Assembly (NCBI GenBank): GCA_963693365.1 | Contig: CAVNZM010000003.1 | Span: 10,522,488-10,586,487, forward strand | From: Amoebidium appalachense | Taxonomy: Eukaryota; Protista; Ichthyosporea | Direction: 5' to 3' | Length of the DNA: 64,000 nucleotides | Part shown: piece by piece, positions 1 through 64,000 of the stretch | How positions within the stretch are numbered: position 1 is the stretch's first letter | Layout of the letters: every line of letters begins with the position of its first letter | The notes under the pieces: model-generated | The model's input: only the letters and a program-made list of their open reading frames with translations | Database searches by the model: none | What the model was told of the DNA's origin: nothing | Translations under genes and position numbers: made by a program

Positions 1-1007
1 GCCTCCCTCCTGGGCAGAAAGTTGTTTGGAGAGAATGGCTGCATGGCTCCATCCCCATGGAAAAGGCAACGTGAACAAAATTGCAGTTGCTCTCATGCTG
101 GTCTATGCTCGCACATCTCTGACAGGACAATTGTGTGTGCCTGTGCAGAAGGCACCACCCTCATCCATGCACTCACACTCTGTGGTTCCTAGTTGGTTTA
201 CTCAACTTACTTTACTTACTTTACTTACTTTGCTCACTTGTACGCCTACAGCCTGTACGGTTTGCTGCAGTCACCAGCAACCAATCCACATGCATGGGCT
301 ACGTCACTTTCAACCCCTTCCTGTCGGTGGACACACGGTCACTACACGTTCTGGCCCAAGGGAGAGGTATGTGGTTGTGGTGTGATAGATGTGTCTCTGT
401 TTGGCATGGCAGCTTCAACTTCAACTTTTGGGCCCATTTTGTTTCGAAGGCTCGAGCATACATCTCGGGGCTCCGCTGTATCGAGAAAAGGTGTCGAGGA
501 TGTACCGTTCTTTGTCTGCCCCGTCTCTCTTCGGAAGCCCGTTTACCTGCTGCTCCCCCCCCCCCCCTCCCCCCCCCCCCCCCCCCCCCCTCTGTCCACC
601 CTCTGTGACAGCCCTGTTTAAAGCGTTAATGGGGAACAGGATGGGGCAGGGCCCCAGGGGTTGCTTTTTTTTTTTTTTCTTTTCTTTTTTTTTTTTTTTG
701 GTGTGTGTGTGGGAGGGGAGGGGGGGGAGGGCTGGACGAAAGTTATATTAGATTCAAGGAGTTCGTGGGGCAAAGGGAATATATGTATGTGTACTACACG
801 AATACATACATGGTCGCCAGTGCACACGCGTTAGGGCTTGCTTTCTCTCCCTGCCCCTCCTCTCCTGCCTACACACACACACCCACACATACACAGACAC
901 ACACGCGCGTGCACACACGCACGCACGCACGCACACACATGCACGCACGCACACACACACTCACTCACACACACACACACACACAGAGGAGAGAGAGGCG
1001 GGGAGAG

Positions 1008-1132
<125 letters not shown>

Positions 1133-1801
1133 CACACACAGAGAAACGTACGCGCGCACACACGCACACAAACAAAATCACACATTTTGAAACACACACA
1201 TACACTAGAGCCAGTGTGCAAATACATAAGCACAAACACTGGCAAGAAAATCAATCAATATAAAAGGCGGGGGAAAGAAAGGGAAAAAGAGAAAGATATG
1301 CATGCCACCATCCAAACCCAGAACCAAAGAAGAAAAAATGAATGAATGAATGGTGGCACCAATAGCATTCAAACCCCAGCAACCACATAACACAGACTGA
1401 ATATTGACACGCCACACCAACACATTGTCAACCACCCAACGGTGGATGTTTGTTTGTTGGGGATTTTTATAGTTAAATGTGTCGGGGTTGGTATACAGCC
1501 TAAGGTGTGCCGTTTGTGCGAATGTGAAGTTTGTGGGAGGGCTACAAGGAGAGAGGGGCCCAGGGGAAAGGCGGGGGGGGGGGGGGGGGGGGGGGGAGGG
1601 GGTAGGCAATGATCATCGCAAAGCTCAGCTGCCGCAAGTGCACTTACGATGCCTTTTTAAAGTCTAAAATAAAGAGAATGAACATATGAAGATTTTCTCA
1701 TCTCTGATGTAAAACGCGATGCAGGGAAGGTCGCGGCCGGCAGACACTCATTGGGCCCGTTCGCCCATTTGCGACCTGAAATGTGAAAGACACAGGCCAA
1801 C

Positions 1802-2726
1802 TGTTGTAATACGTAGTATTTACATATGGTAAGATCTTCTCAGTTTGTGTTATGTTTCAGTTCATATGCTTAGTGTAAATGCCACACTCCTATTATGTAA
1901 AGTGTAGCATCGATCTCCGATATGCTTGTATACTTGTAATCGTGTTGTATCGGCTTTAATCGTGTATTGTAATATCGATTAGAATATTTATATGTGTGTA
2001 CACGGATCCACCCACTCAGGGAGAGACGTGTACATGTTCGTGTGTACATAAATATCTCTGGTTATAGTTATGCTATTACTATCTTGTTTGTTGATCTGTG
2101 CTCTCTTTTCCTTCCTCTTTCTCCTTCCTTATTTTCTTTTCTTTCTCTCCTTGTCTTCATGTGTATAATCGTATTTCTTTTCTACTAATATATGTTAGGT
2201 AGATTTGTGTTACTTAATACGTGTTCATTGGACGGTAACACACTTAGGCTACACTTAGAATAGCATGTGTGTTTAGACTTCATTAATTCACTTTAGTTTT
2301 CATGTGTTGCCGGGCTTTAACCAATCATCAAGGTTAAGTGTGATATGTCTGAGTCTTTGCAGTATGTCATAGGTTAGAACTTCCTTGATGATGACACGAG
2401 TTGATCTTAACTAGTGTCTGTGTCCTATCGTGTACGCCTCCGCGTACCGGATCTCTCTGAAAGCAATTGGTTCTTAGTGATTGGTTTCTATTAGAGATGG
2501 ATCTGATTTCCGACTGGTCGGAAATCATGTATGGATTGGACTTAGAGGAATTTCAGGTATTTATTCGAAGATCAGAATAAATTCAGTTCAGTCGTGTCTA
2601 AACATTGATGTCTGTTGTGTACACTGCTCCGATCGTTCCGTGTTTTGTTGTTGTGTGTGTCTGTGGTGTTTTCACACTGCACCACTGTGTCTCTGCTTAC
2701 ATCCCAAATACTTATAAAATTTAACA
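1802..2726 (+). repeat. 5' LTR of Copia family 1 (925 bp)
   Basis: Direct repeat of 7596-8526. By eye differs by about one substitution and a 6-bp indel. Confidence 0.97.
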
Positions 2727-2753
2727 GGTTATGCAGCCCTTTTGCACGCTCCC
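2727..2753 (+). promoter_or_regulatory. Primer-binding site, half-tRNA-iMet (hemivirus) type, imperfect
   Basis: GGTTATGCAGCCCTTTTGCACGCTCCC directly after the LTR. The sister element has the canonical GGTTATGGGCCCAG at 28538-28551, complementary to the tRNA-iMet anticodon arm as in Drosophila copia. Confidence 0.75.
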
Positions 2754-2788
2754 TACACACATCTAGAACTCGCGCTCGTTTTTCAATC

Positions 2789-5700
2789 ATGGATCCAAAC
2801 AAAACTGGCGTAAACAAAATCACCATGTGGAAAGGTGAAGGGAAGACTGGTCCCGATAGCAAAACTACCTATTTTCAATGGGAAATCATTTTTCTCGGCA
2901 TGATGACCGGCACTAAAGGTGTCCGACTCGTGGATGTTGTCCTTGCTGACAACTACGTCCCCCCTACCACCGTCGCGGTTGACGGTGAACCCCCCTTCTA
3001 TGGCTACGGCACTACCGCGGAACTCAAAGAGGCCCGCAATTGCCTCCTGCTCCATATGATACAGAACATCGACCCTTCCGTCCTCACCACCGTTGCCCAG
3101 TACCGTATTGGCATGGACCCTGAACGGGCCATGTGGAAATTCCGTCAACACTATCTCCAAGGCAAACCCGATCAGATCCGCATCCTTCACCGTCAGTGGG
3201 ATGCCTGTGCCCTTCAGCCCGGTGAATCATTCACCACCTACCTGAGCCGTCTGCAGACCATCGTGAACCAGCTCCAGTCTCTCCAAGATGAGTCCATTCA
3301 CTTCACTCGTCTAGCTGAGAAGTTCTTCAATGAACTCACCACCAGAGACGACCTCACCCCTGAGTTCAATCGTCTTATCGAAGACTATCACTTCGGTGAT
3401 AAGCTATTCCCCGACTTCGAGTCCCTCCATAACCACGTCAAGGGCATCGAGTTACGTCAAGACCTCAAGATGCAACTCCGGAACAACCGTGCCCACCGTG
3501 CCTCCAAGTCCAGCATGGCATTAAATGCCAGTGCTCCCCCCCGTGATCTTCCTCGCCGTGACTTACGCACCCGACTTGACCGTACCTCTGGCACGGACCT
3601 CCGAACTCGTCTCTCCCGTCAGCACACCCGATCCCGTTCCCCCCACCGGCCTGCCTTCCGGTCCACGTCTCGTTCCCCCAGTCGTTCCCGTTTCTCGGGT
3701 TCCCGTCGTTCTGATTCCCCGGCTCGTTCTAACACCCCGTCCGTGAAAGAATGCTCCTACTGCCACGAGCCTGATCACACGATCATCGATTGCCCTGAGC
3801 CGAAATGCCGTATGTCCAGACACAACCGTTCCCGTCAAGGCAGTGAGAAATCTGTCTCCTTTGCTTTCTCGGCATACAATGCTAGCTCCGTCCCCGTGTC
3901 CTCCGACCCTGCCTGGGATTCCGGGTGCAACATGACTGTTTGCCCCACCCGTGAGTTCTTCCATGACCTCACTCCCCTTCCGACACCGACTCCCGTTGCT
4001 GCCTTCAATGGCACCCCCGTCTTGGCCACTCACACCGGCCATATCGTCATCAACACCACCACCGACCATGGCACTACCACCCTAACCATTGAAGCCTACT
4101 ACACCCCGTCTGGCCAAGCCTTCCTCATTTCAACATCCCAAGCTGCTGCCGAATACATCAAGGGTGATTTGAACGATGCCTCCACTCCGTCATTCCTCTT
4201 CGACCGACTCACCGGCCGTCATCTCGTCAACCTCCGTCTACACAACGGTCTGTATTACTTCAAGGACTACACCATTCAACCACCCACTCGTCCTGTGGCT
4301 CTGGCTGCCACTACCAGTGTTAACCCATCCATCTGGCACCATCGTCTGGGGCACCGAGCTATGACCAGCATCAAGGACATGGTGAAACACGACCTTGTTA
4401 TTGGTCTCCCCTCCTCTGTCCTCGACTGTGATGTTCCTGATTGTCATGGCTGCATTATGGGTAAGACCACCAAGGCTCCGTTCAGGGGTGACCGTCCTCA
4501 CTCCAACATCCCCGGTCATGAATGGCATTGGGATTTTTTTGAGCCTACCACAACATCGTACGGAGGTTCCAAGGTTGCTCTCGTCACTGTCTGCCGTGCC
4601 TCTGGCCTCGTCAAGATCTACCCGATGGCCGACCGTACCACCACCCTGGATATTCTCACAGCTCACACCAACCTCGTTGCCACCCATGCCCCCTCCAAAG
4701 TTGGTGTTTACCACTTCGACTCCGGCTCTGAGTTCACCTCCAAGGATACCCGTGCTTTTTGCCTCTCCCAGGGCATCAAGGCCAGCTATGCTCCGGTGGA
4801 CTGCCCTCAACTGAACGGCTATGTTGAACGACGTATGCGGTTCCTCCAAGAGATTGTCCGTTGCCTCCTCCATCAAGTCCAAGATCAGTCTCTGTCTCCC
4901 AAACTGTGGGCTGAGGCCCTCCAACATGCCGCCTACATCATCAACGTCACCCCGTCCACGACTGCCAATGGTCGTACACCATTCGAGGTTTTCTACGGTG
5001 TCAAGCCCGACATCTCCGAGCTCAAAGTGTTCGGTTGCCCTGCCTACACTCACGTGCCAGCCTCTAAACGGAACAAGCTGGCCCCCACCGTCACACTCGG
5101 CATGTATATCGGCTATGATCTTCAATCACACTGCCACCGGATCTTCAATGCCACCACCCATCGTGTCGGCCTCTTCCGTGATGTGATTTTCGACGAATCA
5201 GCTTATCTCCCGTCCGACATTCCATCAACCCTTCCGACCCCCGACACCACTGCTACCTCGACCACCCCACCCCCCACAGGTGACACTGAAGATGATGTTT
5301 GTCTGGTGTACTCTGGCCCCCCTCCTGCCATCGTCGTTCCCCCGACACCCCCCCCCCCACCGGCCCCCCTGCCCCCGTGCCCGTCCAGCCTGCCGACCCT
5401 CATCCTGCCCCTGGCAACGTCACACCCATCCGACCCGGCTCCCCCGACAACTTCCACTCGGCCCCATCCAGCCCGGAGGTTGCCCCCCCTGCACTTCCGA
5501 ACTTCCAAGTTCCCCCCCCACCGTCTCCACCTACCCCGGTTCCTGCACCCCGTCGTTCTGCCCGTCTCCAGGGCAAGGTTGGACTTCAAGCCACCACCAC
5601 CCTGCCAGTCCCCCCCGGTCCCCCCATCAACATCGACCAACTACCCAAACTTGTCCGTCAACTCTGTTCCGGACCCAATGGTGATCAGGTCAAGTCAGCC

Positions 5701-7197
5701 CTGACTGCTGAGTATCAAGCCTTCGTCGACAAAGACATCTTTGAACTTGTTGACCCTCCCCCTGGTGCTAACATCGTCGGCTTCAAGTGGATTGTCTCCG
5801 AGAAAACTCTCAACTCGGCTGGTGACACCAAGATCAAGGCACGTGGTGTTGCTCAAGGCTTCAGTCAGCAATACGGTGTTGACTATGAGTTGATTGAGAG
5901 CCCTGTCATCCGTCCGGCTGCTCTCCGTGCCATCCTAGCTCTGGCCGTTGTTGAAGGTCATGACATACATCAACTCGACGTGTCTACGGCCTTTCTCAAC
6001 AGCCCACTCACCGAGACCATCTACATGAAACAACCCCCGGGATTCATCACCATGGCCACACTTGGCAAGGTCTGGAGACTCAAGAAAGCCCTGTACGGCC
6101 TCAAGCAAGCCTCCAAGGCTTGGTACGACTTCCTCGACGGCATTCTTCTTGCCCATGGCCTGACCCGTACTAAGACCGACCCGTGCATCTACCTCCGGTT
6201 CTTCCCCAACAACGATGTGGTACGGGCTGGTAACTACGTCGATGACTCCACCATCACCAACACCCGGGGTTCTACTGCTGCCAGTGACCTGGCTGCCCAC
6301 ATCAGCAAGATGGCCAGCTGTCGTATGAGTCCATTTGACCGTATGCTCGGTGTTGATTTTAATCACTCTGATCCCCATCACCTCCACATGCACCAGAGGT
6401 CTTACATCATGGATATCATCCACGACTTCAACCTCACCGATGCCAAGTCAAAGTCTACCCCCATCCCTGCAGGCACCACCGTCTCCCTGGCTGATTGCCC
6501 CCCCCAACCGTTCACCGTGCCCTACCGTGAGTTACTCGGCCGTCTCCTCTGGGTGGCACGGTGCACACGTCCCGACATTGCCTATGCCATCGGCTTCCTT
6601 GGTCGGTTCAGCACCAACCCCGGCAAGACTCACTGGGACCTTCTCCGTCGTGTGGCCCGGTACCTGCTCGGCACCATTGACCTTGGCATTGACTACAAGT
6701 ACTCGGCCACCCAGTCCCCCATACTCGAATGCTACACGGATGCTGACTTTGCTGGTTGTGCCGACAGCAAGAAGTCTACCACCGGCTACATTATCGTGTT
6801 TGCTGGTATGCCCGTCATCTGGTACTCCAAGCTCCAGCCCATCACGGCCACCAGCACCACTGAAGCTGAGCTGATTGCTCTCAATGCTGGCACCCAAGAA
6901 GTTGCTTGGGTCCGTGACCTCTTCAAGGAACTCGGCTGTCCCATGCTTGCTCCGACTCCGGTGTACTGTGACAACCAGTCGACCATTGCCATCGTCAACT
7001 CCACCGGCATCAAGCACCGTACCAAACACATTGCCGTCCGGTATCACAACACCAAGGACTACATTGCCAGTGGGGACGTGGTTGTCCACTACGTTGAGTC
7101 AGCCCACAACTTAGCTGACATACTCACCAAACCCCTCCCCGGCCCGAGTCATGTCCACCATCGTGCTCGACTTTGTTTACCGGATATTGTGGATTGA
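2789..7197 (+). CDS. Copia gag-pol polyprotein with one frameshift in the C-rich IN-RT linker (about 5340-5700)
   Basis: Zinc knuckle CSYCHEPDHTIIDC; protease WDSGC; WHHRLGH...CHGC; integrase D..DSGSEF..NGYVER; LKVFGC; RT DVSTAFL, KALYGLKQA, YVDD; RNase H DADFAG, TEAE, DNQS, KHI, ADILTK. Split between ORFs 2615..5704 and 5299..7197. Confidence 0.95.
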
Positions 7198-7595
7198 CCC
7201 GACCTACTTCAAGAGTGATTTTCTCATGTGTACTACTTACTTTATCAACATCATTATATCATATGTATTGCCTTTGTGGGTATGCCCACTTAGGGTTTAT
7301 ATATAAGGTTTGACCCGTACCATCACTCTACTCTATCTTTCACTGGTTTAAAACCCAGTTAATCAAACACCGCCTATACACGTTATATATATTCGTTGTT
7401 TTTGCCCCGGTTCCCTCCCCCCTTCCCCCCCTTCTCCCCCCCCCCCTTTCCCCCCCCCCCCCCTCCCCCCCCCCCCCCCCCCCCCCGGAAAAGTACACAC
7501 TTTAATTTTTTTTTTTCGTTTCTGTTCTCAAGTGGGGAGATTTCACTAGTTCAGTGGGGATATGATAACACAAACTTCAAAGTCTTAAGTGGGGA

Positions 7596-8526
7596 TGTTG
7601 TAATACGTAGTATTTACATATGGTAAGATCTTCTCAGTTTGTGTTATGTTTCAGTTCATATGCTTAGTGTAAATGCCACACTCCTATTATGTAAAGTGTA
7701 GCATCGATCTCCGATATGCTTGTATACTTGTAATCGTGTTGTATCGGCTTTAATCGTGTATTGTAATATCGATTAGAATATTTATATGTGTGTACACGGA
7801 TCCACCCACTCAGGGAGAGACGTGTACATGTTCGTGTGTACATAAATATCTCTGGTTATAGTTATGCTATTACTATCTTGTTTGTTGATCTGTGCTCTCT
7901 TTTCCTTCCTCTTTCTCCTTCCTTATTTTCTTTTCTTTCTCTCCTTGTCTTCATGTGTATAATCGTATTTCTTTTCTACTAATATATGTTAGGTAGATTT
8001 GTGTTACTTAATACGTGTTCATTGGACGGTAACACACTTAGGCTACACTTAGAATAGCATGTGTTTTTAGACTTCATTAATTCACTTTAGTTTTCATGTG
8101 TTGCCGGGCTTTAACCAATCATCAAGGTTAAGTGTGATATGTCTGAGTCTTTGCAGTATGTCATACTAGTAGGTTAGAACTTCCTTGATGATGACACGAG
8201 TTGATCTTAACTAGTGTCTGTGTCCTATCGTGTACGCCTCCGCGTACCGGATCTCTCTGAAAGCAATTGGTTCTTAGTGATTGGTTTCTATTAGAGATGG
8301 ATCTGATTTCCGACTGGTCGGAAATCATGTATGGATTGGACTTAGAGGAATTTCAGGTATTTATTCGAAGATCAGAATAAATTCAGTTCAGTCGTGTCTA
8401 AACATTGATGTCTGTTGTGTACACTGCTCCGATCGTTCCGTGTTTTGTTGTTGTGTGTGTCTGTGGTGTTTTCACACTGCACCACTGTGTCTCTGCTTAC
8501 ATCCCAAATACTTATAAAATTTAACA
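7596..8526 (+). repeat. 3' LTR of Copia family 1 (931 bp)
   Basis: Direct repeat of 1802-2726, preceded by AGTGGGGA purine tract and followed by TSD CCAAC. Confidence 0.97.
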
Positions 8527-9915
8527 CCAACACTACCGGGGAGTATATTGGAGTGGTAAAGTGGGCAAATGGGGTGCAAAGATAGGATCCAGCATGCATG
8601 TCGGTTTCTACGAAAACAGTTGCACGGCTGCACGGCTGCGGGATTTGGCCATTGATTGGTTGGTGTAGAAGGGGGTGTTGGCTCGTCGATGCCTACGTTC
8701 CAAAAATGTCAGCCTCGGTAATTTGCGCAAATTCAAACCGACAGCTGACGATTTGACTTGTGTGGAGGAGTGGTCACGGCCAAGAAAACAACAAAGAAAA
8801 AATCGTCTGTTCACAAAGGGGTATCCCGCGATGTTAGACGCATCCATAAACCGTGGCAAGTGTCGTATCCGAAGGCTGGTGTTTCTCATTACGGCGGGAT
8901 CTACGCGACAGAAGTGGAAGCGGCACTTGCAAGGGACAAGGTGATACGTACTCTGGAGATTTCAAAGCGAGAGAAACTAAGGCGCCTAAACTTCTATCTC
9001 CCTGGCGATTATTTGAGTGTCGAGGAAGCAGAGCAGGCGGGGTGCATAGGGGTGTTCTTCCAAACAGCCAGATCCCATTCACCCAACCCTTACCTAGTGT
9101 GCCGAGTGGATAGAACTGTTTCGGGTACCCAACAGAAATACCTCGGCTACTTTGCCTCGGTCACCGAAGGAAGCCGGGCATACGATCGAGACGCACTGGC
9201 TGCATGGGCGAAGCAAAACGAACCACGCGCCCCCCTGCCCCCAACCAACTTCTGTCCGACCGAATACGGACACAAACTCCCTCAGCTGCCGCCACCAATC
9301 CACAACCCCACGATAGCAACCACAGACGAAGGCCCCGGTGGTGTTACGCATACCGCTGCCGACGAACATTCCCAACCACATCATCCCCTATGCGACCCAA
9401 GAGGCGGTGATGCCAACAATTCACCTCAAAGCAACAGGCAGGCTAAATCGACTCCACAGAGCAACAGCAACGACGGCCCGTTGGCTGTTGGTGACGTCAC
9501 TGACCGGAATGATGACGACGTGGCGGGACAACACAACTCCCACTCGGATGCAAACGTTCACTTTCAGGCAGGGGTGGGGCAGAAAAGAATGGTTTAAGTG
9601 TGGTAGGTGGTCAGATACGTATACAGAGGTGGGCCCCGGGGACACATAAGGTACTCTTATAGAAGGTCCTAATTGTATAGACCGGAGAGAAAAGAAGGTG
9701 GTTTGTTGACATTGATCATTTCACCGGGGTGGCGGTTACTAGCAGTATGTACATGTGTATATGTGCAATGTGTCATTGATTAGGGGTACATATTGCATTA
9801 TGCCTATGGCATGCACACCTGTATGTGTGTCGAGGAGACTCTCGGAGCCATTGTGTTTTTCCTTCTTCCTTTCTTTCTGCCCGGTTTTTTTTTTTGTTCT
9901 TTTCTTTTTTTCTCT

Positions 9916-9950
<35 letters not shown>

Positions 9951-9972
9951 GCTTTCTGGTGTGTGTGGGGAA

Positions 9973-10009
<37 letters not shown>

Positions 10010-10563
10010 CTGTCTGAGTTACTGCGCAAATGCAAATGAATACAACCTGCAGGAGAGTAAGATTTGCGCAAACATGACTACTACCAGTGTGGACAAAGTT
10101 TAAGATATATTATAGATAGATAGTTTTAGATTACATAAACAATGTTTTCACAATTTCCCATAGAAAACCATAACTTAGTAAATTCTACTGCCAATAATAT
10201 TCTGGTCACAGAGACATTTAGTCCATAGCCTTCCCCAGAACGCTAGCACGTGTACATGTGTATACATGCACAAGTTACATGGCAGGGCTTCTGCTATAAC
10301 TATACAAAAAGGTATATATCATTTCAAGTTGATAAAATGAAGCCGTTCGCGGCACCTACCAATTAATAATAACATTATCATTCTTAGATCTGCAGCAGCC
10401 TTTTTTTGGTGTCCCGATCATAACATTGGCCCCGCTTATGCAGCTAGTATCGATAGTGATCGATAATCGATTTCGTTGCCTCCCCCCCCCCCCCCCCCCC
10501 CCCCTCCCCCCACCCCCCCCCCCCCCCCCCCGCCCCCCCCCTTCTCCTCCGGATCCTCCTCCT

Positions 10564-10727
10564 CCTCCTCATTCCCAGGGAACCGGACCACCTATGTAGT
10601 TTTTGAAATCTTACAAAGTATTATGTATGTGTACAGTACGTGCGTGTGTGTGCATTCGAGTGTTTGTGTATATGTGCATGTGTTTGTACACGCCGACAGA
10701 TATGGTAATCCTCGAGTACTAGGCATG

Positions 10728-10776
<49 letters not shown>

Positions 10777-11101
10777 CCCCCCCCCTCTCTCTCTTCCCCT
10801 TTCTCCCTCCCTCCGGGTCCCTGTCTCTCTATCCCCCCCTCCCCCTCCCGGGTTTCTCTCTCTCCCCCACTCCCCCCCCCCCCCCCCCCCTCCTCCCCCG
10901 CCCCCCCTTGTCCTGCTGATCCTCCTCCTCGAGCTCCTCCTCATTCCCAGGGAACCGGACCACCTATGTAGTTTTTGAAATCTTTCAAAGTTATTATGTA
11001 TGTGTACAGTACGTGCGTGTGTGTGCACTCGAGTGTTTGTGTGTATGTGCAAGTGAGTGTACACGCCGACAGATATGGTAACCCTCGAGTACTAGGCATG
11101 C
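10564..11101 (+). repeat. Local tandem duplication, about 165-bp unique core with about 370-bp period
   Basis: CTCATTCCCAGGGAACCGGACCACC...GTACTAGGCATGC at about 10564-10727 and 10934-11101. Confidence 0.85.
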
Positions 11102-11660
11102 TCTCTCTCTCTCTCTCTCTCTCTCTCCCCCCCCCCCCCCCTCTCTTCCCCTTTCTCCCTCCCTCTCTCTCTCTCTCTCTCTCTCCCCCCCCCCCCCCCC
11201 CCCCCCCCCACCTCTGCCTGCCTCTACCTTTCTTTCTCTTCGAATTCTGTGTATCACATAATATTTGTGTATGCATCATTCTCGTTGCCTACTTGCTGAA
11301 ACCCGTGTTTTTCTACAGGTGGCCTTTAAACTGAAACTATCATATGCAAGCCAAACAAACCGATCACGCGTTTGGAATATGCTCCTATGTTTCTGTTCTG
11401 TACTGTACCCGGACGGCGCAAAGCAAACGGGTCTGTCTGCAGTCGATCGAACCAGCCCTTTCGAAGTTCGCCGCCGCCGTGCACACATGAGGAGGGCTCA
11501 CGAGTCACATTTTTCTTTCTACCAATAGGAATGACGCTAGATAAGCCATCACTACCGAACCCCAAACATTGCCAAGGCAGTCCTATTTGTGGTGAGCTAG
11601 CAGAGTACTGTACAAGTGACCACATGTGTGAGCTTCGACATACTGAACCGTAAAGGCCTG

Positions 11661-11696
<36 letters not shown>

Positions 11697-12668
11697 CCCC
11701 TCCCCCTTCCCCCCCCCCTTGCACACCCTCTGTCCTCTCTCTCCCCTACCCCTCCGCTCCTTTCTCCAACTCCCGCTTTTTCCCGCTCCTTCCACCCACA
11801 AACACAATACACGCATGATTTCTTTGCTTCTGCCATCATATTGCCCGCATAACTCTTTGTTCCAATTCCATTCTCACCGAAAAGCTAGAATCATCCAGTT
11901 CTATTTTACTTAGCCCTGGGAACTTGTTGTTCGTGAGTTGCATCTTGTCCGAACACGCTATTTTGCTTTTTGCTGGTGGAGGCAGAACCAAGCCCGTTGA
12001 TGGCAGTCGCGGGTAGATTTGGTAGGCAGGGACTGGGGGAGGGGGGGGGAGGGGAGGAGGAGGGGGTGGGTGGGTGGGTGGGGGGGGGGGGGGGGGGGGT
12101 TGCATGATGTTGAAGAGCCTTGTAGGTACCTAGTGTTGTGCTGGTAGGGAAAGAGTCGGGATCGAGAGGGAAGGGAGGGGTGGGGAGGGGGGGAGGGAGG
12201 GGGGGGGGGGAGGGGAGGGGGGAAGGGGCTTCCCAGACGAAATAAGTATCACCCTGAGGAGAAGGTTACGAGGAATAATATGCAACACCGTGGAAATTAT
12301 TTCAACATGCAGCACATCTGGCTTGGTGTCTCACTTGCTTTCAGACATAAAAGACAAACTTTTGGCGGGCCCTTGGTCTGTGACTAATATGTTGTTCTTT
12401 TTTGCAGATACTCTTTGGTTGCTTGTTTGTCTGTCGTCTGGGAGGATGTTGACCAGGAGGTTGGTTCGAGTGGCTGTCTCGGGAACTAAACCAGCAACCT
12501 CGGTGGGAGAGGTATCCATCCCCCCCCCCCCCCCCTCCCCCCTCCCCCCCCCCCCCCCCCCACCGGTCCCACCTCCCCCCCCCCCCCCCAAAAAAAAAAA
12601 AAAGGAGAAGAAGAAGAAGAATAAGAAGATAGAGAGAGAGAGCAATAGAGAGAGAGATAGAGATAGAC

Positions 12669-12722
<54 letters not shown>

Positions 12723-12962
12723 AGGGAGAGAGAAAGAGAGAGCCTTCCCCCTCTCCCCCCCCCCACCACACACCCCCTTAAAAAAAGAAAGGGAGGGGGG
12801 GAGGGGGGGGGGGGGAACACAGAGAGAGAGAGAGGTAGAGCCTCCCTCCCTCCCCCTTTTCCGCCTCCCCCCACACCCCACACCCCTAAAAAAGGAAGTG
12901 GGAGTGAGGGAAGAGAGAGAGAGAGGGGGGGGGGGGGGGGGGGAGGGAGAGAGGGTGTGTGT

Positions 12963-12993
<31 letters not shown>

Positions 12994-13163
12994 GGGGGGG
13001 AAAGAGAGAGGGAGAGGGGAGGGAGAGAGAGAGAGAGAGAGAGAGAGGGCGAAAGAGAGAGGGAGAGGGGGGGGGGAGGGAGAGAGAGAGAGAGACCCAG
13101 ACACACACACACCTTACGTTTCCGCCCGCACCCCGCTTCTTCCACTTCATTACTCATATCCAG

Positions 13164-13352
13164 CCTCCCTCCTGGGCAGAAATGAATAACCACTTGTTTG
13201 GAGAGAATGGCTGCATGGCTCCATCCCCATGTGAACAAAATTGCAGTTGCTCTCATGCTGGTCTATGCTCGCACTTCTCTGACAGGACAATCGTGTGTGC
13301 CTGTGCAGAAGGCACCACCCTCATCCATGCACTCACACTCTGTGGTTCCTAG
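13164..13352 (+). pseudogene. Putative exon encoding an EGF-like domain, part of a degenerate multi-exon host gene
   Basis: After an ATATCCAG acceptor the frame reads PCEQNCSCSHAGLCSHFSDRTIVCACAEGTTLIHALTLC (C-x5-C-x5-C-x9-C-x-C-x12-C). Further AG...GTATGT-bounded blocks at about 13430-13544 and 14634-14756. A paralogous copy with small indels lies at 1-190. Confidence 0.4.
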
Positions 13353-13764
13353 TTGGTTTACTCAACTTACTTTACTTACTTTACTTACTTGACTTACTTT
13401 ACTTACTTTGCTCACTTGTACACCTACAGCCTGTGCGGTTTGCTGCAGTCACCAGCAACCAATCCACATGCATGGGCTACGTCACTTTCAACCCCGTCCT
13501 GTCGGTGGGCACACGGTCACTACATGCTCTGGCCCAATGGAGAGGTATGTGGTTGTGGTGTGATAGATGTGTCTCTGTTTGGCATGGCAGCTTCAACTTC
13601 AACTTTTGGGCCCATTTTGTTCTCGAAGGCTCGAGTATACACCTCGGGGCTCCGCTGTATCGAGAAAAGGTGCCGAGGATGTATCGTTCTTTGTCTGCCC
13701 CGTCTCTCTTCGGAAGCCCGTATACCTGCTGCTCCCCTCTTCCCCCCTTCCCCCCCCCCCCCCT

Positions 13765-13803
<39 letters not shown>

Positions 13804-14255
13804 TGTCCACCTCTGTGACGGCCCTGTTTAAAGTGTTAATGGGGAACAGGATGGGGCAGGGCCCCAGGGGTTGCCTTTTTTTTTTTTTTTCTTTTTTTTT
13901 TTTGGTGTGTGTGGGAGGGGAGGGGGGGAGGGCTGGACGAAAGTTATATTAGATTCAAGGAGTTCGTGGGGCAAAGGGAATATATGTATGTGTACTACAC
14001 GAATACATACATGATCGCCAGTGCACACGCGTTAGGGCTTGCTTTCTCTCCCTGCCCCTCCTCTCCTGCCTACACACACACACCCACACATACACAGACA
14101 CACACACACGTGCACACACACACACAATATGAACAAAAACAAAAATCCCCCCCCCCCCCCCCCCCCCCCCCCCCTCACACCACAAAAAACAAAACAAAAA
14201 AAAAAAAAAAAAAAAAAAGCGCGCGCGCACACACACACACACACATACACACGGT

Positions 14256-14299
<44 letters not shown>

Positions 14300-14311
14300 T
14301 GCACAAACACG

Positions 14312-14350
<39 letters not shown>

Positions 14351-14773
14351 ACACACTTGCACACATTTGTTTTCCCTTCTGATCAGCTAAATTGAGGGTA
14401 CATTTATGAATGCACAGTGAACAATGGGGCTAAATTGGTATGTTCCGTGCCTGTGTGTACACAAACACGGGCATGTCTGAAGTCACACCAAGTAGAAGAG
14501 CAGACACATAACACAAGAGGGTATTTTGGGTTTCAGACAAGGTTGACAAGCGGCTCGCACATTGTTTTTCCACGTACGTGCGGTGGGTATTGGGCGCGGG
14601 GGGGGGGGGGGGGGGGGGGGGAAGGGGGGTACAGCCTCACTCCTGGTCGGCACAGGGCCCCAACAAACTCTGTTCGGCATTCAGAACGGTCAGACTGGTC
14701 AGAACGGTCAGACTGGAACGGTCAGACTGGCTCCTGGCTCTGGAATGATGGCAACGGTATGTGTAGTTGGGGC

Positions 14774-14812
<39 letters not shown>

Positions 14813-15388
14813 GCGCACACACAGAGAAACGCACGCACGCACACACGCACACAGACACAATCACACATTTTGAAACACACACATACACTAGAGCCAGTGT
14901 GCAAGTACATAAGCACAAACACTCGCAAGAAAATCAATAAATATAAAAGGCGAGGGAAAGAAAGGGAAAAAGAGAAAGGTATGCGTGCCACCATCCAACC
15001 CAGAACCAAAGAAGAAAAAATGAATGAATGAATGGTGGCACCAATAGCATTCAAACCCCAGCAACCACATAATACAGACTGAATATTGACACGCCACACC
15101 AACACATTGTCAACCACCCAACGGTGGATGTTTGTTTGTTGGGGATTTTTATAGTTAAATGTGTCGGGGTTGGTATACAGCCTAAGGTGTGCCGTTTGTG
15201 CGAATGTGAAGTTTGTGGGAGGGCTTTCAAGGAGAGAGGGGGCCAGGGGAAGGGCGGGGGGGGGGGGGGGGGTAGGCAATGATCATCGCAAACCTCAGCG
15301 GCCGGAAGTGCACTTACGATGCCTTTTTAAAGTCTAAAATATAGAGAATAAACATCTGTACATTTTCTCATCTCTGATGTAAAACGCT

Positions 15389-16348
15389 ATGCAGGGAAGG
15401 TCGGGCGGCTGGCAGACACTCTTTGGGCCCGTTCGCCCATTTGCGACCCGAAATGTGAAAGACACAGGCCAACACTACCGGGGAGTATATTGGAATGGTA
15501 AAAAGGGCAAATGGTGTGCAAACATAGGAAGGAAAATGTATGTCGGTTCCTACGAAAACAGTCGCACGGCTGCAAGGCTGCGGGATTTGGCCATTGATTT
15601 GTTGGTGCAGAAGGGGGTGTTGGCTCACCGATACCTGGATTCTAAAAATGTTAGCCTCGGGAATTTGCGTAAATTCAAACCGACAGCCGATGATTTGGAT
15701 TGGGCAGAGGAGTGGTGGGCCAAGAAAACAACAAAGACGAAATGGTCAGTGTACAGGGGCGTAACCTACAATATTGATTACATCCAAAAGCCGTGGCACG
15801 CGTTTTATTCGAAGGATGGTGTTTGTCATAACGGCGGGAACTATGCGACAGAAGTGGAGGCGGCACTTGCAAGGGACAAGGTGATACGTACTCTGGAGAT
15901 TTCAAAGCGAGAGAAACTAAGGCGCCTAAACTTCTATCTCCCTGGCGATTATTTGAGTGTCGAGGAAGCAGAGCAGGCGGGGTGCATAGGGGTGTCCTTC
16001 CACACAGCCAGATCCCATTTACCCAACCCTTACCAAGCGCTCGGAGTGGATAGAACTGTTTTGGGTGCCCCACAGAAATATCTCGGCTGCTTTGCCTCGG
16101 TCACCGAAGGAGGCCGGGCATACGATCGAGACGCACTGGCTGCATGGGCACAGCAAAACGGACCACGCGGCCCCCTGCCCCCAACCAACTTCTGTCCGAC
16201 CGAATACGGACACAAACTTCTGCCGCCACCAATCCACAACCCCACGATAGCAACCACAGACGAAGGCTCCGGTGGTGTTACGCATACCGCTGCCGACGAA
16301 CATTCCCAACCACATCATACCCTATGCCACCCAAGAAATTGGCGGTGA
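15389..16348 (+). CDS. Intronless protein with three AP2/ERF-like DNA-binding domains
   Basis: Three AP2-like repeats: YRGVYW..KW.A.I...YVGSYE..TAARLRD; YRGVT...W.A....GNYATEVEAALARD...LNF; IGVSF...KYLGCFASVTEGGRAYD...TNF. A 4-nt insertion near 16335 truncates a disordered tail that runs to 16535 in the frame of copy 1. Confidence 0.8.
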   Translation: MQGRSGGWQTLFGPVRPFATRNVKDTGQHYRGVYWNGKKGKWCANIGRKMYVGSYENSRTAARLRDLAIDLLVQKGVLAHRYLDSKNVSLGNLRKFKPTADDLDWAEEWWAKKTTKTKWSVYRGVTYNIDYIQKPWHAFYSKDGVCHNGGNYATEVEAALARDKVIRTLEISKREKLRRLNFYLPGDYLSVEEAEQAGCIGVSFHTARSHLPNPYQALGVDRTVLGAPQKYLGCFASVTEGGRAYDRDALAAWAQQNGPRGPLPPTNFCPTEYGHKLLPPPIHNPTIATTDEGSGGVTHTAADEHSQPHHTLCHPRNWR

Positions 16349-16748
16349 TGCCAACAATTCACCTCAAAGCAACAGGCAGGCTAAATCGACTCCACAGAGC
16401 AACAGCAACGACGGCACATTTGCTGTTGGTGACGTCACTGACCGGAATGATGACGACGTGGCGGGACAACACAACTCCCACTCGGATGCAAACGTTCACT
16501 TTCAGGCAGGGGTGGGGCAGAAAAGAATGGTTTAAGTGTGGTAGGTGGTCAGATACGTATACAGAGGTGGGCCCCGGGGACACATAAGGTACTCTTATAG
16601 AAGGTCCTAATTGTATAGACCGGAGAGAAAAGAAGGTGGTTTGTGGACACTGATCATTCACCGGGGTGGCGGTTACTAGCTGTATGTACATGTGTATATG
16701 TGCAATGTGTCATTGATTAGGGGTACATATTGCTCTCCCTCTCCTTTT

Positions 16749-16834
<86 letters not shown>

Positions 16835-16863
16835 TGCACCGTGTGTGTGTGTGTGTTTGTGCA

Positions 16864-16915
<52 letters not shown>

Positions 16916-17505
16916 ACCGTGTGTATGTGTGTGTGTGTGCGCGCACGCTTTTTTTTGTTTTTTGTTTTTTGTTTTTTGTGGTGTGAGGGGGGGGGGGGGG
17001 GGGGTTGTTTTTGTTCATATTTTTTTTGCTGATGTATGATTGTGCGGTGGTAAGCCGAATATTGTTATTGTGGTCACGGCTGGTCACATTAAACAAAGGT
17101 GCTCTGTTAGCCACAGGCAGGTATTGATAACCTGATAGCTTTGTATTTGATCAATACATGCATTTATATGCATACAGTGTGACCTAGCTTTTGTACTTGA
17201 TCAACTGCATGCATTCATGGGGGGTTTACGCTTTTTACTCAAGGCAAAGAGAGACCATGGCCAGTCTTAGGTATGGAGTTTTTGCTAGGTATATCCCTTC
17301 AGCGCGTTAATATGCATACCGGGCAAGCACGTGTAATGGTAACTCATCTTTATTAAAGATCTGCAGCTTATTTCTGTCTGTCCAGAGCTAGTAATTGCAA
17401 CTACCTGTGACAAATGATGTGCAGTAATCGACGTCACTTTAACTAAAGTCTGGCTATGTATGGCAAATTGGCAACCTGTTGTATTCATTGTACTTGGGTC
17501 CGGAG

Positions 17506-17572
<67 letters not shown>

Positions 17573-17972
17573 ACATTCCCTGGCATGTACACACACCATG
17601 TGAAGCCATGCACTTGAGCCATGTGGACACTATTGATCCAAAAAGTGATATGATGTGTGATATGTACACTCTCTCTCGGCAACATATCTCTTTTGCCCCG
17701 TCCCCCCCCCCCCCCCCCCCCCCCCCCTCTCTCTCCTCCCCTTTCTCTCTCCCTCCCTGTGCTTCTCCCTCCCTCTCTCTCCAACTCCCGAGACTCTTTC
17801 CCCGCCCGTTTTCTTTCCCTCCCTCGCTCTCTCTCCTCTCTCGCTCTCTTGCTGTTTCCCTCGTTCTCTATTATAGAACTCTCTCTCTCTCTCTCCCGTT
17901 TTTTTCTAGAGCTCTGTCCCTCTCACTCCCTCCCTCCCTCCCTCTCCCTCTCTCTCTGCAGTGTCTCTCTCT

Positions 17973-18018
<46 letters not shown>

Positions 18019-18104
18019 CCTCCCCCCCCCCCCCCCCCCGCCCCGCCCCTCTCTCTCTTTCTCTCCCTTTCTCTCATGGTCTATCTCTCCTTAGAGCTCT
18101 CTGT

Positions 18105-18135
<31 letters not shown>

Positions 18136-19265
18136 CTCTCTCTCTCTCCCTCACTCCCCCTCCCTTCCCCCACCCCCCTCCCCCCCCCCCTCCCCTCCCC
18201 CTCTGCCCCCCGCCCCCCCCCTCTCTCTCTATCTCCCTCCCCCCCCCCCCCCCCCCCCCGCCCCCTCCCCCCTTCCCCCTTCCCCCCTCCCCCTTCTCCT
18301 GTCTCTAGAGATCTCCCTTCCTCACTTTCATTTTCCGCGTCTGTGCGTGTGTGCTTGTACGCATCACTCTGGAAGACTCGCTGCTGCTGGCTGGCCCACG
18401 TGGTTTTCTACAGTTAACCTTCAGACTGAAAATATCATATGCAAGCTAAAACAAACTGATTACGAGTTTAGAGTATGCATGTTTCCGGTATATACGGTAC
18501 CCAAACGGATGACGGCGCAAAGCAAACGGGTTTGCGGTCGATCCTGCTGGTCGACCCCCTTCCATGTTTTTGCCATTGCCCATCATCGATCATTTTCCCG
18601 CAATTTTTCTTTGACGTTAGATAAGCCATCGCCAGTGCGCCGGGCCGGGGCACTGGCCTGGGCCCGCCCCATGGCCAAGAGCTGGCGTCGCACTGCACAC
18701 CTAGGCCTGTGAGTGCGCGCCCGAAAGCCTTACAAAAAGATATGATGATGAGCGCAGTATTTGTGGTGAGCAAGCAGAGTACAAGTGAACTGTGTGATTT
18801 TCGACATACTGATCCAGTAAGGGCCTGCCCCCCCTCCCCCCCCTCCCCCCTCCCTCCCCCTCCACACACCACCCCCACCCCCTCCCCTCCTCCCCCTCAT
18901 CTCCCCCCTCCCCCCCTCTCTCTCTCTCCCCCCCCCCCCCTCTCTCTCCCCTTCCCCGCCTCCACCCCCTCCGTCCTCTCCCTCTCCTACCCCGCCGCTC
19001 CCTTATCCAACCCCTTTCCGCTCTTCTCCGCGCACAAACACAATGCACACATGATTCCTTTGTTTGCCTCTACCTTGCACAAAAAAGAATCCATCTGGTC
19101 TAGCTCAAACCATAATCATTGTTTTTCTTATATTTTACGAATATAAGTAATTCGATTACACACACAGCAAAATGGCCGTGGTAATTCTTTCTGTCCTGGC
19201 TGTCTCTGCCCTTGTGCATGCAGCCCATTTCCGCCTCCTCTCCCCCCCCCCCCCCCCCTCCCCCC

Positions 19266-19296
<31 letters not shown>

Positions 19297-19740
19297 ACCC
19301 CTCCCCAGTGTTACAGTAAGTCAGTAAAAGCTACATACCCTACCCACTTGAGTTCTAACCCTGTTTTGTGAACTTCGTTTCGGAGTTGCTTCGTCCTATA
19401 AGAACCTTTTTTTCTATTGCAAATGTGGGCCAATCATAACTTAATAAAGAACCAGATTATACATAGTCATATTGCACGGCAAAAGCACATCACAGATAGG
19501 TCGAGACTTTCAAACTTTGCCGATATTCAATAAGTAGCACGTTTTTGTATGGTACACTGCCATACTTGGGGGAAAACACCACATGCCCACGTTCTTCATG
19601 CACTGCGCATGCCAGCTGTGCTCCTCTGTCAGGGTACCTGGTGTGCGTGTGTGTATATTTATGTCACCGTGTGTGTGTGTGTGCGTGTGTGTGCGTGCGC
19701 GCACGCATGTGTGTGTGTGCGTGCGCGCACGTACGTGTGT

Positions 19741-19870
<130 letters not shown>

Positions 19871-20229
19871 TCGTGTGTGTGTGTGTTCGTGTGTGTGTGG
19901 AGGGGTGGGGGGGGGGGGGGTTATGGCCTCTGTGGGCATGTGTGTGCACAGGAGGAGGAGGGGACCCCGAGGAGGGGCACAGGAAGAATTTGCATCAGAA
20001 ACTGTCCAACTGTTTGTGTTTGTATTCAAGGATTAATAAAGATATTCTTTCAAGTGTGAGAGAAGGGAGAGGTGCTCAAAGTTTAGAACTCGGAGGATGT
20101 GAGAAGAAGGTACACATGGTGGGGAGGAGGGGGAGAGGGGGAAGCTTTGGGGACTCTGTGGGGGGGGGGGGGGGGGGGGGGGGTATTAGGCCAAGTTGAT
20201 ATAATGGTGCAACTTCTGATGCATGACTT

Positions 20230-21125
20230 GTGCCCAATGAGCGAACTGCAAGCTGCTCCGTGGCCTAGCACTCTGTCACATTACCTCCCCCCTTGCTGAT
20301 AGGCTGAAAATCAGTCACTTACCCCCCCCGGGCGGGGGGGGGGGGGAGGGGGGATGTAGCTATGTAGTTTTTTTTGTTATTATAAATGTGGGAGAGGTGG
20401 CGGGTCGGAGTATTTGACCCCTTTTGTGTGGGTAGATGTGTTTTTCTTCTCTTCTCTTCTTTTGTTTTCTTCCTTTCTTCCTTCCTTTCTCTTTTGTTCG
20501 TTTTTCTTTTTTGTTCTTTTCTTTCCTTTTGGGGGGGGGAGGGGATACAGTGGCTGGTTTTGTTTGTTGGCAGCTCGTGCGGAGATTGACAAAAGAAAAT
20601 GTTACTAAGTGACTAGTTTGAGTGTACGGAAGTTGGATGGAGGGAAGGGCCACAGTGGTTGGAGCATAAGGAATACATATGTAACTCTGGAAATTCCTGA
20701 GATCAAAACGAATATTAGATCAATATGGACTTCAATCTATGGCTGCAAAAAAGTCCATTGAGACGAAGGTTAACAGAGAGGTGGTAAATGTAGAGCAGCA
20801 AGGCTAAGAGTGGAAACGTGAAAAGCGAAAGAGCGGGGAGTTAGGGGGATGGGGAGAGAATGAAGGTGTGCATCTGGGTGTGTGTGTGGTAGGACCGGGG
20901 GGAGGGGGGAGGGGGGATGGTGGCAAGGGGAAGGAGGGGAGGGGAGGGGGGGGGGGGGGGGGGAGGGGGGGAGGGCGGATTTCTCAAGAATTGTTTATCA
21001 CACGGGGGTCAAATATACGACAAAAGCGTGATTTTTAGTTTGAATTGGAAGGAGAAGTGTTGAGACTGGCGAATGTGTGATTGGTGGGCACGTGTTCGTT
21101 TACGTGTGTTTGTCGGGGGTGGGGG

Positions 21126-21158
<33 letters not shown>

Positions 21159-22620
21159 GGGGGAGGGGAAGTCGGGCGTTGTTTTTCTCATTCTTTTCTT
21201 TCTTACATACTTCTTTTTTTTTTTTGTGTGTGTGTGTGTGTGTATGTGTGAGAGGGGGGGGGGGGGGGGGGGGGGGAGGTTGGCGGTAAGAAGGGTGGTA
21301 TTGGTTGGTTGAGGGGAAGAAGGAAGCACGCGGGAAGAAGAGGGCGATGTGTGTGTATGTAGGGGAGGGGGGAGAAGGAACCCCTCGGCGAGAAGATGGG
21401 GATGTGTGTGTATGTGGGCCCCGGGGGAGGGGGGGGGGGAGGGTGAAGGGGGGGTGGGGGGGTGAGAGAAGGGGGGGGGAGAAGGGGGGGGGGGGGGGGG
21501 AAGGAGTTCAGGTGGTTTTCTACTGCGGAAGACTCCGTGCAGGCGATTGGGTAGAGTGTGTGTGTGGGGGTGGGGGGATGGAAAAGGGAAAAGGGAGGGG
21601 GTGGGGGGCAGGGAGGGGGGAGGAGGGTGTAGGAGTATTCGGATATTGGAAGCAAAGGAGAGGGCGAGGGGCAAGTATTCGTCGATCTTTAAGTTTTCGA
21701 TTTTCCTTTCTTTTCTTTTTTTTTTAGTGTGCATACACGCGTATGATGATCTTATGGTGTGAGGAACGGTGGGGAACGGCGGATGGGGTTGAGGGGAGAT
21801 ATCGGGAAGGAGAGGGGGGGGGGGGGAGGGGAGGGGGAGGGGGAGGGGGGGAGGGGGGAGGGGGAGGGGGGGGGGGGAGAAGGGAGGGGGGGGGGGGGGG
21901 TGAGAAAAGGGGGAGTCTTACCCAAGCCAATAGTTTCAAGTACGGATGAGATGGGTGGTGGTGGTGGGGGGAGGGGGGGGGGGAGGGGGGGAAGAGGGGG
22001 GAGGGGGGGGGGGGGGGGGAGGGGGGAGACAATAAGCACCAAATGCTGAAATGACCCGTATTTGGGGAAGCCAGGAAAATGGTTTCAAAAGAGATAATTT
22101 AAAGTAACAGAAAGGGTTTAAAATGCCGGGAGAAGTGCAGATTGTGTGTGGGGGGGGGGGAGGGGGGTGTTGGGGGGGGGGGGGGGGGGGGTTGCAAGTT
22201 GGTGATTGGAGGGGTGAGGTTATCATGCCAAGTCAGTGATAAGAGCTTAATGGTGCCGGCATAGGTAAGAAAGAACCTTTAACCTGTGAAGCATGATTTT
22301 TGTCCAATGAGAGAGCTGAACTGCTCCGTGGCCTAGCACTCTGTCACATGACCTCCTCCCTTGGTGATTGGGCAAAAATCAGTCATTTATGGGGCCCCGG
22401 GAGGAAGGGAGGGGTGGAGAGCGGGGGAGAGGGGGGGGTATGTAGCTATGAAATTGTTCACTATTTTGTTTTGTTCTTTTTTTTTTTTAAAAGCAGGTGT
22501 GGGTGCAGGTCGGAGTGTTTGATCTCGTGTGTGTGGATAGATGGGATTTCTTTTCTTTCTGTTTTCTTTTCTTCCTTCTTTCATCTCTTTCTTTCCTTTT
22601 CATTTTTCTTTTTTTTCTTT
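20230..22620 (+). repeat. Dispersed duplicated segment (about 20230-20530 and 22300-22620)
   Basis: Shared CTGCTCCGTGGCCTAGCACTCTGTCACA and AAAATCAGTCA blocks with colinear downstream motifs. Confidence 0.7.
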
Positions 22621-22790
22621 CCTTTTTTTGGGGGGGGGGAGGGGGGGAAGGGGGGGAGAGGGGAGGGGGGATGGAGGGGGAGGGGGGGGGGGGGGGAGGG
22701 GGGGGCGTGAGGAGCGAGGGGAGGGTGGGGAGGGGGGGGGGGGGGAGGGAAGGAGGGGGGGATGGGGGGGGAGAGCATAGAGCCGAATAG

Positions 22791-24330
22791 TGTTAAATTA
22801 TATAAGTATTTGGGACAGAAGCAGAGACACAGTGGTGCAGTGTGAAAACACCACAGACACAACAACAAAACACGGAACGATCGGAGCAGTGTACACAACA
22901 GACATCAATGTTTAGACACGACTCAACTAAATTTATTTCGATCTCGTATATATACTCGAAATTCCCTTAAGTCAAATCCATCCGTGATATTCCGACCAGT
23001 CGGAAATCAAATCTGTCTCTAAAAGAAACCAATCACTAAGAACTGATTACTTTCAGAGAGATCCGGTAGGCGGATATGTACACGATAGGATACAGACACC
23101 AGCTAAGATCAACTCGTGTCATTATCAAGGAAGTGAGGGGAAGTTCTAACCGATGACACACTGCAAAGACTCAGACATACTACACTTAACCTTGATGATT
23201 GGTTAAAGTCCGGCAACACATGAAAACTAAACTTGAAGTAAATTATTGAAGTCTAATCACACATGTTATTCTAAGTGTAGCCTAAGTGTGTTACCGTCCA
23301 ATCAACACATATTAAGTAACATAAATCTACCTAACATATATTAGTAGAAAAGAAATACGATTATACACACGAAGACAAGGAGAGAAAGAAAAGAAAATAA
23401 GGAAGGAGAAAGAGAAAGGAGAAGAGAGCACAGATCAACAAACAAGATAGTAATAGTATAACTATACCTAGAGATATTTATGTACACACGAACATGTACA
23501 CGTCTCTCCCTGAGTGGGTGGATCCGTGTACACACATATAAATATTCTAATCGATATTACAATACACGATTAAAGCCGATACAATACGATTACAAGTATA
23601 CAGGCATATCGGAGATCGATGCTACACTTTACATAATAGGAGTGTGGCATTTATTCTAAGCATATGAACTGAAACATAACACAAACTGAAAAGATCTTAC
23701 CTAAAGTAGATACTACGTACTACAACATCCCCACTTAAGACGTTGAAGTTTGTGTTATCATATCCCCACTGAACTAGTGAAATCTCCCCACTTGAGAACA
23801 GAAACGAAAAATTAAAGTGTGTGGGTTCCCCGGGGGGAGGGGGGGGGGGGGGGGGGGGGGGGGGAAGGGGGGGCAAAAACAACGAAGACCCACAACGACG
23901 GTTGTTGGGATGTTACTAACTGGGTTTTAAACCGGTGAAAGATAGAGTAGACTCGGGGTACAGGTCAAACCATATATAAAAACCCTAGGTGGGCATACCC
24001 ACAAAGGCAATATATATATGAAATAATGATGGTGGAAGACTCCAGATCTTGATGTTAAAATTCACACACAAATTTAAAGTCCACAAACAAAGTCCACAAG
24101 TGGGTGGTTAAACCCGAAGACAACCTCCAGAAAGAAAGCACGATAAAGTCCCCACTGATGTTGAAGAGGACTAAGACAACAAGGACGAAGTAGTAATCAT
24201 TCCAGCCGGGAGGCAGTGTAGGTGCATCTGCTGTCCAGGGCCCCGGTCGTAGTAGAAGACCACAAGTGAAGGAAGACGGTTCAATCAACAATGTCCGGCA
24301 CACAAAGTCGGGCACGATGGGTGAAGTGGC
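22791..24330 (-). mobile_element. 5'-truncated Copia family-1 relative (3' LTR 22791-23727, PPT, 3' UTR, last pol codons)
   Basis: Reverse complement of the LTR and UTR of the 1802 element. Pol C-terminus HRARLCVPDIVD at about 24282-24325. About 230 bp of unrelated sequence replaces part of the UTR (24030-24265). Confidence 0.9.
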
Positions 24331-24363
<33 letters not shown>

Positions 24364-24934
24364 GGGGGGGGGGGGGGGAGGGGGGGGGGAGGGGGGGGGG
24401 GGGGGGGGGGAGGAGGGGAGGGGGGGGAGGGGGGGAGGGGGGGGGGAGATTAGCCCGGTTGTTTTGCAAGGTGAGAAGCACAATTTCTCAGGTCACGTGC
24501 ACTGGGATGTTGGAACATATTTCTAGTATTTATTTTGCAATTGGTGGCAACCACACAGTGACTGTTTCGTGTTTATTCCGGTGAGGTGATATACAGTGAG
24601 GTGATAGAATACCGTAACAGTCTGCCATACCCGGTAGACAGAAGATTTCAGGGGACCCTCGTGCTCGGTACTGTATGCACTCAGCTAAATTGTCGTTGCG
24701 CTTTGTGTTATTTGCAGTGCATTCATTCGATGTAATTAATCATGGGTTTCAAGTAGATCGGTGTTATCGCTGTACATATATCAGCAGCTGAATTCATGAA
24801 AGAGTGTGCGGCAATACGCGGCGTGCTCGCAACGGTATGCAGCAGGGCAGAAATCCATTCGCAGATTTGGAGTGTGCACACGTGTGGATGCACATGTGTG
24901 TAGCTGTACATACTGGCACATGTACGAGGGCCGT

Positions 24935-25012
24935 TTAGCGGTCACCAATCTGCTTCTTGGCTGCGCGCACCACCACACGAACAAGGCGGATGATCAGGCG
25001 AACGGGGACCAT
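24935..25012 (-). CDS. Cationic amphipathic micropeptide, copy 1: MVPVRLIIRLVRVVVRAAKKQIGDR
   Basis: First 20 codons encode the same residues as 32038-32127 with 5 synonymous differences. TATATAAAC upstream (25075-25083) and AATAAA downstream (24572-24577). Confidence 0.7.
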   Translation of the reverse strand: MVPVRLIIRLVRVVVRAAKKQIGDR

Positions 25013-25713
25013 CTTCGCGTTTTGTTTGAGGTGATTGTCAAAGTTCAACTGAAGGCAAACTGAGGTCGCTGCCTGTTTATATACGTGCTACTTCAAAAGC
25101 ACGCCTGGTGCCATAAGTTGAACATTGTCGATTTCCATTGGCGTAAAAGTTGTTTATTGAAACTTTGTTGAAAGTTTGTTCCCAGATCTAGATGACAGAT
25201 GGCCGTTACACTACGATCACAAATGTCACTAATTAGAAGTCTTTTTTCACGATCTTTTTTTTTTTTTTTTTAAAAAAAAAACGTTCAATAGCTTATATAC
25301 GGTTCTACTGACGTTTTCGAAGCACATATATTGTTGCAGTAAGAGTAACAGTACTAAGTGCACGCGCCGGCGGACGACTCACCGAGGGGGCGACCGACAT
25401 TCCGGGATAAAGAAAGCCAATTGTTTCATTATTGTACAACATTCCATTGCAAGATCACGATCACACATTCCAACCCAGATCTGCCGCGACCCGAACACTG
25501 TGGTGACATCTAGATATGCAAAGTCAGACAGACAAGCGCAGAAGACGTCGCTTGTGCTTTCCACCGGATCCGAAGCACTTCGAGTTTCGATATTATCACA
25601 GTGTAGCCTGCACATTAGAATACATATCTACACAGCTCCACCAACATACGCCCTATTGGCTACATACCATAACTTGCTAACTTGCTGGCAATTTATCAGC
25701 CAAACTTTGAAAA

Positions 25714-26198
25714 ATGGTGGTACCTGTTCGCCTGATTGTTCGCGCTTGCAAGCGTGTCGTCCACATGGCCAAAGGTGCCGCAGGCAGTGCGTCCTCACAA
25801 GGAAAAGCCACACCTTCCCAAAAAAGTTGTATTATTAACCATCAAGAAAATAGGCAGGCATTCAGCTCTACGGATGCACCCACAAATGGTGAAGATTTTG
25901 TTTTTGTAGAGTCCAACACATCGACACCGAGAGGACTTGAAGCCACAACGAAGCCACCACAGTCAGAACACACTGCCTCGCGTATCTCCAGTAGTGAAAG
26001 TGAACCAGCGAGAGACGATTATGTTCCTAAACCAAGAGTTCCCGTTTACCGGAAAAGAACTCGTGCTCAGTTCGCAGCTAGAGCGCAAATTCATGAAGAG
26101 AGCGACCAGGGTAAGGTTGAAACGTGCGAAATGCCCTTGTTGTTGATTCTAGTTTGGTAGCGGAGCTTCAGAAAATGAAATGTACCTATGTGAATTAG
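25714..26198 (+). CDS. Divergent partner of the micropeptide (about 160 aa, disordered, basic YRKRTR patch), 1-nt frameshift near the C-terminus
   Basis: ORF MVVPVRLIVRACKRVVHMAKG... Comparison with 49193-49741 shows synonymous changes in the frame DSSLVAELQKMKCTYVN*, implying a 1-nt deletion near 26140. Confidence 0.55.
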
Positions 26199-27296
26199 AG
26201 AATCAGTAGCAAAACATTCTCTATGATCATGAAATGGCAGCTGCAGACCTATCTGTGCCGCAGCGAACTTATCACTTGTACATATGCATAATAATATTTG
26301 TGTCCTTCCTCCTGCACACGATCATACGATAATATTCCTCAAATGCAATGTGCCTACCTTAGCATAATTTCAACGTTCTGTTCCCTCCCCATGCCGCTAC
26401 ATTGGTTGGGTCCCGGTCCCCCGATCATTAATACTACAAAAACACACAAGACATCTTTGTACAATTTCTGTGAAATGTATTATCAATAAATAAAGCAAAA
26501 CTTTTAATTCTAAACCAGCACATTGTCAACATTTCTCTAGTGCGAATAGTTGCCCCCCCCCCCCCCCCCCCCCCTCTTAACCTCGTGCCCTACGCTGTCA
26601 CGAGCGATATCCTTCTCTGCCCACTTTGGCCTCCCCCCCCCCCCTCTCCACCCTCCCCCCATCCTCTCCCCCTCTTACCGCACCCCTACCCTTCAAGTCC
26701 ACCCCACTCCCGACCTCCCCACCCCTTCAGCTCAAGCCCCAGCCTCCTTCAGCTGACGTGGATGTTAATATCATTCAGATGGAAATGTGATGCCGGTGTT
26801 GCAAAAGGGCCGATATGATCTGAGTGTAGACGGAAGGATGCTGCTGGGAGGGAAACACTGGCTGACTACTGGGTATAGATAGGAACTTGAGAGATGTTTA
26901 TGGTGATGAACTCATGAGTGGCCACTGCATGTAGGTCATGGATTGATGGCGGTTGACGTGTTGGCACGTGGGTAGAGGCGGAAGGGGGATCTCTCTAGAG
27001 GGGGGAGGGGAGGGGGAGGGGGGGGGGGGGAGGGAGGTAGGGGGAGGGGGGGGGGGAGGGCTTGTTTTTGATTACACTCGATTATTAAACGATCCTTTGG
27101 TAAGAGTGTCCATATTGTGTATTGTAATGTGTTCATAACTACTGAAACGCTCACATACCAAGCATGACCATGAATCCATGCATATGCATATACATGATAT
27201 GCAACATTTTAATAATGACGAAGTTAGTGGGAACCTTCATACGGAGGCAGGCCGGCACCCACCCAATGTGACTCGTCTCCCACAACCACACATGCC

Positions 27297-27546
<250 letters not shown>

Positions 27547-27602
27547 AAAAAACACACACACAAGGCGCGCTCACACACACACAATACCCTCCCCCCCCTC
27601 CC

Positions 27603-29753
27603 TGTTATAATACGTAGTATTTACATATTGTAAGATCTTCTCAGTTCGTGTTATGTTTTCATTCATTTACTTAATGAAAAAGATGTGCTCCTTGTACGTA
27701 AATTATGACATCGATCTCCAGTGTATTTGAGTACTTGTAATCGTGTTGTGTCGGCTATATTCGTGTGTTTAGATATCGATTACAGCAACTGATTATAGGT
27801 ACACGAGTCTACCCAGTGAGGGAGACACGTGTACATGTTATGTGTACATGAATATCTTCGGTTATAACTGTGTTTTGCTGTTCGTGTTTTCTGTCCTGCT
27901 TTCTTTTCTTTTTCCTCTTTCTTCGTCTTTTCTTTTCTCTTTCTTTCTTCTCTTGTTTCCTTTCATTTAATTATATTTCTCTCTCACTAATATACGTTGA
28001 GTAGATTTATATTACTCGTTATGTTTTGATTGGTAGAAAAACACTTAGGTTACACTTTAGCTTGTCAGGTATGATTCATAGCTTAGTCAACCACTTTTGT
28101 TTTGTGTGTTGCCGTACTATATCCAATCAGTGGACTTAGTCAGAAAATGTCTGAGTCTTTGTAGCCGATGATAGGTTAGAAACACCACCTCTTTCCTCGT
28201 TACTCTTCACCTCTTTTCTTTCTTATAGCTGTGACCTATGGTGTGTGTTCCCGCGTCTCCGGATCTATCCGGGAAATAATCAGTTAATTATGATTGGTTA
28301 TTTTAGACATAGATCTGATTTCCGACTGGTCGGAAATCATGTATGGATTTAACTTAAGGGAATTTCAGGTATTTATTAGCGATCAAAATAAATTGAGTTC
28401 AGTCGTGTCTAAACATTGATGTCTGTTGTGTACACTGCTCCGATCGTTCCGTGTTTTGTTGTTGTGTGTGTCTGTGGTGTTTTCACACTGCACCACTGTG
28501 TCTCTACTTTCATCCCAAAATACAAATACAATTAACAGGTTATGGGCCCAGATGCACGCTCCCTACACACACCTAGACCTAGCGATCGTTAAATTCCTGG
28601 TACACATCATAGCTGTGGTCAGCTCCTCATGCATCTTGGTGCTGAGGCTGTGTACATCCATCCCCGGCGTCCGTCCGTAACCGGTCCCACGTGACTCCTC
28701 TTGACAAGATCTGACTCATCTTGACAAGAGCTTTTGTCACGCCTTGACACCCGTGACATCCTCGCAAGTTCAAATTCCAGCTTGCACTCCTTCCAGCTCC
28801 GTCCTGGTTTCGTTCCGTCCACCAAACCGTCCTCCACCCTTGGTTCTGCAATCGCGCTCCAAGTTCCTTGACACTTCACCGACGTGGTCTCAACCGCGCC
28901 GCCCTGTCTACCCAGGCCTGAGGATCCTGCATCGAAATCCCATTCCATCCGATTTCGAACCCCGTCAACCCGCATTCGAATATAATTTCACACCCCGTCT
29001 GCGTTCCAATCGACGATAATTTGACACCCCGTCTCGATCCGACTTGACCTTCATCCATCAAGTCCATCTGAAGTATCCAAATTCGGTACTTCTTTCCAGT
29101 CTACCGTGTTCCACCCCGTCCAAGCCCTTTGTGCTTCCCTCCTCCCTAGGAGTCCCGACCCTGAGTCCCTCCAGAACCGTTTACCGTGTCCAACCTGCTT
29201 CCTTCCAGGATTTCCAACCCTGTTTTCGGCCATGTCTCCCCTTACCGTGCCGTCACTGTCAATGGCCCCCTCACATTCCATTGATCTGCCCTGCATTCCG
29301 GCAGCAGTTTCCCCCCATCACGTGGCCAACCTCGTCGAGATGCCAGCTACCACCAGCTCTGCACGGGCAACAGCTACCCCTGCAGCTGTTTCCCCCCCAT
29401 TACCACCCGACCCCGGCCAGCCAGACACGTGCTGCCAGGTCCGGCCGTTCCCATCCACGTTTCTAGCCAGCCTACCGTGCTGCCTGCCCGCGTTTCCGAA
29501 ACCCCTGCCCCCGACCCAGTTAGTACCAGTTAGTGGAATGATTACTACCTACTTTACCACCATCATTATTTCATATGTATTGCCTTTGTGGGTATGCCCA
29601 CTTAGGGTTTATATATAAGGTTTGACCTGTACCATGACTCTACTCTATCTTTCACTGGTTTAAAACCCCGTTAATCAAACACCGCCTATACACGTTATAT
29701 ATATTCGTTGTTTTTGCCCCGGTTCCTTCCCCCCCCCCTCCCCCCCCCCCCCT

Positions 29754-29798
<45 letters not shown>

Positions 29799-30841
29799 GA
29801 AAAGTCCAAACTTTAATTTTTTTTTTCCGTTTCTGTTCTCAAGTGGGGAGATTTCACTAGTTCAGTGGGGATATGATAACACAAACTTCAAAGTCTTAAG
29901 TGGGGATGTTATAATACGTAGTATTTACATATTGTAAGATCTTCTCAGTTCGTGTAATGTTTTCATTCATTTACTTAATGAAAAAGATGTGCTCCTTGTA
30001 CGTAAATTATGACATCGATCTCCAGTGTATTTGAGTACTTGTAATCGTGTTGTGTCGGCTATATTCGTGTGTTTAGATATCGATTACAGCAACTGATTAT
30101 AGGTACACGAGTCTACCCAGTGAGGGAGACACGTGTACATGTTATGTGTACATGAATATCTTCGGTTATAACTGTGTTTTGCTGTTCGTGTTTTCTGTCC
30201 TGCTTTCTTTTCTTTTTCCTCTTTCTTCGTCTTTTCTTTTCTCTTTCTTTCTTCTCTTGTTTCCTTTCATTTCATTATATTTCTCTCTCACTAATATACG
30301 TTGAGTAGATTTATATTACTCGTTATGTTTTGATTGGTAGAAAAACACTTAGGTTACACTTTAGCTTGTCAGGTATGATTCATAGCTTAGTCAACCACTT
30401 TTGTTTTGTGTGTTGCCGTACTATATCCAATCAGTGGACTTAGTCAGAAAATGTCTGAGTCTTTGTAGCCGATGATAGGTTAGAAACACCACCTCTTTCC
30501 TCGTTACTCTTCACCTCTTTTCTTTCTTATAGCTGTGACCTATGGTGTGTGTTCCCGCGTCTCCGGATCTATCCGGGAAATAATCAGTTAATTATGATTG
30601 GTTATTTTAGACATAGATCTGATTTCCGACTGGTCGGAAATCATGTATGGATTTAACTTAAGGGAATTTCAGGTATTTATTAGCGATCAAAATAAATTGA
30701 GTTCAGTCGTGTCTAAACATTGATGTCTGTTGTGTACACTGCTCCGATCGTTCCGTGTTTTGTTGTTGTGTGTGTCTGTGGTGTTTTCACACTGCACCAC
30801 TGTGTCTCTACTTTCATCCCAGAATACTTATACAATTAACA
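27603..30841 (+). mobile_element. Non-autonomous LTR element related to Copia family 1
   Basis: 935-bp LTRs at 27603-28537 and 29907-30841 (about 5 differences by eye). TSD CTCCC. PBS GGTTATGGGCCCAG. Same 3' UTR and PPT as family 1. The 1.37-kb interior has no gag/pol motifs. Confidence 0.93.
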
Positions 30842-30866
30842 CTCCCCCCCCCCCCCACACACACAA

Positions 30867-30905
<39 letters not shown>

Positions 30906-32037
30906 AAAAACAGACAACATGCGCTCGCACACACACAACACACACACGCGCGCGCGTGCGTGCGTCTACATAAAAACACACGCACACACGCACACACACA
31001 CGTACACACAACATCCCCCCCCCCCTCCCCCTCCCCCCCGCCCCCCGCCCGCCCGCCCGCCGCCACCCCCACGCACATGCGCACCCACACGCACCGTGCG
31101 GCAAAAACAAACACATTTCCTTCTTCCTGCTTCGGCACCAACACACTTCGTCACGTGCGCATACAGGCACACTGTTAATTTGTGCTCTCCACCTGTCGTC
31201 CATACCACGGCCACAAAGCATGCAATGTTGTACAGAAACTTTATGCAGAGTTGCATAAAGGGGCCGGGTACAAATCCTGTCCCTTTCGAAATCCCATCGA
31301 TTTGTACCCGGCCCCTAGTAGAACGGAAGGTTGGAATCCGGTGAAATAAAGCGTGGGTAGGATTCGTTCGAACCCTAAACAAACACGGCGAAAGCTTTTT
31401 TCCTCTTTTCCCTTTCTGCGTTCTTCTCTCTTCATTTTCTTTTTTTAGTCCCCCCTTCGTTTCTGGTGGGTAAGTGCGGAGATTGGAGTGTGAGTGGAGA
31501 AGGAGGAGGAGAAGGTAGGGGGGAGGGGGGGGGGGGGGGGGGATTTTTGTTTTTATTTTTTTTGTGGGGAGGGGGGGGGGGGGGGGGAAGGGGGGGGGGG
31601 GGGAGGGGGTGATGCACGGGGAGAAGGACAACTTCTCGGGTCATTTAAACAGGCCTAGGTGGCAACCACACAGTGGTTTATTCATCTTAATATGTTTATT
31701 TCATACCATGTTTGAGCATTAAAGTGTGACAATGTACAATGGTAGGCAGCCAGAGAAGGTTTGAGAAGACATTCGATCTGTGTTATCATTATCAGTGCAT
31801 TTTCGGTGTGCGCTTAGTTAGTGCACCCTCGTTCAACTTGTTTATCATCATGTGTGCTTTGTTGCGATTTTGGCAAAGTTCGGGGCCCGTAGTGAAAGCA
31901 CAGACACTTGGCAACACTATTCATTCGATGAACAATATATGCGAAAGGTCGTCGTTGCCTCTGCAAGTCAACCCCATGGCTTTAGTAGCCTCGGAATGAG
32001 GTTTGAATTGCTTCACTCTCGTCATATGCCGGAGCAG

Positions 32038-32127
32038 CTAGTTCAGCCCTTCACCGTCAGCTATTCGCTTCTTGGCAGCGCGCACCACCACACGGACAAG
32101 GCGGATGATAAGGCGGACGGGCACCAT
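32038..32127 (-). CDS. Cationic amphipathic micropeptide, copy 2: MVPVRLIIRLVRVVVRAAKKRIADGEGLN
   Basis: Codon-level conservation with 24935-25012. TATATAAAC at about 32216-32224 and AATAAA at 31677-31682 followed by the conserved CACTGTGTGGTTGCCACC. Confidence 0.7.
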   Translation of the reverse strand: MVPVRLIIRLVRVVVRAAKKRIADGEGLN

Positions 32128-32981
32128 TTTTGCGTTTTTGTTTGTTTGTTTCCCTGCTCAAGCTGGACGTCGATAAGGTTCAGCCTTGATCTGAGCCATC
32201 TTCATCGGTCGGCTGGTTTATATATGTTTGACTTCCGATTATATCTCATCTCATTGGTCAACTTTGCTCGATATCGGTTGGCTAAACAGTTTGCTCCCAG
32301 ATCTAGATGACACCAGTCTTACAGTCTTACCGTGACTGTCGATTTAAATTCTTCTCAGGCTATGAGCTTTGAGCTTCATTTACATAGGAATATGATCAAA
32401 TTGAATATTTGTTTTGACCTTACGGTTTATAGCAAATTATACGTAGTGTCTTACGGCCCTAAAGCGTGGCTTTGACGTTTTCGATGTTGCCTGAAGAAAT
32501 CTCTCATGATCCATACCGATGAGGCGGACGACATTCCGGAGATAAAGAGAACCAATCGTAATACAGACGAAAGCAGGGTTGGGCTGGGGTTCGCCAGCTT
32601 TGCCGGAGGCAAGACTTCCCCTCACTCCCGTCGTGGCTCCCCGAGGTGACCGAGACAAAGAGAAGCAGAAATGCAAGTCAGTGAGGAATTTTATTATTGA
32701 ATTTAGCCCTAATAAATAACATCAATATCTGATCAGAAAACCCCCAAAACCCCCGGATAAACCCCCTAAGCCCCAGAACACCGTGTGTGTGTGCACACGT
32801 GTGTGTGTGTGTGTATGTGTGTGTGTTTGTGTGTGTATGATAGGCTATTGAAGGAACAGCACTTCCAGCACACAATGGTCGAAAGAACCCCTTCATCTAT
32901 CCAAACCTACCCTACTTTTTATTTTGTGATTGTGTTTTTTAAATAATGTGTGTTGGGTGTGTGTGTAGAAGCCTGTAGCTG

Positions 32982-33923
32982 CTAATCGTGCGTAATCATG
33001 TGTGGCCTACGGGCCAAGGATTTTGCCTGGGCTGACAGATGAGCGGGCATTGAAATTGCCAGGAGCATGGCCTTGTTCGTGTCAATGTAGTGGTTGAAAG
33101 GCGTCGTGAAAGTACGCCACCGACCATTGATACGAATTTGCTCATAGTCCTCCCCTCTGAGTGCTGCTGTGGAGGCTGCCCCGTGCCGTGTGCTGTACAA
33201 TGAGAAGTCGCTATCCAGGCCCACAGCCGTCAGACTCTGTTGCATACGAGTTGCGACCAGCGATGGTGTGTACCCAGGATGAAACAGAGGGTCGGATGGG
33301 CGGGAGCCATGGGGAAATGCACCCACTGCCATGAGCTTCTGCAGCAAATGCAAGCACACTGGATCACGGATCACCACCATCTGATGATTGTCCGTTTTGG
33401 ACCGTGGAAGAAGCAACACTGCACTGCCCGCTGGAACATTGATTTCAATCAACCGTGGATCATTCGGAGGAATGAAGTCTGCCACCGTGCGCCGCGAGAG
33501 CTCCCCCGGCCGGGTGTAGGTTGCGAATGACATACACAGATAGAGTGCTACGTGCGGCATCTTGTATTCCCACAGAGCCGACACTGCCAAAATCATGTAG
33601 TCGTAGGGGAGTGGTCTGTGGTGATTGGTCGGGTTAGCATGGTCCCACCCCCTTAGGACCCTGGCCGACAGGACCAAGGAGTCCTTGCACTGGGGATAGA
33701 AATGGTGGATGGCTGACAGCACCGTCTTGCAGTGGGCGAGCCCGCTGCGGGTCTCCCCCAACTCTTCGTACATGTCAGCTGCATAGCTCGCAAGCATGTT
33801 AATATCCACCTGCTCTACAGACTGGAAGGTGCTCACCCCATCTTCCACACACCACGCTACGAATTTGTTCAAGGCGTTGTCGTATTTCGCCACTGTGGGA
33901 GCCGTGACATTGAGATTGAGCAT
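32982..33923 (-). CDS. Tyrosine recombinase of the DIRS-order element
   Basis: Catalytic-like motifs RPGE (R), SKTD (K), YSTRHG (HxxR with H>Y), GRW and HY (Y). Confidence 0.88.
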   Translation of the reverse strand: MLNLNVTAPTVAKYDNALNKFVAWCVEDGVSTFQSVEQVDINMLASYAADMYEELGETRSGLAHCKTVLSAIHHFYPQCKDSLVLSARVLRGWDHANPTNHHRPLPYDYMILAVSALWEYKMPHVALYLCMSFATYTRPGELSRRTVADFIPPNDPRLIEINVPAGSAVLLLPRSKTDNHQMVVIRDPVCLHLLQKLMAVGAFPHGSRPSDPLFHPGYTPSLVATRMQQSLTAVGLDSDFSLYSTRHGAASTAALRGEDYEQIRINGRWRTFTTPFNHYIDTNKAMLLAISMPAHLSAQAKSLARRPHMITHD

Positions 33924-36900
33924 ATGCGTGATTTTTGCAGAGGGGACTCGACGTCACGTGACGGCATGTCTGCTGGATTGTGGGCAGAAGGGACCCACAC
34001 CCACGCCGGTCGAAGTGCGGCTGCACACACAAGTGCTGCCACTCGCCGGCACAGATGATTTAGCCGTCGTGAACTCGATCTACCCTTGGCCACCGCAAAC
34101 AATAAAGATGTGTTGTCGATGAGATGAGCTACTCTGGTGCCGTGATTTTGTGGTGCTCGCGTGAAACGTCGTAGTGATAATAGCAGCGCATGCCCCTCGA
34201 GGATGGTGATGTGATCTTCGTGCCGCCACGGAGTAGATATCGGATGGTGCCACTGCAGACCGTCAACTACTTTCAGAAAAGAGTCGTCGGTCGTGGGGTG
34301 GTTCGTGCTGTCGTTACATTCATCGGCCGAAAGGGCGTTAATCACGAGCTCACCGGTGTCGTCCACAGGCCCCAAGAAGGAATAACCGGGTCTGGACACC
34401 GACTGTGCTAATGCCGTCAACGATTGCTCAGCCGTAACGGACGCAATAGAAACACCTGCTCCTTTGGTGGACGCATCTGATGCCAACAGAAGAGAGGCGG
34501 GAGCAGCCGTCAAATCACACACAATGAGAGGTGCCAAATCCACCAACAGGGCCAACTCCCCCTTGACTGCAGAGGGGATTGGGCATGCCGTTAGTGGACA
34601 TTGGCCGGCTGACAACGCAAACTGATAACTCGCCTCTAACACAGAAAATAAAGCTCTATTCAAAAGCAACAACCATGCCCAGCCCCCAAGCAAACGAGAT
34701 AACGCCCGTGGAGCCACCTCCCGCATGAACAGAACCGCCTTTGTGTCGGCTAGTAGCCGCGCCAACCGTGATGCATCCGGTCGAATAACACCGTCCCGTC
34801 CAATAGCCAACCCGAGTGCTACGGTCTCCGGGTGGTCTCGTGACGCCGTGACCGTTTTGGACGGTTTTATTTCGAATCCGTGTGTCTCTCCAGCGCGCCC
34901 GGCTGCCGTCATCTCGGAATTTACAGTAGATTCAAGAAGTTCCTCCAACCCAACCCCCACCCAATCATCCACGTAGATCAAATGTGCCGTATCCGTTGGT
35001 CGGTAATGGAATGTGCCGGTGAAGAATTCATCGGATTGGATGCATCGTTGATACGTAAAGGCGGGTGCGTGATGTGCTGGTGAGAACGTTGGGCGACAAA
35101 CGGTGCCCATTTCCAGCCCATCGGCATAGACAACACCCGCGGATACACCAACCTATCGACACCCGGCAGTCCCACTGCTGAAGACGAAACCGGCGGAAGC
35201 CCTTGGTACCAAGACAGCCAGTCTGGCACCCGAAAACGGTGGTAGAAATTCGAAAAATCGTACTTGGCCACCACCACCGCTGCGTCCTTCGGAACAATGA
35301 TACTACACAAATCTGCCGGACTGGGAAAATTCGGATTGGGCGGGTCTATCATGACTGCATTCATGGGGCGAGCATCCATGATAAGACGGTCTTCCTTCTC
35401 ATCTTTCTCCACCGCAAATAAACCATTGATAATCTTTGGGGGCTCCGAAATTTCTGAAAAAGCAACCATACCACAAACATACATACGCTTAGCCAATATA
35501 GGCCACTCCGCAGGCGACGCAAATGCATGGACAGGACGCCCGGGCAAAGGGTGGGCTCCTTCGGCACCCTCAGTGGTGCTCTCAGTTGCCAACACGCCCC
35601 CAAGCCCGCAAACTCCGTGACCGTTCGGCTGTCCGACCGCGTCACCCGTGCGATTTGACGCCACCACCAACACGTTTGGCTTCTCCATCAACTCCTTGAG
35701 GTCAGGTGGAAGGACCTCCAGGAGCGGAACTGTTGCCCCAAACCCCTCAGGAGGAAGGGCAATACGCTCAGCAACTATGGGGGTGAAGGCTTTTTAGTGA
35801 TTGAAATATGGGAAAGATTCAGACACAGCCGCTAAGGGGACATTGCTGATCCTGCGGCGCATATCCGCGCAAAAAACGAAAATTCGCTGAATGGATTGTG
35901 TCTGTGCCGGTGAGGGTGCATGAGAAAAGTGCGTGGATTTAGGAAAAGGCGTGGGAAAAAAGTGTGTGCTGGTAGGAGGGGAAAATGTTGAAAAGTGTGT
36001 GTGATTCTGGGAAGAGGTGTCGTGCATGTTGTGCCAAACATCGTTCCTAGGAGATTCTACCGAGCCAGGTGGCCCATTATACAACGTGTTGATTACAGCT
36101 ATGGTTCTATTAACCAACTTTAACACAGCAAATCTCTTGTTGAACCTCCCACGTCTTCTTGGAGAGGCCAACCTAACACCATCAAGCAACAGCGGGACTA
36201 CAAAAAGGGGAAGTGGAAGTAAATCATTAGACACATGGGGAAACAAGCCTGGCTCAGCCGCGCCCGTGACGCCCTCACCAGGGGTACTAACATGGGGGGC
36301 TACGGGCTCACCGGTGTACCACATCAGCAAACTTCCCGGAAGTATTGCCAACGTATTTTTTGCTATTGGCGCTATTGGCGATATTGGCAATAGAACCCCT
36401 TGCCGCCAATAGGAACGCCATATTGCAATAATATTGCTTTGGTATTGTCAATGGTAATACAGTACCAATACCCTCTATTGTCGATATCCCGCTGATATGA
36501 ATATATTATCCAGTATATGTTACATCAATATCGCCAATACATTAGAGTGCCATTACATTGCCATTGCATTACTATTGCGCTAGCATTATAGACGTATTGC
36601 CAATATCAATTATACCCGGGCGATATTACAATAACAACCAAATAATATCAAAAATACAGATAATGATATGGATAATACTGTATTTTCGCATTGTAGTTGC
36701 ACTACGAACGCATTATTAATGTATTGCCAATATGTAATTCATAGAAATACAAAGATTTAAATATCAAGAAACATATAAACAATGTATTGCCAACATATGA
36801 TCCAACTATAATCAATATATAAATGCGGTATCGCCGATAGGTTGCTTATATATCGTGAGTATATTGATGACATAAACAGAGGTATGATTAATACACTCCC

Positions 36901-37390
36901 AACACATTACAAATAAGAAATATGTAAGTATGTTCCATATCAAGCATATATTGCCAACATACGAATGATACCACCACCATAAAGATATAAGTGTTGATAA
37001 TGCATTACATATATATTATAAATATCACACTATATTATCCAAATACATTGCCAATAAATTGATAATGGGAACGAATGCATGCAAAGTACAGTATAAGTGC
37101 GCTTATAATATGAAAGGCATATCGGAGTAACGTCTTATATCTAAGAATAATACATATGACGAACATTGCCAATGTATTAATAATAGCTTTATTGATACCT
37201 CAATCACATGCTCAATATATTGGCAATATGCACACGGTACGGTAAGCACAGCCCCATGATCATTATCAATGAATTGCCAATGTATTGCACATGTTGACAT
37301 CCATACGTGTTCCGTATGGTCACTTTATTAACTTCGGTTGGATAGTGGCATCGAGCACACAAGTAAACAACACAACTAATATACCACCCC

Positions 37391-37888
37391 AAGAGCAACA
37401 CAGAAACGAAACACGGAAACAACAGCAGCCATAGGACAAAGAGCCCCAGACCCACAGGGTCTTGCCTCCATACTTTATTTACCTTAACAGGACAAAGAGC
37501 CGGTACCCACCTATGGGTGCTAAACATGCACATGATCATTCATGTGCTATAAGAGCAACACAGAAACGAAACACGGAAACAACAGCAGCCATAGGACAAA
37601 GAGCCCCAGACCCACAGGGTCTTGCTTCCATACTTTATTTACCTTAACAGGACAAAGAGCCGGTACCCACCTATGGGTGCTAAACATGCACATGATCATT
37701 CATGTGCTATAAGAGCAACACAGAAACGAAACACGGAAACAACAGCAGCCATAGGACAAAGAGCCCCAGACCCACAGGGTCTTGCCTCCATACTTTATTT
37801 ACCTTAACAGGACAAAGAGCCGGTACCCACCTATGAAACGAAAAACGGAAACAACAGCAGCCATAGGACAAAGAGCCGGTACCCACCT
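37391..37888 (+). repeat. 160-bp tandem repeat, about 3 copies
   Basis: Unit AAGAGCAACACAGAAACG... starts at 37391, 37551 and 37711, with a partial fourth copy. Confidence 0.92.
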
Positions 37889-38911
37889 CTAGATGATAAC
37901 GTAGCCTTATAGCTGCTGATGACTTCATGGGCCAACCTTGCCAAAACCTGTAAAGGAACTCGAGCTAAGAATTAGCTCATCCTACTTGCGAGAAGTTGGG
38001 GGGAGGGGGGGGGGGGGGGGGGGGGGGGACTGAGGGGGCTGACTGAGAGTGGCAAAAAAAGAGTCGACAGAACCAACCTCAAACATAGTAAGGACGGAAA
38101 CCCGGACCAGAACTTATGAAGTCTAGAGAAGCAGAAAATAGCTTGAACGATCGGTGGAGGGGACGATAGCTATAGTGCTAACAGCAAAGTAGTGCCCACA
38201 GTCGCTGGTTCATGAACGTGAAAGGCAACGTGCATCTGCAGCCAGCAGACACACGCACACGCACGCACGCACGCACACACACATACACACACACACACAC
38301 AGACACAGACACAGACATAATCACAGGACGGACACAGACCAGACAGACAAACGCCATATGCACAAAAGCAGGCAACACAAAACTAACCTTCAAGAAGAAG
38401 CTGCAGCATGCAGCATGGTCCAAAACAATCAGCGCGGTGGCTGCGCGATCTGCGGAGGGGATCTGTGACCAGGCGCTGCGGGAAGGGAACTGCGACCAGG
38501 CGACCTGCGGGAAGGGACTTGCGACCAGGCGACCTGCGGGAAAGGACCTGCGGACCTGCGGGAAGGGGGAAGAGAAATGGAGAAAACAACGTGCGTACAG
38601 GCTTAAATGGAGAAAAAATTGCAAACCGGATTGGGATTTAGCCAATCACTATTCGCCGCGCCTGATTAGGAAAAAGATAAAAATAGATTTCGGCTCGCGC
38701 GCGCGCGTGCATCAGCCTGGGTGCCCTTAGCGCTACCCTTAGTGCCCTTAGTCACAACTATCAGACTATAGTTACGTGTCCTCCACTTCTTTGTTCTTGA
38801 CCATTTTTTCGGCATGAAAGGGTTTCTGTTACTTCTTGCTGTCCTTCTTAGCGTGCTTGCTTGTCTTTTTTTCAACATGGGTGTCACTGGCGCTTTCGAC
38901 TTCTTTGAAAT

Positions 38912-38954
<43 letters not shown>

Positions 38955-39626
38955 GCGCGCGCACGCACACACACTCACACATGCACACTGCACACACACA
39001 CACACACACACACACAGGCGCGCACACACAGGCACGCACACACACAGGCGCACACCTACACAACACACACAGCACATGCACACACAAGCGCACACACGCA
39101 CACACCCTGTTATCCCTGATCATGATGCCCCCTCCCCCCTCCCTCTTCCCCCCCGCGCACCCCCCCCCCCCCCCCCCCCCCCACCCACCCCACCCACCCA
39201 CCTACAAAGACGAATACATTGTACATGTATTGCATACACAAATATACTCGCACATATACATACACACATTCACTTTAATCTTTCAGGCTACATGTGCAAT
39301 ATACATTAATTATGCACAGTCGATAGAATTCGTTGTGAAACCCCCCCCCCCCCCCCCCCCTCCCCCCTCCTCGTTCCCCCCATATGCAATGGGGATAATA
39401 TTGTTTCCCGCTATTAATTAAAAAATCACCGTTCTAACTTCCTAAGACCGAACCACTTGTAACACCGACAGTTTTGGTTGTGTGGAACCCCCCCCCCCCC
39501 CCCCCCCCCCCCCCAACCCACCCACCACCTTACCAATATTGAGGTGTACACTGCCCCCACATCCCCAACTGTGTGCTGAATATCCCGTGCTAGGAAACCA
39601 ATAACGTGAAAGTAACACATGCCGCA

Positions 39627-42050
39627 TGTGGGTAGTTATTGAAAAAACCAATAATGTCTAGGTAACATACTATGTACATATACTATGCTACAAAGGGGGT
39701 TCTATACGAGCTACAACGTTGTGTTTTTTTCGTGTGACCCTCGTACTCCAGGGGCACATTCACCATCCCCCCCATAAACTTTGTGGTAAAGTTCTCGTGC
39801 TAGAAGCTGTTCTGTGGGTAGTTATTGAAAAAACGAATAATGTCTAGGTAACACATGTACATATGCTATGCTACAAGGGGGGTTCTATTCGAGCTACAAT
39901 GTTGTGTTTTTTTTGTGTGACCCTCGTACTCCAGGGGCACATTCACCATCCCCCCCATAAACTTTGTGGCAAATCTCTCGTGCTAGAGGCTGTTCTGTGG
40001 GTAGTTATTGAAAAACCAATAATGTCTAGGTAACGTATGTACATATACTATGCTACAAGGGGGGTTCTATACGAGCTACAACGTTGTGTTTTTTTCGTGT
40101 GACCCTTGTACTCCAGGGGTACATTCACCATCCCCCCCATAAACTTTGTGGTAAATGTCTCGTGCTAGAAGCTGTTCTGTGGGTAGTTATTGAAAAACCA
40201 ATAATGTCTAGGTAACACATGAACATATACTATGCTACAAGGGGGTTCTATTCGAGCTACAATGTTGTGTTTTTTTCGTGTGACCCTCGTACTCCAGGGG
40301 CACATTATCCATCCCCCCCATAAACTTTGTGGTAAATTTCTCGTGCTAGAAGCTGTTCTGTGGGTAGTTATTGAAAAACAAATAATGTCTAGGTAACATA
40401 CTATGTACATATACTATGCTACAAGGGGGGTTCTATACGAGCTACAACGTTGTGTTTTTTTCGTGTGACCCTCGTACTCCAGGGGCACATTCACCATCCC
40501 CCCCATAAACTTTTTGGTAAATCTCTCGTGCTAGAGGCTGTTCTGTGGGTAGTTATTGAAAAACCAATAATGTCTAGGTAACATATGTACATATACTATG
40601 CTACAAGGGGGGTTCTATACGAGCTACAACGTTGTGTTTTTTTCGTGTGACCCTCGTACTCCAGGGGCACATTCACCATCCCCCCCATAAACTGTGTGGT
40701 AAATGTCTCGTGCTAGAAGCTGTTCTGTGGGTAGTTATCGAAAAAACCAATAATGTGTAAGTAACACATGTGCATATATTATGCTACAGGGGGGGTTCTA
40801 TTCGAGCTACAACGTTGTGTTTTTTTTGTGTGACCCTCGTACTCTAGGGGCACATTCACCATCCCCCCCATAAACTGTGTGGTAAATGTCTCGTGCTCGA
40901 AGCTGTTCTGTGGGTAGTTATTGAAAAAACCAATAATGTCTAGGTAACACATGTACATATACTATGCTACAAGGGGGGTTCGATACGAGCTACAACATTG
41001 TGGTTTTTTCGTGTGCCCCTCGTACTCCAGGGGCACATTCACCATCCCCCCCCATAAACGTTTTGGTATATTTCTCGTGCTAGAGGCTGTTCTGTGGGTA
41101 GTTATTGAAAAACCCAAAAATGTCTAGGTAACACATGGACATATACTATGCTACAAAGGGGGTTCTATACGAGCTACAACGTTGTGTTTTTTTCGTGTGA
41201 CCCTCGTACTCCAAGGGCACATTCACCATCCCCCCCATAAACTGTGTGGTAAATGTCTCGTGCTAGAAGCTGTTCTGTGGGTAGTTATCGAAAAAACCAA
41301 TAATGTGTAAGTAACACATGTACATATATTATCAGCTACAAGGGGGGTTCTATTCGAGCTACAACGTTGTGTTTTTTTTGTGTGACCCTCGTACTCCAGG
41401 GGCACATTCACCATCCCCCCCATAAACTGTGTGGTAAATGTCTCGTGCTAGAAGCTGTTCTGTGGGTAGTTATTGAAAAAACCAATAATGTCTAGGTAAC
41501 ACATATACATATATTATGCTACAAGGGGGGTTCTATTCGAGCTACAACGTTGTGTTTTTTTCGTGTGACCCTCGTACTCCAGGGGCACATTCACTATCCC
41601 CCCCATAAACTTTGTGGTAAATTTCTCGTGCGAGAGGCTGTTCTGTGGGTAGTTATTGAAAAAACCAATAATGTGTAAGTAACACATGTACAAATATTAT
41701 GCTACAAGGGGGGTTCTATTCGAGCTACAACGTTGTGTTTTTTTCGTGTGACCCTCGTACTCCAGGGGCACATTCACCATCCCCCCCATAAACTGTGTGG
41801 TAAATGTCTCGTGCTAGAAGCTGTTCTGTGGGTAGTTATTGAAAAAACCAATAATGTGTAAGTAACACATGTACATATACTATGCTACAAGGGGGGTTCT
41901 ATTCGAGCTACAACGTTGTGTTTTTTTCGTGTGGCCCTCGTACTCCAAGGGCACATTCACCATCTCCCCTTATAATTTGTGGTGAATTTATCGTGCTAGA
42001 AGCTACTCTGTGGGTAGTTAGTGAAAAAACCCGATGCTTATAAGTAACGC
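39627..42050 (+). repeat. About 183-bp tandem satellite, about 13 copies
   Basis: Unit TGTGGGTAGTTATTGAAAAAACCAATAATG...GCTAGAAGCTGTTC recurs about every 181-187 bp. Confidence 0.95.
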
Positions 42051-42928
42051 ATGCACAAATTGTCATCATAGCATTACACTACCATAGTAGTTGGTCGACA
42101 ATAACGATATATTGGGAATGTGGACACCATATTGTAAACCAAAAAATAATAACACCATAATATACTACACATACCTAACAATGTATTGTGAATGAATAAA
42201 ATACTTGCTTACGTGCTGGTAACATACGAGAAACAAGGATTCTCTCGCTCTTTTTTTCTTTCTTTTTTGTTTGTTTTTGTGTTTGTGTGTGTGTGTGTGC
42301 GTGTGTGTGTGTGTGTGTTTAAGGGGGGGGGGGGGGGGGGGGGGGGGGGGGTCGTTTTGCAGATATATCGACTAGAGTCCCTCATCAGGGGACACATTCA
42401 CAGTACTTTATTAAGATCGGCCTTCAAGGCCAAAAAAGCTCGATCTCGAGTAAGATTAGATAGCATTTTATGAGGCCGGCCAGGCCTTAAATACAAAAAG
42501 GAGAAAAAACAACACACAGCTAAACATAGATCTAATATTAGCTAAATCAATCGACACACTGGTACATTGCCTGGAGTAAACCGCATCTATCCCACTGGTA
42601 CATGTACTGTCATCATCCAACCAACACCCGTGTAGTACCTTTGTCAAGCGTTCCTACGATACTACATAAGAGAAGAGAGGGTTATATGTGTACGTGTGTA
42701 CGTGTGTACGTGTGTGTGTATGTGTGTATGTGTGAGGGAGGGAGGGAGGGAGGGTTGGGAGGGAGGGAGGGAGGGAGGGGGGAGGGAGGGGGGAGGGAGG
42801 GAGAGAAAGAGAGAAAGAGAGAGAGTGTGCATGTCTGTATGTGTGTGTGTGTGTGTGTGTGTTTGCGTGTGTGTGTGAGTGCATATGTGAGTGTGCATGT
42901 GCATGTGCATGTGCATGTGCATGTGTGT

Positions 42929-42971
<43 letters not shown>

Positions 42972-43445
42972 GGGGGGGAGGGAGGGAGGGAGGGAGGGAG
43001 GGAGGGAGGGAGGGAGGGAGGGAGGGAGGGACGGAGGGAGGGAGGGAGGGATGGTTGGGAGGGAGGGAGGGAGGGGGGAGGGAGGGAGGGAGGGAGGGAG
43101 AGAAAGAGAGAGAGACTGTGTGTGTGTGTGCATATCTGTATGTGTGTGTGTATGTGCGTGTTTGCGTGTGTGCGTGTGTGCATGTGTGAGTGTACATGTG
43201 CATGTGTGTGTGTCTGTGTGTGCATATGTGCATGTGTGTGTGTGTGTGTGTGTATGCGTGTCTGTGTCTGATGTGTGGATGTCTGTGTATGTTGTGTGTG
43301 TGTGTATGTCTGTGTGTGTGTATGTGCTCAGTTGAAAGGGAAGGGGGGGAGAGGGGGGATGCACCGTGTGTGTGCATGTGTGCACGTGTGTGTGTGTGTG
43401 CTCTGTGGAGAGGGAAGGGGAGGGGGGAAATGCACCGTGTGTGTG

Positions 43446-43505
<60 letters not shown>

Positions 43506-43648
43506 TTGTGTGTTTGTCTGTGTGTGCATGTCTGTGTGCGTCGTGTGTGGTGTGTGTGTGTATGTGCATGTCTGTGCATGTGTGCATGTGCTCGGTGGAG
43601 AGGGAAGGGCAAGGGGGGGATTCGTGTCCGTGCATGTGTGCATGTGTG

Positions 43649-43695
<47 letters not shown>

Positions 43696-43930
43696 ATGTA
43701 TGTGTGTGTGTATGTGCTCAGTTGAGAGGGAAGGGGGGGGGGGGGGATGCACCGTGTGTGTGCATGTGTGCACGTGTGTGTGTGTGTGTGCTCTGTGGAG
43801 AGGGAAGGGGAGGGGGAGGAAATGCACCGTGTGTGTGCATATGTGTGTGTGTCTCTCTGTATGTGTGTGTGTGTGTGTTGTGTGTTTGTGTGTGTGAGCA
43901 TGTCTGTGTACGTCGTGTGTGTGTGGTGTG

Positions 43931-43993
<63 letters not shown>

Positions 43994-44134
43994 GGTGTGT
44001 GTGTGTGTCCCGGTGTGCATGTGCGTGCGTGTGTGTGAGTGCATGTTTTTGGAGTGCATGTTTTTGCATTGTGTGCGAGCATGTGGATGCCTTGGTGAGA
44101 ACAAGATTGGACGGTGTCGAATGCTGTGTGTGTT

Positions 44135-44170
<36 letters not shown>

Positions 44171-44576
44171 CTGTGTGCGTGTGTGTTTTTTTGGGGGGAG
44201 AGGGGTAGTAGGAGGACAAGAGGGGGGGGGGGGGGGGGGTGGTAAAGAGTACGAGAGAAAGGGGTAGAATTTCAGACATGTGGAGGCTTGAGCAAAAGCA
44301 GGTTAAGTCCATAATGGGTAAAACCGGCGCTGGAACGAGAGGGGAAGGGGGGGGGGGGGGGGGGAGGGGGGGGGGGGGGGGGTGATGATGTGTGCATTCG
44401 AGGGTGGCAGCCAAAGAAGCAAAGCATCGCAAAGGACATTGGAATAGAGGGACACAGGACCAAAACAGGATCAATGGGAGAAGAGGGAAAAAAATTAATA
44501 GTTATCGGGGAGGGATAAGAAGAAATACTGCAAGTAATCGAGGCGAACAGGTATGGGGGGAACCGGGCAGGAAGAA

Positions 44577-44607
<31 letters not shown>

Positions 44608-44919
44608 GAAGGACGAGAGGGTGGGTCACAAGACAGAGATTATTCAGTACAGACTAAGGCTTCAGTCGGGAAGGGAGGGGGGGGGGGAGGGAGGGGGGAG
44701 GGGAGAGGAGGGGGTGGGGGGGGGGTCATAAAAGGACAAGGAAAGGAGGTGACTTCAGCAACCAGTCGAGGCTTGAACAAGAGTAGGTGAAGTTTGTAAC
44801 GGTTAGCAAAACTGGTGCTAGAACGAGAGAGGAAACACACAGTGAAACGTAAAAGAGGGTAGAGAGTTGAGAGGAAGAAGGGGAAGTTTGTGTGTGTGCG
44901 TGTATGCATGGGTGGGTGG

Positions 44920-45032
<113 letters not shown>

Positions 45033-45313
45033 TGGTTACACTGGCAGCGTCCGTGGTGATGGGTTTGGGGGGGAAGGGGGTGAGGGGAGTGAGGGATGTT
45101 TCGAAGAAAGAAAAGTATTGCAAGTAACAAGGGGGCATAAAGACATAGGACTAAAACAAAATGGAGGGGGAGGAGGGGGGGGATGCTGTAAACTTTGATG
45201 CGTCTCGGGGACGTGTGTAGGGACTGCGAGTTCTCTTAGATTTGCATTTCAGAATTTTTACTCTATTCCTCCAGGTTTTTTTTATATTTTTTTTAGGGTT
45301 GGGTTGGGTTGGG

Positions 45314-45357
<44 letters not shown>

Positions 45358-46798
45358 GTCATTACTTTCCTGTATTATCCTTTATGCTACTTCAAGTTTT
45401 ATACCCTACCGCTTACACAGGATGTAGGCTGGTGAAAGGTTTAATGGTAGGACGTTCGGTGACGTTTGTACCACGGACCACGGGAACATCTTCCCCAGGA
45501 ACAGTATTCAAAACAAAGAACTTTTATATTTTGAGGTGCTAAAAACGTGAGGACCACTTGTTATGGCCGTTGCCCTTCTCAATCTTGGTACGGAAATGCA
45601 CCCATATTATACTGCAAATGTATTGTATTTGACGTGTGTATATCGTACAGGTACTGGTAGTATATTGATAGTACCTCCTACGTAATGATTTGTTCGCATT
45701 CGAACATACTGGCAGTATATACTGAGACTATAACCAATATATGGTGTCCTTAGCTGTGTCCGTATTGGTGACAGTATTATAGATGTATTCGTGACATTGC
45801 CAAGACCACTTGTGCCTTAGATATTCGCAATAGGATAAAAGTTTTCTTGCTATATCATGTTTATGTCCTACTAATATGGATGTGATATGGGTAGGATATG
45901 ATCTACATAATGTCAGTATATGTCCACCCTAATACCACGGTATTAGCAATGTACTGCGCATACAAGGACTACACTCCGAACATGTTTGTTGAACATGTGT
46001 TGGCAATACATTCACAATATTGCAACTACATAGGTAAAGTGACCTGTTCTTTCATCCCCAATATTGTACCAATATATTGGCAATAAAATACACGCCCCAT
46101 ATTTTCGGTTGCTTTTACCTATTGATAATAGGTGCATAATAGTCTTGATATTGTGACGGATACATTGGCAAATTACATTTGGACCGTATTGAGACCCTAT
46201 TATAAGCATATCACAACCCTATAACCAATAGCGACGTTATGTTTGTATCGGCCATATGGGACATATGTGTTGGGTATATTGCCAATAACCCAAAATGGTC
46301 AGGAATAATACATTCATAATATATTGGCAATAGTCTTGCCACGTTGGACAATACCATAATTTGACACAAAATTATCCTACATTTTATATATTCATAACTT
46401 ATTGACAATACTCCGCAAGCAATAGTATAATACCGAATAAATACATTGACAATATCGAAATTGTATTGTTAATAGGCACACGTACACGCGTTTTGAGATA
46501 TTGCCAGTACATTACTCATACGGTATATAGTTATTGGTGGTAGACCCGGCATGGTATGACAATAATATCAAAATATGTTGCCGATATTACGTCAATATTA
46601 CAGTTCTATTACACTTCTATAGCGTCTCTACCACAGAAAATCTCTACTCGCAATACATTGGCAATGGATAATTGATATTACTTCAGTATTAATCTGGTAT
46701 TTTTACGATATTGGCAATAGATAATAGCCTCACAATATTGGCAATACCGCCGGGAAGTTTGCTGATGCACTTCCGAGAGCCCACCCCCGACACACCAC

Positions 46799-48076
46799 TC
46801 ATCGATCCCTGACGGGGTTAGGGCCCTCGCCCTTCCCCATCTTTCCCTCCTTCTCCTTTCCCTTTTTCCCCTTCTCGATCTGCGCAAACAGCTTAACCGT
46901 CGTAGCCTCACGCGCCAACAGCGCGTTTGCACGGACCAGCGTGGCGCTCGATGTGCTCTTGCCTACCGAGGGGCAGTAGCTGAGGCTGTAGCCGGGCACG
47001 TTCACATAGGCGTCCAAATCCATGACCCGGCGGAGGAGGCGCTCCGTTGCATCAAGGAAGAGGAACTTGGGCCCACACTGTTTGATGCCCACATCGATTG
47101 CATCAAGGATGACAGAAGCCTCATACCACGCAAATGCTTTCTGGGACCCTGTGGCCCTTACCTTCGCAAACGTGCCAACCGCAAATGTGGTGACCAAGTC
47201 GCGCCCGGTAGAGTAGTCGCCGTAGGAGATATTGTCGTTGATGAAGTTGTGGCCCAGATAACCTTCCTCCGAGAACGAACCTGCAATTCTTCCCAAATCC
47301 GCCGGTTTCACTGCGAATTGCAAAGTTTCCTGCACTGGCTCTGGGGGCACCACACGAGCCGTCTTGGCAATCTTAACCGTTTTGCTGTCTTGGAAGTACA
47401 CCCCTGCCGCCGCCATCCATGAATTGAAAGGGTCCGTTATCCACTCCTCTGGAATAGACTCACTCAACTGCTGCTTAGCTGGAGCGGGCTTAGGGCGAAG
47501 ACGAAGGGACTCAACCGTGGCTCTGCCCTGCTTGGCACCGTCGTTTTGCGAGTCCTCGGCCAAGAAGCCCCCCAAAAACGCCTGCTGGTGCCCCCACTCA
47601 CCCCTGCCTGCCGTGCCCGTGTCGTCTCCACTCTCTTTAGGCTGCTTGGTTGTGCCGGGAATATCTTGACTGGGCTGGTAGGCATGCACAAACCGATAGG
47701 GCGATGGTTGCTGGTTGGTGACGACAACCTTCTGAGCGATATAAGCCAACAGCTCCCAACCCTCGTCTCTCTGCCCCTCCAAACTGCCGAGGTCAAATTT
47801 ACACAGCTCGAGCACGTGGCACAGATAGTCCACCTGCTCCTTGGTGGGAGGATCGGACACGTCTCCCTCCTGGGCAACTACCCTGTCCAGCAACGCTGCT
47901 AGCAGCCTACGAAAGACCAACCACCGAGAGGAGGATGGGCTGCGAATATACGCCACGCCCCGCTCAATCACTATCACCACTGCTGTCGACCACGAGGCCG
48001 TGTTCACCTGGCTGTCAAGAAACCCCTCTGCTTGCCTCTCCAGAATGCGACTTTCCTCTGCGTTTCCGGCTGCCAT
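46799..48076 (-). CDS. gag-like ORF1 of the YR retrotransposon
   Basis: 425-codon ORF from MAAGN, basic C-terminus, stop overlapping the pol ATG (ATGA). A near-identical partial copy lies at 55563-56362. Function inferred from position. Confidence 0.7.
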   Translation of the reverse strand: MAAGNAEESRILERQAEGFLDSQVNTASWSTAVVIVIERGVAYIRSPSSSRWLVFRRLLAALLDRVVAQEGDVSDPPTKEQVDYLCHVLELCKFDLGSLEGQRDEGWELLAYIAQKVVVTNQQPSPYRFVHAYQPSQDIPGTTKQPKESGDDTGTAGRGEWGHQQAFLGGFLAEDSQNDGAKQGRATVESLRLRPKPAPAKQQLSESIPEEWITDPFNSWMAAAGVYFQDSKTVKIAKTARVVPPEPVQETLQFAVKPADLGRIAGSFSEEGYLGHNFINDNISYGDYSTGRDLVTTFAVGTFAKVRATGSQKAFAWYEASVILDAIDVGIKQCGPKFLFLDATERLLRRVMDLDAYVNVPGYSLSYCPSVGKSTSSATLVRANALLAREATTVKLFAQIEKGKKGKEKEGKMGKGEGPNPVRDR

Positions 48077-49192
48077 GATTGCGAAAAGAAGCAAGAGAAA
48101 GCAAGAGCAAACCGTAAGGCACCAACTAATCAGACTGAGGTCTCAGCTTCTGCCCCTTTACACAAGGTGCCACCAAACCAAGAAAACACCCAAACAGCCT
48201 AATTATTACCTTATCACGTTGCTCCCTCCCCTTTTTTCTTTTCACCTACACACTAGCTCTAAAAACAAGAACTGAACGAACGACGCCCACAGCTTGTAGA
48301 GCTGGTGCGCGGCTCACTCACATTTTTGGAACAGTGGAAAAGCCACCAATCATATCACCTATCTACTGATAACTACGGATCACTTCATAACTATACCTGA
48401 TCTATATCCAATCACTAAAGATACATACGACTGAGCTTAACATTCTACCCGTTAGGGCCAATCAGCTTGCACCGCTATGTAGCCGTTACCGCCGACTGAC
48501 CGAACACGTGTCATCTCTCACCGCTGCCTCCTCCCGCTCGAGAACAACAAACCGTATCGCCCTTTGGCCAATCGTAACGGACAATTTCTTAATCGTGACG
48601 GGTGGGTTCTTGGGGAGCTGCAAGCCCCGCCTAAAACGTCCCCCCAGTCGCAAAACTCACAATACGTGTTTTTACAAATTGAGTACCGCAAGATTACAGG
48701 CCCTGAAAACTGATCGGGGCTCGATATTGCACATGAGAAGCGCTGTAGATATGTTCTTGGGGGGGAATGTGCTGTTCTTGAACAGAAATATTGAAAAAAA
48801 TAGGGAAACTTACATATTCAAGCGTTTCTAATGCTACACACCTGATACGAAAGCTGTTACGACGGTACCCTGACCTTATTCGTATCGGGGTCTCTCGTTA
48901 ATCACAATTGCGACGATTTTTTTTCGTAATCCCTACCCTGGACGAAAGACACATTCAATGACGGAAGATGACGACCAAACATTCCAACGGAGATCAAGCG
49001 TGGCGTATATAACTCAACCGCTTTGTGTGATCAGTCAGAACTCAGCTTTTGCCACCGGAAGCATTGCGAATTTTGAAGGCGTAAAAATTATAGAAGTCCA
49101 AAAAAATCAACATAGTCGCCACTTTATATACCTTTCTTCACATCATATCCGGATCCCTATCCGGATCCGGTTCTCTTCAAAAGCTTTCCAAA

Positions 49193-49741
49193 ATGGTGGT
49201 ACCTGTTCGTCTGATTGTCTGATCATCTGATTGTTCGTCTGATTGTTCGCGTCTGCAAGCGTGTCGTCCACATGGCCAAAGGTGCTGTAGGCAGCGCGTC
49301 CTCGCATGGAAAAGCCACATCTTCCCAAAAGGTTCATAGTGATAAATACAACCAGCAAGAAAATAGGCAGGAAGTTAGCCCTGCGGAGGCATCCAAAAAA
49401 GATGATATAATTTTGCAGAGTCCAACTCTTCGACACCGAGAGGGCCTATTGAGGCCACAAAGAGACCACCACAGTCTGTTTCCAACAGTGAAAGTGAAAC
49501 AGCGAGAGAAAGCTATGCTCCTAGAAGTTCACCAAAAATTCCCGTTTACCGGAAAAGAGCTCGTGCTCAGGTCGCCGCTGGAGCAAGGCCTTGCCGAGCA
49601 GCACGAGGTGATAATGATAACAGTGATGATGAATTCAAAAAGAGCGAGCTCGGCAAGGTTGAAACTTGTGATTTGCCTGAGTTTATGGATTCTAGGCTGG
49701 TTGCAGAGCGTGAGAAAATGAAGCGCACTTATGGTAATTAG
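49193..49741 (+). pseudogene. Partner gene copy 2 with several frameshifts
   Basis: Homologous to 25714-26198. A CTGATTGT duplication creates a stop after MVVPVRLIV. Conserved C-terminal frame GKVETCDLPEFMDSRLVAEREKMKRTYGN*. Confidence 0.6.
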
Positions 49742-50703
49742 TGGTACAAAACAAACAAATATCGACAGACACAGACCCGTGCAAAAGTAATCAGTACTAT
49801 TGACACTTGTATATCATAGCTTCATACATCTTCCTTTTGTGGATTCGGAGTAAGTTTCTCAAACAGCCATGTACATAAAGAGTAATTTAAAGGCAATTTT
49901 ACTGAACCATTTCCAAAAAATACATTGCCAGTGTCTTGTAAATACACCGGTGACTCTTAAGTGGGCATGTACACCGGAACCTTAGGGGTCTACAATACAG
50001 TAAATGCTTAAACACAATCTATGAAAACTACTCCGGGACGTGTGTTGCCTCTAGGGGGACATCCCCTTGGACGAAAGTGAACCTGCAATGGTTGTAAACC
50101 ACGGCAAGCCCCCAGTCATCAATTTATTGATCCGTGAGGTCCATGTGCCCAAAAAAACGGGGGAAGTCTTCGCCCCGTGAAAAAACAGCTTGTATGTGTG
50201 GATCAATGGGGGTTGAGTGTGGGTGTAGGTGGGTGGGTGAAAAGGAATATATAGCTGTAAGGCTGTGGATGCTAAACACAGAAGATGTGTTTGTAGCTTG
50301 CTGATCTGCTAAAAACTGTCGTGCTTATATACCTAAGCCTACCGATCTGAGCCAATCAAAATCGATCTAGTGATATGTGAAATCTGAGCCGAGCCAATCA
50401 TAACTCGGTCTAGTGATCTGTGGTATCTGATGTTTTGATTGGCTAATTGGTGCCCGTGTGCGGGCAGCCAACCGCTAACTGCTAAAACACGAAAGTGAAG
50501 CCTACATGGTTATGTTGGTATCGAACACCCATCCTACGTGTTTACCCAGAAAAATATTTATGTCAATAATTTCCACAAATAAAACCTCTATGAAAACTAC
50601 TCCGGGACGTGTGTTGCCTCTAGGGGGACATCCCCTTGGACGAAAGTGAACCTGCAATGGTTGTAAACCACGGCACGAGAGCAGTATGCTTGCTCCAAAG
50701 GTT

Positions 50704-51735
50704 TCACTTAAGAATAGAGGCGAATACACGTGTGGTGGTGGCAGCAATGGAGGCCGGACGAAGTCGGGTATAGATCAGGAAGCAGTCGGAGGACCAGCTG
50801 CCGAGTTGTTTGATCCGGGAGTCGTCGACCCCGGCCTCAGCCAGTGCTGTGGCCCCCCCGATGCGGAGGCTGTGTCCGGCAAACCGGGAGGGTGAGAGGC
50901 CTGCCCGGGAGAGGAGGGCACGGAAATCGGCAGAGAAAGCACTCTTGGTGTAGGGGATGCCACCGAGACTGAAGAGGGGGTCGTCGGGTTGACCGGACGT
51001 TGTATCCAGGAACTGCCGGAGGAGATGGGCTGGGGAGAAGTGGGTGAGGGGCAGGGCAGCTAGGGTGACGTTGACACCTCGGGCCTGTACATCCGTCTTA
51101 GAGGTTGGCAGGTGGAGGGTGGCATGGGACAAAGTACCGGTGGGGGTGTAGCTGAAGGTCACGTCCTTCCGTTTAACGTGACGGGACGGGTTGAAAGAAG
51201 TCAGGGTCTTGGAGGTAAATTCCCCTGAACGGAGGAGACCACAGAAACCGACGATGAGGGCCGTCCATAGCCGGAGATTGGCCGAGGAGGCCTTTGTGGG
51301 GCACTGGCCATGAAGTAGGCTGAGGTGGGAGGGCAGGAGGGGTTCCCTGGTTGATGAGCGGGGTCGGATGTTGTGAGAAAGCTGCCATCTGCCCACCCCC
51401 CGTAGGAACCAGGCCAGAGACTTGTCGTGGGGGTAGGGAGCAGGGAGGCCCATGTCGAGGTGGAGCCTGGTGATGGCCGAATTGTAGCCGGTTAAGGAAG
51501 AGGCCTGTACCCCTCGTTGGGCACACCAGGCGAGAAAAAGTTGCACGGTGTGTGGGGAGGCCGGGAGGGAGGACCCGGAGGAGGATTGCAGCCGAGATGC
51601 CACACAGAAATCGATGAACACTTTTTGCACCCGGGAGTAAAAGGCCCGAGAGTCTAGGTTGAGACTCAGGGCCTGGCATTCCTGCAGGGTAGTGGTGGCA
51701 CGAAGCAGCTCGGCCGGAGCAAAGTGGGGGGCCAA
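50704..51735 (-). CDS. Tyrosine recombinase (intact frame)
   Basis: LLRSGE, SKTD, HSLRIGGAT and GSWSS..F..Y motifs; N-terminal SAM-like region. No in-frame ATG seen. Confidence 0.92.
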   Translation of the reverse strand: MAPHFAPAELLRATTTLQECQALSLNLDSRAFYSRVQKVFIDFCVASRLQSSSGSSLPASPHTVQLFLAWCAQRGVQASSLTGYNSAITRLHLDMGLPAPYPHDKSLAWFLRGVGRWQLSHNIRPRSSTREPLLPSHLSLLHGQCPTKASSANLRLWTALIVGFCGLLRSGEFTSKTLTSFNPSRHVKRKDVTFSYTPTGTLSHATLHLPTSKTDVQARGVNVTLAALPLTHFSPAHLLRQFLDTTSGQPDDPLFSLGGIPYTKSAFSADFRALLSRAGLSPSRFAGHSLRIGGATALAEAGVDDSRIKQLGSWSSDCFLIYTRLRPASIAATTTRVFASILK

Positions 51736-51766
51736 TCGGCCAGCGGTGCTCCGGAAGGGGAGATCT

Positions 51767-51808
<42 letters not shown>

Positions 51809-52053
51809 GAGCCCAGGGGAAGGGATAGGAACTTGTGGACCCAGAAGGGGAAGGGGCAGGGCTCCGGTTGCAGGTAAGGTCGGAGTCGTCGGGTCCGGGG
51901 AAGTTGTTTACGGAGGAGCTGCGCGGCGAATGATTGGGCTGGGTTGGGGGGGGAAGCAGCTCCCGGAGGCGGGAGGTGTCAACGTGGTGCTTGGGCAGCG
52001 GGCGGGGGGGGGTGGTTAGCAAGGGTGGGGCACCCTCGGGGAGATCCCGGCAT

Positions 52054-52094
<41 letters not shown>

Positions 52095-52485
52095 CAGGGC
52101 CCCGGGGGGTTAGAGTAGGGCAGCTGGGCCCGAGGGAGGGTTTGCAGGGAGGGTAGCGGGGCCCTGTGCAGGGGATGCCCGAGCACGCGCGGGTGTGGGC
52201 GTACACAGAGTGAGAAGAAGGGGGGGGAGGGAGTGCTAGGTGAGTGTAAGGGGGGGGAGGCTCGAGGGATGGGGGGGGGGGGGGAGTAAAATTATGTGCA
52301 GTGGCCAGAATAACGTCTTTGTGTAGGGACATTTATTCTTGGCGCGCGCGGGCGCCGTAGTTGGCCTGCGAAAATTTGTACTCAGCCCTAGTGCCCCGTT
52401 TTTTCCCGAGCTCCGTGTCCCTGGACCCGTGTAACCTAGCTCCTAGCCCCTATGTTCTATCTGTGGGTGTGGGTGTGCGCGTAGA

Positions 52486-53647
52486 CTAGGCATTGTGCTT
52501 GCAGTCTTTGCGGGGGTGTGTGCCAGAGCAGAGCGGGCACACGTGGGAGAAGGGGCAGGGCTGCTTAGCGCAGGACCGACCGTTGTGGAAATTCCTGCAG
52601 TGTGTCGCGGGTAGATCCACGGGTCGAGCCGGTGGTGCCGGGCCGGGTTGCGGGCCGGGTCGGTGGGGGGTTTGTCCCCCGCCGGGCTTGTGGGGCGGCT
52701 CGAAACCATCAAGACCACAGCCGGGCTTGGGGTACATGGGGCAGGCCGCGCTGGGGTGGTCGGGGAAGCCGCAGCGCTGACATGCGTCCGGGATGAGCAG
52801 AGTGGGTGGCAGTAGGAGATCCTGGTGGAGTTGGGCGAGCAGGTTGGGACACTCGATCGGAGCCCGACCCTGTTGGTGGGCAACGGTTCGGGCGTATACG
52901 TCATAGTTGTGGATCTGGGCCCACGGGTATCGGGTGCTGAGGCGAGTGATGTGCTGAGTCCAAAGTACTTCTTTGTCCGTGGGGAGGCCGAGGTGGTGCT
53001 TGGCGGCCATGTAATGGGTCCAAGCTTGGATCCAAATGACGAGTGAACGCAGGGGAACGGGTTTGTCTTGGCGAAAAGTCTCGATGCTGCCGTCGTCGGC
53101 CATGCGCAGATGCTGACCTTTCTTGGATGGGGCCAGGAGGGCGGCGGGGGGTGAACTTATACAGGTCGACGAAACGATTGGCGCGCAAATCCGCCAGCAC
53201 ATCCGCGGGGGGAAGCGGGAGTGTGCCCGGCTGAATGTCGCCAGTGTTCTCACCTGTAATGGGGGGCACGGGCAGGGCAGGTAGATCCAGGTCAGGGCCG
53301 AGATGCAGCCCCAGGGAAACCTCCCCGGGTGCGGAGGGCGCGGCGGGGGGCGCGGGAGGGTCGCGGTTGGTGAGAGCGGCCAGGACGCCAGCCATCTGGG
53401 TGCTGATGGCGGTGAGGGCGGCAAGGACGGCGTCTTGAGAAGTCATCGGCGGGGACGGTGGGGCCTGAGGAGGGACTTCAGGAGTAGAGGGGAGAGTAGC
53501 CGGAGGGTCCGTGGTGGTATGGGCCGCTGGAGGCGCGTCAGTGCCTGCGGGAGCGTTGGTCAGCCTGTGGCGGAGGTCGCTGCGGGTCAGGCGTTTAGGT
53601 GCCGCGGCAGGGGCGGCGGCTGAGGCCTGGCGCTTTTTCGGCGGCAT
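52486..53647 (-). CDS. Ngaro-type gag with zinc fingers, 1 frameshift in a G-run at about 53145
   Basis: MPPKKR start, FVDL, WIQAWTHY, YD..R, CQRCGFPDHPSAAC and CRNFH..C...C.FSHVC..CSGTHP...C motifs. Confidence 0.8.
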
Positions 53648-54627
53648 GCTGACCGGCGTAGGGAAAGATAGGGAAAAGAAAAGGAATATATAGCTGTAAG
53701 GCTGTGGATGCTAAACACAGAAGATGTGTTTGTAGCTTGCTGATCTGCTAAAAACTGTCGTGCTTATATACCTAAGCCTACCGATCTGAGCCAATCAAAA
53801 TCGATCTAGTGATATGTGAAATCTGATCCGAGCCAATCATAACTCGGTCTAGTGATCTGTGGTATCTGATGTTTTGATTGGCTAATTGGTGCCCGTGTGC
53901 GGGCAGCCAACCGCTAACTGCTAAAACACGAAAGTGAAGCCTACATGGTTATGTTGGTATCGAACACCCATCCTACGTGTTTACCCAGAAATATATTTAT
54001 GTCAATAATTTCCACAAATAAAACCTAAACTTATCTCGTGCGTGGGTCCTCAAATAGTTTTATCCCTTTCACTTCACACATGCTACACTCTTCTGGCTTT
54101 GCCTACACTCCCAGCAGGATGGTATACCGGCATCAAAAATTTGCAGGGCCGAGGGGGGGGGGGGGGGGGAGGAGAGTAAGGGGGCAGGGGGGGGGGGATG
54201 CTTTTCAAGAGGGCCCAGCATGACAATTGGGATACTATTATACCTACTCATTGAGTACCGCCTGGGCAGATGTGGCCGAGTGTGTGCCTGTCTGTGTGCC
54301 TTGCTACGCTCATACTGAATAAATTTTGCCTTACTATGCTTAAGCAAAAATACACCCACACGCACGCGCAAACAAGAAGGCACACAGATACACACACACA
54401 CGCACATGCGAAACAGGCACGCAAGCATGCACCCACAGATGCACGCAAGCTCATGCACGGACACACATATGCACACAACCACCGAAACCCGCACACACAC
54501 ACACACACACTTAGACACACACACAAACAAACAAACAAACACACACACACACTAATACACACATAAACACGCACGCACGCACGCACGCAGGCACCCACAA
54601 ACACACGCTGGCAGGCAGGCACGCACA

Positions 54628-55468
54628 GTTGTTTTGTACGGTCTAAGGGAGCAGAGTGCACAGAGGTGTCATGTAAAACACGACCAACACAATAAAGAGA
54701 GGGCAATCGGAGTTGTTCACGACACATGAAAGATTTTAAACAACAACTGACCTTTTATTGTGCTCTCGGGTCTTTTTGTACTTGCAACTTATCATCTTAT
54801 CTCAACTTGTTATTTTGTACGGGTCTAAGGGAGCAGAGTGCACAGAGGTGTCATGTTAAACACGACTAACACATTAATGAGAGGGCAATCGGAGTTGTTC
54901 ACGAGACATTGAAAGATTCAAACAACAACTGATTCTTTATTGTGCTCTCGGTTCCTTTTGTACTTGCGACTTATCACCTAGATCACAACTAAAGAGGGAG
55001 AACCAATCGGTTCTATCAGAAGATAGAAAAACACATTCAGACAGAGCATACGCATTCCAACTTCCGATTAAACTAAAGCTTAGAAACTCTTACTTAAATA
55101 AATTAAGTTATTATACATCTAGTCACTATTAACTCACATATATATTTATGTTCGTCTCTATAAAGAAACTTATTTAAATACATATATTTCCTAATAGTCG
55201 ACACTCTCAAAGTGAAGACACTTTGCAATAAACCGAATTCCATATATATCTATTGTCCAATCACAACACACATATATTAATAGACAGGAATGCACAACAC
55301 AATCTACAGATGTACTCGCTCGCGACTATTGGCGAGCCATCCTTTTGAGAACAAAACTAAGCCATTTTGAAATAAAGGAAAGACAACGAGTGAGGCTAGC
55401 CAATCATGCTACCTCTCAGATAAACAGAGGAGAGCAAACAGAAATAAAAATACAATAAGTTCTTATCA
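54628..55468 (-). repeat. LTR-like remnant related to the 58148 LTR, with a tandemly duplicated about 180-bp end
   Basis: 54628-54807 repeats as 54808-54990. TGTTATTTTGT...GCAGAGTGCACAGA resembles 58148-58190. No convincing TSD. Confidence 0.5.
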
Positions 55469-55562
55469 GGCAAGAGAGCCAGGTGTGCACAGATCTACAG
55501 ATATCTGTGCCCACAGAAACAAGGGAGAGAGAGATACGGGGGGGGGGGGGGAGAGAGAGAGA

Positions 55563-56362
55563 GTGATAAGGTAATAATTAGGCTGTTTGGGTGTTTTCTT
55601 GGTTTGGTGGCACCTTGTGTAAAGGGGCAGAAGCTGAGACCTCAGTCTGATTAGTTGGTGCCTTACGGTTTGCTCTTGCTTTCTCTTGCTTCTTTTCGCA
55701 ATCATGGCAGCCGGAAACGCACAGGAAAGTCGCATTCTGGAGAGGCAAGCAGAGGGGTTTCTTGACAGCCAGGTGAACACGGCCTCGTGGTCGACAGCAG
55801 TGGTGATAGTGATTGAGCGGGGCGTGGCGTATATTCGCAGCCCATCCTCCTCTCGGTGGTTGGTCTTTCGTAGGCTGCTAGCAGCGTTGCTGGACAGGGT
55901 AGTTGCCCAGGAGGGAGACGTGTCCGATCCTCCCACCAAGGAGCAGGTGGACTATCTGTGCCACGTGCTCGAGCTGTGTAAATTTGACCTCGGCAGTTTG
56001 GAGGGGCAGAGAGACGAGGGTTGGGAGCTGTTGGCTTATATCGCTCAGAAGGTTGTCGTCACCAACCAGCAACCATCGCCCTATCGGTTTGTGCATGCCT
56101 ACCAGCCCAGTCAAGATATTCCCGGCACAACCAAGCAGCCTAAAGAGAGCGGAGACGACACGGGCACGGCAGGCAGGGGTGAGTGGGGGCACCAGCAGGC
56201 GTTTTGGGGGGGCTTCTTGGCCGAGGACTCGCAAAACGACGGTGCCAAGCAGGGCAGAGCCACGGTTGAGTCCCTTCGTCTTCGCCCTAAGCCCGCTCCA
56301 GCTAACCAGCAGTTGAGTGAGTCTATTCCAGAGGAGTGGATAACGGACCCTTCCAATTCATG
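55563..56362 (+). mobile_element. Truncated second copy of the YR-element gag region
   Basis: Near-identical reverse complement of about 47418-48217, ending abruptly at ...CAATTCATGG. Confidence 0.92.
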
Positions 56363-58813
56363 GCTGACCCGTGCCTGTTCATCAAGAATGCCGGGACCCC
56401 AACGTTTATTGCCCTTGCTGCCTACGTGGATGACTTCACTGTGGCGGCCGCCACTGATGCGCTCATCGACGATTTTTTCACCAAGCTGGATGCTCGTTTC
56501 TCTGCCAAGGACCTGGGTCGTCCTACCCTGCTCATTGGGCACACACTTACCTGGCTGGAGAGAGCACAGATCAACAAACAAGATAGTAATAGCATAACTA
56601 TAACCAGAGATATTTATGTACACACAAACATGTACACGTCTCTCCCTGAGTGGGTGGATCCGTGTACACACATATAAATATTCTAATCGATATTACAACA
56701 CACGATTAAAGCCGATACAACACGATTACAAGTATACAAGCATATCGGAGATCGATGCTACACTTTACATAATAGGAGTGTGGCATTTACACTAAGCATA
56801 TGAACTGAAACATAACACAAACTGAGAAGATCTTACCATATGTAAATACTACGTATTACAACATCCCCACTTAAGACTTTGAAGTTTGTGTTATCATATC
56901 CCCACTGAACTAGTGAAATCTCCCCACTTGAGAACAGAAACGAAGGAAAAAAATTAAAGTGTGTACTTCTCGGGGGGGGGGGGGGGGGGGGGGGAGGGGG
57001 GGGGGGGGAAGGGGGGGGGGAGGGGGGAAGGAACCGGGGCAAAGAAAACAACGAATATGTATAACGTTTATAGTCGGGGTTGGATTAACTGGGTTTGAAA
57101 CCAGTGAAAGATAGAGTAGAGTCGCGGTACAGGTCAAACCTTATATAAAAACCCTAAGTGGGCATACCCACAAAGGCAATATACATATGAAATAATGATT
57201 ATGGTAAAGTAAGTAGTAAACATTAGAAAACCACTCTTGAAGGAGGACGGGTCAATCGACAATATCCGGCACACAAAGTCGGGCACGATGGGTGACATGA
57301 CTGCACCACTGTGTCTCTGCTTCCGTCCCAAATACTTATATAATTTTACACGTTTTCGTCTCACCCACATGTCCGGCACCAAGAACCCCATCGTCCCGGG
57401 CCAGGCCAGTGAAAGCAACAAGACTCCAGCCTACAGCAAGAAGGAGGACTATGCCAGCCTGGTCGGTGCCCTGCTGTGGATTGCGCGTACCACCCGCCCC
57501 GACATTTCCCAGGCTCTGGGAGTCCTTACTCGACACATTCATGCGCCCACCGTGGACTATGGCTACCAGAGTTGTAAGCTACCTGCTGGCCACCATCGAC
57601 CTGGGTATTGTCTACCGTCCCGGCCCCCCCACCCTTGTTGGCTACTCCGACTCCGACTACGCCGAGGACCGCGACACCCGGCGCTCCACCACGGGCTATG
57701 TCTTCTTCATCAACACCTCCCGGGTGTCTCGGCTCCAGCCCATCACCACCCACAGCTCCACCGAGGCTGAATTTGTGGCCATGTCTGCTACTACGAACGA
57801 GGCCCTATGGATCAACTATGTGATGGACGACCTGGGCCTTAATCCTATCGATGAGCCCACCCCGGTGCCCATCCATGGGGACAATGAGTCTGCCCGGGCC
57901 CTGCTGGACACCCTGGGGGTTAAGCCCAAGACCAAGCACATTGACGTCCGCTACTGCTCCGTCAAGGAACATCACCTGCTGGGCAACATCACTGTCGTCC
58001 CGGTGGCTTCTGCTGACAACAAGGCCGACAATCACATGTTCACCACTGCCATGTCTGCCTCTTTCTTCACCAAGGCCGTGGGGATGCTCAACATGTGCTG
58101 AGCACCCGTCATCAACCAACTGCGCCCTCATACTTCAGGGGGGGGAGTGTTATTTTGTGTGGGTAAACGGAGAAGCAGAGAGCACAGATGGGTGTTATGT
58201 TATACACAACACAGAGACACACGGGAGAAACACAACCGGAGAGGTGGAACGATTTCTGGAACCATAGGAAATGAATACGACTGCTTAATATTTATTCCAA
58301 GATGAAGTCCCTTTTATACTCAGGAATGTGAAATCGATAAACCAATCAAAAGAACGAAAACTCTATTTTCCAATCAGAAAGACGAAAACTATGAGTGTAA
58401 AATATATCGATCGAAATGTCTGTCGACACATAGAATATAAAACTCAATCCTCTAATGAAAGAAACTTCTAATAAAAGCACGGAAACATTTAACAAAATGA
58501 AACCACTTATGTAACTATTAGTTCACAACATACATTTATACATGTTCTTATCATAACACGTCTAAATATAATTATTCCTAATAGTTGGAGAACATAGCAC
58601 AACGCTACGTCGTGAGAAAGGAATGAGAAAGGAATATAAGTTACTATATAGGAAAAATACAAACGAGGTATGATTGGATGACATATATAGATTTTGACAC
58701 AAACGACAATACGTGTGCGCGAGCTAAGTATGTCGATACGTACACAGATCTAAGATATCGGTGTACACGGGAACAGAAAGAAAAGAAAGAAAGGAAGAAA
58801 GGAAAAGGAAACA
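56363..58813 (+). mobile_element. 3' fragment of Copia family 2 (RT-RNase H, PPT, LTR 58148-58813), interrupted by a rearranged family-1 piece
   Basis: DPCLF..YVDD (56363-56558); YASLVGALLW..TRPDI, YSDSDYA, STEAE, KHIDVRY (57351-58101); [15 protein letters not shown]; then TGTT...AACA. Confidence 0.85.
56559..57350 (-). mobile_element. Rearranged Copia family-1 fragment (inverted pol end, UTR and LTR 5' part; plus-strand LTR tip at 57300-57350)
   Basis: 56559-57295 is the reverse complement of about 7155-7900. 57300-57350 matches the last 50 bp of the LTR in plus orientation. Confidence 0.85.
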
Positions 58814-59097
58814 AACTGCTGCTCAACGACGCCGTGGCCAACGTGCTCGTGCCCGCCGGCGAGCGTGCGGTGTCATCGAAGAGTCTGCGATCGGCGGGTA
58901 CGCGGACCGTCGGGAAGTTCCTCGTCGACCGGGGCATCACCGACAGGTCCAGCAGCACGGTCGGCCGGATGCTCGCACGCACGTGGCGCGAGCAGGAGGG
59001 CTGCAAGCCCGAGGAGACGTGGAAGATGGTGCAGGGGGACCTGCGCCCGGTCAAGGTGTACCCCGTGCGCTTCCTGGAGAAGCACGTGCTGGGGTAG
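58814..59097 (+). pseudogene. C-terminal remnant of a viral-type DNA-binding protein truncated by the LTR
   Basis: GRMLARTWREQEGCKPEETWKMVQGDLRPVKVYP resembles the C-terminal motif of phage antirepressor and NCLDV Bro-like proteins. The N-terminal part of the listed ORF is LTR sequence. Confidence 0.45.
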
Positions 59098-59537
59098 CCT
59101 GCCATCCCCAACAATTGGCAGGGCTGCTGTGGGGATGGCGGGTTCGGGTGTGTTTTGTATCATCTGGCTGGCCAGGTGTGTAAAATTCGGGGCCCGGGAT
59201 GCATAATACCTTACAAAGTTTGGTCCAACGGGATTGCATTGCATTTTTTTTTTTTTATTTGGAGCGCACCTGGCCACTCTCAAAATAAATAAAGATATTT
59301 GCGAATGAGTTGAAACAGACTGGCTGGGTCTCGTGATCTAATGTGGGGCGCTCTGATTGGCTGAAACATCGGAGCACTGGCTTTGAATTTCTGCGCGCTC
59401 TGATTGGTCAGAGTGCTGAAATCCCGGACTCGATCGATCTTGGCCGTTTTAAACCAATCAGATCGAATAGCGGGTGAATCCGTTTGACCAGTGAGTTTGG
59501 CACCGACCCCCACCCCAGATTATCTCCCCCTCACTCG

Positions 59538-60212
59538 ATGAAGGTCCTGGACATGTGCATCCCCTACCACGACGATGATTGCCGCATCATCGGCGCCGGC
59601 GTGCTGCCCTACGCCGTGCACGACCGCCGGGTGCTGTTCCTTCTCGGACAGGAGGACAGCGATGGGCGGTACGGGGTGTTTGGCGGGCGGCTCAAGGCGG
59701 GCCTGACAGTGGAGGAGACCACGGTCATGGAGTTCTACGAGGAGACACTGGACACGGTGATCCCGCGACCGATGCTCGAGGGCATCCTGCGGGACCGGGC
59801 GTACGTGCTGCGGTTTGCGGGGGCGGCCGGACCGAACCGCTACTTTATTACATACATGGTGCAGATCCCATTTGACCCGCACCTTCCAAACCGATTCCGG
59901 GCTGCGCGCCAGGCGCTGTCGGAGGGCCAGCTCGCTCTGCCGGGGTCGACGGAGATGCGCGACGGCATGCTGCGGGTCAAGTACGATTTTCTAGAAAAGC
60001 GCAACATGCATTGGTTCCTCGCGGACGAGGTGTTCGAGGTGGCGCTCAAGTCGCGCTGGAACCACCCGGTGCCGGGCATGGCGGGCAACCCAATGTTCCG
60101 GCGGCCGTTCCTGGCGGGGCTCAACAGCCTGGTGCAGTACTTCAACATGGGGCTGTTCCTCAAGGACCTGGCGTGGTGCGAGACCATGACGCCTAGAGCT
60201 GCGGCACGGTGA
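59538..60212 (+). CDS. NUDIX-fold hydrolase of NCLDV type with a degenerate Nudix box
   Basis: GAGVLPY...FLLGQE...FGG.....LTVEETTVMEFYEET and C-terminal FLEKRNMHWF. Confidence 0.75.
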   Translation: MKVLDMCIPYHDDDCRIIGAGVLPYAVHDRRVLFLLGQEDSDGRYGVFGGRLKAGLTVEETTVMEFYEETLDTVIPRPMLEGILRDRAYVLRFAGAAGPNRYFITYMVQIPFDPHLPNRFRAARQALSEGQLALPGSTEMRDGMLRVKYDFLEKRNMHWFLADEVFEVALKSRWNHPVPGMAGNPMFRRPFLAGLNSLVQYFNMGLFLKDLAWCETMTPRAAAR

Positions 60213-60585
60213 CGGACGTGGTGACGGTGCCGGACACGAAGATCGGCCGGTACTGCTTGAACTCGCGCGGCGTCATGTCGGCCAGGCGCACGAGCCCCAG
60301 CGACTCGGGGTCGCCCCCGAGCACCAGCCGGTTGGCCAGCAGCGCGTCGCAACCGTGCTGCACGGCCGCCGGCAGGTATTGGTCTGGGGGCATTGCCTTG
60401 AGGCCCGTGGTGGGCAGGAAGTACAGCGGGCGCGTGGACGCCCACACGGTCACGCGGGTCGAGTCCACGGTCAGCGTGCCCATGAGGCGGTTGGTGACGA
60501 GGACGGGCGAGCAGTCGGCGTCCGTGGTGACGAAGAAGGTCTGCACCGGCGCGCACACGATGGGCTGCGAGGTGACGGCACCCAT
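60193..60585 (-). CDS. Hypothetical protein with a predicted N-myristoylation start (MGAVTS), 130 aa
   Basis: MGxxxS motif, GC3-rich codons, TATAAAG about 40 bp upstream, stop overlapping the convergent NUDIX gene. Confidence 0.6.
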   Translation of the reverse strand: MGAVTSQPIVCAPVQTFFVTTDADCSPVLVTNRLMGTLTVDSTRVTVWASTRPLYFLPTTGLKAMPPDQYLPAAVQHGCDALLANRLVLGGDPESLGLVRLADMTPREFKQYRPIFVSGTVTTSVTVPQL

Positions 60586-60622
60586 ACTGAGACTGGGCGC
60601 AACAATAGCGGGCGGGCTCCCT

Positions 60623-60853
60623 TTATACCTGCGCGGAGGCGGCTGACGCGTACACGCCGTAGATGAGGTACGCAAACACCGTGACGACAAGTGCCACCAG
60701 GATGACGGTGTTCCAGGCCTCGAATCTGGTTTTTACGGCGGCCTCGACGCACTTCTCCTTGGTCATGGAGGTGTAGAGGCTCATGAACGCGGCCATGGAA
60801 CAGACGGCCAGGGCCCAGAAGACAAACATCATCACGTTTGCGAGTGTGGACAT
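60623..60853 (-). CDS. Small two-TM membrane protein (76 aa)
   Basis: MSTLANVMMFVFWALAVCSMAAF...TVILVALVVTVFAYLIYGV contains two hydrophobic helices. Confidence 0.6.
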   Translation of the reverse strand: MSTLANVMMFVFWALAVCSMAAFMSLYTSMTKEKCVEAAVKTRFEAWNTVILVALVVTVFAYLIYGVYASAASAQV

Positions 60854-60880
60854 TGTTGACCGAGGGAATAATGCGGCGGG

Positions 60881-62014
60881 ATGCAGCTTAAGCGGCATTA
60901 TGTGCCGCAACAGCAGATGAGCATCAATGCGGACGAAGTCGTGACAAAGGTTGTCGATGCGCTCATTAAGCTGGACGCAAAGGGCGGCATTAACGTCATA
61001 GGGCAACAGCAGGACATCAAGAACATGGTCGCGAAGCTCATGACCCAAAATAACGTTCTCCTTTCAAGCCACCAGAAAGTGCTCGGCGATATATACAACA
61101 CCCTCCCCTCGGCAATCCAACACGCGCTCGAGAGTTTTTCCAGAAGCGAGAACGCCGCCACCATGCAGGTGGAGCTGGCGTTTGCGGACATGCCCAGCCT
61201 GGACAAGGAGGGCAACACAAGCAAGGACGCACAGAAGGTTACCTGGAGACTACCAATCGACATGTCGGAATTCCGCGGCCAGCTTGCTGGTACGAACCGA
61301 AGCAACGGCGTACTGGCTCGTGAGATTGCCACGGTGCTCGTGCACATACTGCAGGGGATCGGAGACCAGAGCACGTTGCAACGCAAGGGTGTGGACGAGT
61401 CAACCTCGCGTGCCATTATGCTCGATCTGCGCGACGCACGCGAGTCCATCCAGAACGCCGAGACCAACAACCGCGAGCTGGTCGAGCTGCGGGCCAACTA
61501 CAAGTCGCTCAAGGAGACGGTGGAGGACAAGGGCCAGCTGCACGCGGCCAAGCGCGAGAACGAGCTGCTCAAGGACCAGCTGGAGAAGATGAAGCGCAGC
61601 AACCCCGAGTGCGAGCGCTACGTCGAGCACATCCGCCACCTCAACGCGCGCGTGGCCGCGCTGCAGCAGAAGGAGATCCAGTTCAACAAGCTCAAGGACG
61701 ACCACGAGACACTGCTCGCGCGCTACGAGATGCTGCGCGTGCAGTACGTGCGCGTGCGCGTGCAGAAGTGCACGCCGCGGCTGCCGGAGCTTGTGGCCGG
61801 GTTCCCGCACCCCATCAACAAGGACGCACGGGTCATCACGGACCTGTACGGTGCCTACGTCACCGACCGCGAGTCGCGGCGGGCGGCCGGCGAGGACATC
61901 GAGAGTTCCGGCGACGACGACTACGTGGACCAGGAGACGCGCACGCGCATGCAGGCGCGCAAGCGAAGGCTGGCGGAGATGATGAAGCAGGGCAAGGAGA
62001 CGAAGGAGGGGTAG
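60881..62014 (+). CDS. Coiled-coil hypothetical protein (377 aa)
   Basis: Long GC3-rich ORF with heptad-like E/K/L/R-rich C-terminal half and basic RKRR patch. Confidence 0.75.
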   Translation: MQLKRHYVPQQQMSINADEVVTKVVDALIKLDAKGGINVIGQQQDIKNMVAKLMTQNNVLLSSHQKVLGDIYNTLPSAIQHALESFSRSENAATMQVELAFADMPSLDKEGNTSKDAQKVTWRLPIDMSEFRGQLAGTNRSNGVLAREIATVLVHILQGIGDQSTLQRKGVDESTSRAIMLDLRDARESIQNAETNNRELVELRANYKSLKETVEDKGQLHAAKRENELLKDQLEKMKRSNPECERYVEHIRHLNARVAALQQKEIQFNKLKDDHETLLARYEMLRVQYVRVRVQKCTPRLPELVAGFPHPINKDARVITDLYGAYVTDRESRRAAGEDIESSGDDDYVDQETRTRMQARKRRLAEMMKQGKETKEG

Positions 62015-62063
62015 GGGACGGGGATGGGGCAACCCAGGCAATAAAATAGGGGGCTGAAGCAAC

Positions 62064-62192
62064 ATGAGGCTCCTGCCCGACCAATGGACCTTCGACTATA
62101 AGCTCAAGTACGCGCGGCTGTTCGCCACGTTCGTGCTGCTTGCGGCCATGGTGCTGCACCTGCTGAACGAGCTGAACGGGTACTTTATTTGA
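62064..62192 (+). CDS. 42-aa single-TM micro-protein MRLLPDQWTFDYKLKYARLFATFVLLAAMVLHLLNELNGYFI
   Basis: Below the ORF-track cutoff. Same GC3-rich codon usage as its neighbours, with one hydrophobic helix. Confidence 0.5.
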   Translation: MRLLPDQWTFDYKLKYARLFATFVLLAAMVLHLLNELNGYFI

Positions 62193-62300
62193 GAAGTGAG
62201 ACAATACGAACCAATCAAATCATCGGAATTTCTACACCCACGGGTGTCAAAAATGGTTCAAGCCAAAGGCTAAAAATTAACACGACCCCCTCCCGAACCT

Positions 62301-63521
62301 CTAAAGAGTCATGTAGATCTGGTCACCGAACACCAACTCAAGTTCGGTCTTCTGCACCAGGCCGCAGTCCATCTGCACCAGGCGGCGCAGCACATCATAG
62401 AGCTGGGTGTAGGTCAGGTGGGTAATCTTGGGCACCCCGTGCAGGACGTTTGCGGCCTTACACATGGCGGTGTACACGTTGATGTGCGAGCGGTACATGC
62501 CCTGATCGACGTCCACATTCATGTGCCACTTGATGAACGTGTTCCAGTAGCTGGGGTCAAACCGGTGCTCGAACTCCTCGTGGTTGCGCCACAGCACTAT
62601 GGCTGCGTCATGGAACACCTTGCGGGCCAGCTCTCTCCCGTAGTCGGTCTCCATGCAGCGAGCCGCAGGGATTGTTCCAGGGGGAAGGGACACGATGCGC
62701 TGGGGGTGGTCATCGTCGCACTCGTGCATTGCCAGGCGCTCGTTGGCGGAGTCCAGAAGCTCTGCCGTCTGCGTGTACCACTGCTCCATCTTCTCCAGGT
62801 TGTTGGACAGCTGCATGGTGCGGGTCTCGTGCTCAAGGGCACGCGCGGTTGCCTCGGCCAGAGCGGCCTCGACCTGCGCACGGTTCTGGCGGTGCAGTAC
62901 CTTGAAGGCTTGCTCCACAGTCAAGTAGTAGTTACGCACAGCCTGACCAACTGATGTCTCCACCATCATAACCAACAGCTTGAAGGACCTCACGTTCATG
63001 AAAACCTCCAAGGGGGTAGGGCCGCGGTTTGAGGACCTGTGAATGTGGTAAACTGGTTAATTGAAGTTAAATTTTAATACATTCGTCGACCAATCAAAAA
63101 CCGGGACTTTCGGGTCCCGGTACTTGGTTGTTGGATTAAACCTGTTTAAATCAAATAAACAAGAATGTCATGCATGTTTGTTATCGATTGTTAGTTTGCG
63201 ACCAACGGGTCGCGAATTCCCATTTGATAAAATTTCCTCTCTATGCAAGATTTCATACCTCGTGACCTCCGTGGTCTTGTAGTCGATGTCATAGACAAGA
63301 CAGGGCATGCTTCGAAGAGAACGGATGATCCTTTTCCTGGTATCTCTCTCTTCTTTGAAGTCATAAATAAGCGCACCCACACGGGCCCCGCTCAGCTCCT
63401 CGTTGATGGCCAGCTCGTCGATGTCGCCGTCCAGGTCCCAGAACTTGGCGAACTCGCCGAGCAGTGCAGCCTTGGGCCCCAGGGTAGAGGTCAGAGTAGA
63501 TGAAGGTGGAGGGAGTGCCAT
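62301..63521 (-). CDS. MSV199/AntA-like DNA-binding protein with coiled coil; two exons (63521-63259, 63036-62301)
   Basis: Splicing AG|GTATGA...TTAAC...CACAG|G joins DIDYKTTEVT-R-SSNRGPTPLEVFMNVRSFKLLVMMVETSVGQAVRNYYLTVE in frame. TATAAAAG at 63556-63563. Confidence 0.7.
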
Positions 63522-63651
63522 GTTGCAGACTGAGCTCCTGTGGGAGTGTGTTGGCCTTTTATACCTTCGCCAGGAAGCCCTTGAAGTGCAAAAACAAACA
63601 GCCGCAGCGTGCCAAGCCGAAAGCACCTCACATAATGCAAGCCCCTCGTAA

Positions 63652-64000
63652 ATGCCCGCACCGAACGGGTTGTGTCTCGACCGCAAGATGTGCAACTCCC
63701 GCCACTTCAACGGCAACGTCACCCTCGCCATCCGTAAGGGCGCACGCATCCTCAGCAACGGCACGCACCTCGCGAAGAGGGGCGTCCATGCCGTCCAGTA
63801 CACCGTCAAGACCGACATCACGCTGCTCCTTCCCGACCTCGGCCAGCCCGGCCCCGAGAAGCAGCTGCTTCTCGCGCTCTCGCAGCGCACGAAGCTGACG
63901 GCCGTGCAGCAGCGCCGCGCACGCACGCTGTGCCAGGCGTTCGGCGTGGACGGCTGGTACGTCCAGGGCAGCAAGGCCCAGGGCGGGCCCAGGGAGGCCC
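63652..64000 (+). CDS. Partial hypothetical ORF running off the window (MPAPNGLCLDRKMCNSRHF...)
   Basis: Open from ATG 63652 to the window end with GC3-rich codons, divergent from the MSV199-like gene. Confidence 0.55.
   Translation, partial: MPAPNGLCLDRKMCNSRHFNGNVTLAIRKGARILSNGTHLAKRGVHAVQYTVKTDITLLLPDLGQPGPEKQLLLALSQRTKLTAVQQRRARTLCQAFGVDGWYVQGSKAQGGPREA

What the first reader, a model, noticed from the sequence alone, without database searches (positions are those of the whole stretch)
24543..26198. Hidden divergent two-gene module: conserved cationic amphipathic micropeptide plus a partner sharing its N-terminal motif
Seen: a minus-strand 25-codon ORF (24935-25012) and its paralog (32038-32127) encode the identical 20-mer MVPVRLIIRLVRVVVRAAKK with 5 synonymous and 0 non-synonymous differences, while the flanks are strongly diverged. 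Both have an upstream TATATAAAC and a downstream AATAAA followed by a conserved GT-rich element, so each looks like a complete transcription unit. About 700 bp away, head-to-head, a longer ORF starts with the related MVVPVRLIVRACKRVVHMAKG. Arg/Lys at 5, 9, 12, 16, 19 and 20 give an amphipathic cationic helix like membrane-active antimicrobial peptides or mitochondrial presequences. Inference: an undescribed peptide/partner pair such as toxin-antidote, effector-decoy or antimicrobial cassette. The peptide is below the ORF-track cutoff.
Basis: partly seen in the sequence, partly recalled or inferred. Interest (0 to 1): 0.85.

Follow-up and report, generated by a model that had tools for sequence, protein, structure and literature searches.

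The report
Duplicated micropeptide and paralog gene module
A protist-type genome carries two copies of a small head-to-head gene pair: a tiny reading frame whose first 20 amino acids are identical in both copies, predicted to form a positively charged membrane-binding helix, and a longer, less conserved relative that starts with a similar helix; the peptide is likely a real gene, but nothing shows that the two act as toxin and antidote.

Summary
Both short ORFs exist, with 5 synonymous and 0 amino-acid changes in 20 codons (P=0.0025), matching TATA-initiator spacing (33 and 32 nt), poly(A) signals and a strongly amphipathic predicted helix.

(1) The second peptide also has a partner, at 49193. 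The two halves were split by a 16,367-bp insertion with an 8-bp target-site duplication and hAT-like ends; without it the start-to-start spacing is 690 nt, against 701 in copy A. The whole module was duplicated.
(2) The partner is the weak member: dN/dS about 0.46, three lesions in copy B, a frame slip near the end of copy A.
(3) Contigs of another strain or allele appear to hold an unbroken partner B and a third partner paralog.

No relative was found in any protein, viral, metagenome or prokaryote search. Best reading: a lineage-specific micropeptide that likely binds anionic membranes inside the cell, plus a paralog that likely uses the same helix as an address or anchor. Toxin-antidote and secreted antimicrobial readings are unsupported. 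Transcription is only hinted at by contigs; translation and function are untested.

The parts
24935..25012 (-). Peptide gene A, 25 aa; residues 1-20 identical to copy B
25076..25083 (-). TATA box of peptide A; initiator-like TCAG with its A at 25050 (33 nt on)
24572..24577 (-). AATAAA of peptide A (a second one at 24529-24534)
24543..24560 (.). 18-nt element identical in both copies, just past the poly(A) signal; likely a 3'-end processing or regulatory element
24473..24495 (.). 23-nt conserved island with a short inverted repeat (20 of 23 identical to 31621-31643)
25173..25197 (.). Conserved promoter island (24 of 25 identical to 32288-32312)
25381..25424 (.). Conserved promoter island with ACATTC, GATAA and CCAAT words (82% to 32515-32559)
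25451..25481 (.). Conserved promoter island shared with the partner side of module B (84% to 48965-48995)
25714..26160 (+). Long gene A, 148 aa: related N-terminal helix, S/T/P-rich tail likely disordered, KRTR motif at 114; a 1-nt frame slip near 26140 replaces the C-terminus seen in copy B
26142..26198 (+). Out-of-frame remnant of the C-terminal 18 codons homologous to long gene B, with the stop at the same place
26485..26490 (+). AATAAA of long gene A
31621..31675 (.). Copy B of the 23-nt island (31621-31643) and the 18-nt element (31658-31675)
31677..31700 (-). Two AATAAA signals of peptide B (31677, 31695)
32038..32127 (-). Peptide gene B, 29 aa
32217..32224 (-). TATA box of peptide B; initiator-like TCAG with its A at 32192 (32 nt on)
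32288..32559 (.). Promoter of module B, left part, with two islands shared with module A
32566..32573 (.). 8-bp target-site duplication, left copy
32574..48940 (.). 16,367-bp insertion splitting module B; 9 of 10 inverted terminal match starting CAGGGT (hAT-like); holds a tyrosine-recombinase-type retroelement, tandem repeats and microsatellites; no transposase identified
48941..48948 (.). 8-bp target-site duplication, right copy
48949..49192 (.). Promoter of module B, right part
49193..49741 (+). Long gene B, broken in this assembly: a 28-nt duplication gives a stop after codon 9, a 4-nt deletion lies near 49405, and a retroelement begins at 50018 where the poly(A) region is expected

Best explanation
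This is a tandemly duplicated head-to-head pair of related genes whose conserved unit is a 20-residue basic stretch predicted to form an amphipathic helix; the 25-29 aa peptide is likely an abundant intracellular product that likely binds negatively charged membranes (mitochondria being the best guess), and the long paralog likely uses its version of the helix as an N-terminal address or anchor for a tail predicted to be disordered. Shown: the ORFs, their purifying selection, the conserved promoter and 3' islands, the duplication and the later split by an insertion. Inferred: one gene arose from the other by an inverted duplication, both are driven from the shared 700-nt promoter, and the peptide has its own target and does not depend on the partner, because it is the more constrained and more codon-biased member. 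Untested: transcription from RNA reads, translation, localisation, membrane binding.
For: Coding: 5 synonymous, 0 non-synonymous changes, P=0.0025. GC3 is 14 of 19 and 15 of 19 codons in the two peptides against 56 of 144 in long A. TATA-initiator spacing is kept. No strong splice donor lies inside either CDS. Module: target-site duplication, inverted ends found only at these two places in the window, and spacing 690 vs 701; 3 of about 20,000 random window pairs showed both features. Homology of peptide and long N-terminus: 12 of 19 residues identical, 0 of 100,000 plain shuffles reach the score, it is the best non-peptide hit among 1,041 Met-started 21-mers, dN/dS 0.24-0.36. The helix is the constrained part: dN/dS 0.21 over long codons 5-37 against 0.46 over 110 aligned codons; peptide tails differ in sequence and length. 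Membrane chemistry: discriminant D 2.5-2.8 for the peptides and 2.1 for both long N-termini, against a threshold of 0.68 (PMC3189734, passages). No acidic residue before position 24 (peptides), 45 and 41 (long genes), and Arg exceeds Lys. PMC10363480 (abstract and section 19) reports that some unmodified helical antimicrobial peptides target mitochondria and that Arg improves targeting. Weak hint of transcription: a 530-nt contig of run X10 maps by arithmetic to 31662-32191, from one base after the initiator to 15 nt past the last AATAAA; contigs of X9 and X10 both stop at 25031 with no loose end where X8 goes on.
Against: No direct RNA evidence: X10 is labelled 'DNA?' and X9 'RNA?' by guess, depths are 3.7-7.4, contigs cannot show RNA ends, and an X9 contig runs to 24455, past both poly(A) signals of copy A. 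Targeting presequences are usually poorly conserved in sequence (PMC10652799, abstract start), yet this 20-mer is invariant, which fits a specific protein-binding surface as well. The D score is driven largely by charge, so any basic amphipathic helix passes. When the hydrophobic/basic pattern is preserved, 2,053 of 100,000 shuffles reach the peptide-long score, so homology is less overwhelming than the plain shuffle suggests. The KRTR/KRAR motif kept in both long genes resembles a nuclear localisation signal (recalled consensus), which fits mitochondria poorly. Synonymous divergence (0.25-0.29) is lower than flank divergence, so gene conversion may have helped keep the copies alike.
Confidence: 0.4

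Rival explanations
1. MicroProtein-type regulator: the helix is a protein-binding motif, the long protein is a nuclear or cytosolic disordered regulator, and the free peptide competes for the same binding site.
For: Small single-element paralog of a longer protein, in a shared promoter. The first eight residues are the best-conserved part between peptide and long gene. Invariance fits a specific interface. The long protein keeps a KRTR/KRAR motif. Definition of microProteins seen in abstract starts of PMC7534434 and PMC9638782.
Against: The would-be regulator is more constrained than its would-be target. The long protein has no recognised domain. Seven of 19 helix positions differ between the two.
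Confidence: 0.2
2. Defence peptide: a membrane-lytic antimicrobial or antiviral helix that acts inside the cell or is released when the cell ruptures; the long gene is an incidental paralog.
For: Net charge +5 to +6, Arg/Val/Ile-rich, high moment. Codon bias suggests high expression. The genome is heavily invaded by mobile and virus-like DNA.
Against: No signal peptide or pro-region. No diversification between copies. No match to any family or protein.
Confidence: 0.15
3. Toxin-antidote selfish pair: the peptide poisons membranes and the long protein neutralises it through the shared helix.
For: Tight linkage, duplication as a unit and a transposon-rich setting. The two products share sequence, as Wtf poison and antidote co-assemble (10.1101/2024.08.27.609905, abstract). 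Long A stays open for 148 codons in this assembly and shows no gap in X8 contigs 10 and 11.
Against: [quoted passage not shown] Only two peptide-bearing contigs appear among the listed X8 rows (15 of 20 rows shown), which does not look like a selfish expansion.
Confidence: 0.1
4. Cargo or relic of a virus or giant repeat, for example a membrane-penetrating or core peptide of a polinton-like virus, now stranded among transposons.
For: Intronless compact genes. CGC/GCG is not depleted in module A (observed/expected 1.14), like the virus-like block at 58.7-64 kb (1.09) and unlike the copia element (0.06). An ichthyosporean genome with many intron-poor viral and giant-repeat insertions is described in PMC11244446 (section 7).
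Against: No hit in viral contigs, PHROGs or phage records. No viral hallmark gene next to either module. Selection continued after duplication.
Confidence: 0.08
5. Not a coding gene: a conserved non-coding or antisense element, or a gene-converted patch, that happens to contain an ORF.
For: Only 5 changes carry the test. The shifted antisense frame is equally synonymous. Flank-to-coding divergence suggests some conversion.
Against: Third-position-only changes, ATG in an A-rich context, stop, TATA-initiator and AATAAA in both copies; protein-level homology to the long ORF with dN/dS well below 1. No Rfam match.
Confidence: 0.05

Closest known systems
Helical amphipathic antimicrobial peptides (HA-RAMPs; PMC7463930 passages). 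Compositionally also like the Arg/Val-rich designed peptides of the LBU/WLBU and bactenecin-derived series (recalled, no call)
   Same: About 20-30 residues, cationic, strong predicted amphipathic helix
   Different: No signal or pro-peptide, no sequence relative, invariant between paralogs, activity untested, and paired with a long paralog
Mitochondrial targeting presequences (PMC10363480, PMC7463930, PMC10652799)
   Same: N-terminal, Arg-rich, no acidic residues, amphipathic; in the long gene followed by a Ser/Ala/Gly-rich stretch
   Different: The peptide has no cargo; the sequence is strictly conserved; no clear processing site by eye; the long protein carries an NLS-like motif
microProteins (PMC7534434, PMC9638782; abstract starts only)
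   Same: A small product made of one element shared with a longer related protein
   Different: The shared element is not a known interaction domain, the long protein has no known second domain, and binding is untested
wtf poison-antidote drivers of fission yeast (10.1101/2024.08.27.609905, abstract)
   Same: Short and long products that share sequence, in a transposon-rich setting
   Different: Two separate divergent genes; invariant peptide; low copy number seen; partner broken in one copy; no homology
hAT transposons (for the 16.4-kb insertion only; PMC4298943 Table 1 passage)
   Same: Inverted ends starting CAGGG; 8-bp target-site duplication (the 8-bp rule for hAT is established knowledge; search listing)
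   Different: Terminal match is only 10 bp; no transposase was identified in the ORFs scanned; the interior is nested repeats

Membership tests
Protein-coding micropeptide gene | ORF under purifying selection at the amino-acid level | tested here: met
   5 synonymous, 0 non-synonymous changes, P=0.0025
Protein-coding micropeptide gene | Own promoter and 3' signals, not exon 1 of a longer gene | tested here: met
   TATA-initiator and AATAAA in both copies; no strong donor in the CDS; X10 contigs run colinearly through the stop codons
Protein-coding micropeptide gene | Transcribed | tested here: inconclusive
   Contig extents fit the predicted units, but run type is a guess and contigs cannot show RNA ends
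Protein-coding micropeptide gene | Translated | not testable with these tools
   Needs ribosome profiling or peptidomics
HA-RAMP antimicrobial peptide | Cationic amphipathic helix | tested here: met
   Prediction only: moment 0.86, charge +6, D 2.5
HA-RAMP antimicrobial peptide | Secretion signal or precursor (usual in eukaryotes; established knowledge) | tested here: not met
   Longest uncharged run is 4 residues; no upstream in-frame ATG after the TATA box in copy A
HA-RAMP antimicrobial peptide | Sequence match to a known family | tested here: not met
   0 Pfam, 0 PHROGs, 0 hits among 1.84 billion representatives; sensitivity is low for 29 positions
HA-RAMP antimicrobial peptide | Kills microbes or permeabilises membranes | not testable with these tools
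   Bench assay
Mitochondrial presequence | N-terminal, basic, lacks acidic residues, amphipathic | tested here: met
   First D/E at 24, 24, 45 and 41; moment at about 100 degrees
Mitochondrial presequence | Directs import and is cleaved | not testable with these tools
microProtein | Small protein related to one element of a longer protein | tested here: met
   12 of 19 identical residues; shuffle tests
microProtein | Shared element is a protein-protein interaction domain, and the longer protein is multidomain | tested here: inconclusive
   No domain recognised in the long protein
microProtein | Inhibits the longer protein by forming a non-productive complex | not testable with these tools
   Bench assay
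Toxin-antidote selfish element | Tight linkage of the two parts | tested here: met
   701 nt in A; 690 nt in B before the insertion
Toxin-antidote selfish element | Antidote kept intact wherever the toxin is intact | tested here: inconclusive
   Long B is broken beside an intact peptide B, but long A is open and could cover both
Toxin-antidote selfish element | Rapid diversification of the toxin between paralogs (as in wtf) | tested here: not met
   20-mer invariant; contrast with the abstract
Toxin-antidote selfish element | Toxicity and rescue | not testable with these tools
   Bench assay
hAT transposon (insertion 32574-48940) | 8-bp target-site duplication and short inverted ends | tested here: met
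hAT transposon (insertion 32574-48940) | hAT transposase gene | tested here: inconclusive
   5 ORFs of the insert were scanned against Pfam with no transposase hit; the other ORFs listed were inspected by eye only

The most novel reading that the evidence does not exclude
The module is a recent, natural case of one amphipathic helix existing both as a free membrane-active defence peptide and as the targeting sequence of a longer paralog, side by side on one promoter. That would be a living example of the proposed conversion between antimicrobial and organelle-targeting peptides, which so far rests on physico-chemical likeness and engineered fusions in the papers I saw (PMC7463930, PMC10363480). 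A toxin-antidote role through the shared helix is a second unexcluded form.
Probability: 0.12. Interest if true: 0.8.

Novelty: new variant of a known kind. Interest (0 to 1): 0.5.

Why it matters
Genes of 25-29 codons fall below annotation cut-offs, and this one has good evidence of being real, with no detectable relative. The pair gives a clean natural comparison: the same kind of helix alone and fused to a tail, on a shared promoter, in two aged copies, with broken and apparently unbroken partner alleles in different strains. That makes it cheap to test whether such a helix acts as a membrane effector, an organelle address or a competitor of its own paralog. Until one of those tests is positive it remains an orphan micropeptide of uncertain role.

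Tried and rejected
Homolog searches, all empty: long ORF against the 5.8-billion set (0 of 23 candidates); 4-sequence alignment A1, near lengths (0 of 17) and longer (0 of 698); profile against 1.84 billion representatives (0 at E up to 0.001); exact look-up (0 of 8 proteins, including control ORFs of the window, so this genome seems absent from that collection); viral contigs; metagenome contigs; prokaryote genomes; phages and plasmids; Pfam, PHROGs, Rfam; solved structures gave only one designed helical repeat protein, a compositional match. All have low power for a 20-residue motif, and none covers eukaryotic genomes well.

Literature: three peptide words found 0 papers; a topic search listed general reviews only. 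Earlier findings of the scan: nothing.

No RNA holder was listed on record; this is no evidence either way. X14 gave no contig. X9 and X10 show no contig over the promoter 25032-25713, which a filter can cause, so it is not counted as evidence.

Complex prediction of two copies of the long N-terminus: no verdict (score 0.03), not used for or against. Single-sequence fold of long A: mean pLDDT 53, uninformative, not searched further. The ESM Atlas gave no answer. No whole genome was held, so the genome-wide copy number is unknown.

Rejected: the module as a 2.1-kb transposon (only poly-G/poly-C at its ends, no other inverted ends); a structured RNA in the 3' islands (z 1.39 and -1.77 on the transcript strand); a Helitron end (no conserved terminal CTRR after the hairpin, by eye); a 42-nt intron that would restore the end of long A (it leads to a stop and its donor is not kept in copy B, by eye). 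PxVxL, IAP-binding and calmodulin motifs were considered from recall; none could be tested.

Full report
Setting. The window is repeat-rich eukaryotic DNA: a copia element (2789-7197), tyrosine-recombinase-type retroelements (about 33-36 kb and 50-54 kb), AP2/HNH-like repeats, microsatellites and a virus-like gene block at 58.7-64 kb with weak NUDIX and MSV199 hits. These features resemble the ichthyosporean genome described in PMC11244446 (passages and section 7 read), but the host is not established here. No whole genome was held.

1. The observation. Codons 2-20 differ at five third positions, all synonymous; with 17.2 synonymous and 39.8 non-synonymous sites the chance is 0.0025. Over 24 codons there are 7 synonymous and 2 non-synonymous changes, both after residue 20, and the stop codons differ, so only the 20-mer is held. 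Third positions are G or C in 14 of 19 and 15 of 19 codons, against 56 of 144 in the long ORF and 44% GC in the module. Both copies have TATATAAA with a TCAG word 33 and 32 nt on and two AATAAA signals. Five non-coding islands are shared in the same order, while the sequence between them is about 55% identical, near shuffled levels. No GTAAG, GTGAG or GTATG donor lies within either CDS. The predicted helix has a moment of 0.86 at 100 degrees (shuffle p 0.0012); the long N-terminus has 0.67 (p 0.008).

2. A second long-gene copy, 76% identical, starts at 49193. Homology of the peptide-B locus to module A stops near 32560, and homology of the long-B locus starts near 48950. The same 8-mer stands at 32566-32573 and 48941-48948. 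Just inside are inverted ends matching at 9 of 10 letters, and that end motif occurs only at these two places in the window. The 8-mer alone is not rare (6 times in the window), but 3 of about 20,000 random pairs of 60-nt windows showed both features (pairs closer than 500 nt were skipped). Counting one copy of the duplication, CCAAT-to-ACATTC is 24 nt against 22 in A, the next spacing 28 against 26, and ATG-to-ATG 690 against 701. So module B was one head-to-head unit, later split by a 16,367-bp insertion with hAT-like ends (similar CAGGG ends in PMC4298943, table passage). This shows descent as a unit. It does not show that the two genes need each other.

3. The partner is the weak member. 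Piecewise comparison of long A and B gives dN/dS 0.21 for codons 5-37 and 0.46 over 110 ungapped codons, with single segments from 0.15 to 2.3. Five of eight indels are multiples of three. In this assembly long B has a 28-nt duplication that stops it after nine codons, a 4-nt deletion, and a retroelement starting at 50018 where the poly(A) region should be. Long A has a 1-nt slip near 26140: the 18 codons after it match long B in the other frame, with the stop at the same place and dN/dS 0.09. Peptide and long N-terminus share 12 of 19 residues, with dN/dS 0.24-0.36. No plain shuffle in 100,000 reaches their score, but 2,053 of 100,000 pattern-preserving shuffles do.

4. Other runs (15 of 20 contig rows and 40 of 63 difference rows were shown). 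X8 differs from the window by 17 letters over 24450-25776, none in the peptide CDS; this is consistent but not significant (P 0.36). Contigs that I assign to long B by their letters and loose ends (X8 records 8 and 9, X10 record 3) align without the 28-nt and 4-nt lesions, so long B looks unbroken in that strain or allele. X8 record 11 has no gap across 26140, so the slip in long A is shared. X8 records 7 and 12 point to a third long paralog with a different continuation after 25941. X8 record 8 ends 29 nt inside the right end of the insertion, as expected if that end is a repeat present in that strain too. On transcription there are hints only. An X10 contig of 530 nt maps, assuming no indels, to 31662-32191, the predicted unit of peptide B, and its loose end includes the stop codon. 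X10 record 3 ends near 50043, close to the position homologous to the poly(A) region of long A. X9 and X10 contigs both stop at 25031. But X10 is labelled 'DNA?', X9's type is a guess, depths are low, and one X9 contig passes both poly(A) signals of copy A.

5. Relatives. None was found in any collection, and the peptide words occur in no paper of the held library. These searches are weak for 20 residues and poor in eukaryotic genomes, so 'orphan' means not found, not absent.

6. Mechanism. The family reads as one conserved N-terminal helix with tails of 5, 9 or about 130-170 residues. With no signal peptide the products would be made in the cytosol. A basic amphipathic helix with no acidic residue and more Arg than Lys is the chemistry of both mitochondrial presequences and helical antimicrobial peptides (PMC7463930 passages; PMC10363480 abstract and section 19), and it passes the lipid-binding discriminant by a wide margin, though charge drives much of that score. 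I therefore commit to binding of anionic membranes inside the cell, most likely mitochondria, with the long paralog using the helix as address or anchor (0.4). The peptide is more constrained and more codon-biased than the partner, which suggests it has a target of its own. The invariance of the 20-mer and the NLS-like motif in the long protein keep a microProtein-type competitor open (0.2). Defence peptide (0.15), toxin-antidote (0.1), viral relic (0.08) and non-coding (0.05) follow. My confidence that the peptide gene is real is about 0.9; the uncertainty is in what it does.

7. Comparison and novelty. It works like a helical amphipathic peptide or presequence and is built like a microProtein beside its relative, but it cannot be filed in any of these: it fails the secretion and homology tests for antimicrobial families and the diversification test for wtf-type drivers (abstract), and binding is untested. 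Papers seen only as search listings or abstract starts: PMC7534434, PMC9638782, PMC10652799; as passages: PMC13165374. No supplements were opened; a gene annotation in supplements of a host-genome paper could already list these ORFs. Verdict: a probably real, lineage-specific micropeptide in a duplicated two-gene module; new variant of a known kind; interest 0.5.

Noticed in passing
window 2789-7200 and its LTRs 1802-2726, 7596-8526: The copia element is almost free of CGC/GCG (observed/expected 0.06; LTR 0.25) although it has many CG dinucleotides; other elements range from 0.32 to 1.09. This could be avoidance of, or decay from, methylation in that context.
   Followed up: partly
window 58700-64000: GC-rich, intronless virus-like gene block with weak NUDIX and MSV199 hits; looks like the edge of an endogenous large DNA virus.
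   Followed up: no
window 1-9796 and 13163-16733: Two copies of an element with an AP2/HNH-like ORF (15389-16348); the first is interrupted by the copia element.
   Followed up: no
window 46799-48231 and 55548-56366: A 425-aa ORF with no Pfam or PHROGs hit, present twice at about 99% identity in opposite orientation; the second copy is cut by a copia fragment.
   Followed up: no
window 50018-54026: Tyrosine-recombinase retroelement with split direct repeats (50018-50106 = 50587-50675; 50239-50587 = 53678-54026), Ngaro-like by recalled layout; inserted in the 3' region of long gene B.
   Followed up: partly
window 39627-42060, 37391-37835, 54628-54990: Tandem arrays with units of about 184, 160 and 181 nt; the first two lie inside the 16.4-kb insertion.
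   Followed up: no
window 22790-24034 and 29537-30842: A copia LTR-related remnant lies just left of each peptide locus, in opposite orientations, followed by T-rich and long G runs before the 23-nt island.
   Followed up: no
window 25183-25197 and 25504-25518: An inverted pair with a palindromic core in the shared promoter of module A; may be a factor-binding site used in both directions.
   Followed up: no
window 32199-32205: Two upstream ATGs between TATA and start codon in copy B only, both upstream of the predicted initiator at 32192.
   Followed up: partly
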